Notes: a model not told the origin generated them from the sequence alone. A stretch of 64,000 bases of DNA from a virus (IMGVR_UViG_3300020196_000016:1-64000), one strand, 5' to 3'; counted from the stretch's first letter, positions 1 to 64,000 are shown. Translations and numbers: made by a program.

Positions 1-1
1 G

Positions 2-673
2 ACCGGGATTAGCACAACGATGACGAGCACGGAAAGATTTACGACGTTTTGGATTGCTCTTTTTAATTCTCATCTTTTTATCGCCAAAGTTAACTTTCTT
101 TACATTTCCAGTTTTTGGATCACGAACAAATACTTTAAATTTCTTTACATCACCACGCATTGGTTTACCGAGAGGAACATTTCTGCCTTTATATTTTGCT
201 TCAGTAATTAATTTATCAGTTCTGCAGTATTTGCATTCATTACATGTTTTTTCTTCTTCAACTTCTTCACATCCAACTTCAAGCATACAAGATTTACCAC
301 CTTCTTCCATGCCTTCATGTTCACCCATAGCTTCTTCTAATTCTTCTTCTGTTAATTCTTCTTCAACACTTACTGATTGTAGTCCAGTTGTTCCTTCGTC
401 TCTTTCTCCAGCAGCATTTTCTTCAACTTTACCGGTTGTTCCGACAGGTCCAGAAGAAACAGATTTTGCCGCATTTTCTTGGGCCGCTTCAGCGGCAGCT
501 TGTGCCTGCAATCTAACTATTTGAGTTTGTAAAGATTTAATCTCATTCTCGTTATTTTTTTTTGCTGAATTTATTTGATTTTGTAATGCTTGAATGGCGT
601 CTTTAGTTTCTTTTGAACCTTCATTTAAAATGTTATTTTTAAACTTTTTCCACTCAGTTAAATAATTTTTCAT
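2..673 (-). CDS. Phage protein, partial (runs off the window start); acidic middle and basic KKVNFGD...KSFRARHRC motif
   Basis: ATG at 673 just after the stop of the 553-aa gene; open frame to the window edge, translated by eye. Confidence 0.75.
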   Translation of the reverse strand, partial: MKNYLTEWKKFKNNILNEGSKETKDAIQALQNQINSAKKNNENEIKSLQTQIVRLQAQAAAEAAQENAAKSVSSGPVGTTGKVEENAAGERDEGTTGLQSVSVEEELTEEELEEAMGEHEGMEEGGKSCMLEVGCEEVEEEKTCNECKYCRTDKLITEAKYKGRNVPLGKPMRGDVKKFKVFVRDPKTGNVKKVNFGDKKMRIKKSNPKRRKSFRARHRCANPG

Positions 674-675
674 CT

Positions 676-2337
676 TCATTCTTCCTTTTTAGATTTCCAA
701 GAAACTTGTTTTGAACTCTTTTTATTCTTCATGCCTTTTTTGGTACACGCTGAAGGTGTTGGACGGCATGCTGGATATTTGCCTCTTTTTTCACCACTTT
801 GACGGCCACATGTTTTACATGTTTTACGACCGGTTTTTTTATCTTTACGACAAGTATTGCAATCTACCCAACCCTTGCTTTTACCTTTTCCACCTCTACG
901 AGAGAACCAACCATGAAGACCTTGACTTTTCTCTTTGTCAAAAGTTGTTTCATTTAGTGTATCTTCTTTATTATAAAAATAAACTTTTAATTCTGCTTGT
1001 TTCCAAAAAGGATTATTTTTATCCAATTCGTTTGCCAATAAATATAAAGCAGAAGTTCTATGAGCACCATCATTAATATTGTTATCTATAAAAATAATTG
1101 GTGGTAAATTTTTTACACTCTCTGGATTATTTTTTAGATATTTAGCATATTCTAAAACTTTTGTTGTTACAGCCCAGCTATAATCTCCTAACCTGCGCCG
1201 AGTCCACCGCCGCCATCGCCGCTGGCCTCGTCGCAATTTATAATCTTTTAATACATCTTTATAATATGGAATATCTGGATGTTGTGAGATAAGTTCGCCT
1301 ATTGTCATCTTTTTTTTAACAGGTTTTGCATCTGATTTAAATTCTTTAGGTTTACCGCTAGATTCACCTGGTTGTGGAACTTCTTCAGCTAATTCTTCTA
1401 ATAATTCTTCATCTAATTCTAATTCTTCTTCAAGTTCTTCTTCTTTTATATTGCCTTTTTTCTTGCGACATCTTACAAGATATCCGGAAGCATATGCGCT
1501 CGGCCAAACTTTATACTTTGCTCTTGCTTTATAATAGCAAGCATCTTTTTTACCTTCTTCTATCATGTTTTGAAAATTTAATATCTCTTCTTCAATACTC
1601 ATATCGCTATCATATGCTTGAAATTTAAGATTTGATAAAGTTTCTAAGTATCCTTGATTACGTAACATTTTAAATACAAGATTTTCTGTGGAATATTCCT
1701 CACCAGATTCTAATCCTGCTTGACGATACTTTCTTATCTTTTCTTTTAGTGTTTCTACGCCTTTAATTGCGTTTTCTAGATCTTTTTGACCTACCATCTG
1801 TGAAAGTTTAGAAATTTGATCTATAAAATATTGAGTTTTAACAACTACATCATTATAGTTTATATCTTTTTTGTTTGTTTCTGGTTTATTTATCCATTTA
1901 TCGTTCATAACAGAATAAATTCCAGTGGAGTGATGTGGTTCGTTTACATCTTGAATATAAAGCTCGACTTCATGACCCATAATCATAATATTATGATTTT
2001 TATTCCAAATTTGTTTCTTAGCGTCAAAATAATCTTTAAATGCTTTTATATATTCTTCTGGAATTTCATCAAAATCAACTAATACATGTAAGTCGATATC
2101 TGAAAATTGATTCCAGTTATAATTTGCTATTGAACCGGTTAAGATTATATCTTTTATTTTTAATGGATGCTTAAAACCACGAATAAAATCGTGAGCTATT
2201 TGTTTTAACTTGATAGTGATGTTTGGATTTAATTTATTTTGTTTTAAATCCCAAATTTTGGGATATAGATCGCTTTTCGGTGTTAAAACCGAAGGGTCTA
2301 CATTTGGTTTGACGGCATTTTCTTCAAAATTATTCAT
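676..2337 (-). CDS. Multidomain protein: Pol-beta-type nucleotidyltransferase, ParB-like segment and Cys/basic C-terminal motifs
   Basis: LTGS...SDIDLHV...ELY NTase motif; LPPII...DGAHR ParB/Srx-like motif; WVDCNTC...CGR...YPACRP tail. Confidence 0.7.
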   Translation of the reverse strand: MNNFEENAVKPNVDPSVLTPKSDLYPKIWDLKQNKLNPNITIKLKQIAHDFIRGFKHPLKIKDIILTGSIANYNWNQFSDIDLHVLVDFDEIPEEYIKAFKDYFDAKKQIWNKNHNIMIMGHEVELYIQDVNEPHHSTGIYSVMNDKWINKPETNKKDINYNDVVVKTQYFIDQISKLSQMVGQKDLENAIKGVETLKEKIRKYRQAGLESGEEYSTENLVFKMLRNQGYLETLSNLKFQAYDSDMSIEEEILNFQNMIEEGKKDACYYKARAKYKVWPSAYASGYLVRCRKKKGNIKEEELEEELELDEELLEELAEEVPQPGESSGKPKEFKSDAKPVKKKMTIGELISQHPDIPYYKDVLKDYKLRRGQRRWRRWTRRRLGDYSWAVTTKVLEYAKYLKNNPESVKNLPPIIFIDNNINDGAHRTSALYLLANELDKNNPFWKQAELKVYFYNKEDTLNETTFDKEKSQGLHGWFSRRGGKGKSKGWVDCNTCRKDKKTGRKTCKTCGRQSGEKRGKYPACRPTPSACTKKGMKNKKSSKQVSWKSKKEE

Positions 2338-2552
2338 TTTTCTATCTTTTTAGTTTTTTTATAGTAATTAGGGTCTTCGCTTAAATGATCCTTTGCTATT
2401 TCTTTTGCTATTTTTCTATCTTTTGTGTGTTCTAATTTATGTTCGATAGCATCTTCTAAATCTTTCGCATCAAAATCGCTATCTGGGCGATTATCGCCTT
2501 TACCACCCTTTAATTTTTGTTTATCTTTTATAACAATTTTAATTTTTTCCAT
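2334..2552 (-). CDS. Conserved small phage protein (DUF5661-like)
   Basis: EHT...IAKEIAKDHL.EDP.YY motif. Confidence 0.65.
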   Translation of the reverse strand: MEKIKIVIKDKQKLKGGKGDNRPDSDFDAKDLEDAIEHKLEHTKDRKIAKEIAKDHLSEDPNYYKKTKKIEK

Positions 2553-2558
2553 AATTTC

Positions 2559-3155
2559 TCACTTTTTTGGTGGTAGAACGCGCTTTGTTTTTCCGAAAAC
2601 CGGTGTATCGTCGTTTTTTACTTCGATAATCTCCCAAATTGTTCCACAAACAGCATCACAACCATATAAATTTGCTGATTTAACTTGAAAATCTTCAATA
2701 TTTTCAATAAGGTTTGGATTTTTGTAATCACACCAATAAAATTTTTCATCATTTCCTTGAAAAACACATACAGCATGCGATTGATATGTATCATCAGGCC
2801 ATCTTCCCTTCATTGTGAAGATAGAAAACCAAACTTTTTTTGCTAAATTTGATTTTTTTATAGCAGCACACCAATAAATTGCATGATCGTCGCAATCACC
2901 AAATGATTTTTCTTGTTGAAGACGACATTGAATTACTCTTGGATGTATTAGATAGTCATTTATTACATTCGCAATATTATCGTGCTTATATAATTTTCCA
3001 TAATTTAGTGTTTTTATTATTTGTTCTGTATTGAAGAATAGTGGAACAACGCAATTTGGAAGATTTTGTGAAATCTTCATCGTTAAAGAAAAATAAAGTT
3101 TGGTAAACCAAGCAAAGTTATACGCAAATTGTATAAACTTGTCTTTTAAATTCAT
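2559..3155 (-). CDS. Transglutaminase-like cysteine protease domain protein
   Basis: GDCDDHA ... HAV ... D triad pattern. Confidence 0.6.
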   Translation of the reverse strand: MNLKDKFIQFAYNFAWFTKLYFSLTMKISQNLPNCVVPLFFNTEQIIKTLNYGKLYKHDNIANVINDYLIHPRVIQCRLQQEKSFGDCDDHAIYWCAAIKKSNLAKKVWFSIFTMKGRWPDDTYQSHAVCVFQGNDEKFYWCDYKNPNLIENIEDFQVKSANLYGCDAVCGTIWEIIEVKNDDTPVFGKTKRVLPPKK

Positions 3156-3568
3156 TTTAAATCCTCAAACGCAGCAAATATTATACTTGGTAAGTCTGAA
3201 ATTACTTTATATTTAGATAAATCTTTTAGATTTACCCAAGCGAAATCATCGTGTTCAAAATCCAGTTTTGGTTCTCCAGTATATTTTGTTGTATAAAAGA
3301 AAGCGTGTTTTTTCTGTTTACTTACTTGTGGTAAAAACACCAAATCTGTTGGTGAAACATTTAAACTTGCTTCTTCTTTACACTCTCTTGACGCTGCTTC
3401 TTTTGGATTTTCTTCTGGTTCTAATTTTCCACCAGGAAGTCCATAGTGTCCCGGCATCCAAGCATCAGTTTGAGACCGCCTTAAAATTAAAACACTACCA
3501 TCTTTTATTATTACAACATGTGCGCTTGTAAAATTGTTATCTGTTATTTTTACAAGAATTTTAGACAT
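3152..3568 (-). CDS. NUDIX hydrolase
   Basis: Nudix box GGKLEPEENPKEAASRECKEE. Confidence 0.9.
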   Translation of the reverse strand: MSKILVKITDNNFTSAHVVIIKDGSVLILRRSQTDAWMPGHYGLPGGKLEPEENPKEAASRECKEEASLNVSPTDLVFLPQVSKQKKHAFFYTTKYTGEPKLDFEHDDFAWVNLKDLSKYKVISDLPSIIFAAFEDLK

Positions 3569-3609
3569 AAAAAACCTCGATATACTAAATAAATAGTTTA
3601 TCGAGGTTT
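3569..3609 (-). terminator. Hairpin with U-run directly before the NUDIX ATG; putative late-promoter motif in the loop
   Basis: AAACCTCGATA/TATCGAGGTTT 11-bp stem; loop contains CTATTTAT; 3' arm contains the SD GAGG. Confidence 0.7.
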
Positions 3610-3610
3610 G

Positions 3611-3802
3611 TTAAGTGATGGCTTTTTTAAGCCATTCTATGTTGACGTCTTTTAGATATATGTTATCTGTTTGAATTAATACATCATATAATTTTAAAAG
3701 ATTTTTTGCTTTTACTATTATTCCTAATTTTGCCGGTGAATAATTTATAAGATAAACCAAATCACCAACTTCAAATTCAGTCCTTATCTTTTTGGCCGTC
3801 AT
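3611..3802 (-). CDS. Small KOW/SH3-like family protein
   Basis: FEVGDLV...LGIIV pattern. Confidence 0.6.
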   Translation of the reverse strand: MTAKKIRTEFEVGDLVYLINYSPAKLGIIVKAKNLLKLYDVLIQTDNIYLKDVNIEWLKKAIT

Positions 3803-4352
3803 CGTTCATATCAGTATAATAAGAATAATCCATATCAGTATTATTTGTATACTCAAATGTATAGCTTGATGGTTCATCGTCGTAATATGTATCGTATTTA
3901 TCTTCTTGATTTGAGTCTGCGGGTGTTTTTAAATCCCATTCATTTGGAACGTCTTTTTTATCTTTTTTAGTTTCCGCAACTGGATCGGGAGCAAAAATCT
4001 TTTTTAACATGTCATCTGTTGTTTTCTTTTTAAACTTTTCCCATTCTTGTAATTCTTTTCCAGCAGCAGCCATATTGTGTCGCAAATTAGCAAGAGATTG
4101 AGAAGACATAATTAAATGATCTGATTTGAACCATTCATAATAACTACCAGCAGCTAAATTTTCCAATCCATCTGGAAACTTAACTTTTACAGCATATAAA
4201 AATTTACCTGGTCGCTCTTCATCATCGCTAATAAAATCAATAACACCAATTTTATCTAAATAATGTTGATATATATCTCTTGAATTATACCAGTGGTCCC
4301 AGCGTAGATCTGGTGTTGGAGTTATTTGAACCCAATCTCCTACTTTAAACAT
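3777..4352 (-). CDS. KOW/SH3-like N-domain protein with acidic tail
   Basis: MFKVGDWV...KIGVI; GGAG RBS. Confidence 0.65.
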   Translation of the reverse strand: MFKVGDWVQITPTPDLRWDHWYNSRDIYQHYLDKIGVIDFISDDEERPGKFLYAVKVKFPDGLENLAAGSYYEWFKSDHLIMSSQSLANLRHNMAAAGKELQEWEKFKKKTTDDMLKKIFAPDPVAETKKDKKDVPNEWDLKTPADSNQEDKYDTYYDDEPSSYTFEYTNNTDMDYSYYTDMNDDGQKDKD

Positions 4353-4450
4353 TATTCTTCTCCGCTAATAATAAAAAATAAAAATATTAAATGAGGTACC
4401 ATTATTGTTGATAATAAGATTATTAAATATACATCAATAAGGTCCACATA

Positions 4451-4780
4451 TTAAATATGTGTTTTATATGTGCGTTTACATTCAGGACACTTAGAAATAA
4501 TATTATTTTCACCATCTGTTAAGAGGGAATAAGTTTCTCTAGAACAATCAAGGCAAATTGGGTTTGCAAATGCTTGCTGTTTTTTCATTAATTCTTCTGG
4601 TGAATCTATAAAAAAATCATCTGTTGAAAATTCATTTTCTAAGTATTCGTGCCAATATTTCTGCATTTTTTCTTCCTCATCTTTATCCATTTTAATTCTC
4701 GTAAATTGATCTGGTGAAATAGAAATTTTATATGATGTTAGAATTGCGGCTAAGAGATCATTAAACATTTTAATTATCAC
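4451..4780 (-). CDS. Hypothetical protein with C-terminal zinc ribbon
   Basis: CLDC...CPEC. Confidence 0.6.
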   Translation of the reverse strand: MIIKMFNDLLAAILTSYKISISPDQFTRIKMDKDEEEKMQKYWHEYLENEFSTDDFFIDSPEELMKKQQAFANPICLDCSRETYSLLTDGENNIISKCPECKRTYKTHI

Positions 4781-4786
4781 TCTCTA

Positions 4787-5716
4787 TTAATTAATAATAC
4801 CAAAGTCTTTTCTCATTTTTAAAACCGCTAAATTTTTTCCTTTTGCTTCTACATCAACATCAATTTTATTTTCCAGAATTAGTTCTTTCTGCTTTTCTGG
4901 AATATAGTGAATATTATAACTATGTTTTCGGCGCTCTGTAAAGGAGCCTTCTTCCATTCCCGGTTCAGTATTACTCAAATGCTGAAGAGGTTTAATGTTT
5001 CCCCAAGTTTTCATAGTTTCAATACACGCTGTAGAAATGTCCATGTTACCAGTGTTGAACGTATGGTGGTGGCTGTCCCACACAATCGGCGTTCCGGTTT
5101 TCTCATGGATTTTAATCAATTCTGGAACACTATAAGAACTTTCATCGTTCTCAAGCGTTAATCGTTTACGCGTTGATTCGGGCAAAGAAAGAATACTGTT
5201 GATTGCTCGTTCAATGTTTCCACGCTTGCCGCCATGTATGTTGATGGCGTAATAAGGTGAATGTTCAAAACCCATTTGATCAAACATCCAAGCGTGGTAG
5301 TTTAATTCTTTGATTGCGTTTTTAATTACATCATCACTATCACTGCTGATAACTGCAAACTGACCGGGATGACAAGTTACACGAATATCGTTCTTCTTGA
5401 AAAGATTTCCAAGAAGCTTAAATTTACTCAACAATACTTCGCTTGTCTTCGCAATATCTTCACAGAACTCAAAGAGTGGGAGAACATTGCTGGACATACG
5501 AAACGATTTAATATTTGCTGCATTAAGCTTAGGAACCAGCTTCAACAATTCATTTACATTGTTGATATAGGTTTCAAGGATTTGCTGTTGGCCGTATTTA
5601 CCTTTTTTATACGCACCCAACTGCAATAATTTTTCTTCAATTGAATTTTCATAAACAATAGAACCATCACGTTTTGTGCACGGCTCCAACCACTGACAAC
5701 AGATTGATAGACTCAT
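4787..5716 (-). CDS. uvsE: UV damage endonuclease
   Basis: FRMSS, HPGQF, NIHGG, LENDE, DSHHH and EAKGK motifs; start moved to ATG 5716 (GGAGG RBS). Confidence 0.92.
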   Translation of the reverse strand: MSLSICCQWLEPCTKRDGSIVYENSIEEKLLQLGAYKKGKYGQQQILETYINNVNELLKLVPKLNAANIKSFRMSSNVLPLFEFCEDIAKTSEVLLSKFKLLGNLFKKNDIRVTCHPGQFAVISSDSDDVIKNAIKELNYHAWMFDQMGFEHSPYYAINIHGGKRGNIERAINSILSLPESTRKRLTLENDESSYSVPELIKIHEKTGTPIVWDSHHHTFNTGNMDISTACIETMKTWGNIKPLQHLSNTEPGMEEGSFTERRKHSYNIHYIPEKQKELILENKIDVDVEAKGKNLAVLKMRKDFGIIN

Positions 5717-5733
5717 GCTGCCTCCAAAGTCAG

Positions 5734-5762
5734 AGGCTAACACGTCCAAACAAGGAGCGCAA
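5734..5762 (-). promoter_or_regulatory. sigma70-type promoter for uvsE
   Basis: TTGCGC-N17-TAGCCT with TG extension. Confidence 0.5.
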
Positions 5763-5767
5763 CCAAA

Positions 5768-6034
5768 CTACTTCTGGACTGGATAGTGTTGAATATAACC
5801 GTCTAAAATCATTTTTCTTAAAGAAGAATTTAAGACTGTTGTACTTCTCATTAAATCAACTGGAGTATCAGCACCATCGATAACCCATTCAACAGTTGAA
5901 ATATTATTTTGAATATTTACTATAATTCCTCTTCTTCGAATCATTTGCTCTATTTTTACAGGATTGGGAATTTGCTGAATCAACAAATCACCAACACTTA
6001 TATTACGAAAACTATAAGATGATGACATAATCAT
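5768..6034 (-). CDS. Small KOW/SH3-like family protein
   Basis: SVGDLL...GIIV...HYPVQK. Confidence 0.65.
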   Translation of the reverse strand: MIMSSSYSFRNISVGDLLIQQIPNPVKIEQMIRRRGIIVNIQNNISTVEWVIDGADTPVDLMRSTTVLNSSLRKMILDGYIQHYPVQK

Positions 6035-6222
6035 GCTTTAAAAGTATTCATGCTGATCTCAGCTAGTACTTTAATCTTTTCTACAGCTATCTTTAATATC
6101 TCATCTACAGTTTCTACATTAGCTTTATCTTTATCGTATTCTTTTCTTATTTCTTCCCATTTTTGTTCTAATTCTTCTAATTGAAGCTGTAAATCAAGTT
6201 GTCTGAAAGGTGAAGGTTTCAT
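6031..6222 (-). CDS. Hypothetical coiled-coil protein
   Basis: ORF in operon with GAGG RBS. Confidence 0.6.
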   Translation of the reverse strand: MKPSPFRQLDLQLQLEELEQKWEEIRKEYDKDKANVETVDEILKIAVEKIKVLAEISMNTFKA

Positions 6223-6233
6223 TTAGGTACCTC

Positions 6234-6470
6234 TTATAATTTAACTTTAAAATAACCAAATATTTCGTTTTCAACTCTCCATTTTATAATGGATTCAAAT
6301 ATTTCAGTTTCAAGAGCCATATCATTCCACAATATAGAATAAACATATTCAATATCTAATCGATCATATCTTACTTTTGTTATGATACCAGAAGACAAAG
6401 TCATACCATCGATATGCTCTGTAAACAAATCTCCAACGTTATAAAGTGGTTTTGTTGTCTTTCTCTTCAT
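6234..6470 (-). CDS. Small KOW/SH3-like family protein
   Basis: YNVGDLF...GIIT. Confidence 0.65.
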   Translation of the reverse strand: MKRKTTKPLYNVGDLFTEHIDGMTLSSGIITKVRYDRLDIEYVYSILWNDMALETEIFESIIKWRVENEIFGYFKVKL

Positions 6471-6741
6471 TACATTTTATTATCTTCAATATATATTTAT
6501 TATCGATTTTTAATTTTAATTTATTACGCATGGTTGTTTCTGAAAGTTCATCAAGTTGTTTATGGCGTGCCCAAAGTATTTTATAATTTTTTATATTTTT
6601 TCCATATAAAGAATTATATTCTTCATGAATATCGTAAACGATACCAATATCGTGGTGTTCTAAATTTAGATCCACGGGGCAATAATGAATTAAATCTCCA
6701 ACGTTGATAACAGATTTTTTTTCTTTCATAGCGCGCCTCAT
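6439..6741 (-). CDS. Small KOW/SH3-like family protein
   Basis: NVGDLI...IGIV...YKILW. Confidence 0.6.
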   Translation of the reverse strand: MRRAMKEKKSVINVGDLIHYCPVDLNLEHHDIGIVYDIHEEYNSLYGKNIKNYKILWARHKQLDELSETTMRNKLKLKIDNKYILKIIKCNEEKDNKTTL

Positions 6742-6772
6742 AAGCGCACCTTACATCTAACGAGCCAATATG

Positions 6773-7069
6773 TCAATCTTCTCCGAAATCTTCTTCATCA
6801 TCATCCGGAGAGACTTGATCTTCTTCCATATATTGTGTTACGCTATTGATATAATCATTAGCAAGACTTATATAGGAAGAAACCCATCCAGGAAGTTCAT
6901 CATCTTTTTGAATCAACTTATAAAGAACCAAGCTGTTTTTAATTAAATTACGAATTTCTCCGCGAGCCATTCTGCCTTCATGATCGTGCGGTTCTTTTCT
7001 TGGTTCTCTTTCGGCAACATCTAGCTCTTGATCGATCATTTCTAATAATATTTTATTATCTACCTTCAT
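6773..7069 (-). CDS. Conserved phage protein
   Basis: DHEGRMA...LPGWVSSYISLANDYI motif. Confidence 0.7.
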   Translation of the reverse strand: MKVDNKILLEMIDQELDVAEREPRKEPHDHEGRMARGEIRNLIKNSLVLYKLIQKDDELPGWVSSYISLANDYINSVTQYMEEDQVSPDDDEEDFGED

Positions 7070-7078
7070 ATTTGTTCC

Positions 7079-7570
7079 TTATTTAAACGGCCAGAAATCT
7101 TGTACGCCAAGCATTCGATCTAATTTATTTGCTTCTGCTCTTATTTCTTCTCTGGTTTTTTGATTACTTGGATCGTCAGCAGCCTTACCCATCATTAAAC
7201 CTTTGAGATAAGTGGATTCAATATTAATCATGTGTTCTAATTGCTTAACAAGACTCGGTTGACCGGTTAAGCGAAGTTTTATATCTTTACCAAGAACCCT
7301 TGCTGAAACAATTTTATATATTTTTTCAGCAAAATCGTTGAGTGCTTTTTTACGAACTTTTTCATCATTCATATCAACAATTCCACCAGCTTCTTCGCCT
7401 TCTTCCATTCTTTTTGGACAGCCTACTGTTCCACGGCGTTCGCCTACGGCGAGATTATCTGAGCCTGGTTTATGAGTATTGTTTGTAAAATATTGACTAT
7501 CTTCTAGCTTCATTTCATCGTTATATTCTATTACGTTGCCTCTTTGATATGGTTCTTTATAATGTCTCAT
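7079..7570 (-). CDS. Hypothetical protein
   Basis: 163-aa ORF with GGAG RBS. Confidence 0.7.
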   Translation of the reverse strand: MRHYKEPYQRGNVIEYNDEMKLEDSQYFTNNTHKPGSDNLAVGERRGTVGCPKRMEEGEEAGGIVDMNDEKVRKKALNDFAEKIYKIVSARVLGKDIKLRLTGQPSLVKQLEHMINIESTYLKGLMMGKAADDPSNQKTREEIRAEANKLDRMLGVQDFWPFK

Positions 7571-7628
7571 TTAATATCTCCGATAAGTTCATTAATAATT
7601 ATGCTAATCTAATTATAATAACACAAGA

Positions 7629-8021
7629 ATGAAAAAATTAGCATCTCCAAGAGCAAATAAAAGCATAAAAAGAATATATCTTGTAATATACGATCAACAA
7701 GAATTTTATGGATATGACGCAAACGCTCCAATAAAAGCTTTTAAAATAAAAAAGAATGCTGATTTATATGTAGCAAGCAGAAACTTCGAATTCCAAACTG
7801 TTTGTATGATGGATGATGAAGATTATGAAAACTATGTTCTTTCAAACAATTATTCAGATTATATTGTATCTGTAAGCGATTTTAGAGACGCGCATGGATA
7901 TATCAAAGAAGAAATATTGAGATTAGAAAAAAACAGAATACCAGTTAACATATGGGAAATATTAGAAAATATTAAACCATTTAAAATATTACCAATTGAA
8001 TATATAACAGAAACAAAATAG
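7629..8021 (+). CDS. Hypothetical protein (lone plus-strand gene in the AT-rich part)
   Basis: 130-aa ORF filling a gap with no competing minus-strand ORF. Confidence 0.7.
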   Translation: MKKLASPRANKSIKRIYLVIYDQQEFYGYDANAPIKAFKIKKNADLYVASRNFEFQTVCMMDDEDYENYVLSNNYSDYIVSVSDFRDAHGYIKEEILRLEKNRIPVNIWEILENIKPFKILPIEYITETK

Positions 8022-9389
8022 CTATATATCAATCTGGTCGATAACGTGTGTGCTGCTAAATGATAATTCGCGATAAAACTTTTTCACGAATTCCTTGGTT
8101 ATTTTGGCAATTTCTTTTTTGGAATCTTTATCTCGCAACAACTTCTCAAATTCATCACGAATAATCTTGCGAAGTTCATCTTTTGAAATCTCTTCGTTAA
8201 TAAGTGAACTTTCTTTAAGAACAATTTTTATTTTATTCATGATGATGTTTTCCTGTACACTTCTATTGTATCTTTGGGCCAATGGAATATCTAATTTATC
8301 TAACGAAGGCATTTCACCTTTTATAGAATTATATAGAAGCCCAGAAGCATAATCATATAATTCACGAGTGTTTGGTGATTTTTTTATGCTTTTCAATAAA
8401 TCACTTGGCAGAACATAAGCTTGCAATTTATTTGCTGCAGCAAATTTAGATTCTTCAGCTGTAAGCTGCGAATCAATAAATAATTTAAGCAATATCTTTA
8501 CAGCTTGTGGAAAGATAGATAATTTATCGGGATTCTTTTGTTTAAATCTTTCAACATAAGAAAGAAATTTATCTGCTTCATCTTGAAGATCTGTTTGCAT
8601 TTCAATATGTTGAAGATGATGTGACGTATCTCGTTCATCGCTTGATGTATTATCTAATACATCACGCGGAGGAAGACCAATCTTCCAATCACCAGCACCA
8701 AGAACGTTTGACATTGTATTTTGAAATAAATGCTGCAATTCATGACGAACACTGGTTTTGGTATCTTCTAATTCTGTATCAATATTTTCTATTATTGCTG
8801 GTATGCTTCGTGAGCCAACAGAAAGACCAGGTTCAGCTTCACCACGTGGTGTTTCAGTTGGAACAAAGAAAGAAGAATTAAATGTAACAATTATTTCATC
8901 AATATCCGATTTATATAATCCAGCATAATCTTTTTTTGTTGTTGTTCCTCTTGAGCCAAACTCAATAACAAATTGAATATCATTAACATCTTTGTTTTTA
9001 AAATAACGTTTTAAACGGTTTTTAAACGCTGCTGGTTTTATTCTGCCACGCAGATAGGTTTCAAGTTCTGGCCAAGCAACAAGGGCCATTATAAATTGTT
9101 CTATGGATATAGCTTCAATGACTTCACCATTCTTTATAACAGTATTAACATCTAAATCTCCAGTAAACCCAACTTGTCCAATGTCGCCAATTTCTTTTGC
9201 ATATTTTTTTTCAATTTCTTTTAAAAGTTTCCCATATCTTGTTGATAGCCTGGGATTAGAACTAGATTGTTTATTTATAAAATCAATAACAAGTTTTACA
9301 TAAGCAGCACGATAAGCACGTGTTACCTCATCAACAGTTTCTTGTGGAACTGGAAGTGTTCTGCTTTCTATTAGTTTAATTTTGATCAT
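8022..9389 (-). CDS. Hypothetical protein with HExxH zinc-metallopeptidase motif
   Basis: VRHELQH; 455 aa. Confidence 0.65.
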   Translation of the reverse strand: MIKIKLIESRTLPVPQETVDEVTRAYRAAYVKLVIDFINKQSSSNPRLSTRYGKLLKEIEKKYAKEIGDIGQVGFTGDLDVNTVIKNGEVIEAISIEQFIMALVAWPELETYLRGRIKPAAFKNRLKRYFKNKDVNDIQFVIEFGSRGTTTKKDYAGLYKSDIDEIIVTFNSSFFVPTETPRGEAEPGLSVGSRSIPAIIENIDTELEDTKTSVRHELQHLFQNTMSNVLGAGDWKIGLPPRDVLDNTSSDERDTSHHLQHIEMQTDLQDEADKFLSYVERFKQKNPDKLSIFPQAVKILLKLFIDSQLTAEESKFAAANKLQAYVLPSDLLKSIKKSPNTRELYDYASGLLYNSIKGEMPSLDKLDIPLAQRYNRSVQENIIMNKIKIVLKESSLINEEISKDELRKIIRDEFEKLLRDKDSKKEIAKITKEFVKKFYRELSFSSTHVIDQIDI

Positions 9390-10516
9390 TTCTTTTTAAC
9401 TGTATAAGATAGGGAGTTTGCTTTTTCTTTACCGCTAACATCTGGGTCATCTGGATTTTGGCTATAAACAGCATATGGTTGTGGTTCAAGCTTTAGCCAA
9501 TTTGTTCCAGTGTGTTTAAATCTTGTTCCGCGAAGTTCTGGATTTCTTTCTAATTGCGGATCTGTTTCAAAAAATTCAATACGATTTCCGAAACCAAATC
9601 CATATTCTTTTCCTTGACTGTCAGTTACAGTATATGCATTGTTTAACATTTTTGCAAACTCTGGATATCCACCTTGTTGCAAGGCCGAATCATTGTGGTA
9701 TAGTTTGCTAAGGTAGTTGATGATACCAGCTTTTTGAAATTTGCCTTTTGGATAATAATCATATCCTTCTACTGTAACTGGTTCAGTTATTTGTAAAGGA
9801 TTCTCGACGTTCTTTACAACTGGTCTTGGTGATGCAACAGCGTATCTTGGAATAACAACTGATTTATCTTTCTCACCAATAAATTGTTTTATATCTCTCG
9901 TGAAATTAACATCATCTTTATTTGCAACTGTTAAAACGCCATTTATTTCAGCAGTTATACCAGCTTGCTTATCTTCTGCATTAACGTTATATAATATTTG
10001 TTTTAATTTTTTTTCTGCTTCAACTTTGAGTTTTCTTTTCTTTTCATTACTTGTCGACATGTTTGCAACAGCATTTGTTAATAATTCTGATTCACCGTAT
10101 ATAAAAATACGGTCAATTTCTTTTTTTATTTCTTCTTCGGATGCAGTTGAACCAACAAGTTTTGCAAATTCGGGTATATCTGCAATTATTCCTGTTAATG
10201 ATTGTTTCATTTTTGCCAACTTAAGGGCATATGCACGATGACGACCTTCGTGATAAACAACTTCTGCATTACCAGAATCGTCTACATTAACTGATAGTTG
10301 AACTTCACCAGCTTTTTTTGGGTCAAAGTCACCTTCAATTCTTTTGCCTTCAAATGCTTCATCTTTGATCATTTTCATTAATTCTGCATCTGTTGTTAAT
10401 GCGAGATAATCACCAACACGGAATTTAACTGGAACTCTTACATTTTCAAGCAATAATTGCCGTTTTGGTTTAGCAAAGCTATGCCAAGCATTATAAAACT
10501 GTTTGTAATTTGTCAT
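9386..10516 (-). CDS. Hypothetical protein with ParB/Srx-like motif
   Basis: HEGRHRAYAL; CTATTTAT motif just upstream. Confidence 0.65.
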   Translation of the reverse strand: MTNYKQFYNAWHSFAKPKRQLLLENVRVPVKFRVGDYLALTTDAELMKMIKDEAFEGKRIEGDFDPKKAGEVQLSVNVDDSGNAEVVYHEGRHRAYALKLAKMKQSLTGIIADIPEFAKLVGSTASEEEIKKEIDRIFIYGESELLTNAVANMSTSNEKKRKLKVEAEKKLKQILYNVNAEDKQAGITAEINGVLTVANKDDVNFTRDIKQFIGEKDKSVVIPRYAVASPRPVVKNVENPLQITEPVTVEGYDYYPKGKFQKAGIINYLSKLYHNDSALQQGGYPEFAKMLNNAYTVTDSQGKEYGFGFGNRIEFFETDPQLERNPELRGTRFKHTGTNWLKLEPQPYAVYSQNPDDPDVSGKEKANSLSYTVKKK

Positions 10517-10742
10517 ATGAAATAAATAGTCAAAAGCAAAAATCCCGGAAAAATTCCCAGGAAATTTTTTATAAGCCCGATTTTAGGAGATGTTTTATAA
10601 TTTTTGGAAATTTATAACGCAGTGCGAAAAGCAAAAGTTTACAAAAATTTCCCGTGTGTCGTGGGGGTACTAAGTACAGGAACAGCCCCCACCCGTCCAT
10701 GGGGGACATACATTCCGGTGTGAGGGGGATCACCCCGTTATA

Positions 10743-10931
10743 CTACACATTATCAGCGGGAATAAAATCGCAAACCTGATCGGTCAAGTGCTGAAACATA
10801 TCAGCGCATTCGGCAACGGTTGCGTGATCGTCTTCGTCAAAAGCCAAGAGGATACGGTTGTCGACCACCACAAGCGAATACATAAGAGCAATGTTGCAGA
10901 ACTGATCGGTGAGGCGTTGGTTGTTGTCCAT
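10743..10931 (-). CDS. Small acidic protein, probably leaderless
   Basis: ATG 6 nt after TTGACC-N17-TACAAC (10938-10966). Confidence 0.7.
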   Translation of the reverse strand: MDNNQRLTDQFCNIALMYSLVVVDNRILLAFDEDDHATVAECADMFQHLTDQVCDFIPADNV

Positions 10932-11012
10932 ACGTTTGTTGTAGCCCGCAGATCAGATCGGGTCAACAACAGATCAGGCGATCAGGTGATGCGGCTCACA
11001 ATCTTTTTTTTC

Positions 11013-11071
11013 TTGCAAGATTCATGCCAGCTTGCCCGAGCCGGTTCGGCGGGGCTGGCACGCACCTTGCA
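11013..11071. repeat. Double sigma54-motif palindromic element, copy 1
   Basis: TTGCAAGATTCATGCCA-gcttgc-CCGAGCCGGTTCGG-cggggc-TGGCACGCACCTTGCA. Confidence 0.9.
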
Positions 11072-11106
11072 TGCCGCCCGCCGTTGTGATTTAGATCAAG
11101 GTGTGA

Positions 11107-11454
11107 TCACGGTCGCTTGCTGGGCGCACCCGTGGCAACCAAGCCCATACCGGGGGCAAGCGTACAGCGAAGGGCAGCACGCGCAATCTCCAAGCCCGCA
11201 GCCGTAAGTTGCAGATTATTGGGATGCCCCTTGACAAGCCGACGAGCGCGCAAGCTGTCGAGGATACCGGGGCGAGCCATGAGCGGGTGACGCAGCGCAA
11301 GGAGATCAACGCTGGGGCGCAGACCGTTTTGTGCAGCGAAAGCGATATCAGCGATCACAGCAACCTGACGCGGGCCACACGTCGTGGTCGAACCGTAGTT
11401 GTGGCGAGCGAGGGTTTCGATCTTCTTGCGACGAGCGGCGACATTCTGCGACAT
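11107..11454 (-). CDS. Basic protein, possible winged-helix DNA binder
   Basis: LDSLRARRLV...LQLTAAGLEIA; promoter TTGACG-N17-TACGAT at 11538-11566. Confidence 0.6.
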   Translation of the reverse strand: MSQNVAARRKKIETLARHNYGSTTTCGPRQVAVIADIAFAAQNGLRPSVDLLALRHPLMARPGILDSLRARRLVKGHPNNLQLTAAGLEIARAALRCTLAPGMGLVATGAPSKRP

Positions 11455-11670
11455 TGTCTTGTCTCTCTGTTCGGGTTCTCTGACTCTGGCGCTACTTGCG
11501 GTGCCGGGGTCCGCTTACTTGTTCCGGCTATGCGCTTATCGTACACGGTGATCGCTAATCCGTCAACCATGACGAACGCGCAGATCACTTCGCCTTGTGT
11601 GCTCCGTCACACCGTCAGGTCTTGCGGGGGCTGGAATGATCTGTTAGTGTTCGTTTTCTTTTTTCTGCCC

Positions 11671-11729
11671 TTGCAAGTTCCATGCCAAGGTGCCCGAGCC
11701 GGTTCGGCGGGGCTGGCATGCCTTTTGCA
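11671..11729. repeat. Double sigma54-motif element, copy 2
   Basis: TTGCAAGTTCCATGCCA...CCGAGCCGGTTCGG...TGGCATGCCTTTTGCA. Confidence 0.9.
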
Positions 11730-11753
11730 TGCTGCCTGCCGTTGTGAGTTAGA

Positions 11754-12023
11754 TCACCACCAAGGAGGGAAGTCGGGCAAGGTGCGCATCAAGCGCATGT
11801 TTTCCATGTTGAGCTGCGTCACAGCGATCAAATGAGCGGCGTCACCGTCCCGGTTGTTTTCATCGGCCAGCGAGCGGTTGATCTCGCCCCGTTCGCTGTG
11901 ACGCACCGCACGACGGACACGGCGCTTTGCGAAACGACGAGCACCGGGGGTCGACCAGCACATCGGGCAGAGACAAGCGGAATGACCAGCGAGGTTTGTC
12001 AAGTGTCGGGTGTTGTCGTTCAT
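11754..12023 (-). CDS. Small Cys/Arg-rich protein, probably leaderless
   Basis: ATG 7 nt after TTGACA-N17-TAGAGA (12031-12059); CLCPMC. Confidence 0.6.
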   Translation of the reverse strand: MNDNTRHLTNLAGHSACLCPMCWSTPGARRFAKRRVRRAVRHSERGEINRSLADENNRDGDAAHLIAVTQLNMENMRLMRTLPDFPPWW

Positions 12024-12055
12024 GGTTTGATCTCTATCAGAGTGATCGGGTTGTG

Positions 12056-12274
12056 TCAACGGACAACGAGAACGGATCGCAGCCGCCCCTTGTGACGGAA
12101 GGTGCGCGAGGCGCAGACAGCGTTGTGATCGTCATCGTCCTCGTCAGCGTGCAAGTAAGCAACGAACGCAGCGCGATCCGCAACGGGATCACTATCCGAC
12201 AGATCCTCATCATCGGTCCAAACGCGGTTGGCTTCGTCCGGGGACAGCAGCGAGAGCGGGATCGTGGTGTTCAT
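12056..12274 (-). CDS. Small acidic protein, probably leaderless
   Basis: ATG 6 nt after TTGACA-N17-TACCGT (12281-12309). Confidence 0.65.
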   Translation of the reverse strand: MNTTIPLSLLSPDEANRVWTDDEDLSDSDPVADRAAFVAYLHADEDDDDHNAVCASRTFRHKGRLRSVLVVR

Positions 12275-12392
12275 ACTGCAACGGTAGCGGGAGATCACCG
12301 GGCTGTCAACCATCTCGCAGGTACTTGTTGTGTGCTGGATCACTTGCAGTGTGCCCCTCGCGGTGTTAGTGTTCGTTTTCTTTTTTCTGCCC

Positions 12393-12451
12393 TTGCAAGT
12401 TCCATGCCAAGGTGCCCGAGCCGGTTCGGCCGGGTTGGCACAGTTTTTGCT
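12393..12451. repeat. Double sigma54-motif element, copy 3
   Basis: TTGCAAGTTCCATGCCA...CCGAGCCGGTTCGG...TGGCACAGTTTTTGCT. Confidence 0.9.
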
Positions 12452-12484
12452 CCTATGACCTGAATCACACAATGTGCTATTGAC

Positions 12485-12512
12485 AAAAAGAAGCCCACCG
12501 ATTAGGTGGGCT
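12485..12512 (-). terminator. Intrinsic terminator
   Basis: AGCCCACC/GGTGGGCT stem followed by TCTTTTT on the minus strand. Confidence 0.7.
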
Positions 12513-12553
12513 CCCGTGCTATTGCTGTCCCTTGCGGGCTATGTATCTGCCGA

Positions 12554-12814
12554 TCAGTCGTTCTTATCCCAACCACGGGGAGCGACGATGCTATCGTGCG
12601 GAAACTCGCCGCAGATCGGGTGATCCAGATAGACCGACATGTCGCGGAGGATGCGATCCGACGACCCATCATCGTACCACGAAAGTTCGTACTCCAGATC
12701 ATCATCCGACAAGTCGGTGTCGCAGAAGGTGATCATGTCATCCTTCCAGACCCACGAATCATCCATCATGTAAGCAACGGGAATGTCAGCGAGCGAGCGG
12801 GTGTTGTTTGCCAT
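12554..12814 (-). CDS. Small very acidic protein, probably leaderless
   Basis: ATG 6 nt after TTGACG-N17-TACAGT (12821-12849); Asp-rich. Confidence 0.7.
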   Translation of the reverse strand: MANNTRSLADIPVAYMMDDSWVWKDDMITFCDTDLSDDDLEYELSWYDDGSSDRILRDMSVYLDHPICGEFPHDSIVAPRGWDKND

Positions 12815-12934
12815 GCGCTAACTGTATCGGGTGATCTCTCTGCCGTCAAGTCTGGTGCCGGTGTTGTGTGTGATACAGGACACTTGCGCTGTGCGGCTGG
12901 ACTTGTTAGTGTTCGCTTTTTTTCTTTTCTGCCC

Positions 12935-12993
12935 TTGCAAGATTCATGCCAGCTTTGCCGAGCCGGTTCGGGCCGGCTGGCACGGAAGTTGCA
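12935..12993. repeat. Double sigma54-motif element, copy 4
   Basis: TTGCAAGATTCATGCCA...CCGAGCCGGTTCGG...TGGCACGGAAGTTGCA. Confidence 0.9.
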
Positions 12994-13113
12994 AGACCCC
13001 TGCCGGTGATACAGATCACAGCGGGGCGCACACTATCAGATCACACCGGGGCAGTCAATAGGTTCCTGCGTGATAGGGCTCACAGCGTAGGGTGATCTCC
13101 ACGAGCGAGACGC

Positions 13114-13142
13114 TTGACGGATTAGTGATCGCCCGGTATGAT
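13114..13142 (+). promoter_or_regulatory. sigma70-type promoter
   Basis: TTGACG-N17-TATGAT with GATC in the spacer. Confidence 0.8.
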
Positions 13143-13202
13143 GACGCATCGCCGGTCGCGGTCCCGGTGAGACAGCAAACCAGATCGCTTGTGAGGCACG
13201 CT

Positions 13203-13601
13203 ATGTCGCAGAATGTCAATCCCGTTCGCAAGGTTCGCGTCACGTCGCAGCAAGTGGCTTTTCTCATGCTGACCGAGGGTACTGCTGCTGTGCAGAAGCT
13301 GCACAACACGCCCGGTCACGAGATCGCGGCTGCAACCTTTGACGGTGCGGTGGATCTGCTCGCTTCGCAGACCGAGGCCCGCAACGCTCTGGAAGCTCTG
13401 CGTCCGGAACTGCTGGGTGATTCGGAGCCCGGTGAGCGTGGTCGTCCCGCTGCAAAGATCGGTGAGGACCGCAACTATAAGGTCCAGCAGGTTGGCGACG
13501 GTGATCCCTTTATCCGTCTGCCCGTGAGCCTTCTCGGTGCTGTCAAGGGCGATGTGGTATCGGTCACGTTTGGCCGCGACGGGATCACGGTAAAGACTTG
13601 A
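13203..13601 (+). CDS. 132-aa protein with C-terminal AbrB/MazE-like swapped-hairpin domain, paralogue A
   Basis: YKVQQVG...FIRLPVSLLG...GDVVSVTFGRDGITV; GAGG RBS; same length as paralogue B. Confidence 0.8.
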   Translation: MSQNVNPVRKVRVTSQQVAFLMLTEGTAAVQKLHNTPGHEIAAATFDGAVDLLASQTEARNALEALRPELLGDSEPGERGRPAAKIGEDRNYKVQQVGDGDPFIRLPVSLLGAVKGDVVSVTFGRDGITVKT

Positions 13602-13651
13602 AGTCAAGCGGTTAGGGGTGATCCGCATCACAAAACCCCCGGTGGATGGTG

Positions 13652-13710
13652 TTGCATGTTTCATGCCACCCCGTCCGAGCCGGTTCGGCAGAGTTGGCAT
13701 GGGTTGTGCA
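13652..13710. repeat. Double sigma54-motif element, copy 5 (degenerate -12 boxes)
   Basis: TTGCATGTTTCATGCCA...CCGAGCCGGTTCGG...TGGCATGGGTTGTGCA. Confidence 0.85.
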
Positions 13711-13726
13711 TGCCGTCTGCCGCTAT

Positions 13727-13906
13727 CTAATCAAACTGCCACAACCAAAGGCCCCGTTCAAGATAAGAGCAAGCCGCATGCATGGCCTGCTTTTTATCAT
13801 CTTCGAACGGTGCATGACGGGCGAGGTGAAACGCCATAGCGATACACTCTTCGCGGGTTATTTCTTCGTTGTTAGGCTTTGACGGTGGGAGAAGAAAGCG
13901 AAGCAT
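13727..13906 (-). CDS. 59-aa hypothetical protein (below ORF-track cutoff)
   Basis: AAGGA RBS; MLRFLLPPSKPNNEE...WLWQFD*. Confidence 0.6.
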   Translation of the reverse strand: MLRFLLPPSKPNNEEITREECIAMAFHLARHAPFEDDKKQAMHAACSYLERGLWLWQFD

Positions 13907-13917
13907 GGTTTATCCTT

Positions 13918-14091
13918 TCACTCGTCGTTCAGTTCATCAAGCAGATAAGCGGCATAATCGTCCATCCAATGCAGCTTTGCCATGGCCACTTCCTTTTCAT
14001 CATGAGTGTAGCCTTCCGCGAGTTCCATCAGATAACCATCGCGAATCAGGGTTTGGATGGACGGGGTCTTGCGAGCGGTGTTGTTCGGCAT
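13918..14091 (-). CDS. 57-aa acidic protein, probably leaderless (below ORF-track cutoff)
   Basis: ATG 6 nt after TTGACG-N17-TAGAAA (14098-14126); MPNNTARK...DELNDE*. Confidence 0.7.
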   Translation of the reverse strand: MPNNTARKTPSIQTLIRDGYLMELAEGYTHDEKEVAMAKLHWMDDYAAYLLDELNDE

Positions 14092-14151
14092 GAGTTATTT
14101 CTAACACCCGATCACACCCGCGTCAACAGCAGATCTATTTTTTTTCTTCCC

Positions 14152-14210
14152 TTGCACAGATCATGCCAGCTTTCCCGAACCGGTTCGGCCGGGTTGGCAC
14201 GGAAGTTGCA
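14152..14210. repeat. Double sigma54-motif element, copy 6 (perfect core palindrome)
   Basis: TTGCACAGATCATGCCA...CCGAACCGGTTCGG...TGGCACGGAAGTTGCA. Confidence 0.9.
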
Positions 14211-14348
14211 AGGGGAGCCTGTGTGATGCTTGTCACAGCTTGTCACAGATCACAGCGGGGGCGCATACTATCAGATCGCACCCGGCCAGTCAAGGGGGAT
14301 CGGTGTGACCCTGCACACGCGATCTTGTGAACTCCCGCTGCGTTAGTG

Positions 14349-14377
14349 TTGACGGATCGGGTGATCGCGGGTATGCT
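14349..14377 (+). promoter_or_regulatory. sigma70-type promoter
   Basis: TTGACG-N17-TATGCT with two GATC in the spacer. Confidence 0.8.
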
Positions 14378-14454
14378 GTTCCTGTCCCGAGCGGTTGACG
14401 GCCACCGGGGACGCTAACTAACCGACCGTCGTTGCCAGAGACAAGGAAAAGACC

Positions 14455-14853
14455 ATGACCCAGAATACCGCTCCCGCTCGCAAGGTTCGCGTGACCGCCC
14501 AGACCGTTGCGTTTCTCGCCCTCACGGAGGGCACGGACGCTGTTAGCCGTCTGCATGCTACCCCCGGATCGGAGATTGCTCCCGCTACGTTTGACGCTGC
14601 CGTCGAACTTCTCGCAAGCCAGCCGGAAACCGCTGCCGCTCTTGCGGGTATGCGTGCCGATCTGTTCGGGGATGATGCGCCCGGTGAGCGTGGGCGCCCC
14701 GCTGCCAAGGTTGGCGAGTCCCGCACCTATAAGGTCCAGCAGGTTGGCGACGGTGATCCGTTCATCCGTCTGCCGGTTTCGCTCCTCGCCGCTGTCAAGG
14801 GGGGAACGGTCACGGTGACGTTCGGTCGTGACGGGATCACCGTCCGGGCGTGA
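14455..14853 (+). CDS. 132-aa protein with C-terminal AbrB/MazE-like domain, paralogue B
   Basis: Colinear with 13203-13601; AAGGA RBS. Confidence 0.8.
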   Translation: MTQNTAPARKVRVTAQTVAFLALTEGTDAVSRLHATPGSEIAPATFDAAVELLASQPETAAALAGMRADLFGDDAPGERGRPAAKVGESRTYKVQQVGDGDPFIRLPVSLLAAVKGGTVTVTFGRDGITVRA

Positions 14854-14896
14854 TCTGCGGTTGACAAGCCGATAGCCCCCCGGCTACAATAGGGGG

Positions 14897-15077
14897 CACG
14901 GTAAGCCGGTTTAGCTTCCCCCGGCGATGTAGCAACGGAAGCCAGAAACGAGGAGTCGCGGTGATCAGACTGTACGATTTAGGGGTGCGGCTTGCCGCCG
15001 CCAACCCATGCGACCGTTAGGGTCAGTGTCGCATGATGCTTAGGGGAACCCGGCCAGAGTGTGCCGGGTTTCTGTTT
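14897..15077 (+). ncRNA. Candidate small RNA (or 19-aa ORF transcript)
   Basis: TTGACA-N18-TACAAT (14861-14890), internal hairpins, terminator AACCCGGC/GCCGGGTT+T. Confidence 0.4.
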
Positions 15078-15091
15078 GTCAAGTGGGGATG

Positions 15092-15107
15092 TGTGATACA
15101 GATCACA
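15092..15107. promoter_or_regulatory. CRP/FNR-family box, perfect consensus
   Basis: TGTGA-TACAGA-TCACA. Confidence 0.7.
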
Positions 15108-15119
15108 ACGGCAGGAACC

Positions 15120-15178
15120 TAGCAAGTTCCATGCCAGCCCCGCCGAGCCGGTTCGCCAAAGTTGGCACGGGTCTTGCA
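15120..15178. repeat. Double sigma54-motif element, copy 7 (flanks inverted)
   Basis: TAGCAAGTTCCATGCCA...CCGAGCCGGTTCGC...TGGCACGGGTCTTGCA. Confidence 0.9.
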
Positions 15179-15204
15179 AGTCAACCGGTCATCGGTTTAC
15201 TGTA

Positions 15205-15263
15205 TAGCACGAACCATGCCAAGGCTCACAAACCGGTTCGGCCACCTTGGCACGATCTTTGCA
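15205..15263. repeat. Double sigma54-motif element, copy 8
   Basis: TAGCACGAACCATGCCA...CAAACCGGTTCGG...TGGCACGATCTTTGCA. Confidence 0.85.
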
Positions 15264-15310
15264 AGCGTTTTTTTCATGATACACCGTGACCCGGATCACG
15301 CGATCCCCCA

Positions 15311-15339
15311 TTGACAGCATGGTGGGCATGCGTTATGCT
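15311..15339 (+). promoter_or_regulatory. sigma70-type promoter facing a non-coding region
   Basis: TTGACA-N17-TATGCT. Confidence 0.6.
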
Positions 15340-15399
15340 ATGCGATCCCCCGGGTGATCCCTGTGTGACCGGGCGCACACCGGCAATCAACCGACTGGG

Positions 15400-16160
15400 T
15401 GGTTGTTTAGCTTGTATAGTGTATGATGAACCGGTGATTATCTATTGTGTATAGTGTATAGCGGGAGATAGGTGAATATCTCTCTATACTATACTCTATA
15501 CCTTCTTTATGTTCTTTATATATCCTATACTGGATATACTATTTCTATATCTGCCGGATTTTCTGTATATCAACCGCTAGATATAGGGCAATCGACCAGT
15601 ATAGCGCGTTGGGCCGATCATGTCAATCGGCTAACGTTATCCGTTTTTGTCTTGATCTACCGGTACCGGTGTGGTATAGTGGCGATGATGTGCCGGTTAT
15701 ACACAATATTTTATACTATCTACATTTTTTTGTATTTTTATTGGGTATTTTCTCTAACGGCTGACTAATTATTTATCTGGTTGTGTGGGGCTTTAATACC
15801 GCCACATTACAGAGTTTTTTTCTTTATTGCTTTATTCCAGCTATATACCGAACAACTTATATCTATATATAGCTATATCCAACAGTTCAGCACACTTAGA
15901 ACTTTTTCAATTAAATTTTAACTGTTTTTTTATCTAAATTTGAATCAAATTTTTTTGGTGTAGCTACCTCTTTATTTAGTTCAAATTTTTATTGTGGTTT
16001 TATTTGGTTCTTTATATATCGTTCTATATCTCTATAGGTTCTCTTTGTTATTAATATCTTTTTTTTATATCCCTTTTATTGCTTTATTTGTTAAAAAAAT
16101 TTGGGTCGGTTTTCGTTCTCGATTCTTTCTCTATATCTCTTTATTTATTTCTATTTTTCA
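15400..16160. other. Non-coding, T-rich low-complexity tract
   Basis: TATA/CTAT/poly-T rich with only implausible ORFs. Confidence 0.6.
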
Positions 16161-17319
16161 ATCAAAAATTTTTTATGGGGGGTGGAGGTAGGTGCTTCCA
16201 TGGTTTATTTATATCCATTAGTAATCCTGCTAATTCATAATGGGCATATACATACCGGTTTTGTTCTTTAAAGAATTTTATATATATTCTTTTTTTATTG
16301 TCTCTGGATAGTTTTACTTCTGTTATATATCCTATCTCTCCTTCTGAATCTATTAGGATATCTCCTGGTGTAAATGTTGTTGGTTTATTCATATATGTTT
16401 ATTATTTCTTTATTGAATATCTCTCTAATATCTTTCTATCTATAAACTTATCTAACTCCTCTTCATCATAACTTTCCTTTATATATTCTCCTACTGGAAG
16501 GTTTACCCATGATTCTAATAGGTACATGGTTGAACCATCCCAGTCATACCATATCTTTATTACTGTTGATAGTTCTTCTTTATCATACTTCCATACCATT
16601 ACATCTCCGATATTGTATTTGGTATGTTCTTTAAACTTCATTGTTTATCTTTTTGTCTATCATATACTCTTTTATATAATGTTTTTTATTCTCCATTCCC
16701 GCAAATATAATTGTGTATATTCCACCTGTAATATTATCAGTTGATGGTGTTGCTTTTATTATTATTCCTATTTTGCCCATATAGTATTCTTTATATAAGA
16801 ACTTCTCTATATCCAACTGTTCATCTGGTTCTGGATAGCTATCTATTGTTTTTATTATATCTCCCGGTTTATACTTCATTCTATGTTCTCTTTTATCTTG
16901 TATTCTATCTCTTCTTCATATACAAGATGTTTTTTTCCTTCTATGCCCGCAACTAATACTTGGTATATAACAACAGGATATTTTGTTGCTTTGGCTATAT
17001 CATATACCGGATCAGTTGTCCCCAGTATTATTCCCACTTTGTCTCGGAATATCACATAGTCATTATAATTCATTTTCTTTATCTTGACTATGTCTCCCAC
17101 TTGATATTTCATATATTCTTTCTATTATTAATCTTTCTAATACCCATATTGGTTCATTTGGTTTTCCACATATAAGAATTCTATAATCAACTTCTTCATT
17201 CCACATTCTGCTTTTTATTATTATTCCTATCTTCTCCTCATATTGTGTATTGATTGTCTTTACAATATCACCTATCTGATATTTCATTTTCTTTCGCCAT
17301 CATTATTCTTCTATCTAAA

Positions 17320-17385
17320 TCACTTTCTATATCCCAATACATAATCAATATAAACAATATCACCAATATTATATTTGTGTTTCAT
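17320..17385 (-). pseudogene. Truncated array member
   Basis: MKHKYNIGDIVYIDYVLGYRK* stops after 21 aa. Confidence 0.6.
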
Positions 17386-18680
17386 TTTATCACCGGATAA
17401 TGGATATAATCATTTAATTGACTTCTGAGATAGAAAAGTTCACCACATTCAATAGCAAACTTACCAAACCATTTTATAATAATTTCTTCTGGTTCTTCAA
17501 ATTCACTATTATATTCAACTCTTACAACATAACCTATTGCTGGATAATGTGTTGTTGGTTCTTTTTTAGATATAAATAAATTACCAACACTTATTTTTTT
17601 CATTCTTTTACCGGATAATGAATAAATTGTTTTGTTATAACATAATGCTCAATAGCATCGGCATCAAGATGTTGTATTTTTGTCTTGCCTTCTGGATAAT
17701 ATATTATAACTTTGTAATATTCTGTTGATAGTGTTTTATTCTCTTCTTCCAGAATGAGAATTGATATTGTTTCATGTTTTTCTACAACAAACAAATCACC
17801 AATATTATATTTCATTTCTTCACCGGTATATGCTCTACATTACCGTTTAGTATATCATCTAATTCTTCTTCTGTCCAATATGTATCACGATATCCTACTT
17901 GTTCCGGATATGTGAGCCAATAATATTTGATACCATTTTCCTCATCTATCTTATAAAGATGGGATCGTAGTTCTGTATCAAAATTACGGTCAATAAATAT
18001 ATCACCAATATTATATTTCATATTGCTTTCAATTCTTTCTGGAAAATACGATATGGTAAATCTGGTTGTCCTTGAATAATAACTTCATATTCAGGTTCGT
18101 TGATATGGTATGTGTGATTTAGTTGTAATGTTATATAACATAACCTTCCACGGATTGGTTCATACACATAAGGACTGTTTAAGATCCGCACGATATCTCC
18201 AACAGAAAATTTGTGTTTTCTTCGTCTCGTCATTATTTCACCGGACAATGGATCGCATTATTTCTCTTTACCCAAGCGTCTATTACATCTGACTTATAAT
18301 AATCTAAATATTGCGATGGACGATTGGACCACATTATACCGACCAATTGGATATCGGGCAATATATCTTTTTGAACTTCCATAACTGTTCCAGTTTGCCA
18401 GTCCTCTTTATTGAGAAAACAAGTTTCAACAATCAAATCACCAACGCTATATTTCACGGTTTCACCTTTACCAGTGTATAAATCCCTTCTTCAATGAGTT
18501 CAGTAATTTTTTCTTCTAAAACCCATGTTGATTTTCCAATTGGTTTTCCATTAAGAAAAATTATTTTATAAAAAGCACCATTTTCACCTTCATTTAATAG
18601 TTCGCTTGGACCATAACTATAACTTGAAACATATAAGAGCGTATCTCCACCAGATAGAAAAAGATCACCAATGTTATATT

Positions 18681-19466
18681 TCATTTTACAACTGATGTTT
18701 GAACTTCGCTATGTTTTTTGCGTTTTTTTGCTTCACTCAATTTCTTTTTATGTTCTTCGCTAAGTTTTTTACCAATATTTGCTTTCCTCAACTTCTGTTT
18801 TGTTTCTTCGCTCATATTCTTATTTACTTCACTCAATTTCTTTTTATGTTCTTCGCTAAGTTTTTTACCAATATTTGCTTGACTTATTTTCTTTTTTGTT
18901 TCTTGACTGAGTTTTCTGCCAGTCAACGCTTCACTTATTTTCTTTCTTGCTTCTTTGCTGGACATTCTGTCTTTTGCCGCTTCACTTATTTTTTTTCTTG
19001 TCTCTTCGCTAATATTTCTCTTTGCTTCACTTATTTTTCTTTTTGATTGTTCGGTATGTTTTCTGCCTGTCAAAGCGACACTTCTTTTCTTTCTTGTTTC
19101 TTCACTTATGTTTCTGCTTGCTTCGCTCATTTTCTTTCTTGTTTCTTCGCTGTGTTTTACACCAAGAGGAGAACCGGCAACTTTACATATGTTATAGCCT
19201 CTATCGTCTTCATAAGACTTATAATAATCTAAATAAACTTGCTCGTATGCCAATAGGTGTTCTGGGTTTGATACTTCTTCTATTATATCAAATGTGAAAC
19301 TTTGTTCGCCATATTTATTCCAGGCTTTTTGTAAGTGTTCGGAATGATGTTTTCCTTCTTTTAGATAATGCTTATGTTGGGACCATCTTTTATCAATATT
19401 GACTGCCGAACCAATATAAACCTTGTTGTTTTTTATATTTTTTATTAAGTAAATGCCACTTTTCAT
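18681..19466 (-). CDS. GIY-YIG homing endonuclease with NUMOD3 repeats
   Basis: SGIYLI...VYIGS; repeated SEETRKK[IM]SEA. Confidence 0.92.
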   Translation of the reverse strand: MKSGIYLIKNIKNNKVYIGSAVNIDKRWSQHKHYLKEGKHHSEHLQKAWNKYGEQSFTFDIIEEVSNPEHLLAYEQVYLDYYKSYEDDRGYNICKVAGSPLGVKHSEETRKKMSEASRNISEETRKKRSVALTGRKHTEQSKRKISEAKRNISEETRKKISEAAKDRMSSKEARKKISEALTGRKLSQETKKKISQANIGKKLSEEHKKKLSEVNKNMSEETKQKLRKANIGKKLSEEHKKKLSEAKKRKKHSEVQTSVVK

Positions 19467-19495
19467 ATAATTCTCCCTTATATGAGTAAGTAGTT

Positions 19496-19678
19496 TTAAA
19501 TTAATGTTCTGCCTTCTTGTTTACCATTGAGAAACTTGATGGTAATATATTTAACTGTTTTACCATCTGGATTGAATTCATCTGTATATTGAATATCAAG
19601 AACATAAATACAAGTTCCATCTTTGGTATACATAAGATCGCCAAGGGATAAATTTATTTTACTGGATAATACTTCCAT
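19496..19678 (-). pseudogene. Array member apparently disrupted beside the GIY-YIG gene
   Basis: Junction reads GTAAAATAAAT rather than GTAAAATGAAT; resembles 18454-18684 (IxFLNGK) but lacks the C-terminus. Confidence 0.5.
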
Positions 19679-21350
19679 AATTTTTCTTCTATGAAATGAT
19701 CAACTTGTTTTCTTTTCCAAGTTAATTCAACTGGCGGATTTTGGTTGAGATATAGGAGAAACTTTACATTATAGACATTTACAGCAACAGCAATCATTTT
19801 TGCTTCGCTGGTTGTTTCTATAAATAAATCTCCTATACTATATTTCATTCTATATACTTGCCCACAATATCCTTTTCAACGAAATAATAGAACTCATTTA
19901 CAAAACCACAAACAATCACTTTATATTCGTTTGTATCAGTTATCTTCCAGCGTTCCATGATAAGTACTGGCTTATCCTGAAATCGTTCAAGGTGGAGCAT
20001 TTTACGAATTTTTACAACATCTCCAATAGCATATGCGTAATCAGTTGTGTTCATTTTTTCACCGGATAATACTTCCAGTTTCTGTGTGATATTGTATCTG
20101 GATTGAACATATGTTCTATGTTATCTGGATACATTATTCGTTTTCTCATTCGTATGCCTTTTGTTGGATTGAGAAGAATAAGAATATATTTTTTAGTATT
20201 ACGTTCTTCGTCATACTGAACATCAGCCACATAATACACTTCACTATTAAGCAATACAAATAAATCACCTAAATTAATCTTCATTTCAATATGGCTTTAA
20301 AGTGTTCTAAAAATTCTGGTCTTTCTTTAAACTGTTTAAAAAGTTCATTTTTACTCATAAAAACACTTCTTACTTTCATAGTATGGGTATCATAATATTC
20401 AAGTATTAGTTTGGTTCCTTTCTTTCCAACAATAGTAAAAGTTATATTATCTCTTTTTTGAAGAATAAGATCACCAACATTAAAATTCATTTTTCACCTT
20501 TGGAACAGGATAATATTGATTTAGATTATGTTTGCGTTTACCTTCTACTATGGAAAGCCATAGATTTATTGTTCTTTCATCCGATTCATCTATTCTTGTT
20601 TCACCGGTTTTCCATTGCCAGAATATCTTATAGTTTAACTTCTTGTTATTATCAATATCTATTATAATACCGATCTTTTCTACGAAAGGTATTACGATCA
20701 GATCACCCCCATTATACTTGGTTTTAATCATTTGACAACCGGAAAGTATTTGTATTTTCCTGCTTTTATATCTTCAGTCAACTTAACATCAATAATAGCA
20801 TATGGTAGCATGTCTGGAACTTCTTGTTTCTTGCTCACCATTAGATAGATCGCCTTGTCTCCGTACATGTATGTAGTAATATAATGTATAACAGCGATTG
20901 TGCCCTGATCACTAACTAACAGATCACCTATTTTGAACCTAAACTTTCCCATTCTTTGTCAGTCTGCAAATCTCATAATGATCCCACAGCTTCTTCTCCC
21001 AGTTATTCATTTTATCATTTTGCCAGTTAATTTTATAGAGTGTGCAGTATTCTTTTTCCTTGACTTCAGTAATAATGCCAAGTGTATTGCTAACCGGACA
21101 AGCAACGAGATCACCAATTTCATAATTCATTATTTCACCACGGGATAGTGTTGGAGAATATCGTCAGCGTAAATAATTCTATCGTTTAGTATATGGACCA
21201 ACTTTTCAAATCTAACAAAATAGGATTTTGCATCCAATGTATGAACACCTAATCCTACAATAAGCCCTACACTATTTTCATGTTTTGGCATAAAACGCCA
21301 AAGTTCTGGTTTTAATACAACTAAATCGCCAACTTGATATTTTGGTTTAT

Positions 21351-21575
21351 TCATACACGAAACCTACAACAACCTTTCCGGCAAGTAAAAATCTTTTCTT
21401 TGTCCGGAACATGAACAAGAGCGGTTGACCAAGAGGTTTGCTGATCAATCATATATAATCTAACAAGTTCTTTATTTAATTCAATTTGTTGACGAAGCGG
21501 CCCAAGAGCCACTTTCAAATATGTATGATACATGTAATAGCCTATCATTAATATAAGTAGAGTTACAGAGAACAC
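21351..21575 (-). CDS. Small membrane-anchored hypothetical protein
   Basis: Hydrophobic N-terminus. Confidence 0.55.
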   Translation of the reverse strand: MFSVTLLILMIGYYMYHTYLKVALGPLRQQIELNKELVRLYMIDQQTSWSTALVHVPDKEKIFTCRKGCCRFRV

Positions 21576-22056
21576 ATTAGTAACTATTATTTACAAACTG
21601 GGAAAACATAAGTTTTTTCATATGATTTGAATGTTTCTATTCTTTCGTTACTTTCAAGAGAATTTATATCTTTGAACCAACGCATTTTAAAAGGATTATC
21701 TTTTGCAGGTTCGTATGCTTCAATATATCCAATATCGCTATCAGATTGTCCCTCTTTAAAAACAATGAGATCACCGACTTGATAATGGCTGTAATCTTTT
21801 GTTGGGATTTTCATATTCAGTCCAGTGTATCAAGTTCAGGAGTTTCAATCTCGTAACGGTTTCCAATATCATCAACAACAAGACACAAATTACCGCATTG
21901 TGAAACATCCTTCACAACACCAAACCTCATCTTGCGAATATAGTGAACTGTCTTTCCAAGTTTCACCTTCTCAAGAATATTCCAAGAAACACGCTTTTCC
22001 ATCATATGGTGACTGATCATACTATTTTCTCCTTTATTGTTGAATGAAACGGCAAA

Positions 22057-22078
22057 TGCCCCGAACAAGATCGGGGCA
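22057..22078 (-). terminator. Hairpin, probable terminator
   Basis: TGCCCCGA/TCGGGGCA. Confidence 0.55.
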
Positions 22079-22099
22079 AGTGCAAACTAACTTTATTGT

Positions 22100-22303
22100 T
22101 TAGTGAACTGGAATGTTTTTGTGTGTATCCTTGAAAACAAGACAATACATATCAAGATACTTATTCCAGTTTTGTGCATCCTTTACAAGTTGTTCGTTTG
22201 TGGAGTTTTCATCCTCCTGAAGTTTCAAGAAAGTTTGACGCATAAGTGAACATTCAAGACCATTCACAAGATTGATAATACTATTAGCAGTTTGCTTATC
22301 CAT
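22100..22303 (-). CDS. Hypothetical protein
   Basis: AGGAG RBS. Confidence 0.65.
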   Translation of the reverse strand: MDKQTANSIINLVNGLECSLMRQTFLKLQEDENSTNEQLVKDAQNWNKYLDMYCLVFKDTHKNIPVH

Positions 22304-22321
22304 ATAGTATCTCCTATCTAA

Positions 22322-22780
22322 TCACTTAGCAAGGTAAATAACATGACCCACAACATACTGATTACCGATGTTGAGATCACAAAGCTGTTCCAAAATCTTA
22401 TTCTTCATCATTTCCATTGCAGCATGGTTATTGGAACGACGAGCATGATGATACAGCTTACCAAGAGAGATAATCGGGTTCTTATCCTTGTTATCCAGTG
22501 TATCAAAATTGTTGATCGTGGCGTTCACATTCTGCTTTGCAGCGAGCTTGACTTCACGATCAGCAATATGCTTATTGGTTTCTTCCATCTGATCCTTTTC
22601 TGCCTTCTTTGACGCAGCAACGGTCGTCAGAGCAGCCATAAAGTAAGACATATTCTCCTTCATAGCCTTCAACGTATCATAATCCATCGCACGCAGATCG
22701 TCCATGGAAACACAAGCAAGAGTTTCAACCGCGTCATTCATCATATTGTTGGTCCCGTTGTTCGTGTTGGTGTTCGTCAT
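22322..22780 (-). CDS. Hypothetical early protein
   Basis: GGAG RBS; follows consensus promoter. Confidence 0.75.
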   Translation of the reverse strand: MTNTNTNNGTNNMMNDAVETLACVSMDDLRAMDYDTLKAMKENMSYFMAALTTVAASKKAEKDQMEETNKHIADREVKLAAKQNVNATINNFDTLDNKDKNPIISLGKLYHHARRSNNHAAMEMMKNKILEQLCDLNIGNQYVVGHVIYLAK

Positions 22781-22824
22781 ATCTTACTCCATTAGTGCTG
22801 GGTGATCTGCCGTGGGTTCGCAGC

Positions 22825-22853
22825 ATTATAGCACGGCAAACGAAAAGACGCAA
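22825..22853 (-). promoter_or_regulatory. Early sigma70-type promoter
   Basis: TTGCGT-N17-TATAAT, TG extension, downstream AGATCAC. Confidence 0.8.
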
Positions 22854-22882
22854 GGATCAAGTGAACGCCGGGATTTAGTTGC

Positions 22883-23362
22883 TTATTTTACAACTGGAAG
22901 GAGTTTCCAACGGAATTTATGAAATGTGGTATTCGAATAGTATTTGTTGAAAAGATAAAAAAGTTCCTTGGTGAAGCTATATTTTTCTACCTGTCCATTA
23001 TCAGACCACATGATTTTAATATAATGATTAGTTTGTTTATCAAACCAAGCACAACGCCTTACACTCTTTCCAATAACAATGCCAACACGCTTTTTATTGC
23101 TATAACGCGTTTCTACACCTTCCTTGCGACCAATAACCATATCACCAATATGGAAATCACCAGCAGTAATAAACTTTGGATCACACAAACCGGGATAGTA
23201 AGTGTATTCCAATCGTTCAACAAGATCGTCAAGTTCATCTACTGAACGACTGATAAGTGTTCCGGCACGAGTTTGTAGATAATAAATCTTATCCTTGTAA
23301 TCAAGAACAATATAAGCCTTGTTCTTCTTGATAAATGTATCACCAAACTTATACTTGCTCAT
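22883..23362 (-). CDS. Two fused KOW/SH3-like family units
   Basis: YKFGDTF...YYPG then FHIGDMV...LLPVVK. Confidence 0.65.
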   Translation of the reverse strand: MSKYKFGDTFIKKNKAYIVLDYKDKIYYLQTRAGTLISRSVDELDDLVERLEYTYYPGLCDPKFITAGDFHIGDMVIGRKEGVETRYSNKKRVGIVIGKSVRRCAWFDKQTNHYIKIMWSDNGQVEKYSFTKELFYLFNKYYSNTTFHKFRWKLLPVVK

Positions 23363-23371
23363 AATATTCCT

Positions 23372-23584
23372 TTATTTCACCACCGGGTAATGAATCCAAG
23401 ACTTCCAAACAAGATTACTGGTAATCGTGATAGGATCATAATTATTGATCCTATTTGATCTTACATTTTCTACTCCATCAGACCATTCAACATAAATATT
23501 GTTTTGTATTTGTGTAATTTTTATAATTGTTCCTAAAATATTGCTTTTTGTATCGCGGAACAAATCACCAACTTGATAACTCAT
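23372..23584 (-). CDS. Small KOW/SH3-like family protein
   Basis: MSYQVGDLF...HYPVVK. Confidence 0.7.
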   Translation of the reverse strand: MSYQVGDLFRDTKSNILGTIIKITQIQNNIYVEWSDGVENVRSNRINNYDPITITSNLVWKSWIHYPVVK

Positions 23585-23817
23585 TTCACCACCGGAATAT
23601 GTTTCCATCCCCAATATTCAACTTTATCTTTCAATTGTTTTGTACTCATTTGTTTTTTATGTGCATATTTTGCACCATCAAAATACTCAATACAATGTTG
23701 GTATTGTTCGCCTTTACTAAATTGAAAAATTTTTGTAATATAACAAACTGAATCATCCGCCCTTATAAACATATCGCCAACAGAGAAGTATTTTGTTGAT
23801 TTAAATTCTTGGATCAT
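23581..23817 (-). CDS. Small KOW/SH3-like family protein
   Basis: FSVGDMF...HIPVVK. Confidence 0.7.
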   Translation of the reverse strand: MIQEFKSTKYFSVGDMFIRADDSVCYITKIFQFSKGEQYQHCIEYFDGAKYAHKKQMSTKQLKDKVEYWGWKHIPVVK

Positions 23818-23823
23818 ATTTTT

Positions 23824-24546
23824 TTACTGAATAATGTTAAGGTGTTTCTTTGCGACAGCCGATGCCTTATTCTTTGCAGCACCGTGAGCAGTAAAGCCAA
23901 TCACATACTTACGATCAGAGCGAGAACAAAGAGCACCATTAACTCCACCGCAGTTAGAGCAGTTAGTCTTTTCATTATATTCAGCAGGACAACGAACAAT
24001 CATATTGCCTGCTGGTGTCTTATCGTTCTTCCAATCGTTTGGCGTATCGTGGGGCATGATCGTGACGACCGGAGCAATATTCAGCGTCAAGTATTCGTCA
24101 GCTTGCGCTGCGTTATTACTTGAAAGGTTGATCGTGAAACCATTATCGTTAGCATACATGATGCCGATATTGTTTTCAAGAATAGTTGGATCCTTGTGGG
24201 TATAAGCAAACCCACGCTTTCCCCTATTAGCATCAACCAACTTCTTCAACATTTCAAGATTAATATTTTCCTTGCTTCCCGGAAGATCGCCAGCAACACC
24301 ATATCGCCAAAGCTGATTAGGCTTGATATTCTTAATCTGCTTCAAGAGAGCAGCAAAAGAAATACCGTTATCGTTCACACGATCCCAATGAATACGAACC
24401 AATCCACCACGAGCATAACAACCACCATTATACAGGTGGCAGGAAGGGGGACAAGTGTTTCGGGAAACAATAACAGCAGGAATGTTTCCAATCTTTTCAT
24501 TCTTGGAACGCGCAGTAAAACCAAACTTAATCATAACAAACTCCAA
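23824..24546 (-). CDS. Cys-rich gp88-like protein, possibly Fe-S binding
   Basis: N.KIG, TCPPSC...GCYA, R...AGD, YTH, CPA...CSNC...LC, IGF.AHG. Confidence 0.65.
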   Translation of the reverse strand: MEFVMIKFGFTARSKNEKIGNIPAVIVSRNTCPPSCHLYNGGCYARGGLVRIHWDRVNDNGISFAALLKQIKNIKPNQLWRYGVAGDLPGSKENINLEMLKKLVDANRGKRGFAYTHKDPTILENNIGIMYANDNGFTINLSSNNAAQADEYLTLNIAPVVTIMPHDTPNDWKNDKTPAGNMIVRCPAEYNEKTNCSNCGGVNGALCSRSDRKYVIGFTAHGAAKNKASAVAKKHLNIIQ

Positions 24547-24612
24547 TTTTGGATTGTTGATTGGTTGTTTATTTACCAGTTTGTGTTCTGTGATCTACGT
24601 CTGACTTCCCGC

Positions 24613-24641
24613 ATTATAGCACGGAAAGACGAGAAAAGCAA
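24613..24641 (-). promoter_or_regulatory. Early sigma70-type promoter
   Basis: TTGCTT-N17-TATAAT, TG extension, downstream AGATCAC. Confidence 0.8.
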
Positions 24642-24665
24642 GAGGGAATAAATGGATAACTTGGA

Positions 24666-24872
24666 TTAAGTTTTTACTGGAAAGTATTTCCAACTTCCGT
24701 TTTTTAGATAATTATTGGTCATACAATACGCATCATATGGACCACGAACATATTTGCCTTCTTTATCGGGAAATTCAAGATATAATGTGCCGGGTCGTAT
24801 TTTGACTAAATATAGCATGATAGTAGACATGCTATCTGTATATACAAACAAATCACCAACTTGATATTTCAT
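24666..24872 (-). CDS. Small KOW/SH3-like family protein
   Basis: MKYQVGDLF...YFPVKT. Confidence 0.7.
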   Translation of the reverse strand: MKYQVGDLFVYTDSMSTIMLYLVKIRPGTLYLEFPDKEGKYVRGPYDAYCMTNNYLKNGSWKYFPVKT

Positions 24873-25114
24873 TGTAACACCTGATAATGAACATAACCAT
24901 CTCTTTCAACCATAATTTTAAGAGTTAGATATTCCTTTTGTGAATTAAAAGTTTTACTCAAACCATCTGAATGAGTATAATGATGTTGAAGATCATAAGC
25001 AAAACATTTTAGATGTATTTTATATTCATACCCAATTAATGTTATAATTGCTTGTCCTCCGTTTGATTTATAAACAAGAATATCACCGATACTGAATTTA
25101 ATTGATTGCGCCAT
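24869..25114 (-). CDS. Small KOW/SH3-like family protein
   Basis: FSIGDIL...HYQVLQ. Confidence 0.65.
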   Translation of the reverse strand: MAQSIKFSIGDILVYKSNGGQAIITLIGYEYKIHLKCFAYDLQHHYTHSDGLSKTFNSQKEYLTLKIMVERDGYVHYQVLQ

Positions 25115-25259
25115 TATTTCACCAAAGAATAAATGGTATACTTAAAATCATTAATATTTCTCATCGTCTCTCGCTTACACGACTGACCAAATACACCAAA
25201 GACGGCAAGAAAGGTTAGAAACAAAAACCATCCAAATGCTTTACGAACATCCATATATT

Positions 25260-25451
25260 TCACCCAGAAATGATTTCAGCCCAATGAACAGTTAGATAAT
25301 CTTGTAGTGCTTCTTCATCATCTTTATATACAAAACCAGGACTTACCTTTGCTGCTGTTGCTTTCTGGATTTCAATTGCTTCACGGATTGAAACAATAAT
25401 TTCTTCGAATCCATCTTCATTATCAGCAGGTTGAATATATCGAACTTTCAT
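25260..25451 (-). CDS. Hypothetical protein
   Basis: AGGAG RBS. Confidence 0.6.
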   Translation of the reverse strand: MKVRYIQPADNEDGFEEIIVSIREAIEIQKATAAKVSPGFVYKDDEEALQDYLTVHWAEIISG

Positions 25452-25460
25452 TATTTTCTC

Positions 25461-26285
25461 CTATGGAATAGAATTAAAAATATGAGCGATAACGTCTGCC
25501 GTCCAACCATTTCCAATCATCTTATAACGATGACAGTCGGCAACGTTGCTGGTATAGTTATCTGGAATAGTTTGGAGTCGTTCACATTCAATTGGAGTTA
25601 GACGACGCTTGAAACCAAGATCAACATAAATACCATCAGTTGGTTGTTTGTAATAACCAGCAATAAGTGTTCCACACTTGTCTTGGGTTCCATCATAAAA
25701 GAAACCACGACCACGCTCTGTATTCATAACCCTATCAATCTTGGCTTGTGAAAGGGCATATTTCCGATCAGCATTTAGTTCAAGAATATCTTTCATCTTG
25801 ATATTTTTATCGTCTGGCTGATTGATGTTTGGAATATTAGTCCAATACAAACGAGGACGATTCTGTGCTGATACAAGTTTACTGTTGATTTCAATAGGTT
25901 GAACACCCAATTCATCAGAAATAATATCTCGCCATTCCCGCTTCATCTTTACATTTTCGAGAAGAAAATAGGTTGGTTTAATTTCTTTCAAGATACGGGC
26001 ATATTCCCAAAACAAACCACTCTTACCATTAAATCCTGTTCCACTTCCAGCAGTTGAAAATGACTGGCAAGGACTTCCACCAATAAGCAAATCAATATTG
26101 GGAAGATTAGAGGAATTAATATCTTTTACATCTCCAAGGTGAATGGTCTTTGGATAGTTATGTTTAGCAACTTTGATTGCGTGTGAATCAATTTCTGCTG
26201 CGTAATAATCGGTGTATTCAATACCAGCACGATTAAGAGCAACTTGACCGCAACTCATACCATCAAAAAGACTTAAAACTTTCAT
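25461..26285 (-). CDS. C5-cytosine DNA methyltransferase
   Basis: LSLFDG, GGSPCQ, LENV, QNRPR, RRLTPIECERLQ, GNG. Confidence 0.93.
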   Translation of the reverse strand: MKVLSLFDGMSCGQVALNRAGIEYTDYYAAEIDSHAIKVAKHNYPKTIHLGDVKDINSSNLPNIDLLIGGSPCQSFSTAGSGTGFNGKSGLFWEYARILKEIKPTYFLLENVKMKREWRDIISDELGVQPIEINSKLVSAQNRPRLYWTNIPNINQPDDKNIKMKDILELNADRKYALSQAKIDRVMNTERGRGFFYDGTQDKCGTLIAGYYKQPTDGIYVDLGFKRRLTPIECERLQTIPDNYTSNVADCHRYKMIGNGWTADVIAHIFNSIP

Positions 26286-26286
26286 A

Positions 26287-26535
26287 TCACACCTTTGTAA
26301 ATGATTTATTCAGATCACAATAACTTTCATCCCACCTTGAAGGTGTTGCGTTCTTTTGTGAAAGTAAAGTCCATCCAATATGAGTATCACCATATACATC
26401 TTCAAACTCACCATAATGGGTTACAACAAAATAATCACCTTGATCTACATCTTCTTCTAAATCTTCATTCTTTCCAGCAGTAATCCTCATATCATCTTTT
26501 GAACGGAGAATATCACCAACTCGGTATTTCATCAC
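26287..26535 (-). CDS. Small KOW/SH3-like family protein
   Basis: MKYRVGDIL. Confidence 0.6.
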   Translation of the reverse strand: MMKYRVGDILRSKDDMRITAGKNEDLEEDVDQGDYFVVTHYGEFEDVYGDTHIGWTLLSQKNATPSRWDESYCDLNKSFTKV

Positions 26536-26741
26536 TTCACCACAGGATAGTGTTTATAAACATTATAATCAACAAAATATTTTAAATGATATCCAGCGAA
26601 TACTTCTTCTCTGCTTTCTGATGGGATATAGAAAGTGTAATATATATCTTTATCGTCTCTATCTATATCAATAACAATAAAACTCCGGGTTCCTTCTTTG
26701 ACACGGGTATCAATAAACATATCACCAATGTTGTATTCCAT
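26532..26741 (-). CDS. Small KOW/SH3-like family protein
   Basis: MEYNIGDMF...HYPVVK. Confidence 0.7.
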   Translation of the reverse strand: MEYNIGDMFIDTRVKEGTRSFIVIDIDRDDKDIYYTFYIPSESREEVFAGYHLKYFVDYNVYKHYPVVK

Positions 26742-27088
26742 TAGATACCACTTCTATTCTTGTAATCAACAGCATCAGCAACTTTGACGCAAGAACCTTG
26801 TGTTTTATTGAGGTTTTTATACTTGGTACAGTTCGCAATATTATTAGTCATATTGGAACCCTTATTCTTCAACTTTGTAGCATTAATAAGATATTCTGTA
26901 AGTCGTGGGTCTGAATTAATTTGCAGTTCGCTCGCCGTTTTGTGTCCGTAAATTGGAACACCCGTATATTTTACAGCAGTTTCGCCTTCTTCGCCACATT
27001 CAGCACATTGTGTATATTTACCACGAGCGTTCTTGTCCTTCAACTTTGGATCATATTCAAGACCACAAGTTTCACAACATAGAAACAT
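26741..27088 (-). CDS. Zinc-ribbon protein
   Basis: CETC...CAEC; GAGG RBS; promoter TTGCGT-N17-TACGAT at 27124-27152. Confidence 0.65.
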   Translation of the reverse strand: MFLCCETCGLEYDPKLKDKNARGKYTQCAECGEEGETAVKYTGVPIYGHKTASELQINSDPRLTEYLINATKLKNKGSNMTNNIANCTKYKNLNKTQGSCVKVADAVDYKNRSGI

Positions 27089-27169
27089 ATAAATACCTCG
27101 TCGGATCTGTGGGGGATCGGGGTATCGTAGCACACTAAACGAAGAAACGCAAGCGGAAGTAAATGCGGG

Positions 27170-30034
27170 TTACTTCTTTTTTATATTCTTTGATCTTGGA
27201 AGGTACTTATAATCTTGTTTTAATATCTTGTTATTGAGTTCCCATTTGCTTATTTTTGTTTCTTTGCCTTCCCAAAGAACTTTTATATGCCTTATTAATA
27301 TTCCAACAACAAGACCACTTTTTATCTCTTTTGTATCAACTAATAAATCGCCTATATTGAATATTATTTTTTTAAATACTTGTTTCATTTTCTACCTGTT
27401 TCCCAAATCATTTGGTATTCAAAATTCTCTATCACTTTATCTTTAAGTAGATAAACACGAACATCATATCTGCCTGCTCTTACTGAATCAATACTAAAAC
27501 CTGGAATATCTATTTCTACATCTGTATATCTTGGATCAGTTCCTTTATGTATTGTTCGTTCATTAGAACATAAACCAAGTGATTTATCACTATATCCACA
27601 AACATCTGGATATTTTGATTTTGTTTCAATATCAATAATGATAAGTGAATCAGTTTGTAATGAAATCCAAGCATTATTTACAAGAATTTCTCTTTCTTCT
27701 ATCTTGATCATTCTTTCCTCATTGTTGATTACACATACAAATTTTATGTCCGCAACCATTACAACCCTGCGATTCCTGTTGTTCTAATGTGTTTAATTTT
27801 TGTTCCCAATCAATATATTCCATTATTTCTTTAATAAATTCTTCTTTATTGCCCACTATCGTTTTCAACTTAAATGTTAAACTCTTTTGTCCATAAGAGT
27901 CAAAAACTTTTATCATATATCTATTAGCACTCACTTGTTCCTCATAATGTTAAAATTCGTGGTCCCCAGTTTGTGATACTATCAAAGTGTTTAGCACTCG
28001 TCAAGATAATACTTTCATAGTGGGAATAGAATATAATATGATCTTCTTTTTCTTCCATCACCCAACTTTGATCTAATAGTTCTCGGAATAGTTTTGCTAC
28101 TTCTTTATAGTTTTGAAATTTAAAACCTATAACGGCATCACCATCTCCACCTTCTTCTATAATAAGAGAATAAATCCAATCAAATAGTTTATGGTTTGTA
28201 TTAAATGTTGTATTCCAAGGGGCAATATCAGTCATTTTGGGATATTCGCTTTCACAATATAGTTTTCACAATCTTCTTTTGATGTTGAAGCAAACTCTGG
28301 TGTATATGTTGGAACCTTTTTAAATTCATCATATACAAGTTCCATAAGTTGTTTTAAGTTGCTATATTTATCTGGGTTCTTATAAAATGTATCAAATGCT
28401 GTATTTACAGCAACTTTAACATCTTGAACATAACAAAGTGGTTTTAGTGGAATATCAGTCATTTATTCATCCATTCTTCAAGATCAACAATATCATACCA
28501 ATCGCGTTCTTGTCCATTCACAAATAGTTTTTTTCGTGTTTCTTTTGTTTGACCTTTTCTTGGACCCCTTAAAAAGTATTCGTCTATCTCTTCAAATTGG
28601 ATTAGTTCTTCGGCTTCTTTATAAGAAGAATAACAACCAATCCAATCTTCTGTTCCTCTCCCTGGATAATAACCATAACCGGCAATCAATAAAAACTTTT
28701 TCATTATGTTTTCTCCAAAAGTTCAATTCTATTTTTAAGATTTTTTATTACTTTCTTTGTAAAACTTATTTCATTTACCATTTTTTCTAATTTTGTTTCT
28801 TGTTGTGCTAATGCTTTTATTGAATCTTCTAAACAAATATTTAATTGAGTTTCAGACCACTTTTCTAACTCTTTGGCTGTTATTTTTTCTGTTAGAAACT
28901 TATTATGAAGTTCTTGTATAAATTCATCGCTAAAAGAAGGCATAGTTATTCTTTATCTCCAAACTTTTTCTTTAATCTTTCGTATTCTTTCTTATCTTTT
29001 TCTTCTTTGTGTTGTTTTAGTTTATTTTTAAACCTTTTTGTTTTTTCTAACTCTTTCATTCTTTTTTGGTATTCTTTATCTGTTTCTTCTCTATAACCTT
29101 TTATATGCCATTCTGCTGTTAGGTAGTCATCATCACTATACCAATCAACTATTAAATCGGTCCATTCACCTTTTGTTTCTGCTTCTTTTGCGGATTGAAG
29201 AGAAGAAATAAGATTATCAATACCATCATCAGGATGGATAGTTCTGAATATATCATATACACGAATTTTATTGCTCATTCTTTATCCTCAATAATCATAT
29301 ACTTTACTGATATTAATAAACCATAAATCAAGTTCAGTTATTTCAAGAGCATCATAATAAAACCTATTAAAACCAAGATGTTCCTTTCTTCGGAATTGTT
29401 TTGGAACATAGGTAATACAATAGTTCCAGTTATTGTGTGTAATACCGAAATATTGTTGTTTTATAGAACCAATAAGCTTCATTCTTTATCCTCAATCATA
29501 ATCCGGATAAGTCCAGATAAGCCAATAATCGCTATAATTTGTTACTCCCGACCAAGTGTTCTTTTTATGAGGGGGAATAAGAACAAATCTTGCACATTCA
29601 ATCTTATTAGTCCATTCGGCAAATTCTTCAAGAGTATCAAATTCAAAAATTTCATCTTCTGGAATATTACCATAACCATTATTAGCAAAAGTAAATTTCA
29701 TTCTTTATCCTTTTTCAACGGGCAAGTATTACATACACAGAACATCCCATCAGGTTTTTTCATCATACTGAATACATAAACCATATTGGTGACATTCTTT
29801 CATTTTCTTATCAAATTCAGTTTCCACTCTATCTCTAATGGTATTTAAATCTACCGGCGTATGTTCCAATGTAGCATTAAAAAGATAAGACGGATATAGA
29901 TCTGAATATTTAAAGTTTGTTCCACACTCTTCGTTGATTATTTCTACAAATTTACCGAATGAAATATCACCAGTCAAGTATTTTTGTAGAGGACCATTAA
30001 TAAAAGATTTAATAAGTTCTTCTTTGTTCTTCAT
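27170..30034 (-). other. Run of about 11 small hypothetical ORFs (64-124 aa)
   Basis: Tightly packed minus-strand ORFs, several with AGGA/GAGG RBS; no recognisable motifs. Confidence 0.6.
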
Positions 30035-30274
30035 TCTCCACCATATTCCTTTGAAAGTTTATACTTATCTCCACTTTTCTCTATGATACCAAGTTGTTGA
30101 AGAAACTTCAACCTTTCTTCAAGAGATAGTTTTTTAAATGTTTCTAAACCTTTTAGGTTTTTTTGGTATAGTTCTTCTTTATTCACATTTCACCAAAAAA
30201 GAATATAGGTGTAGATTTTTCACCACACCTATATCCTATATCAATTTTGAATCAACCCAGAAAGCAAAATGCTA

Positions 30275-30589
30275 TCAGGGTGAAGGTGAAGAACTCTCCG
30301 ATGCCACACGATTGTTTTGATCGTTCTGTTCAACGGAAGATACATTCTCCGATGACGAGTTCGTAGGGGAAGCGACAATACCATAGATTTCATTGAAATC
30401 ACTCCGCTTGAAAACACGAGAAGGACGACCGGGCTTTCCTGACTTCACCATAGCAATAGCTTCAATGTTCTTTTCATTAAACTTTTTCTGGATTGTTAGT
30501 CGTGTATGACCTGAAATCTTTTCAGCTTCATCAAGAGTGATCATTGTTTCATTCATATCACTCATTACGATTGTTGGAATCTTACTCAT
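30275..30589 (-). CDS. Probable HTH DNA-binding protein
   Basis: ITLDEAEKISGHTRLTI...GRPSRVF; promoter TTGACA-N17-TAAAAT at 30633-30661. Confidence 0.65.
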   Translation of the reverse strand: MSKIPTIVMSDMNETMITLDEAEKISGHTRLTIQKKFNEKNIEAIAMVKSGKPGRPSRVFKRSDFNEIYGIVASPTNSSSENVSSVEQNDQNNRVASESSSPSP

Positions 30590-30662
30590 ATTATTTCTCC
30601 TTTGTTTTAGCAATCACAACTCTGGCAGATCAATTTTAGCATGATCCTTGCTGGCTGTCAAA

Positions 30663-30884
30663 CTAACCGTCAGCGATCTTATCAAGTGTATGCGGGAAGT
30701 GTTGGCCTTCTTTTTCCAATCTTTGCCAAAGAACAACAACATGATTATTTAGAACTTGAATCACAACACCAACATCATCCATATATGGAATATCTTTTGC
30801 TGGTGCTCTAATACCAACTTTCCTCAAATCATCATACGGCTTCAATCTTACAAGACAACCAACATGAAAATGTGTCTTCACCAT
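30663..30884 (-). CDS. Small KOW/SH3-like family protein
   Basis: FHVGCLV...VGVVI...VLW. Confidence 0.55.
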   Translation of the reverse strand: MVKTHFHVGCLVRLKPYDDLRKVGIRAPAKDIPYMDDVGVVIQVLNNHVVVLWQRLEKEGQHFPHTLDKIADG

Positions 30885-30953
30885 ACGGTATTCCTTGGAA
30901 CAGAGATAAGGAAAGTGGAGCGTTGTTTAGACGCTCCACAATCCATTACACGA

Positions 30954-32219
30954 TTACTTACGCTGCTTCACTTCAACAGCGATAACCCGTTCATTGGTCT
31001 TGAAGTACGGGTTTCGTGCATTATCTTCGTCAGTCATCCACATACGCTGACACTTTGACGGAATAGGCTTGGGAGCACACATATCGGTCAAGATAATATG
31101 ACCGTCAAAGTTCCGCTCATTCACAAATTTGGTGGGAGTATCAAAGTTCGTACCACCACAAAGAACACGCTCTGCCTTCTTCTTTTGACCCTTCTTCCAA
31201 ACATAAACCTTATCTTCGGCAACACCATCATCAAATGGAATAACCGTGAACTCTGCAAGTTCAGCCAGATTATCAAGTTCAGCAAAGAACGTGATAAGCA
31301 TATTATCACTCACAGAACCCGACTGGTCAATACTGATCGCAATCTTTGCAGTACGATTCGTCTTGCGACCCGCATGAATATACGGGAAACGACGATTGAT
31401 CTTGCGAACACTATTCTGCTTATCTGCCTTCTGGCTGGTTTTGATAAAATACCGCAAGACCTTCTTCCAGTCAACCTTGGATTGAAGACGCTTGATAATA
31501 TCCTTACGCATGGACTGTGAGATCGTACCCCACGAACCAGAACGATTAGCCTCGTTTGCAGCTTCATTCATAGCTTGACGCAAACGCTCCTTTGCGAGTT
31601 CACGCACTTCTTGTGGAATGGGATTCTTTCCATCTTCACCCCATCCTTCATGGTCGTCAAAGCCACTACCATTACCTTCACCATCTTGTGGCTGTCCGCT
31701 TCCACCACCACCTTCACCATTACCTTGGCCTTCACCTTGACCATTACCTTGACCTTGTTCCTCTTGCTTTTCCTTGATCTTGTCAAAGTAAAAGTCAGCG
31801 GATTCACCGCGAACAAAATCAGGATATGGTGCCTTGCCGGGAAGCAAACACATATCCCAAAGATTCTTAATAGAATCCTTACATTCCTTTGGAAAAATCT
31901 CGCTGTTGATCGCAAGATCAGTAGCATGATTCCACATACGCATTTGCGACTTATCAGGCATACGTCCCGTGACGTGTTCCAGAATAAGATGCATGAACTC
32001 GTGCTTCAACACGATCATAACTTCTTCATCACTCAACTTCTCAAAGAAGTCAGGATTGTAAAGCATCTCAAAGGTTCCCGAATCCGGGTTAATACAAACA
32101 CCGGCAGTCGGAATCCTATTGGTGGGATACTTTTCAATATGACGAGAAAGAGCCGCATAAAACGGTTCTTCCTTGAGATAACGAGCAAGATGACGATTCA
32201 GATCATAGTTAGACGACAT
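30954..32219 (-). CDS. Metallopeptidase-like plus VWA domain protein (DUF2201 type), MoxR partner
   Basis: PTAGV, HEFMH, Gly/Gln linker, IDQSGS MIDAS, GGT, LTD; promoter at 32272-32300. Confidence 0.88.
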   Translation of the reverse strand: MSSNYDLNRHLARYLKEEPFYAALSRHIEKYPTNRIPTAGVCINPDSGTFEMLYNPDFFEKLSDEEVMIVLKHEFMHLILEHVTGRMPDKSQMRMWNHATDLAINSEIFPKECKDSIKNLWDMCLLPGKAPYPDFVRGESADFYFDKIKEKQEEQGQGNGQGEGQGNGEGGGGSGQPQDGEGNGSGFDDHEGWGEDGKNPIPQEVRELAKERLRQAMNEAANEANRSGSWGTISQSMRKDIIKRLQSKVDWKKVLRYFIKTSQKADKQNSVRKINRRFPYIHAGRKTNRTAKIAISIDQSGSVSDNMLITFFAELDNLAELAEFTVIPFDDGVAEDKVYVWKKGQKKKAERVLCGGTNFDTPTKFVNERNFDGHIILTDMCAPKPIPSKCQRMWMTDEDNARNPYFKTNERVIAVEVKQRK

Positions 32220-32675
32220 TGTCTTTATCCTATTGTTGCGGGTTTCTATCTGTGATCTACTGCCAGCCCCTATCATAACACGGCACGGGAAAAAAGGCAA
32301 GCAGATTGTTCGGTTGTTATATAGTTATTCTTCGTCCGCTTCTGGATCTACTGGATGACCATACTGTTGAAGCACATTTTCAGCAATAGCCATAATAATA
32401 TCTAATGCTTCTGCTGAAGAATATGTTTCATCCTGTGCAACTTTAAAAATTTCCTGCAATGTTTCTACAACATCATCTTCCATATTATTCCTCCAATAGT
32501 TTGGGTTTATTGAAATTAGTATCAAAAAAAACAGTTTTATTTATTCTTTGTAATAAAACTACTACTTGCATATTGCCGTAATAATCTACTATTTCTTCAA
32601 TAACAAATCCTAATTCTTTTTTACCGTCATACTTTATTTCAACTAGTTTATGCAGATATTTAGATTTCTTCATAG

Positions 32676-32752
32676 TGGTAGACCAGGTGGGAGTTGCACC
32701 CACGACATTCCGCTTATAAGACGGACTCTCTAACTAACTGAGATACTGGTCC
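32676..32752 (-). tRNA. tRNA-Ile(UAU)
   Basis: Cloverleaf; anticodon arm TCCGT-CTTATAA-GCGGA; encoded CCA. Confidence 0.85.
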
Positions 32753-32755
32753 ATA

Positions 32756-33034
32756 TTATAGTTTGTGATAGTTGAAATAAAACTTTTCAAGATCAGTTGT
32801 GTAAATACATTTCATTTTCTGTGAATAGCATTGTACCAACTTTACATCTTTAAGAACATTTACATTTTGCGGAGATACAAGACCCATTACAATAACAACA
32901 TCATCTTTTTCCATTCTAATCAATTCAAAATTATTAGACGGCTTCAAGATATTATATTCATTATGACGAATCCAGAAAGAGCCGGGACAAACACTATTCT
33001 GGAAAGTGCTTTTCATTCTATTCTTGCGTCCCAT
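32756..33034 (-). CDS. Hypothetical protein
   Basis: 92-aa ORF in operon. Confidence 0.6.
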   Translation of the reverse strand: MGRKNRMKSTFQNSVCPGSFWIRHNEYNILKPSNNFELIRMEKDDVVIVMGLVSPQNVNVLKDVKLVQCYSQKMKCIYTTDLEKFYFNYHKL

Positions 33035-33041
33035 ATATCAC

Positions 33042-33275
33042 CTATTTTGCTACTGGATATACAATAACTTCTTTGTTTCTTACCCAATCATTTAGCAAAG
33101 AAAAGCCGACTTTATTATCTTTTGTCTGATCGTAATTATCATAATATTCCCAATGAAAAAGATAATATCCTCCACCATACCAATCATTGTTATTGATTCT
33201 ATCAATTATAACACCATTGTATACCAGAAACATTGGATTGTTGACTATCACTAAATCGCCAACATCATATTTCAT
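33042..33275 (-). CDS. Small KOW/SH3-like family protein
   Basis: MKYDVGDLV...VYPVAK. Confidence 0.7.
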   Translation of the reverse strand: MKYDVGDLVIVNNPMFLVYNGVIIDRINNNDWYGGGYYLFHWEYYDNYDQTKDNKVGFSLLNDWVRNKEVIVYPVAK

Positions 33276-33481
33276 ACAGAAATAACTTTCCACTTTCCGA
33301 ACTTGATAAGTTGCTTGATTGTGGATGGATCAGCACCCCACTCTTTATGATCTCCAACATTCCAAAGCATAATATAGTGATACAGCTTATCGTCCGGGAC
33401 ACGAAGAACAACACCGGTACCACCAGTATCACTTTGGATCAAATCACCAACTTTGATATTGAGATTATTGTTTTCAGTCAT
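33272..33481 (-). CDS. Small KOW/SH3-like family protein
   Basis: IKVGDLI...GTGVV. Confidence 0.6.
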   Translation of the reverse strand: MTENNNLNIKVGDLIQSDTGGTGVVLRVPDDKLYHYIMLWNVGDHKEWGADPSTIKQLIKFGKWKVISV

Positions 33482-33494
33482 ATTTAACCCAATA

Positions 33495-33833
33495 TTAGAA
33501 GTCAAAATCAAGAGAGCGATTCAAACGAATATTAAACGGAGTTTCCCAAGTTCCCTTTGATGTATAATCATTATCATCTTCACCAAGAACGTGATATGAA
33601 TAATCATCTTGATTAAGATCTTCAAGTTCTTCAATAAATTCATTTACTGCCTTGACTTCCGGATAATCATCATACCACTTTACATCGTGAAACTCAACAA
33701 GTTTCCAGCCATTACATTCATGAATCTTGGAACCATCAATAAAGTTAGCAGCAACACGATCTTCCATTGTCTTGATAAGTTCAGAGAACCTTTCATCTTT
33801 GAGAGCAAGAAGAACATCACTACGATAACCCAT
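33495..33833 (-). CDS. Conserved phage protein (MGYRSDV family)
   Basis: MGYRSDV...VKWYDDYPEV...LGEDDND; GGAG RBS. Confidence 0.7.
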   Translation of the reverse strand: MGYRSDVLLALKDERFSELIKTMEDRVAANFIDGSKIHECNGWKLVEFHDVKWYDDYPEVKAVNEFIEELEDLNQDDYSYHVLGEDDNDYTSKGTWETPFNIRLNRSLDFDF

Positions 33834-34039
33834 ATTATCTCCGGTAGTTAGTGTTAAAGAAATGGTGGATATATCTAACGCTTTCCACCGAAACGTCTTA
33901 CCAGATATGGTATAATGATATAACGCCAAAGACACTTGACGGGAGAACACAATAATGTAGCCTACTATGCTAGTTGACTCCTATTCACATAGTAAGTATC
34001 ATAAACACAGTCATGTCATAATCATGCTCATGTTTATAC

Positions 34040-34125
34040 TGGTGCCGAGAGTGGGACTTGAACCCACAAGATATTGCTATCAGAAGTTTTTGAGACTTCC
34101 GTGTATACCATTCCACCATCTCGGC
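34040..34125 (-). tRNA. tRNA-Leu(CAA)
   Basis: GAAGT-CTCAAAA-ACTTC arm, long variable arm, GGTTCAA, CCA. Confidence 0.92.
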
Positions 34126-34218
34126 ATAACCCTATCTGTATAAGATAGGGTATTTTTTAGGCAAGAGTCAATAGGCAATTCTTAAAAATCTTTACAACAC
34201 GAATATCAGTAAAATCAA

Positions 34219-34419
34219 CTACATCTCCACCCTCAAGAGCCACAATATTATCATCGGTTGTGAAAATCCAAGCAGCACCTTCATCACAAATAATAACATC
34301 ACCTGGCTCTGGTTCAGGAACTTATTGATTTGATTAATTTTAGTAAGCAGATCGTTATCTGCAATACTAACTCGGAATTGAATTTCTTTGAATGACTTAT
34401 TTTTTTGTTTATTGATAAT
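34219..34419 (-). pseudogene. infC: IF3 C-domain-like fragment with ATT start, fused out of frame to another gene remnant
   Basis: AGGAG-N6-ATT; KEIQFRVSIADNDLLTKINQINKFL, then similarity ends. Confidence 0.6.
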
Positions 34420-34607
34420 ATAATACTCCTTTGTTAATAATATACCGACGCCAATTCTGGCCTGACATTCTCAATAACAATCTCATCTTCTGGAACACTT
34501 ACACTAATAACTCGTTCATGCTGAACGGTATCAGTATCACCGTGAACAAAAGAAGCGAGAAGAATAAAAAACTTACTAAACATATCTCTTTCTCCTTTAT
34601 AATACAA

Positions 34608-34683
34608 TGGTGGATCGGGTGGGGGTCGAACCCACGACCAATAGATTAAAAGTCTACTGCTCTACCAACTGAGCTACCAATCC
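34608..34683 (-). tRNA. tRNA-Lys(UUU)
   Basis: AGCTCAGTTGGTAGAGC D-arm, CTTTTAA loop, GGTTCGA, CCA. Confidence 0.95.
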
Positions 34684-34766
34684 AAAAAAGAATCCGTTTT
34701 TATCACAGAACGGATAAACTGTTTAGTGTTTTGCGGTTCAGAGTTTACACTAACAACTCCATTATC

Positions 34767-35828
34767 TCACTTCGGCTTCTTACCAGTCAGCAGTTCCGAA
34801 AGAAACTTGGAAGGCGAAGTTCCATCAACATTGATCTGGTGAAGAGCAGTAGTATTTTCCACCATACCCTTACCAAGAACATGCCACATCTTCATAGCAG
34901 CTTCGGAAGGCAAGCTGATGAAATACCGTGCAAGATTCTCCAACTGATCCTTGGGCATCTTCTTTGCAAGGAAACCCTTGGCCTCAATCTTATCAATAAG
35001 AGCACAATGCTCAATGATACCAAACTTCTTCACCTTATCAAACTTACCATTGACGATAACGTCTTCGGGCGTAACCTGACGATCATACTTCTCCACGAAG
35101 TCGTGAAGGGCAATCGCAGCCTCATAACCAACAAAACCAACTGCGATATTGCGAATATCCTTCATGTTGTTTTCGCTGAACATATCAGCAGAAGTCAACA
35201 CATCATTACAACGCTTCCACGAACGACGAGAAGGATACACCTTATTGGGTTCAAAGTCACCCTTATGCTCAAGGTGTTCACGATTCAGATTGATGAAATC
35301 GTAAACAAACTGATTAGTATTGTTCTTCGCCCAAGTGAGCCAATCTTCCACAGTAGGCGCAAGATCAAAGGTAGTCCACCGATCAAGTTCGGCGGGGTCC
35401 ATCTCACCAACCTGATATTGTGCTCCGCTTTCGCCACCGTTGACAGCGGCAACAATAAGCGTATCGGGATGGAGAGTATGACCGTTCAGCTTACGAGAAT
35501 CAGTAAGTTCAAAGATACCTTGACGAACTTCAATAACTGCACGATCAACTTCATCAAGGAAGAGGAGAACGGCATTATTACACGCCATCTTGAACCAGTC
35601 CGGGGGATTCCACTTGGTAGAATCACCGGAGATCACGGGCAACCCAACAAGATCACCCTCGGTCATCTGTGATGCACGGCGTTCAACAACCGGAAGATTC
35701 CTTTCCGCTGCAATCTGATACACAACTTGCGACTTGCCAATACCGTGACGACCACGGAGAAGAAGCGGCAACTTATTATCCAGAATCGGCTTAGCGATAC
35801 GGAAGAAAGTATTGAAATCGAGCTGCAT
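34767..35828 (-). CDS. MoxR-like AAA+ ATPase
   Basis: GRHGIGKS, LFLDEVDR, AAVN, MDPAELDR, PSRRSW; promoter at 35907-35935. Confidence 0.9.
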   Translation of the reverse strand: MQLDFNTFFRIAKPILDNKLPLLLRGRHGIGKSQVVYQIAAERNLPVVERRASQMTEGDLVGLPVISGDSTKWNPPDWFKMACNNAVLLFLDEVDRAVIEVRQGIFELTDSRKLNGHTLHPDTLIVAAVNGGESGAQYQVGEMDPAELDRWTTFDLAPTVEDWLTWAKNNTNQFVYDFINLNREHLEHKGDFEPNKVYPSRRSWKRCNDVLTSADMFSENNMKDIRNIAVGFVGYEAAIALHDFVEKYDRQVTPEDVIVNGKFDKVKKFGIIEHCALIDKIEAKGFLAKKMPKDQLENLARYFISLPSEAAMKMWHVLGKGMVENTTALHQINVDGTSPSKFLSELLTGKKPK

Positions 35829-35972
35829 TGTTTTCTCTCTCTAGTTTATCGTTATCTGACTTAGATCATCGTGCGGGATTGCCCGGTGATCTTTCCGACC
35901 CGTTGCATCATAGCATGGATCGCGTTCGCTGTCAACACACACTAACTTGCTTACAGTATAAAATACAGTAAG

Positions 35973-36047
35973 TGGAGCCAACGACAGGATTTGAACCTGT
36001 ATCTCGCACATTACAAAAGTGGAGTTTTACCGTTAAACTACATTGGC
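35973..36047 (-). tRNA. tRNA-Thr(UGU), weak anticodon stem, possibly pseudo
   Basis: Good acceptor and T arms, CCA; TTTGTAA loop with only 3 Watson-Crick stem pairs. Confidence 0.65.
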
Positions 36048-36092
36048 GTGATTGGTGTTTTTATTAAGTAGAACACCAAAACTACAATACCA

Positions 36093-36803
36093 TTACTTTT
36101 TCAAATGCTCAACAGCATAGTTAATATCTAAATGATTACCATATTCCGCACAAATACGCTGAACAACTTCTTTATCTTTCACCCATGCTTCTTCATCATC
36201 CAGATCATAGTGACCGGGAGACACAACCTTGAAACCAACGGTATTACGATACCACCGTTCGGTGGGTGCTTCTTTGCCAAGAATAAACCAATTCGGAACA
36301 TGCAAATAGTTTTCTGCAAGACGCTTGCCACCATAATCATAAACATCCAAGAACTGGATTTTTACAACTTGAGAACCACTCTCTTTGTTTGGACTTCTGA
36401 CGTCTTCAAAACTAATATCAATAACAAGAGCCATCTTGTCCTTTAGATCATAATGATAAAACCCATGATTATCATAACCAGAAGTATTATCAACACTAAC
36501 AAGAGCACCGGGAGCAATACCCTTGTCCTTCACAATATTCCTATAGAACTTACGACGATAATCTTGATTGATATCAGCAACCACAATCATATCACTCATG
36601 ATATGAGAACAGGTCTTACGATTATGACCTTCGGTGTTGCAATATGAACACTTGCGGTGTTTCCCTCTTTCCAGTCGTGCCTTTTCATTTTGAGCGGAAT
36701 AACTGTTTGGATTATTCTTGATGTATTCTTTGAGTTTGGGACAACCATTACGGTTATGACCAGATGCTCCACAATAACGACAATGAATTGAACGACGATA
36801 CAT
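36093..36803 (-). CDS. Protein with two CCHC zinc knuckles
   Basis: CRYCGASGHNRNGC; CSYCNTEGHNRKTC; promoter at 36862-36890. Confidence 0.8.
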   Translation of the reverse strand: MYRRSIHCRYCGASGHNRNGCPKLKEYIKNNPNSYSAQNEKARLERGKHRKCSYCNTEGHNRKTCSHIMSDMIVVADINQDYRRKFYRNIVKDKGIAPGALVSVDNTSGYDNHGFYHYDLKDKMALVIDISFEDVRSPNKESGSQVVKIQFLDVYDYGGKRLAENYLHVPNWFILGKEAPTERWYRNTVGFKVVSPGHYDLDDEEAWVKDKEVVQRICAEYGNHLDINYAVEHLKK

Positions 36804-36918
36804 ATCGTATCCACCTTTCTACTATATTGTTTCTGCTTGTGATCTTGTGTGGGTTTCCAGCATTGTATCACGAACGGTGGAAAACCGCAAGCACAAAGAT
36901 CGGTTATTGTATTATTAC

Positions 36919-38545
36919 TTAATAAGAAGAATACCAGCGGTATGATTCATGTTCTTCTGCGCTCAAATGAGTTCTTTCATAGATAGATTTTTGTTCCAAG
37001 GAATATACAAAATTATCAACACAAAGTTCTATTGTTATTCCTTTACCTTGGATTTTGCCAGCAGCAGAAATAGGTTTGCCTTCCACGAAACTCTTATTCT
37101 CCAATACAAATTGGCCGTTAACATAATCTAATACAACTCCATCTCCGGTTGATTTGATAAAGTCTTCAATCTTTTTATGGAACATTCTTTTTTACCCTTA
37201 ACTTTTTTAGTCTATTATGTTTGATAATTGATTTGCCACTTTTTGGAACAAACCTTTGCCAATGAACATTGATAAGCCAACAACTATTACCTTTTTTTAC
37301 TTCTAAAACAACACCAATATCGTCTTTTTCATATTTATAAAAACGAACAAGCTGTAATGCTTTTGCTCTCATTTGCACGAAATCACCAACTTGGAATGGT
37401 GGTATTTCTTCTGAACTTTTATTTGTCTCACTCATTAATTTTATAGCCAATTTCCTCAAAACACTTTTCGTGATTTAGATCTCCACGATATGAACCGGGA
37501 AGTTCACACCAATCAACGATATTTCCCTTTTCATCAGCAGCAAACATATAAGTTTCTGGACCCATGAATGGAACTTGACTTACTGATGTAATAACATATT
37601 TATGACCTTCAATCCTTGGTAATACTTCCCAAAGAAACTGATGATCATTAATACACTTAATTTTATTAGCAACTTTATTCGTCATTGTTTACCTTGCCCC
37701 GCTTTCTATTTTTTGACAACCACTTACGATCTTTGTGTTTTCCTGCTCCGTTTTTCTTCCAAGCATGAACAGCAAAAACATTACGAGATTTAATTTTGTT
37801 ATTCATTACTTGCTCTCCACGATATTATAATTATCCAGCTTTGTCCAATTTATATCAGTTGTTTCAAAGTTATTCATATTGTGATGCATCAACTTCTTGA
37901 TACAAAACTCAAGAGGAATCTCTTGTGTAACCTTTCCATTATTTGGATCAGTTGTTACAAGAGTTGCCCTTGAAATAGGAACAAGAGAACCATTATAAAG
38001 ACGAACAAAAATAATATCTGGATTATAATTCTTCATAACTACTCCGCAGTTTCGGGAATACGATAAGAAACATTAATACCATCAAGCAACTTTTCACGCT
38101 TTGCCATACGGAAAAAGTTTCCCCATCCAAGACTCTGCATTACAAGCCCACCATCACTCTCCTTCATAGTATAAAGTGTCCAGTTACAAGGAAGTGACCG
38201 CATACGACCAATAACCTTCCAATGTTCCCATCGGTTCTTACTATTTGGCAGATTGTGGTGAATAAATTTGGTTACACGAGAACTCCAAGAAAGAAACTGG
38301 AAGTCAAGTTCACTTGAAACAAGAAGTGAATAGATGCCAGTCACATCACCAGCACAAATAGTGTTAGGCTGCTTCTGTTTCTGCCAACTTTCATATCGTT
38401 CAGTACGAACAACAGGCTTTACAAGATCCTCTTTCATCTTTAGATGAAAAAAGTTGAACAGAGACTTTTCATCATTAAAGAAAATGATCTTGTTAGAACC
38501 CCTAACATCAATACAAAGGCTAGAAGGCTTCAAAGCATACTTCAT
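36919..38545 (-). other. Run of small hypothetical ORFs, including KOW-like 37175-37459 and 168-aa 38039-38545
   Basis: Packed minus-strand ORFs. Confidence 0.6.
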
Positions 38546-38667
38546 ATAGTATCTCCTTTATTTATTATCAGCAAAATAGCGATCAAAAAAGATGAAAATC
38601 AACATACAAATTGTTGGAGAATTCAACAAGCAAAGTAGAATAAGAATGTTAAACATATTTTCCTCCA

Positions 38668-39354
38668 TCAACGAAGAAACTTCATATGGCGTTCTTCAAC
38701 CTCAATAGGCTTCATTTTACCATAGGGAAGAATTGAATAACGCTTTCCACCAGCAGAATGAGAACGTGGAAGAATACCAGCATTATCAATAACAATAGCC
38801 GAGGTCCAAAGTCCGATAGGAGACTTATCAAGAGAAGAAGGAGCAACAGAATCACCAATCTTGAACTTTGGTGCGACCTTTGCGTTCACAACATAACCTT
38901 GGGCGTATTTATTATTCATAAACTTATTCCATTGTTCCTCGCTTGGAACAAACTTATCATCAGACAAAATGCTTTCAACAAGCTTTTGATGATATGGTGA
39001 ACTGGTTGCGCGATAAACACCAGCAACAATCTTCATATTGTCGCGCATTTCATCTGTGAACTTATTAGCAAATTCAGTATGCTTTGCGACAGCAGCATCA
39101 CTAAACTTATCTTCAATCCTCTTGAAAGAATTATACTGTCCCGCAGTAATACGATTGCGGACAGTAGCATATTCATTAATGCTGGTGAGAAAGTTCTTTT
39201 CCCAATCATTAAGTCCCGGCTTCGTGATGAGATCACGAATACGCTGCACAATACCGGGATTCGTCAGTTCTGCTTCATTGACTTCGGGGGTGACTTGCTC
39301 CACTTGAACGGTATAGCGCGAAGGACGAACCGGAAAACGGCGATAATAAGACAT
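38668..39354 (-). CDS. Hypothetical early protein with C-terminal KOW-like domain
   Basis: LNDWEKNFLTSI; PKFKIGD; promoter TTGACG-N17-TACAAT at 39388-39416. Confidence 0.75.
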   Translation of the reverse strand: MSYYRRFPVRPSRYTVQVEQVTPEVNEAELTNPGIVQRIRDLITKPGLNDWEKNFLTSINEYATVRNRITAGQYNSFKRIEDKFSDAAVAKHTEFANKFTDEMRDNMKIVAGVYRATSSPYHQKLVESILSDDKFVPSEEQWNKFMNNKYAQGYVVNAKVAPKFKIGDSVAPSSLDKSPIGLWTSAIVIDNAGILPRSHSAGGKRYSILPYGKMKPIEVEERHMKFLR

Positions 39355-39540
39355 AATGATCTCCGCTGGGCTTGTGTAGGTCTGCCGATTGTATCAGAAA
39401 CCGGCGAGGGCGTCAACCATCGTCGCAAAAGCGGTATATCTTATGTTTTAACTTACAGATGTCTTCTTTAAGCATTTCGATAAAGACATAAAAACTTGGA
39501 GCATATATAATTAATAAAAATATATATGCTCCGTAGTTTT

Positions 39541-40176
39541 TCATGGTTTTTTAGTTTCTTTAAATAAACTGCTAAATATTCCTGTTTCTGTTGATGTTTC
39601 TGTTCCTGTTTTTGGTTTTGGTTTTATTACTGTACCGTCAGTAGCAAGTTTTCCTCCGGATATTCCAGAAACTGCTCTTGTAGGTTCATCTCCGGATATA
39701 AATCTGGTTGGTAATTCTGCTACTGGATCTCTTGGTATCTGAAGTTTTATTTTGTCTAATTCTTTTTTTATATTTGAAGTCTTTAACATTATATCATGTA
39801 GTCTATTAAATTCTTCTGGTGATATTTTAGAAACTTCTATAGCAATATGTGAATTATTAATTATATCTACCGCAATTTGTTGTAATTGTTCTATAGTAGA
39901 TTCTTGTTCTAAATTATCTAAATAATTACGAATTTTTAATAATGAATTTTTTGTTGCTTCTGAAAAATTTTTAACATTAAAACCTTCTCTTGGTATTAAT
40001 ATGCTTAATTCTCCTAATAAACGACTAAGTTCTCCAGCTATAGCTGGTTGTTTTTGTATATTAGCTGGACGGCCACCTACTGTACCGCCCCCCTTAGGTC
40101 CTTCTTTTAATAAATTTCTCTGTTTTGTTCTTTGAACTTCTTCATTAATAAGCTTCTTTAATTCGTTTAAATCCAT
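39541..40176 (-). CDS. Hypothetical protein, possibly virion-associated
   Basis: N-terminal LKKLINEEV motif; GAGG RBS. Confidence 0.6.
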   Translation of the reverse strand: MDLNELKKLINEEVQRTKQRNLLKEGPKGGGTVGGRPANIQKQPAIAGELSRLLGELSILIPREGFNVKNFSEATKNSLLKIRNYLDNLEQESTIEQLQQIAVDIINNSHIAIEVSKISPEEFNRLHDIMLKTSNIKKELDKIKLQIPRDPVAELPTRFISGDEPTRAVSGISGGKLATDGTVIKPKPKTGTETSTETGIFSSLFKETKKP

Positions 40177-40194
40177 TTCTATTCCTCGCTTTAT

Positions 40195-40521
40195 CTATTT
40201 AGAACCTTTTACAACCTTTTGAACTAAAATTAATTCACTCGCATACATCCAAATTGAAGCATTGTTTCCAACGATATTCTTTCCAGTCCATAAAACTAAT
40301 ATTTGTGGTTTTGAAGGAAAAAAATCATCGTTTCTTGCTGGAATTAATTCTCTTAATGTTCCGATCTTTTTTCGTAAATATTCTATATCATACACATCAT
40401 CAAAGCTTATTTTAACATCCATAACTAATCCACAACCAACTTCAAAATCGTAATCTTCAACAAGACGAACAAGATCGCCTATATCAAATTCGCACAGCTG
40501 TTTGTTGATATAGTCAACCAT
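40195..40521 (-). CDS. KOW/SH3-like family protein
   Basis: FDIGDLV...CGLV...VLW. Confidence 0.6.
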   Translation of the reverse strand: MVDYINKQLCEFDIGDLVRLVEDYDFEVGCGLVMDVKISFDDVYDIEYLRKKIGTLRELIPARNDDFFPSKPQILVLWTGKNIVGNNASIWMYASELILVQKVVKGSK

Positions 40522-40533
40522 ATATTAAATAGG

Positions 40534-41808
40534 TTAACAATCACCACCAATCCAATAGTTTAGTGTATCAATCATTTGTTGTGTGTGATAAGATAAATAA
40601 TCTAAAAATCCTCCACATCTTTGTGTTAAGTCCACCCACAATTGTTGATCTGAAATATCGTAATTAATAAAAGCGCCTATGATATAATTATTTTCTTCGC
40701 ATTGTTGAACTACATTTTCAATACCTTGTTGGATATCAAGAAACATATCTTCCTGCATCAACTCATCACTAAATATCAATATTTTTTTATTATTTGACGA
40801 CCAACTAACATAACCAATTGAATTTGGATCATTTGAGTTGTATGTAGCATCTAATTGTAATTCTACACCACCAGAAAATTGAAAGTTGTTTGCTGCTCTT
40901 ATGGCGGCACATGCTGTTCCAGAATCAGTAAAATCAGATAATACTTTCATTTGATTGAATTCTGTTCCGTCAGCATATCCGATACCTATAACAGCAAATC
41001 TGCTATTTTGTAATACACCTTGTGAACTCCAAGAACAAAGAGCATCGGCAACACTTTCAACAATAAAAGACATAGAACCAGAATAATCAATAATGAGAGC
41101 AAAATCTTTTTGTAATGAATCTGATTCTACTTCATCGGTAATTCCATCACAATCATCGTCATTATCATTACCACATACTTCTGGAATAGGTGTTCTCATA
41201 TTTCTTATGCTGATAACACCATCAACACATTCTTTGTATCCTGCTCTACATTCACCAACATTTATTGTATCTGGATCTCCGGTATAAACATATCTTTCAC
41301 CATCGGTAAAGATTGGATCTTCATAGGTATCTTCGTCAACACTCATATCACAATCGTTATCTTTTCCATCACAAACTTCTTTTCCATAAGTATCCGGATA
41401 AAGACATACCCATTCTCCACTTATACATTTTTGATCGGCATATCTACACACGCCAAATGAGATACAATTATTTTGATTAGAATAATATGGTCTCAATAAT
41501 TCATAGCCAGAAAAATCATCATCAATCAAGCCATTACAATTATCATCTAAACTATTACAATCTTCTTCGTCTGGTTTTACTTCGCCCCAACAAACAAGAT
41601 TTCCACTTTCATCTCTATTTGTTAGGCCAGTGGAACATTCACCAATGTTTAATTTTCTGTATTCTGAACTATTAAAACTCAATAATACAATTTTGCCTTC
41701 TGAATCAACATAACAAGGATTACCTAATGTTTCAACCAAAATTTCTTGATCGCAATTGCAAGAACCAAAAATGGTAAATAATAATAGAAGAAAGCTATTT
41801 CTTTTCAT
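40534..41808 (-). CDS. Predicted lipoprotein with MopE-type metal-binding repeats and C-terminal VWA domain
   Basis: Signal peptide ending FGSC; three E.C(N/D/G)..D(D/N).C(N/D)...D(D/E) repeats; IDYSGSM MIDAS, FSDE. Confidence 0.8.
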   Translation of the reverse strand: MKRNSFLLLLFTIFGSCNCDQEILVETLGNPCYVDSEGKIVLLSFNSSEYRKLNIGECSTGLTNRDESGNLVCWGEVKPDEEDCNSLDDNCNGLIDDDFSGYELLRPYYSNQNNCISFGVCRYADQKCISGEWVCLYPDTYGKEVCDGKDNDCDMSVDEDTYEDPIFTDGERYVYTGDPDTINVGECRAGYKECVDGVISIRNMRTPIPEVCGNDNDDDCDGITDEVESDSLQKDFALIIDYSGSMSFIVESVADALCSWSSQGVLQNSRFAVIGIGYADGTEFNQMKVLSDFTDSGTACAAIRAANNFQFSGGVELQLDATYNSNDPNSIGYVSWSSNNKKILIFSDELMQEDMFLDIQQGIENVVQQCEENNYIIGAFINYDISDQQLWVDLTQRCGGFLDYLSYHTQQMIDTLNYWIGGDC

Positions 41809-41983
41809 CTCCCACTCCTGTTATATAATTTTTAACTTCTTCTGTTTGTTTGTTTAACCACTCTTTAATAATCTTATCAGCAGCTTCAGTATATGTTAAG
41901 CCGCCATCACAATAAGTGCAGAAGGATTTCTTGCCGAGACAAATCATACATGTAGATTTAACGTATAATTTGCCGTCATTCAT
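41795..41983 (-). CDS. Small zinc-finger protein
   Basis: CMICLG...CTYCDG. Confidence 0.65.
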   Translation of the reverse strand: MNDGKLYVKSTCMICLGKKSFCTYCDGGLTYTEAADKIIKEWLNKQTEEVKNYITGVGDEKK

Positions 41984-41985
41984 TT

Positions 41986-42351
41986 TTAGAATCTCTCTGG
42001 TTTGGAGACATATTCTATTTTTACTATCCCCTGTGTTTTTAATAGCTCTTGTCTTATTCTTAATAGAGCATTAACTACATCGACTTTTATATCTGGATCG
42101 GGTGATTTAAACGGATCAACATCAAATTTCATCTCAAGTATATTATAATCTAATAGCTTGGTGTTTTTATGTTGTTTTATGTTGATAATCGTAACGCCCG
42201 TTTTGGCGCGTATATCAGATAATATATCTTCTTTCTTTCTTTTCAAATTACGATCAATAACCATAAGAACATTAATCTTCATTTGACTTGGATCAGCCAA
42301 CTCGTTTAATGTAGTAGAATATTTTTTAAAACTTTCCAATAACTCTTTCAT
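41986..42351 (-). CDS. Hypothetical protein
   Basis: Start moved to MKELLESF after the CTATTTAC motif and terminator at 42383-42411. Confidence 0.65.
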   Translation of the reverse strand: MKELLESFKKYSTTLNELADPSQMKINVLMVIDRNLKRKKEDILSDIRAKTGVTIINIKQHKNTKLLDYNILEMKFDVDPFKSPDPDIKVDVVNALLRIRQELLKTQGIVKIEYVSKPERF

Positions 42352-42459
42352 ACAAGTAAATAGCCTTTCATAAGTGAAATATAAAAAAAAAGGCGTGTAC
42401 CAGACACGCCTTAGTGTAATTTGTGCCCCGGAGCAAAAACTATACACTATATATAATTA

Positions 42460-42819
42460 TTATCCAATAAATATACTTATTACCTTATCTCTATTGTCTC
42501 TCGGCAACAAAGTGATGGTTAAAATACCATTTTTACAATCTGCCTTAATTTTCTTTGTATCAATACTATCAGTCAATTTCCATTGACGAGTAAACTTTTT
42601 ATTTTCTAAATCAGATGATAATTTTAAAATATTATCTGTAATTTCAAGCTTTAAATCTTCCTTTGAATATCCTGGAATAACAACCTCAATTTTGGTTGAA
42701 CCATCTTTTTCTGTTTTTATAGAATCATAGATAAAAGTATCGTCGGAAATCTGTGTCTGATATGGAAAAGAAAAAGCATCATCTAACATTTTATTTAATA
42801 TTTTTGTTGTGTATAACAT
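42460..42819 (-). CDS. Small heat-shock protein (Hsp20)
   Basis: IPGYSKEDL...FTRQWKL...ADCKNGILTITL. Confidence 0.9.
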   Translation of the reverse strand: MLYTTKILNKMLDDAFSFPYQTQISDDTFIYDSIKTEKDGSTKIEVVIPGYSKEDLKLEITDNILKLSSDLENKKFTRQWKLTDSIDTKKIKADCKNGILTITLLPRDNRDKVISIFIG

Positions 42820-42828
42820 AATAAACTC

Positions 42829-43230
42829 CTATATTTTGTCTCCCTCTCCCCAAAAGAGAGGGTTTTGCCGATCATCGGTGATTAGTTGGACTATCACACG
42901 ATCATCTTTATACACAACATCATATTCACCAGTTATTTTAGAGACAAGGGGTTGAAGATTACCATATTTAGGTTTTTGTGGTTTTTTTGTTTTACGAGCA
43001 GGTTCAGGCATATAATTTAAGTGTTCTAAACAACCATCAATTAATGCTTTACTCGTCATGCCTTCATCAAGTAGTTTTTTGTGGTCTACCTTTAGATAGG
43101 CGCAAACAACCCATTTTGTCGTTCCGAAACCTTCAATATTGTATACACTACTGCTATACAATCCATCTCGGGTTTCTTCGTCCGTAGCATATTTAGATTT
43201 TTTAATTGGGATAAAAGAACAGTCAATCAT
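42829..43230 (-). CDS. Hypothetical protein
   Basis: 133-aa ORF in operon. Confidence 0.65.
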   Translation of the reverse strand: MIDCSFIPIKKSKYATDEETRDGLYSSSVYNIEGFGTTKWVVCAYLKVDHKKLLDEGMTSKALIDGCLEHLNYMPEPARKTKKPQKPKYGNLQPLVSKITGEYDVVYKDDRVIVQLITDDRQNPLFWGEGDKI

Positions 43231-43481
43231 ATTGTTTTGTTTTCTTTCAAATAGTTTTCTAAATCATCAGAACCGCCTATTAATTTAATAGCATTTTGTT
43301 CGTGCTCTAAAATAATAGGAACTGTTTTGTGTCCTGTTTGCTGTTTAATTTCTTGTAAAAATTCCAAGTTCTTATCAACAACAACAACTATAAAAGGCAG
43401 TTTACTTTGTTCGAAAAGAGAAATTGCTTTTTTACAGAAAGGACAATCTGTCTTAACATAAACAGTATATTTTTTACTCAT
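43227..43481 (-). CDS. Glutaredoxin
   Basis: CPFC, TVP, IGG. Confidence 0.92.
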   Translation of the reverse strand: MSKKYTVYVKTDCPFCKKAISLFEQSKLPFIVVVVDKNLEFLQEIKQQTGHKTVPIILEHEQNAIKLIGGSDDLENYLKENKTI

Positions 43482-43482
43482 T

Positions 43483-43752
43483 TCAATCTTTCAATACTGT
43501 TTTTCTTTTTTGTGTTCCAGATAATAGTTTTTCTACTTCTAGTGGACTTCCAACCACAACAAACGAACCTTTTGTTGTTTCTATTCTAGCCAATTTCATA
43601 TTGGATTCATTTGAAAATTCTTCATTAATAGAAATAATGTGTTCTGGATTTACAAACAAATCTCTATAAATAAAACTGGAATTTACTACATTTCGACCCG
43701 AACTATCTTTCATAGTCGAGCCAACTTTTTGTGCTTCTGTTAATTTAATCAT
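43483..43752 (-). CDS. FlbD-like small protein
   Basis: MIKLT...FVNPEHIISI...V.GS..EV. Confidence 0.5.
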   Translation of the reverse strand: MIKLTEAQKVGSTMKDSSGRNVVNSSFIYRDLFVNPEHIISINEEFSNESNMKLARIETTKGSFVVVGSPLEVEKLLSGTQKRKTVLKD

Positions 43753-43754
43753 AT

Positions 43755-43985
43755 TTACCTTTCTGTAAGTTCAATAACTTCGTTTTCTTCAATATATCTC
43801 TCGCCAACATTGTCGACATAAGCTTTGATATAAGATTTGCTGTTTATTGTTTTTCTTTCTAAGAATATTCCTCTACATGGTTTATTCAATATAATTCCAA
43901 CTGGGATTCCATATTGTGGAACTTCATTAGCAACCAATATTCCTTCTCGCAACCATATTGGATCACCCGGAAGAGATATTATCAT
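43755..43985 (-). CDS. Hypothetical protein
   Basis: ORF in operon. Confidence 0.55.
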   Translation of the reverse strand: MIISLPGDPIWLREGILVANEVPQYGIPVGIILNKPCRGIFLERKTINSKSYIKAYVDNVGERYIEENEVIELTER

Positions 43986-44301
43986 TTTTTTGATCTTCTT
44001 TCTGCTCTATTTTACCATCAAATATATCATTTAAACCATTCACAACTGAAGCAACATCTCCAACTCTCATATCAATTTTAGAAAGCAGAACACGAACAGT
44101 ATCCATTTCAGTCAATAGTCTTTTTAGTTCTTTTCTATGAGATTCATCGATCAAATCAAGACCGTAAAGATCCCTTTTAATTTGCGATACTTTTACTTGT
44201 AGTAATGAAATATTTGATATCGCATCATCAAGCGTGATAGCAGAAATTTTACTTACATCTTCTAGATCAGAAGAGATTTGTAGTTTTACTTTTTGGCTCA
44301 T
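43963..44301 (-). CDS. Hypothetical coiled-coil protein
   Basis: AGGAG RBS. Confidence 0.65.
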   Translation of the reverse strand: MSQKVKLQISSDLEDVSKISAITLDDAISNISLLQVKVSQIKRDLYGLDLIDESHRKELKRLLTEMDTVRVLLSKIDMRVGDVASVVNGLNDIFDGKIEQKEDQKNDNISSG

Positions 44302-44334
44302 AACACTCCTGTTGTTAAACTAACACAACCACAT

Positions 44335-45909
44335 TCACTTGTCAATGATCGCGAAGTTAGTTGTTATAAGTGTAGTTGCTACACTCGCAGCATTTTGTAA
44401 TGCTATTCTGGATACTTTGGCTGGATCAATAACACCGTTTTCAAGAAGATTACAATACTTTCTTGTAGCAATATTATATCCATCACCCTTCTTTTTAACT
44501 CGTTCAATAATAACATCTGCCGATTCGTCAGCGTTCTTTAACATTTGACGGAGTGGTGCTTCAACAACTTGGGACATAATATTTAAAGCATTCTTTTGCT
44601 GTTCGTTTTCTAAACCAATCTCGCTTGGTTTTAGTTTACTGAATGCTTTAATTAATATAACTCCTCCACCGTCAACTATACCTTCGTCTTGTGCTGACCG
44701 AACAGCTTCAAGAGCATCTTCAATACGGTGTTTTGTTTCAATCATTTCTACTTCTGTTGTTCCGCCAACATGAATTGTGGCAACACCACTAGAAAGACGA
44801 GTAATTCTTTCTTGTATCTTTTCACACTCACCCATATCTTCTGTTATTTTAAATTCTTCACGAAGAGAATCAATACGTTCTGAAATAACCTTTCCATCAC
44901 CTTCACCGCCAACAATTGTTGTCCACAATTTATTTGATTCAATTGTTTTAGCACTACCAAGATCAGCAAGTTTTACATCTGTTAAGCTCTTTCCAGTTTG
45001 TGCTGAAATAAAAGTTGCACCAACAGCAATAGCCATATCCTGGAGAGTGTTAAATCTATCTTTACCATATGATGGTGCTTTGATAGAAGCAACCTTCATG
45101 CTACCACGCATGGCATTTACAATAAGTGCTGCTAATGCTTCACCGAAAATATCATCAGCAACAACAATCAGTGGACGCTTTGCTCGGGCAGCAAGTTCAA
45201 GTGTAGGCATCAACTGGTTTATATCTTCTACACGTTCATCAGTAATAAGAAACATCGGACGTTCATGTTTCATTACACCAAGACGTTCATTTGTAATAAA
45301 TTGTCCAGCAGCAATACCACCCTTGAAACGGAATCCTTCTACAATTTCAAGTGTTGTTTGTAATGATTTACCTTCTTTAATTGTAACTGCGCCGTCTTTG
45401 CCGGTTAGATCAACCGCTTCTGCGATCAACTTACCAATCGTTTTATCACCATTAGCGGAGATGGTAGCAACATTTTCTACATCTTCCAGCTTCATTACAG
45501 GTTTGGACAGCGACTTAATCTTATCTGTTAAGGCTGATACAACTTTATCTATACCGCGCTTTAATTCAATTGGAGAAACACCAGCAGCAAGATACTTTTG
45601 GCTTTCAACAAGAATAGAACGAGCCAATACAGTTGATGTGGTTGTTCCATCACCAGCAGTATTGGCTGTTTCTTCTGCTGCTTGCTTCATAATCTGAACA
45701 GCAACATTTGCAACTGGATCCTCTGATATATTAACAGCGCGGGCAACCGAAACTCCATCCTTGGTTGCGAACGGACGACGATCTTTTTCATGGATGATTA
45801 CTGTTCGACCTCGTGGACCCATTGTTGAAGCCACATTATCAGCCAGCAATTCAATTCCTTCTAATAGTTTTTGATTTAATGCTTGTTCTCGACAAAATAC
45901 TTTACTCAT
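44335..45909 (-). CDS. groEL: Group I chaperonin
   Basis: TMGPRG, TKDGVSVA, AGDGTTT, EGIVDGGG, GVIDP. Confidence 0.97.
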   Translation of the reverse strand: MSKVFCREQALNQKLLEGIELLADNVASTMGPRGRTVIIHEKDRRPFATKDGVSVARAVNISEDPVANVAVQIMKQAAEETANTAGDGTTTSTVLARSILVESQKYLAAGVSPIELKRGIDKVVSALTDKIKSLSKPVMKLEDVENVATISANGDKTIGKLIAEAVDLTGKDGAVTIKEGKSLQTTLEIVEGFRFKGGIAAGQFITNERLGVMKHERPMFLITDERVEDINQLMPTLELAARAKRPLIVVADDIFGEALAALIVNAMRGSMKVASIKAPSYGKDRFNTLQDMAIAVGATFISAQTGKSLTDVKLADLGSAKTIESNKLWTTIVGGEGDGKVISERIDSLREEFKITEDMGECEKIQERITRLSSGVATIHVGGTTEVEMIETKHRIEDALEAVRSAQDEGIVDGGGVILIKAFSKLKPSEIGLENEQQKNALNIMSQVVEAPLRQMLKNADESADVIIERVKKKGDGYNIATRKYCNLLENGVIDPAKVSRIALQNAASVATTLITTNFAIIDK

Positions 45910-45959
45910 TTAAACCTCGGTTTAAAACATTATATCAACAGATTGTGGGAAGTCAAGGG

Positions 45960-47816
45960 TTATTTTTCTTCTGGTGGCTTGCTTTGATCTTCTTCTGCTT
46001 GGAAGGCAGCAACATTTTCGCTTATAGTTTCGGCATTTTGAATTGCCTTGGTTCCAAAATCGCCCTCTTTTGCTTGTTCTTTTGAAGTCGCAAAGAAATT
46101 AACAAGATTTATATTTAATTCTTGAAATGCTTTAAGCGTGTTATTCATGCTTTCTGCTAAACCAGAAGCAATAGATAATTGTTGTTTATTATATTGTTCT
46201 GGATTACCAAGATTTAATGGTATTTTATTTGGAATAAGTTGCCAAATGCCTTTAATTGGTATAGAAAATCTTCCTTGTTTTTTTTCATTTTCTTGTTCGT
46301 CTGAACTTTCTACTTCTTGTAATTGTTCTTCATTTTTTGTAGAAGGTTGATTTTGTGCGGCAGACAAAGCCGTTTCTAAACTAGTTTCATATTGTTTTGC
46401 TTTTTGAAGAATATCTGAAAGTGTTTCTAATTTTTGATTTGGCTCTTTAAGTTTTATCAAATCTTCCAATACGGCTCGACTACCATAAGTTGCTTGTGTT
46501 AAATTAGGAACATTTGTACCTCTAAATTCTGGTATTTTTGATAGAATGTTTAAAATATTTTTCAAACTTTCTATAAAACTTCTTTCTTCTACTGGTATGG
46601 AAACACCGGAACGACTTTTCTGTAAATAATTTATTTTATTCTCTTGGGTTGTTTTTTGTATAACTTCTGATGATGATTTTAACTGTTGTAGTTGTTGTTC
46701 GGCAATATCGGCAGGTATTGTTCTGCGACCCATTTGTATAACATTTTTTATTGGCTCTTTAACTGATGGTGTCTTTTCCGGCGTTAATATTGTTTCATAT
46801 CCTAATTTGGTTAATTTTTCTTCATTTTCTGTATCAACAACAAGAATACCGCAAGCGCCTTCTTTTACTAGAATTAATCCTGTTGGATATGATTTAATAA
46901 TTTTCCATTCATTAGCCGGTAAATGCTGTGGAATATTTGATATAAGTAATTCCGCAAATTCTAATGAATTATTTTCTCTATTAGTAGTTGAAACAATATA
47001 AGTAATCGGTCTTCCTCTAGTGAGGGCTGCCGTATTTAAATTTTTTGCTGATCCTTTAATTGTAAAATTAGAATCCTTACCTGTAAACATCTTTAAGCTG
47101 TAATCCCAAACTTGTCCTTGCGATTCTTTCGTTACGTCCACAATCTGCTGATCTACTGAACCTAAAACCTTTGCTCCGGTTCCGATTAAAGGACGAAGGA
47201 TATATTCAAACAATTTACCCGGCTGTGCTGTAAAATAAGCAAGTTTTTTTAATAAATTTAAAAATATAAGAGCTGATATAGCTTTTCTTATATCTTTTGT
47301 CTCTACTGGATTATCTGCTGCTGTTTGTGTAAATTCATTTATTTTTTGAATTCTTAGTATCCAATTACCTTTTTCTGTTTCAAGATTACGAACTATTCTT
47401 GCTATCAGCTTGTTATCTTCGCTTTCCTCTTTCATTTCAGAGTTTGTGATTAATGAAAATATATCTGGAACTTCTATAGTATAACTCTGTGCTTTTTTTG
47501 TTGCTTCATCTTCTCCAATCAAAGCTTCTGTAGATACCCGTAAATGTGGTTGTTTTCCAAAACCATGCTCTTTTGACATCTCATTATAAGAACTTCTGCT
47601 ATTACCATTAGCATGATGCGCAACGCCTATTCCTTGTCTAACATTCTCAGGAATAGCATTTGAAACATTGTTTTCACCAAATTTCGTACCGTATGGACCG
47701 GTTTGCTCGTTCAATACATTATCGATCTCTTCCAATAATTCATTCCAACCAAATTTATTTGATTTGGTTTTAAACTTTTCATCTATTAGCGCACCTATAT
47801 CCAGCGGTTTTTTCAT
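45960..47816 (-). CDS. Large hypothetical protein
   Basis: 618-aa ORF; GKLFE...IVD...YSLK resembles a PD-(D/E)xK pattern (weak). Confidence 0.65.
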   Translation of the reverse strand: MKKPLDIGALIDEKFKTKSNKFGWNELLEEIDNVLNEQTGPYGTKFGENNVSNAIPENVRQGIGVAHHANGNSRSSYNEMSKEHGFGKQPHLRVSTEALIGEDEATKKAQSYTIEVPDIFSLITNSEMKEESEDNKLIARIVRNLETEKGNWILRIQKINEFTQTAADNPVETKDIRKAISALIFLNLLKKLAYFTAQPGKLFEYILRPLIGTGAKVLGSVDQQIVDVTKESQGQVWDYSLKMFTGKDSNFTIKGSAKNLNTAALTRGRPITYIVSTTNRENNSLEFAELLISNIPQHLPANEWKIIKSYPTGLILVKEGACGILVVDTENEEKLTKLGYETILTPEKTPSVKEPIKNVIQMGRRTIPADIAEQQLQQLKSSSEVIQKTTQENKINYLQKSRSGVSIPVEERSFIESLKNILNILSKIPEFRGTNVPNLTQATYGSRAVLEDLIKLKEPNQKLETLSDILQKAKQYETSLETALSAAQNQPSTKNEEQLQEVESSDEQENEKKQGRFSIPIKGIWQLIPNKIPLNLGNPEQYNKQQLSIASGLAESMNNTLKAFQELNINLVNFFATSKEQAKEGDFGTKAIQNAETISENVAAFQAEEDQSKPPEEK

Positions 47817-47833
47817 TAATCACACCTCTTAAC

Positions 47834-48568
47834 TCAAATAATTATGTCTGCGAGTCCATATTTGACCGCTTCTTCGGCAGAAAGATAGATATTTACTTTC
47901 TTTTCAAACAATTTCTTGATAAAAGTAACACTCATTTTTGTTTCTGCTGCAAGACACTTGATATACTGTTCTTGTGTATGCTGGATTTCAGCGATTTCAT
48001 TTAGCATTTCATGCTGCGGACCAGCGGTTCCTGCACTTACTTGATGAACCATTACACGACAATGACGACCAATTTTACGCTTTCCTTTGGTTCCACTTGC
48101 AAGGAGAAGTGTTCCAGCACTCATAACTTGACCAAGACCAAGAGTTTCAATGTCACAATCCTTGCGAACCATTCGCATTGTATCATAGATACCAAACATA
48201 TCACTTGCACTTCCACCCGGTGTAGAAATTACAAAATTGATAGGCTGTGATACTTCATCAAATTTTACATCAATACCAGCATCCATATCCTCGTCTGCAA
48301 TAGCTTTCTCAAGCTTCTTTTTCTGTACTGCTGTAAGTGGACGTGGTACGCTTTTCATTCGTGTATCATGGAGGTGGAGAAGGCTATATACAACAAGTTC
48401 TGCCTTCTCTGTATCAAGCTGACCATACAATCCAATCTTACGAGAACCTTTTTGTTCTGGTTCTGAAAGTTGTTTGATTGTATTCATGAAATCATCTTCC
48501 GATAGCACATTATCTTTTGATTTCTTTTCTGTTGGCTTTTTACGCATATATTTCCTTTTGTTAATCAA
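47834..48568 (-). CDS. clpP: ClpP protease subunit
   Basis: ISTPGG, GQVMSAG, MVHQ, YLSAEEAVKYGLAD. Confidence 0.93.
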   Translation of the reverse strand: MINKRKYMRKKPTEKKSKDNVLSEDDFMNTIKQLSEPEQKGSRKIGLYGQLDTEKAELVVYSLLHLHDTRMKSVPRPLTAVQKKKLEKAIADEDMDAGIDVKFDEVSQPINFVISTPGGSASDMFGIYDTMRMVRKDCDIETLGLGQVMSAGTLLLASGTKGKRKIGRHCRVMVHQVSAGTAGPQHEMLNEIAEIQHTQEQYIKCLAAETKMSVTFIKKLFEKKVNIYLSAEEAVKYGLADIII

Positions 48569-49623
48569 ACTTCAATATCGTCTTCATCATCATCAGCAAA
48601 ATTGTTGTAGGCAACTGTCAGATCGCTTAGTAATTTAGAATGACGATCATCTAAATGTGGTTTTTCTTCTAGCCACTCAATAAATTCAGAAAGAGTTCTG
48701 GCAACTCCATTCCATTGAGCTAAGTTTCCAGCCGTAATCTTTTTCATTTTCTCCTCTTAGTTTTTAAGTTTACTGTAATCTTCTCTTGGTAGGAAAGCAG
48801 CTTTACTTGCTTTGTGTGTTAGGTAATTAATAGTTGTTACAAATGGTATGTAATAACCTTTACCTTCAATTATTTCAAGATACTCAACAAAGTCGGAACA
48901 TAAACTATATTCAAGTAGTTCAAAAAATTCATCTTCCGACATTTTGACGCCTTCTTTACCTTCCCACCACCACATCATATTAGCATAGTTTCCTCATTTA
49001 ATCAAGTGCTCGTTCTATAACTTCTAAATCTATTGGTGATTCTTCTGACACACAAGTTAATTGCCAACAAACAGTTATAGAATTTTCACCCCATCTGTCT
49101 GCCCTAACATCTAATACAACTCCCAATCCATGTGGAGTTTTTTCATTCCAATTTGGTTTTACTAAATCTCCTACACAAAATAATTCATTTCTAAACTTTT
49201 TGGATTGCATTTGTTACTACCATCTCCAATGTTTTATCTGTCCTCTGGGTTTTTAGGGTTACAAAGGGATAACCATGTTGATAATATATATTAGTAATTA
49301 GGTATGCATATTCAATTGCATTTCCTTCTCCATCAGTTAACTTGACTAAATCTCCTTTATTGAGATTGTTTTTTCTATCAATCCTCAAATTGAACTGCGA
49401 AAATTTTTCCGTCTGAACCTTTGTGTTTAAATTCATAGTATTTTTTTATCTTTCCGGAATTACATAAATGTATTGTAACCATTTTAGCGTTTGGTCCCAC
49501 GATAACACCTATCTTTGGTGAAAGCATAGCAGGAATGAATTTCCCGCCATATCCGACAGAGTGAAGAGCAGTGTTCAATCGCTTGATATACTCAAGAAAT
49601 TTATTTATTTTTTCATCTTGCAT
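48565..49623 (-). other. Five small hypothetical ORFs (48998 and 49191 are KOW-like)
   Basis: Packed minus-strand ORFs. Confidence 0.55.
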
Positions 49624-50102
49624 GTGCGAGAATTATGTCCTTTCTGGTTACATAACGAACATGTTCGCTGTCCTTTCTCCTCAACAATAGTAGCAACAGG
49701 AGTTGTTGTTTTGATTGCTACTGATTTACGATGAAAATCACGGCAAGTTGCCGCATTATGACCTGGCTGTTTGCATTTAGAACAAACACGAACAGAAGGC
49801 GCAGCTTGTTCGGCTACGCCTTCTCCTTTTATTTCTTTTTTTGCTCGACCTTCACGATCAAGGACTTTTAGGTTGAAATCCTTGAATTTCTTGATCCATT
49901 CTTCCCACTTTTCTGTATCTGGAAATTTCTTTACAAAGAATAGAATCTGGCCGTCATTGTTCCAGCCTTCTCCAGATTCATTCCAATCTTCTAGTGATTT
50001 TTCTACAATAGAACGATTTTTGCCATCTACGTTATTTACTTGAATACGGTATATGTGGCCTTCATCATCTGCTGTAAATTTCCATGCTGACGCGGTGATC
50101 AT
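49605..50102 (-). CDS. Protein with two C-terminal CCHC zinc knuckles
   Basis: CSKCKQPGHNAATC; CSLCNQKGHNSRTC; GGAGG RBS; promoter TTGACA-N17-TAGGAT at 50122-50150. Confidence 0.8.
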   Translation of the reverse strand: MITASAWKFTADDEGHIYRIQVNNVDGKNRSIVEKSLEDWNESGEGWNNDGQILFFVKKFPDTEKWEEWIKKFKDFNLKVLDREGRAKKEIKGEGVAEQAAPSVRVCSKCKQPGHNAATCRDFHRKSVAIKTTTPVATIVEEKGQRTCSLCNQKGHNSRTCKMKK

Positions 50103-50209
50103 CCTACCTCCAATCTCTGCAATCCTACCACGGGTCGGTCGGGCTGTCAACCGCAAAGGAAAAGCCGGGAAAACCCCGGCCTCGCCTGATTTCTTTATTT
50201 AACTGAGAT

Positions 50210-50992
50210 TCAACGTTTATTTTTTGATTCTTTTACAAGGCGGGCAGCAACACGACTTGTTAATCTTTCTACCATTTCTTGCATTTGTTCTTCTTCGTCA
50301 CCTTCTGGTGGCGCGTCACCTTCTGGTGAAGCTTCTTCGTCACCTTCTGGTGAAGCTTCTTTGTCACCTTCATCACCGCGTGAAATATCCATTTGAACTC
50401 CATATTGGGATGCCATATTTTTTAATGTATCCAACATGTTGTTGATTAGATCTTTCATTTTTGAAGCGTGTTCTGGACTTTCACCGGCAGCATCACTTGA
50501 AGTATCAGCGCCTTCTGGTGCTTCTGGAGCATCCATTTCTTCTTCCATTTCAGCTTCGTTATAACCTTCTTCCAGTGATTCACTTACAACTTCGAATTCA
50601 CCACGATTTGGTTTACGATCACTGGCATTTGATTTGCCACCGGTTTCATCAGCGACACTTACATTACCTTTACCAACTGAATGATGTGTTCCTGCTTTTA
50701 GTGGCTTCATTGTTCCCGGTGATTTAACAGATTCAGCACCATCGATTCCTTGTTTTGGCTTTGCAACACCTTTAACTTTTTGTTTTGGTGAACCGGGACG
50801 GCCTTCACTTTCTTTACCTTCTTCTGTTACATCGCCCTCTTCAACAACTTCTTCTTCAAGGGCTTCTTCTTCTAATTGACCTTCTTCTTGTTTATAATCT
50901 GATTCTTTCAAGAATTTATCGGTTAATGGCTGTAGATTAGCCAATTTCATAAAGCTGCGGATTGTGCTTTCTTCTAATAGTTTCTTACTCAT
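50210..50992 (-). CDS. Acidic low-complexity protein, possibly structural or scaffold-like
   Basis: LLEESTIRSFMKLA N-terminus, Glu-rich, EGDEEASP repeat; terminator at 50159-50181. Confidence 0.7.
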   Translation of the reverse strand: MSKKLLEESTIRSFMKLANLQPLTDKFLKESDYKQEEGQLEEEALEEEVVEEGDVTEEGKESEGRPGSPKQKVKGVAKPKQGIDGAESVKSPGTMKPLKAGTHHSVGKGNVSVADETGGKSNASDRKPNRGEFEVVSESLEEGYNEAEMEEEMDAPEAPEGADTSSDAAGESPEHASKMKDLINNMLDTLKNMASQYGVQMDISRGDEGDKEASPEGDEEASPEGDAPPEGDEEEQMQEMVERLTSRVAARLVKESKNKR

Positions 50993-51060
50993 TACGTATC
51001 TCCCTTAAAAATAAAGAAATCTAGTTGTAAATAGTACTTTATTTAATGAAATACAAAAAA

Positions 51061-51498
51061 TTATTGTTTATCAACCAATCTTTCCAATAATTTTGATAAA
51101 ATCATTTGATCTTTGCTAATTTCTTTATTTTGTCTCACCATATCTTCAAGCAATTTTGTTTGTATTTCACTATTTTTAGCCAATATATTTATTGCTTTTA
51201 CATTTTCATGAAGGGCTTCTTCTAATGAACGGCGAACATACCAAATTTTAACACCATCTTCGTCATTTTTATCGTGCCAGTCATACATAGTTTTGTTTGT
51301 CTGAACAAGGTTATCTACCTTTATATCTATTTTTTCAACATGATTGCTGATTGACCTAACACTATCAGTCATTTGGTATATTTTATTGTCTGTGTTTTGT
51401 AAGTTCTTTTCTTTTAACCAAGAAAATAATTCTCTCGCTGCTAATGCGACAAGTGTAACCAATAAAGCACCATTTGCTACAATTATATTGTTATCCAT
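51061..51498 (-). CDS. Membrane-anchored coiled-coil protein (holin-like?)
   Basis: N-terminal hydrophobic helix. Confidence 0.55.
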   Translation of the reverse strand: MDNNIIVANGALLVTLVALAARELFSWLKEKNLQNTDNKIYQMTDSVRSISNHVEKIDIKVDNLVQTNKTMYDWHDKNDEDGVKIWYVRRSLEEALHENVKAINILAKNSEIQTKLLEDMVRQNKEISKDQMILSKLLERLVDKQ

Positions 51499-51549
51499 TG
51501 AGAAACCCTCCGAGAGAAATCAAGGAACAATATAATTAGTTTGTAATTA

Positions 51550-51786
51550 TTAATCCAACAACTTTAGGGTCTTGGTAATTTTCTGAATTGCTTTGTCTTG
51601 TATTTGTTTGATACGAACAAAACTAACACCCATTATATCTCCAATTGTTCGTAAATCCATCTCGCCATTCTGTTCTATAGCAACAAAACAACAGTTTAAA
51701 CTTTCTTGATGTTCAACCCAATAACGACAATCTGTATTGGGACAAACTGTATTTAATTCTACACATTTTTCACTACATTTTTTCAT
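51550..51786 (-). CDS. Cys-rich protein with sigma70 region-4-like HTH
   Basis: C..C...CP...CRYW...NC; MDLRTIGDIMGVSFVRIKQIQDKAIQKI. Confidence 0.75.
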   Translation of the reverse strand: MKKCSEKCVELNTVCPNTDCRYWVEHQESLNCCFVAIEQNGEMDLRTIGDIMGVSFVRIKQIQDKAIQKITKTLKLLD

Positions 51787-51796
51787 GTTGTTCCTC

Positions 51797-52813
51797 TCAT
51801 ATGTCGCTTGGTGAATAGGAGAAGACAACATCTTCTACGGCAGGACAATTATTTAATATTTCTTGCCTTATGAAATCAAGGAATTTATCTTCGTATTTTA
51901 AATTTTGTAATACATTATTCTTGTATAACTTCCAAGTATCCACTTGTTCCAATATATCAGTTTTATTAATGATTAAATCACTTACACCATTTATATTGGC
52001 TGCTTTGATTAGCATATCAATATTCAAGAAATCAACTTGACGGGGTCTTCCGGTTGTTGCTCCGTATTCCTGGCCCACTTCACGGATTTTATTAAATATT
52101 TCTCCGTCTGGCTGGAATTTCTTTGCCCCAACATAAGTTTGATATGCTTTGGCTACACCATACACATGACGGATTGATGATGGTGGAATTCCATTAGATA
52201 CAGCACCACCAACATTACAAGTTGAGGATGTTACGTATGGATAATCACCCCAATCAATATCTAATCCAAATCCCTGTGCTCCTTCAAATAGGGCAACAAC
52301 GGGCAAAGAAGAATTAAAAAACTCTTCATATATATCAGTTAATTGGTATTGATCTGTTGTTGGTATATTTTCAAATCTAATACCTTTACGATCATATTTA
52401 TCACGATACGCTGGACCATTACCTTTACGGGTTGTTCCTATTGCTGTATCCACACCATCTTCTTCAAGATGTTTATTAGAAATAACATTTACTCGTTTAT
52501 CTATAAACAAATTTCCTTTTACTTTTATCCCAGCTTCTTCTAAATCACCTATCTCTTTTTGTAGAAGAGTGGGACTTACAACACACCCAGGACCAATAAT
52601 GGAACGAACTCCTTTTAATACGCCAGATGGAACAGCGTGAGTTATAACTTTTTTACCTTCGTGATAAATTGTATGACCTGCGTTATGTCCTCCACCAAAT
52701 CGGACACAATGGGTATATTCACTTGATTTTAATAGTGAATGCGTAACCTTGCCTTTACCACTATCACCAAATTGTAAATCAACAACAACATCAGCCAATA
52801 ACTTTTTTTTCAT
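51797..52813 (-). CDS. purA: Adenylosuccinate synthetase (short form)
   Basis: QFGDSGKGK, NAGHT, IGTT.KGNGP, EGAQG, YPYVTSS, GATTGRPR. Confidence 0.96.
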   Translation of the reverse strand: MKKKLLADVVVDLQFGDSGKGKVTHSLLKSSEYTHCVRFGGGHNAGHTIYHEGKKVITHAVPSGVLKGVRSIIGPGCVVSPTLLQKEIGDLEEAGIKVKGNLFIDKRVNVISNKHLEEDGVDTAIGTTRKGNGPAYRDKYDRKGIRFENIPTTDQYQLTDIYEEFFNSSLPVVALFEGAQGFGLDIDWGDYPYVTSSTCNVGGAVSNGIPPSSIRHVYGVAKAYQTYVGAKKFQPDGEIFNKIREVGQEYGATTGRPRQVDFLNIDMLIKAANINGVSDLIINKTDILEQVDTWKLYKNNVLQNLKYEDKFLDFIRQEILNNCPAVEDVVFSYSPSDI

Positions 52814-53148
52814 AAACCTGCCTCTTCATCAAAAAGATCGTAAATGTCGTCTATTTCATCTTTATCTAGACCAAATTTACGCATCTCTATTTTACCTTCT
52901 TCTATCTCCAAGTCAAGCACTTCTTCTTTCCATTGAGCGTATCCTTTGCTCTTGCGATATGCTTTTAAGAATTCACGGAGGTTTGGTTCGTCTTCCAAGA
53001 AACCTTTAATAATAGCAATAAAGAACTCTTTTTTAGTGAGTTCTTCATGCCGTAGTTTTATCATTAGACGAGCATATTCGCCGTCTATTGTTTCAAAACA
53101 TACCTTACAAGGAACAGCTCCAGCAGGAGGCTTTCTTTCTTCACTCAT
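52810..53148 (-). CDS. Hypothetical protein
   Basis: 112-aa ORF in operon. Confidence 0.65.
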   Translation of the reverse strand: MSEERKPPAGAVPCKVCFETIDGEYARLMIKLRHEELTKKEFFIAIIKGFLEDEPNLREFLKAYRKSKGYAQWKEEVLDLEIEEGKIEMRKFGLDKDEIDDIYDLFDEEAGL

Positions 53149-53803
53149 TTTTGTTTGCTTCTTCTAATAGTTTTTTATAATATTCGCCAACAGCTATTAT
53201 TTCTTCTGGTGTGGCATTATTTTTTATTATATTTGCTTTGCTTGATACAACAATAACATTGTCTTTCACATATCCCTTTTGTGGAATAATACGGTCTAAT
53301 GATGGAGAATTTGGTTGTATTGTTTTTTTGCCGATTCCTACTTCAAGTGGAATGCCAAGAATAGGACATACTGCTGGTATAGTGATATCACTTTCATCTA
53401 TATCAAAGGGTAAGTTTTTTTGTTTTGCTCTGTTACGAGCATGTCGTATCATCTCTTTTTCCGGATTGTTTTGATAGTATAGTTTCTGCTGTTCTTTCAC
53501 TTTTTCCAAATTGTTTTGATAGTATAGTTTCTTGCGTTCTCTCTCTTTTTCCGGATTGTTTTGATAGTATAGTTTCTGCTGTTCTTTCACTTTTTCCAAA
53601 TTGTTTTGACGGTATAGTTTCTGCTGTTCTTTCACTTTTTCCAAATTGTTTTGATAGTATAGTTTCTTGCGTTCTTTATATTTTTCCGCATTGTTTTGAT
53701 ACCATATTTTCTTTTGTTCCTTGAGACACGGCTTACAGACATTTTTGCCTTCATAAAACTCACTATCATCTTTTTCCATATTACATTTAATACAACATTT
53801 CAT
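53141..53803 (-). CDS. HNH-like homing endonuclease with 15-aa tandem repeats
   Basis: CIKC...CKPC; (KLYYQNNLEKVKEQQ)n; CPILG, PSLDRI...GY..DNV.V.S..AN. Confidence 0.85.
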   Translation of the reverse strand: MKCCIKCNMEKDDSEFYEGKNVCKPCLKEQKKIWYQNNAEKYKERKKLYYQNNLEKVKEQQKLYRQNNLEKVKEQQKLYYQNNPEKERERKKLYYQNNLEKVKEQQKLYYQNNPEKEMIRHARNRAKQKNLPFDIDESDITIPAVCPILGIPLEVGIGKKTIQPNSPSLDRIIPQKGYVKDNVIVVSSKANIIKNNATPEEIIAVGEYYKKLLEEANKNE

Positions 53804-54010
53804 ATAAAATCTCTATGCTTCCGATGAATTAATAATATCGGCAAACGCATCAATAAATTTATCTCGTAATTTTTCATTCTTTTTAATTTCTTCTTGATTG
53901 TTCTCTTGTATTGAAGCGTGTAAGCGTTCAACGATCTCGTGATACATCATAACACCAAGAAGATTATCAAAACTTTCAAAATCTTTGGAATACTTCTGTT
54001 TTCTCATATA

Positions 54011-55048
54011 TCACTTCCGATTCAAAATATGTGTAAAGCTTTCACCTAAACCGGCACTTGTCTGTTGAATAAATTCAACTTTGCCAGCAAGTTCATGAAA
54101 GTTTCTTGCACCGGCATATGAATAACCACTCTGAATATTTCCATGAATATCTTGAAGGATTGGAACAACTGAACCTTTGTGTTTGATAAAAGTTGAAATA
54201 CCTTCTGGTGCTGAACTTTTACCACGCCAATCAGTTTGTGCTTCACGGGAAGCCATACCACGATAGTTCTTCATCTTTACACCATCGCTATTGATAAATG
54301 TTTCTCCTGGACTTTCATCTGTTCCGGCAAGCATACTTCCACACATTACAAAGTGAGCACCAGCAGCAAATGCTTTTACCATATCTCCACTATTTTTAAT
54401 TCCACCATCTACAATAAGTTTTGTTTTTCCACTCTTATATGCTTGTGTCTGCACACAATCAAAAATAGCAGCAAGGTTTGGAACACCAAAACCTGTTTGT
54501 AGGCGTGTTGAACAAATACTTCCACCACCAATACCTACACGAATACTATCGGCTCCCCAATCACTTAAATCTTGGAAACCTTTACCAGTTGCTACATTTC
54601 CAGCCATAAGATGGAACTTATAATGGCTTGGATGATTTTTAATCTTTTCTATTGCTTCTTTTACATTCTGGTGATGACCATGTGCAACATCAACACAAAC
54701 AACATCAACACCCCATTTTATAAGTTCACTTGCTCTCTCATAGAAATCACCAGTTGAACCAACAGCAGCACCAACAAATTTAGCACCAGCTTCTTTTGCG
54801 GCAGTTACAAGTTTGCCTTGTTGTTCAATAGAGTTATAGCGATGAATAATACCAAGACCACCAGCTTTGGATATAGCAACAGCCATATTTACTTCTGTTA
54901 CTGTATCCATTGGAGATGAAATAACTGGAAGTGATAGTTGAATTTTTGGATCTAAATTAATCCTCAAATCAACTTCAGTACGACTTGTAATGGTACTAAA
55001 TTTTGGTATCAACAACATATCATCAAATGTCAGAGCTAATTGGATCAT
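54011..55048 (-). CDS. guaB: IMP dehydrogenase / GMP reductase family, no CBS domain
   Basis: SPMDTVT, DVAHG, AGNV, VGIGGGSICSTR, DGGI, YRGMAS. Confidence 0.9.
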   Translation of the reverse strand: MIQLALTFDDMLLIPKFSTITSRTEVDLRINLDPKIQLSLPVISSPMDTVTEVNMAVAISKAGGLGIIHRYNSIEQQGKLVTAAKEAGAKFVGAAVGSTGDFYERASELIKWGVDVVCVDVAHGHHQNVKEAIEKIKNHPSHYKFHLMAGNVATGKGFQDLSDWGADSIRVGIGGGSICSTRLQTGFGVPNLAAIFDCVQTQAYKSGKTKLIVDGGIKNSGDMVKAFAAGAHFVMCGSMLAGTDESPGETFINSDGVKMKNYRGMASREAQTDWRGKSSAPEGISTFIKHKGSVVPILQDIHGNIQSGYSYAGARNFHELAGKVEFIQQTSAGLGESFTHILNRK

Positions 55049-55298
55049 TTTTTTTCTCCATGAGTTCTTGTACTAATTTTGTAGCCTTGTCCCAGCAAAC
55101 TGGGCAATATAAATGTACTTTTTCGGCTTCCTTTTTAACGACAACAAACCAAGACTGAACTTGTTCTCTATTCTTTCTATCAAAAGGAGAGTTACAAGTC
55201 AAGCAACAATCTGGTAGACGATCAAACATATTTAATTTCTGTTTGAGGTCTTTTTGTTTATCTTTGTGTGATTTAGTTTTATCTTTTATTGGTTTCAT
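55023..55298 (-). CDS. Small zinc-binding protein
   Basis: CLTC...YCPVC. Confidence 0.7.
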   Translation of the reverse strand: MKPIKDKTKSHKDKQKDLKQKLNMFDRLPDCCLTCNSPFDRKNREQVQSWFVVVKKEAEKVHLYCPVCWDKATKLVQELMEKKNDPISSDI

Positions 55299-56725
55299 TT
55301 ATCACTCACAGAGAAAATTTTATCAAAATCACACTCTAAAGAATCACAACATTTTATATTGTTTTTTAAAATATATAATATTTCTGATTCTTTTAGAGAA
55401 GGGTCTGCATCGATAGATAGTTTTTTTAATCTTTCTATGGTTTTCATAACATTATCTTGTAAAATATCAATTCCATAAGTTGTTAATAATATATCTTTTA
55501 CAGATATATTATTTTTTAATCTTTTATTAAAAATACCAACTAAAAAATTACCATCTCCACATGATGGATCTAAAAAAGTTTGACTTTTATCGATCCAATT
55601 TTTAGTATCTAAAAGTTCCAGAATTTCATTAACTAATATTAGTGGCGTATAAACTTCTCCATATTCCTTAATTCTTTGTTGAGAAATAGTTTTACTTTTG
55701 TTTTTATTTTTAATTTGTTTTTTATCTTTATTCAGATAGTCTATTTCTTCGTTTGTTAAATTAAAATATTTAAATATATCTTTATCATTATATTTTTTAT
55801 TCAAAGGAAATAATGGAATAGATGAATATACTATTTCATTTCCAAATCCAGACCATTTTGCTGTTTTAAAAATATACTGCATAAGTCTACAATTTAAAAA
55901 ATTTTTTAAATTTATTCCTTCTTCATCAGAGTCAACTAAAATATAATATCCCATATCTGTACAACCTAGATTTCCAGAATCATAAAATGCTTTAAAATAA
56001 CCACTTCTAGACCACATAACTTTCTTTTTGTTAGAAAAATCTTGTTGTTTAGAAGAATACCAAATTTTATTATTTGTATGAAATACAGGAAATATATGTA
56101 TATCAGTTTTTACTTCTGATAAACTGATATTTATTTTCTTTTTTAAAAGTTTATTTTTCTGAAAAAGTAGATTTTTCTTTTTTTCTTCATCTACGCAATT
56201 TAATATTCTTTCTTCATATTTATGAAGTTTTTTTTGTTTTAATATTTCAGCTCTTCTGATTACGTTATGACATGTCACATAGTCATAATTAATTTTAAAT
56301 TTTGGAATATCTGAAAACATTACTTTTTTATGAATTTGATATGAAATATCACAAAAATCATTTGATATCCATGATATGCTATCATCGATATCGATTTGAT
56401 AGTTTTTATTAAAAGAAACAATATCAGTTTTAATATTGTTTTTTGATTTCTTCATAAAAAAGTGACTGAATGTACTTCCTATATCCGGGAAGTATTTTTT
56501 GGTATCTAAATTTAAATAAATCAAATCTGATTTTTTAAAAAGATCCAAAACTTTATTTGATGGCGAACCCCATGATTGAGGGGTTATCCAGCCAATATGA
56601 CCATTTTCTTCAAGCCAATCATTAAAAGCTTTTAATGTAAAATCGATCCATATTTTATGTTGAGTTTTATTTTTTGTTATATTATTCTGAAATGGTGGAT
56701 TACCAAATATATTATTAAATTTCAC
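55295..56725 (-). CDS. Amino-DNA methyltransferase with permuted motif order
   Basis: GNPPF at N-terminus; GEVYTP, LDPSCGDGNFL and YGIDI at C-terminus. Confidence 0.88.
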   Translation of the reverse strand: MKFNNIFGNPPFQNNITKNKTQHKIWIDFTLKAFNDWLEENGHIGWITPQSWGSPSNKVLDLFKKSDLIYLNLDTKKYFPDIGSTFSHFFMKKSKNNIKTDIVSFNKNYQIDIDDSISWISNDFCDISYQIHKKVMFSDIPKFKINYDYVTCHNVIRRAEILKQKKLHKYEERILNCVDEEKKKNLLFQKNKLLKKKINISLSEVKTDIHIFPVFHTNNKIWYSSKQQDFSNKKKVMWSRSGYFKAFYDSGNLGCTDMGYYILVDSDEEGINLKNFLNCRLMQYIFKTAKWSGFGNEIVYSSIPLFPLNKKYNDKDIFKYFNLTNEEIDYLNKDKKQIKNKNKSKTISQQRIKEYGEVYTPLILVNEILELLDTKNWIDKSQTFLDPSCGDGNFLVGIFNKRLKNNISVKDILLTTYGIDILQDNVMKTIERLKKLSIDADPSLKESEILYILKNNIKCCDSLECDFDKIFSVSDK

Positions 56726-56728
56726 TTA

Positions 56729-57871
56729 TCACTCCAATATGTTCTTTAACGAAACCCAAGTATTTATTGATGTATTAATTTCTTTACTTTTTTTAGGTCT
56801 TCTCTGACCCCATTCCAAATCGATTTTTTCTTTAGTATGAAACTGCTTACCATTATACCGATCTTTTGGACAATGCCAAGCACCATTTTTCTGGAGAGTA
56901 AAAGGAACAGAAATTTTTAAATATTCTTTTTCGTGATCATGAAATAAAAATGTTACTGTCTGATTATCATCACACAATATAGATAGAGAACAAAAATCAG
57001 AATTAATTATATTAATAAAATTTTTAAAACATTTATTATTTAATGAAGAAACAAACTCCTGTTTTCCAATTAATAATATTTCTTCTTTTCCATCTAATCC
57101 AGACATTTTAATTAATTTATCTTTTAAAGATTTTTTATCTATACTTGATTCGTTTAGAAGACTATAAACTTTTTTTGCTGCTTGCGTGCCATAATTATTA
57201 CAATCTTCTTTCCATTTTTTCTCTATATTTATCCAATTATTAGCTTCACTATTATTAACATAATAATCACGAATCTGTTCTTTTATTATTTCTAAATCGT
57301 TAATTGTAGTTTTAACATTTTGCAAATTTTTACTATCAAATATAAGATCTCTCATATTTTTAGAATTTGCTCTACCAGGATAAAAAGTTTTATTATTAAT
57401 TGGATTAGTAAATTTTCCAACTCCTTTAGCTGAATCGAGAAAAATATTACATAAAAAAGATACCCAAGTTCCACTACAAACTTGCATACTTTCTTTTATT
57501 CCATTTTGATAATTTTTAAAAGAAAAATCAATTACACTATTATCTTCAAAAAGAACTTGAAAATCTGTTTTTTTAGATTCATTCCTAGCTTGTTTTTCGA
57601 CACAAATAATGTCAAATTTTATATTTTTGTTTTCATAAATTTGATCACAAAATTTTGACAGTATACAATCGACATTTCTTTTATATTCACTTTCATTAAA
57701 TTTTGACTCAATATTTCTAGATTTAATATAATTTAAAAATTCAGTATTTTTCTTATCATAAGAATTTGTAAAATTAATATTATTTTTTTCTAAATATTCT
57801 TGTGATTTTGCGACAAAATATAACTCACAAGCATCTTGAATATAGTGTTCTTCTTTTTGACCTGCACTCAT
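56729..57871 (-). CDS. Putative restriction endonuclease
   Basis: Adjacent to the MTase, same very low GC; KTD...FSFK PD-(D/E)xK-like pattern. Confidence 0.55.
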   Translation of the reverse strand: MSAGQKEEHYIQDACELYFVAKSQEYLEKNNINFTNSYDKKNTEFLNYIKSRNIESKFNESEYKRNVDCILSKFCDQIYENKNIKFDIICVEKQARNESKKTDFQVLFEDNSVIDFSFKNYQNGIKESMQVCSGTWVSFLCNIFLDSAKGVGKFTNPINNKTFYPGRANSKNMRDLIFDSKNLQNVKTTINDLEIIKEQIRDYYVNNSEANNWINIEKKWKEDCNNYGTQAAKKVYSLLNESSIDKKSLKDKLIKMSGLDGKEEILLIGKQEFVSSLNNKCFKNFINIINSDFCSLSILCDDNQTVTFLFHDHEKEYLKISVPFTLQKNGAWHCPKDRYNGKQFHTKEKIDLEWGQRRPKKSKEINTSINTWVSLKNILE

Positions 57872-57891
57872 AAAATCCTTTATAAAATTAA

Positions 57892-58383
57892 TTATAGTTT
57901 ATTACTCATTGAAAATATATCTGGTTGTGATGGTGGTTTCTTTGGATTACCAAACTCAACAACCATTGATGGAAATGGTGCTGAATTCTTCTGTCCTCCA
58001 AATTTTAATCGGCCTTTGATAAAAGAAATGCTCTTCACAAGAACTGGATCCATACAAAATTCATGGAACCACTTTGTGTCTGTTCTTGCTGGCAGCAACA
58101 TTACAACTGTTGTGTTTCCAGAAATAACTTCGTGATATGCTTTACAAACCCAATCATATGTTTTGCTATATGGTGGATTGATAAATACAGTTTCACCTTT
58201 CCAGCTTTGTGCTAATCCATTTTCTTTTATTGTATAATGTTTAGCACATTTATTATTTGTTCCATCACTTGCCGGATCAAGTGTGAAATTATATTTCTGA
58301 TTCAATTTGTCAAACATATTCTGTGGAGTAGTCCATTCATCACTCTTATGACTAAACAATACATCCATATCTTTTTTCAACAT
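57892..58383 (-). CDS. Phage DNA N6-adenine methyltransferase (T1/HP1 Dam family)
   Basis: DEWTTP, FTLDP, FINPPY, LLPARTDTKWF, FIKGRLKF. Confidence 0.92.
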   Translation of the reverse strand: MLKKDMDVLFSHKSDEWTTPQNMFDKLNQKYNFTLDPASDGTNNKCAKHYTIKENGLAQSWKGETVFINPPYSKTYDWVCKAYHEVISGNTTVVMLLPARTDTKWFHEFCMDPVLVKSISFIKGRLKFGGQKNSAPFPSMVVEFGNPKKPPSQPDIFSMSNKL

Positions 58384-58901
58384 ACCTCACCAACACTTTC
58401 TTGTTTTAACAAATGCTTTTTTATAAAGGTTTGATTTTCTTTTAAGGAAACCCAACGCAAATTTTCTATATTGTTATTAAGTGGATTGTTATCAATGTGA
58501 TCTACAACACAACTTTCTCTTATGAATTTTCTCGCACTTTCTGGTGTGATATCCCATTCATTTTTTGGAATAGGAGGATAATCATCAATAGATTTAAATG
58601 TTTCTATTACAAGTCTGTGAACTGAAATAGTAATTCTACAAGTTTTAGCTTTCTTACTTTCTCTTCTATATTCAAAATCTTGATATAGATCGATAGGTAT
58701 ACACAGAGCTATTGATTGTCGAGCACCCTTAAAAGAACCTTTTCCAGTTGGAACTTCATTTTGTTTTTTTAAAACAAAACCTTTTTTATTCCTAATCCTA
58801 CCAAGATTAGAAACTTCATATCCCGGTAATACTTTTTTATTCTTTATTGCCGGTTTCCATATTTCTTCTTCACTTATTAGTGTCTGTGCTGCCAAATCCA
58901 T
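58377..58901 (-). CDS. NUMOD4/HNH homing endonuclease
   Basis: EIWKP...YEVSNLGRIR; VHRLV...VDHIDNNPLNN.IENLRWV. Confidence 0.9.
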   Translation of the reverse strand: MDLAAQTLISEEEIWKPAIKNKKVLPGYEVSNLGRIRNKKGFVLKKQNEVPTGKGSFKGARQSIALCIPIDLYQDFEYRRESKKAKTCRITISVHRLVIETFKSIDDYPPIPKNEWDITPESARKFIRESCVVDHIDNNPLNNNIENLRWVSLKENQTFIKKHLLKQESVGEVC

Positions 58902-59373
58902 TGCTACCTCTGCTACTTATAGCGATATTATCCCGATAAAGTTCGGCGCTGTCAACTGAAATCGGACGAACATGGATTACTGGAAATAATACCGCTTGTG
59001 CGATTTTATCACCGGGTTTAATCATTTGTGGATTTCTTCCAACATTATGTAGGATAATCACAACTTCTCCATCATATCCGGGATCAATTACACCACCACC
59101 AACAAGAAGTTCTTTTTTAGAACTTACACTACTGCGGTTCTTGATTTCAAGACAAAAACCATGTGGAACAGCAAATCGCAGTCCTGTTCGTAATTTCATG
59201 CTTTGACTCGGCATGATTACAATACTTCCAGCTGGCATATTCTTTTCTTCATTATGTTCGCCTAATTTTACATCGGGAGAAAAGAAAAGATCCAATCCAA
59301 CATCACTTGGATTTGCTCTGGTTGGAGGAAAAACATTATCGTGAACTACGGCATATTCTAATAGCATTACCAT
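58870..59373 (-). CDS. dut: dUTPase
   Basis: DVGLDL, NRSS, GVIDPGYDGE, KIAQ, RGSNGFGST. Confidence 0.95.
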   Translation of the reverse strand: MVMLLEYAVVHDNVFPPTRANPSDVGLDLFFSPDVKLGEHNEEKNMPAGSIVIMPSQSMKLRTGLRFAVPHGFCLEIKNRSSVSSKKELLVGGGVIDPGYDGEVVIILHNVGRNPQMIKPGDKIAQAVLFPVIHVRPISVDSAELYRDNIAISSRGSNGFGSTDTNK

Positions 59374-59736
59374 TCTCCCTTCTTAAATTCCATATTGTAA
59401 AGACCAAAATCTTCGCTAACGCGAACAAGCATAACAACTGGTTTACATTCATATAAAAGTGTTGAAAAATCAATACCCATCATATTTTCACTAACAACTT
59501 CTTTTTCTGCTTCCATGCGTGCCTTTCTAATTCCAGCAAACAAAATATCGTTCATGAATTTTCCACCTTCTTTTTAAGTTCAGAACACATACGATTTAAA
59601 TTTTCAATATTTCGCATATGTGATTGTGGATCAATATATTGCGGAGAAGTGAGAGCATAATTATATGCTTTCATTGTTCTATCGACATTAATAAAAAATG
59701 AGAGTAGCTTTTCTTTTAATTCTTTATCCATTTATT

Positions 59737-64000: not shown

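Follow-up and report, generated by a model that had tools for sequence, protein, structure and literature searches.

Bacterial sigma-54 promoters, including divergent pairs with a shared upstream region, are represented by glnAp2, pspA, zraP/zraSR, and hyc/hyp. Their published consensus is given as TGGCAC-N5-7-TTGCT (PMC12316311). Among phages, Pseudomonas phage YuA is reported to possess a sigma-54-like promoter (PMC10914365, which cites Ceyssens et al. 2008). The promoter-early stem-loops (PeSLs) of T4-type phages are described as repeated regulatory cassettes located between small early genes (PMC2839356).

Analysis of a 64,000-nucleotide stretch of viral DNA (the window) revealed an array of eight 59-bp elements (Table 1, E1 to E8). 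All eight copies that a previous sequence-only reading had listed were recovered by a repeat-family search combined with reading of the sequence. In the full 82,594-bp viral record, the exact pattern TGCCA-N11-CCGG-N11-TGGCA has eight matches, every one of them an element. The arm pattern TGGCAY-N6-TGC matched 17 times in the window, compared to 0.75 ± 0.88 times in shuffles; these matches are the 16 element arms and one site at 50623. The core AACCGGTTCG gave 17 matches with at most one mismatch (1.32 expected), 16 of which are the eight sites counted on both strands. The fixed length was confirmed (26-nt center in 8/8 copies), and TGGCA-N7-TGC is present in 16/16 arms of the window. The proposed core and -12 box hold for part of the copies: CCGA(G/A)CCGGTTCGG is exact in six of eight (E7 ends in ...TTCGC and E8 starts with ACAAA...), and TTGCA is exact in 6/8 right and 4/8 left arms, the remaining boxes reading TTGCT, GTGCA, ATGCA, or GTGCT.

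The elements are confined to a GC-rich island, while the phage around it has a GC content of about 32%; the presence of such an island in an AT-rich phage had been missed in the sequence-only reading. The left island junction is bridged by a contig from a lake-water run spanning 9800-11671 (X7 record 17), and two contigs from independent runs, both covering 14730-16600 (X7 record 24 and X8 record 32), span the right junction. The AT-to-GC step recurs in related loci. This DNA is present in lake-water metagenome runs, and the earlier mention of Myxococcus finds no basis in the data. The phage has no close cultured relative (best DnaE identity, about 30%). Related contigs share the island and the element, giving 86 distinct copies in total.

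Table 1. Features of the GC-rich island and its 59-bp elements, in order of position in the window
Feature	Position	Strand	Remarks
GC-rich island	10700..15480	.	composition, ~55-60% GC; contains all eight elements
62-aa gene, no known family	10743..10931	-	sigma-70-like promoter 10938-10966
E1	11013..11071	.	between tandem minus-strand genes; left flank T-run, right flank GCCG...TGTGA-type box
115-aa protein, predicted winged-helix DNA-binding fold, cassette E	11107..11454	-	promoter-like site 11538-11566
E2	11671..11729	.	tandem minus-strand genes on either side
89-aa small gene, near-leaderless	11754..12023	-	promoter-like site 12031-12059
72-aa small gene, near-leaderless	12056..12274	-	promoter-like site 12281-12309
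E3	12393..12451	.	between tandem minus-strand genes
86-aa small gene, near-leaderless	12554..12814	-	promoter-like site 12821-12849
E4	12935..12993	.	flanking genes divergent
132-aa protein, paralogue 1, cassette A	13203..13601	+	promoter-like site 13114-13142
E5	13652..13710	.	flanking genes convergent; both arms aimed at gene 3' ends
59-aa small gene	13727..13906	-	
57-aa small gene, near-leaderless	13918..14091	-	promoter-like site 14098-14126
E6	14152..14210	.	flanking genes divergent; center fully symmetric, CCGAACCGGTTCGG
132-aa protein, paralogue 2, cassette A	14455..14853	+	promoter-like site 14349-14377
Perfect TGTGA-N6-TCACA box	15092..15107	.	12 nt beyond left -12 box of E7
E7	15120..15178	.	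first of tandem pair; right arm faces left arm of E8
E8	15205..15263	.	second of tandem pair; left half of center degenerate (ACAAA)

The arm sequences were compared across 172 arms from the 86 distinct elements of this phage and the related contigs. All arms share TGGCA and TGC. At position -27, 169/172 arms have C or T. C (96 arms) and T (75) dominate at position -21, as do G (123) and A (46) at position -20; T occupies position -15 in 100 arms, and position -11 carries only A (126) or T (46). The pattern YTGGCAYR-N5-TGCW matches 165/172 arms; in the whole record it occurs in 15 places, every one an element arm. The stricter patterns TGGCAY-N5-TTGC and TGGCAC-N5-TTGC match 98 and 46 of the 172 arms, respectively, and the same TGGCA[C/T] variation is reported for ChIP-verified sigma-54 sites of E. 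coli (PMC4591121). The -24 GG and -12 GC boxes that define a sigma-54 promoter in sequence are thus present at fixed spacing. The earlier claim of RpoN-type arms is borne out by the sequence, degenerate positions included. A back-to-back arrangement was found for 178/202 distinct arms. The conserved blocks are centered at positions 4, 15, and 26 and at positions 35, 46, and 57, an 11-bp period on one helix face, and the spacers vary freely (information of about 0.2-0.7 bit versus 2.0 at fixed bases). Comparison of the copies shows the 59-bp element to be a predicted double-stranded protein-binding module with two divergent sigma-54 (RpoN)-type -24/-12 sites.

In a more distant relative (L049), eight pairs are again arranged back to back, but their center is only 10 nt long, unconserved, and without a palindrome; the arms are shifted by 16 bp relative to each other and keep the same specific bases. 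The arm pair, and not the palindrome, is therefore the core feature. A general architecture in which a dimer on the palindrome touches two sigma-54 molecules, as once proposed, is excluded, because L049 lacks the palindrome and has shifted arms.

The element also has polarity. CCGAG is present on exactly one half in 56/86 copies, and among these a T-run lies on the CCGAG side in 34/56 and on the other side in 1/56. An outward TTGAC within 40 nt was found on the CCGAG side in 27/56 and on the other side in 16/56; on the CCGAG side, 12 of the gaps are grouped at 24 nt and 10 at 34-35 nt. Comparison of the copies shows the element to be phase-locked on one side to a sigma-70 early promoter, in 10-bp steps from the -35 box. 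The other side often carries a TGTGA-N6-TCACA box, in only part of the copies. Among 194 arms, 16 are followed by a TGTGA box beginning 4 nt after the C of the -12 box and 29 by one beginning 13-15 nt after it; the boxes lie at about -79 or -88 relative to the opposite arm. In addition to the perfect box at E7, similar boxes start at 11085, 11743, 12454, 13005, 13617, and 14222. GTGATC boxes are abundant as well. The central palindrome and the TGTGA box are putative candidates for activator sites.

The statement that the neighboring genes have sigma-70 promoters of their own agrees with the 10 sigma-70-like promoters found versus 3.3 ± 1.7 in shuffles; a looser pattern gave a promoter-like site at 8/9 genes. 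In the 62-aa gene, the -10 box ends 6 nt before the ATG, which indicates a near-leaderless mRNA, and five genes of the island are near-leaderless. Canonical sigma-70 promoters and SD sites are used elsewhere in the phage, indicating that it depends on host polymerase; a sigma-70-family gene was not found in the four phage records searched. In the window, 7/16 arms are directed at a gene start within about 250 nt; the rest point to gene ends, to another arm, or to DNA in which no gene was called. The facing inner arms of E7 and E8 have predicted starts at 15189 and 15195, about 6 nt apart.

Comparison of 11 loci revealed that cassettes are gained, lost, and reordered exactly at the elements. 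This phage (W) has the order C|E|B|F|A|D|A; L026 has A|D|F|D|D|A and L001 has C|H|I|A|J|.|A, and L014 and L032 contain an additional cassette K. This comparison indicates that the element punctuates the fast-shuffling small early genes of a lake-phage clade and marks the joints of cassette exchange.

The element is an imperfect palindrome in intergenic DNA, and the single-strand folding energies of its eight copies range from -14.6 to -29.3 kcal/mol, which is somewhat more favorable than for shuffles (z of -1.2 to -3.0). It might accordingly act as a hairpin or cruciform, i.e., as a terminator, an RNA element, or a structured recombination site resembling attC or REP. The attC sites were historically named 59-base elements. 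This interpretation has already largely failed and is very improbable. In the 86 elements, Watson-Crick complementarity of the variable mirrored columns gave z values of -4.6 to +0.3 against shuffles, and pair 28/33 was in the G-C state in 0/86. When the strands were oriented and G-U pairs accepted, 71.5% of the cells pair versus 73.7 ± 0.6% in shuffles, and 500/500 shuffles were at least as high. Pairing is thus at or under the expectation from column composition, in line with the view that the spacers do not pair and that selection acts on double-stranded DNA. The search of relatives and the comparison of covariation with conservation that had been proposed for this purpose showed conserved sequence and no compensatory changes. 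The T-run sits 5' of the element on its own strand, and therefore an A-run follows the element on the gene strand. An intrinsic terminator was rejected on this ground for E1 to E4 and E6, and a terminating stem-loop of the PeSL type was rejected since there is no selection for pairing and the T-run is on the wrong side. Some elements lie between divergent genes, and the gene upstream of E3 has its own terminator-like hairpin (12489-12515). An integron attC site was rejected because conservation is seen in the sequence but not in the pairing, and because the cassettes have their own promoters and occur in both orientations; a tyrosine recombinase (Phage_integrase domain) was not found in the record, which is 46% complete. 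A known host REP or MITE family, the identification that the sequence-only reading had named as counting against it, has no counterpart here. The scan of about 185,000 species genomes matched five stretches, four of them single chance matches without the TTGCA boxes and core and one a phage island copy binned in a MAG. None is a host repeat family, and a host REP/BIME/MITE was rejected.

The preferred reading, with a probability of roughly 0.4, is that host sigma-54 polymerase docks on both arms, which would be activator-dependent promoters that modulate the sigma-70 neighbor. The host sigma-54 RNA polymerase would dock as a closed complex, each arm being a poised promoter in need of an activator. 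Once a host enhancer-binding ATPase becomes active, the promoter-side arm would start transcription into the cassette downstream, and the opposite arm would give antisense transcription into the cassette upstream. When not fired, the bound polymerase would lie beside the sigma-70 promoter, next to its A-tract and -35 box, and modulate it. In this sub-clade, the 14-bp central palindrome may add a site for a dimeric regulator, for which the winged-helix proteins of the island are candidates. The near-consensus, back-to-back arms, the lack of a stem, the cis coupling to the sigma-70 promoter and the TGTGA box, the differences between cassettes at the elements, the dependence on host polymerase, the lack of a sigma-70-family gene in the four records searched, and the reported precedent of phage YuA (PMC10914365) speak for poised promoters. 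Other observations speak against them. The five near-leaderless genes also fit hosts such as Actinomycetota, which are reported to lack rpoN (PMC12316311). Searches of five phage records (about 344 kb in total) detected neither a Sigma54_activat nor a Sigma54_DBD domain, and no enhancer site was recognized; the absence of Sigma54_activat from this record agrees with the earlier statement that the window holds no enhancer-binding ATPase. Only 7/16 arms are aimed at a gene start, and E5 lies between convergent genes. As ordinary promoters, the facing inner arms of E7 and E8 would make no sense, although conservation holds for both arms throughout. The promoter-side transcript would have a leader of at least 50 nt without an SD site before genes seemingly built for leaderless translation, and the single strands fold slightly better than shuffles. 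Conservation of the paired sites as protein-binding sequence suggests that the phages use or capture a route of host transcription on which phage studies are scarce.

Conservation of both arms whatever their target, gene ends and each other included, would also be expected if sigma-54 or its holoenzyme were bound and never fired, the elements acting as a sponge or as a local competitor or insulator of the sigma-70 promoters. Non-productive docking of this kind is doubtful. As a sponge, the elements would drain sigma-54 from host promoters as the phage DNA replicates. The near-consensus sites, 16 per genome, and the absence of an activator gene from five phage records are consistent with this, and for E. 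coli it is reported that the holoenzyme is inactive at most sites it binds, that it represses where its site overlaps another promoter, and that sigma-54 binds DNA without core enzyme in vitro (PMC4591121). However, the sites occur one per cassette joint and are not packed together, and a roadblock by bound holoenzyme is described as effectively ruled out at intragenic E. coli sites (PMC4591121). A sponge would need neither pairs nor polarity nor 10-bp phasing to a -35 box and to an operator-like box, and the pure decoy once proposed leaves the polarity and the 10-bp phase-locking to the -35 box and the TGTGA-N6-TCACA box unexplained.

The 11-bp block period on one helix face would suit any multimeric binder, and the host may lack rpoN. 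A phage-encoded DNA-binding protein or transcription factor could read the arms, with a convergent likeness to sigma-54, and regulate the sigma-70 early promoters from upstream. The phase-locking at 24 or 34-35 nt from the -35 box and the predicted winged-helix family, with several paralogues per island, are consistent with such a factor. It is nevertheless unlikely, as the exact -24/-12 spacing in 172 arms is hard to obtain by chance and the degenerate positions (-27 Y, -21 C/T, -20 G/A, and -11 A/T only) agree too. The winged-helix match is weak (Foldseek E of about 0.05), nothing ties this protein to the arm motif rather than to the GTGATC boxes, and a sigma-70-family factor is absent from the four records searched. 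The repeats might also serve mainly as homology, in the form of recombination joints or a mobile promoter cassette with the sigma-54-like content as a passenger. The exchanges located exactly at the elements, the breaks of short-read assemblies there, and the similar behavior reported for PeSLs (PMC2839356) are in line with this possibility. Homology would predict even conservation, but fixed bases are confined to the core and the sigma-54-specific positions and the spacers are free; L049 keeps the same specific bases even though its center is replaced. A role mainly as homology is improbable.

Compared with known systems, the arms resemble bacterial sigma-54 promoters in the -24 GG, the -12 GC, the spacing, and the degenerate flanking preferences (PMC12316311). 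They differ in that the two sites are placed back to back with a gap of only 26 nt (10 nt in L049), too short to accommodate a looping enhancer. They also differ in that eight repeats occur in 4.3 kb, in that many arms are aimed at gene ends or each other, and in that an activator gene was not found in the phage records searched. Non-productive E. coli sites are likewise reported as consensus sites, bound by inactive holoenzyme and often far from or antisense to genes; they are described as scattered, single, and mostly intragenic (PMC4591121), whereas the sites studied here are intergenic, paired, arrayed, and phase-locked to promoter elements. The statement in the sequence-only reading that no such phage system had been described needs qualifying, since the YuA promoter (PMC10914365) and the PeSLs (PMC2839356) are known. 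Like the PeSLs as reported, the element belongs to a small repeated cassette with a strong sigma-70-like promoter among small non-essential genes in a hyperplastic region, and genes are shuffled by exchange between copies (PMC2839356), the latter being seen here from locus comparison alone. A repeated cassette with a strong sigma-70-like promoter in a variable region was found here, and shuffling at the copies was seen across the 11 loci compared. In contrast to the PeSLs, the palindrome is no stem-loop terminator, as it shows no covariation and its T-run is not on the correct side, and the element has two sigma-54-type sites. YuA is similarly reported to carry a host sigma-54-type promoter beside sigma-70-type ones; the account of YuA describes a single such promoter region (PMC10914365), whereas the phage studied here has a conserved array of mirrored pairs at each of its cassette joints.

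A repeat search within the GC-rich island revealed one family of eight 59-bp elements (E1 to E8), each laid out as T(T/A)GCA-N7-TGCCA, a 26-nt centre, and TGGCA-N7-TGC(A/T). The half-site TGGCAY-N6-TGC was found 17 times in the window, compared with 0.75 ± 0.88 times in shuffled sequences, and 16 of the 17 were element arms, i.e., the −24/−12 site of one element half. The exact skeleton TGCCA-N11-CCGG-N11-TGGCA was present eight times in the whole record (82,594 bp; completeness of 46% by CheckV), each time in one of E1 to E8. The eight elements described in the sequence-only reading were confirmed by these counts, with a slight correction to the wording of the motif. Conservation was then determined in 86 distinct 60-mers from 26 sources, with identical copies counted once. 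GCA, TGCCA, CCGG, TGGCA, and TGC were invariant or nearly so, and the spacers carried only 0.2 to 0.7 bit. The loci had been fetched with a 20-base skeleton, so that at least one copy per locus matched by construction; further copies in each locus, searched at up to nine mismatches, still retained the skeleton bases. Back-to-back pairing was found for 178 of the 202 distinct arms of the family loci. The 24 orphan arms were mostly locus-end cuts, variants with another centre length, or chance matches in AT-rich DNA.

Positions of the elements and of other features (window coordinates unless a contig is named)
Feature	Position	Context
376-aa gene	9386-10516	flank of the island
GC-rich island	~10.7-15.5 kb	55-65% GC; window ~30-37%
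E1	11013 (start)	between tandem genes
115-aa gene	11107-11454	
E2	11671 (start)	between tandem genes
E3	12393 (start)	between tandem genes
E4	12935 (start)	between divergent genes
132-aa gene, first paralogue	13203-13601	
E5	13652 (start)	between convergent genes
E6	14152 (start)	between divergent genes
132-aa gene, second paralogue	14455-14853	
Near-consensus sigma-70 promoter	14861-14890	TTGACA-18-TACAAT; then ~180 nt without a conserved ORF
Terminator-like hairpin and T-run	near 15048-15078	
E7	15120 (start)	tandem pair with E8, inner arms facing; predicted starts 15189 and 15195
E8	15205 (start)	tandem pair with E7
TATAGTGTAT-type direct repeats	15398-15459	right border of the island
AT-rich direct repeats, several, 24-28 nt	15909-16298	just beyond the right border
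Promoters of the AT-rich bulk, examples	22781-22882, 24535-24665, 35829-36092, 36804-36918	
Four tRNA genes	32676-36047	Ile-TAT, Leu-CAA, Lys-TTT, Thr-TGT
Clustered sigma-54-like arms in unrelated viral contigs	L040 1-130, L044 7880-8262, L047 575-1170	alternating or back to back; five arms within ~120 nt in L040

Each arm of the 86 elements was read as a promoter and scored by consensus patterns. The TGGCA and TGC blocks were invariant in all 172 arms. Position −27 was C or T in 169 arms, −21 was C in 96 and T in 75, −20 was G in 123 and A in 46, −15 was T in 100, and −11 was A in 126 and T in 46, never C or G. The pattern YTGGCAYR-N5-TGCW matched 165 of the 172 arms. The sigma-54 consensus in print is TGGCAC-N5-7-TTGCT (as quoted in a section of PMC12316311), and the ChIP-verified Escherichia coli sites in Table 1 of PMC4591121 have the same C/T and A/T alternatives as the phage arms. 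Judged by base preference, the arms follow sigma-54 specificity, and we infer that host sigma-54 polymerase is the reader of the sites.

Single strands of E1 to E8 folded somewhat better than shuffles (z, −1.2 to −3.0) because the invariant blocks alone are self-complementary. For variable columns in mirrored positions, the level of Watson-Crick complementarity did not exceed the shuffle expectation (z, −4.6 to +0.3), and the states of the pair 28/33 were A-C (35), A-T (25), and G-T (21), with no G-C. A test tolerating G-U pairs, applied to 56 elements oriented by internal asymmetry, revealed pairing in 71.5% of the cells, compared with 73.7 ± 0.6 in shuffles, and 500 of 500 shuffles were at least as high; the covariation score of the same elements was 0.107, compared with 0.126 in shuffles. 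The earlier claim that the spacers mostly do not pair between arms, which favours selection on double-stranded DNA over a hairpin, is upheld by this comparison of covariation with conservation. Readings as a hairpin, terminator, or attC site were rejected on the covariation results and the side of the T-run, with the fold z scores noted. On sequence evidence, two sigma-54-type sites make up the element, which is a binding module in double-stranded form.

To the left of the island lies a 455-aa gene with synteny kept in the clade; a profile of it retrieved a 124-kb contig (L049) with a GC-rich island beside this gene and two genes of the 132-aa family described below. This contig carries eight back-to-back arm pairs with a centre of only 10 nt that is not conserved. 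Within IMG/VR, the short-centre array was restricted to L049, and more distant relatives of the 455-aa gene had no island in the stretches fetched. The pairs without a palindrome indicate that what is conserved is the divergent arm pair, to which one sub-clade has added the 14-bp palindrome. The arm-to-arm phase differs by 16 bp between the 59-bp form and the 43-bp L049 form, a shift that speaks against one rigid assembly of two sigma-54 molecules around a central dimer. The proposal that a palindrome-bound dimer contacts two sigma-54 molecules is thus disfavoured by both the short unconserved centre and the phase shift. A single-protein search with the 376-aa flank gene yielded no relatives. 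In several related loci, just the first 24 to 26 residues of this protein are conserved and the remainder differs, which points to either an N-terminal module common to these loci or a recombination point.

When homologues of the 132-aa island protein were sought, two IMG/VR contigs were recovered in which the element again lies in a GC-rich island with AT-rich flanks. In IMG/VR, the 20-base skeleton was matched by three other contigs only, and it was matched by 27 metagenome stretches, with as many as 14 strict copies over 9.6 kb. All longer loci showed the same GC step, from about 0.3 to between 0.5 and 0.6. All public runs with the island were lake-water or freshwater DNA runs, and none of the public runs listed was an RNA run. 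Contigs bridging both island junctions came from four runs, none of which carried a flag as a potential source. An assembly chimera was rejected, since the island is common to related contigs and the junctions are bridged by independent runs. Short-read contigs from four independent runs ended at or beside elements (window positions 11671, 12393, 12951, and 13026), so assemblies are fragmented by the repeats. Within the clade, several public contigs likewise terminate inside the island. The phage encodes its own Pol III alpha, a GroEL-type chaperonin, and a MoxR/VWA pair; no close cultured phage relative was found for the record.

A scan of one genome per species (about 185,000 prokaryote species) with the 20-base skeleton returned only five stretches. 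Four were single matches in Hydrogenophaga and Chloroflexi, which are attributed to chance because the TTGCA boxes and the core are absent. The fifth stretch, 7.4 kb long, was a phage-island copy placed by binning in a metagenome-assembled genome (MAG) of about 50% GC and 1.6 Mb without the other phage gene searched; for these reasons of composition and gene content, the MAG was treated as a binning artefact and not as the host. A host REP/MITE family, the alternative identity named in the sequence-only reading, was rejected, since the scan gave only chance matches and one binned island copy and no host repeat family appeared in these species genomes.

Gene calls were verified via protein-level conservation in divergent loci. 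Eleven loci were cut at the elements and the pieces were clustered, which revealed that the elements are the points where gene cassettes (A to K) are gained, lost, and reordered. The window reads C, E, B, F, A, D, A,., G. Loci L014 and L032 have an additional K between A and F, A adjoins B in L015 with F absent, L026 reads A, D, F, D, D, A, and L001 and L002 carry H, I, J in place of E, B, F of the window. Such rearrangements place the element at the joints of a shuffling block of small early genes. The nine island proteins had no significant Pfam or PHROGs match, and Rfam gave no match above threshold. For the 115-aa family, a winged-helix core resembling DtxR/MntR/MarR was modelled (pLDDT, 75), which aligned with known folds over about 71 residues (rmsd, 1.8 Å; Foldseek probability 1.0 but E of about 0.05); the family is predicted to be a winged-helix DNA-binding domain. 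Relatives have two or more of its paralogues per island, and the first residues, MSQNV, are common to the 115-aa protein and one 132-aa paralogue. The two 132-aa paralogues are 73% identical, and their genes form the most widely kept island cassette, often present twice in relatives. The 132-aa model (mean pLDDT, 68.8) has a confident helical N-terminal domain and a poorly modelled C terminus, and no PDB match was obtained at an E of ≤0.001. An AbrB-like assignment was unsupported at this model confidence, with AbrB ranking 19th (E, 3.1).

CCGAG was positioned on exactly one centre half in 56 of the 86 elements and on both halves in none. With the 56 elements oriented by CCGAG, a T-rich or pyrimidine run was found on the half reading CCGAG (G side) in 34 and on the other side in 1. 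An outward TTGAC within 40 nt flanked the G side of 27 elements and the opposite side of 16, compared with 1 and 3 in inward-facing controls. The gaps between TTGAC and the element clustered at 24 nt (12 cases) and, a helical turn further, at 34 to 35 nt (10 cases). Read along the gene strand, the element is followed by an A-tract, then by sigma-70-type −35 and −10 boxes, and finally by the start codon. A looser pattern detected a sigma-70-type promoter at 8 of 9 island genes of the window, in agreement with the earlier statement that the neighbouring genes have their own. In five of these eight genes, the −10 box ends 6 to 7 nt before the ATG, which indicates near-leaderless mRNAs. All eight promoter spacers hold a GATC-centred box (exact GTGATC or GATCAC in six), and, with 33 copies versus 2.2 expected, GTGATC/GATCAC was enriched in the island (window 10700-15480) above all other hexamers. 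A TGTGA-N6-TCACA box on the opposite flank of the element begins 4 nt (16 arms) or 13 to 15 nt (29 arms) past the −12 C; 127 of 194 arms had no TGTGA-type half-site within 40 nt. Taken together, these alignments show an element that is polar and phase-locked to a sigma-70 promoter and an operator-like box.

Canonical TTGACA-17-TGnTATAAT promoters are present in locally GC-rich patches of the AT-rich bulk, often followed by AGATCAC, and GTGATC/AGATCAC seems to be an operator or leader motif used throughout the phage. Because AGATCAC trails promoters genome-wide and GTGATC lies inside promoter spacers, a phage regulator is as likely as CRP to read the TGTGA/GTGATC boxes. The bulk promoters, together with GGAG-type ribosome sites at 74 of 139 genes (about half), indicate that the phage relies on a standard sigma-70 system in its host. 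A host look-up by chaperonin clusters returned solely viral and mixed clusters. Each of the four phage tRNAs reads codons ending in A/U, a set that would be consistent with a host of higher G+C content than the phage. A small RNA is possible at window positions 14861 to 15080, where the fold z was −1.6 and the closest Rfam match was far below threshold. Neither a Sigma54_DBD nor a Sigma54_activat domain was detected in five phage records (82.6, 82.4, 36.4, 18.3, and 124.4 kb), two of which reach far past the island on the side that the 82.6-kb record barely covers. The lack of a recognised enhancer-binding ATPase, previously noted for the window, extends to these five records. A search of four records for sigma-70 region 2 found none.

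Sigma-54 is different in kind from sigma-70: it forms a stable closed complex on DNA, and firing requires an ATPase. We favour, with a probability of about 40%, the reading that the arms would serve as poised, activator-dependent divergent promoters and would additionally modulate the adjacent sigma-70 promoter. Passages of PMC4591121 report that the E. coli sigma-54 holoenzyme is in an inactive state at most bound sites, that it represses where its site overlaps another promoter, that no roadblock effect was seen at intragenic sites, and that DNA binding is possible in vitro without the core enzyme. Only 7 of the 16 arms in the window face a gene start. Non-productive docking of sigma-54, with the elements acting as a sponge or competitor, is a rather doubtful reading beside the promoter-linked polarity of the element. 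The arms might be read by a phage-encoded protein, and the island does encode a predicted winged-helix family; the base preferences of the arms are those of sigma-54 sites, and we regard this reader as unlikely. Cassettes do change at the elements, and the arm pair is kept even where the palindrome is missing; that the elements are mere recombination joints is improbable. A structured hairpin, with the self-complementary blocks on its side and pairing at or below shuffles against it, is very improbable.

It is likewise unlikely that arrays of paired consensus sites capture host sigma-54 or its holoenzyme as a DNA trap and are not used for RNA. If this were true, genome replication would provide hundreds to thousands of sites depleting host sigma-54, and the host would lose sigma-54-dependent responses, e.g., nitrogen, envelope-stress, and repair programmes; alternatively, polymerase would be held beside phage early promoters. 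Such a trap would be a DNA-based anti-host device, new in kind.

What is known of phage control of host transcription concerns almost entirely sigma-70, through anti-sigma proteins, sigma appropriation, and phage-encoded polymerases. Two sigma-54-type sites kept by a phage clade at each joint of the early-gene block, with the very bases read by sigma-54 fixed, would imply that accessory genes are expressed conditionally, in step with a state of host signalling, or that the factor is captured; either would open a new line of phage-host regulation. The papers returned by a literature search included none on phage arrays of paired sigma-54-type sites. A sigma-54-like promoter is reported for phage YuA in a passage of PMC10914365, and the exchange of cassettes at the elements matches the behaviour described in part of PMC2839356 for the promoter-early stem-loops (PeSLs) of T4-type phages. 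The finding joins these known kinds, sigma-54 promoters and PeSL-like cassettes, and provides a clean example of a GC-rich regulatory island maintained within an AT-rich genome and of regulatory modules as cassette-exchange joints outside the T4 group.
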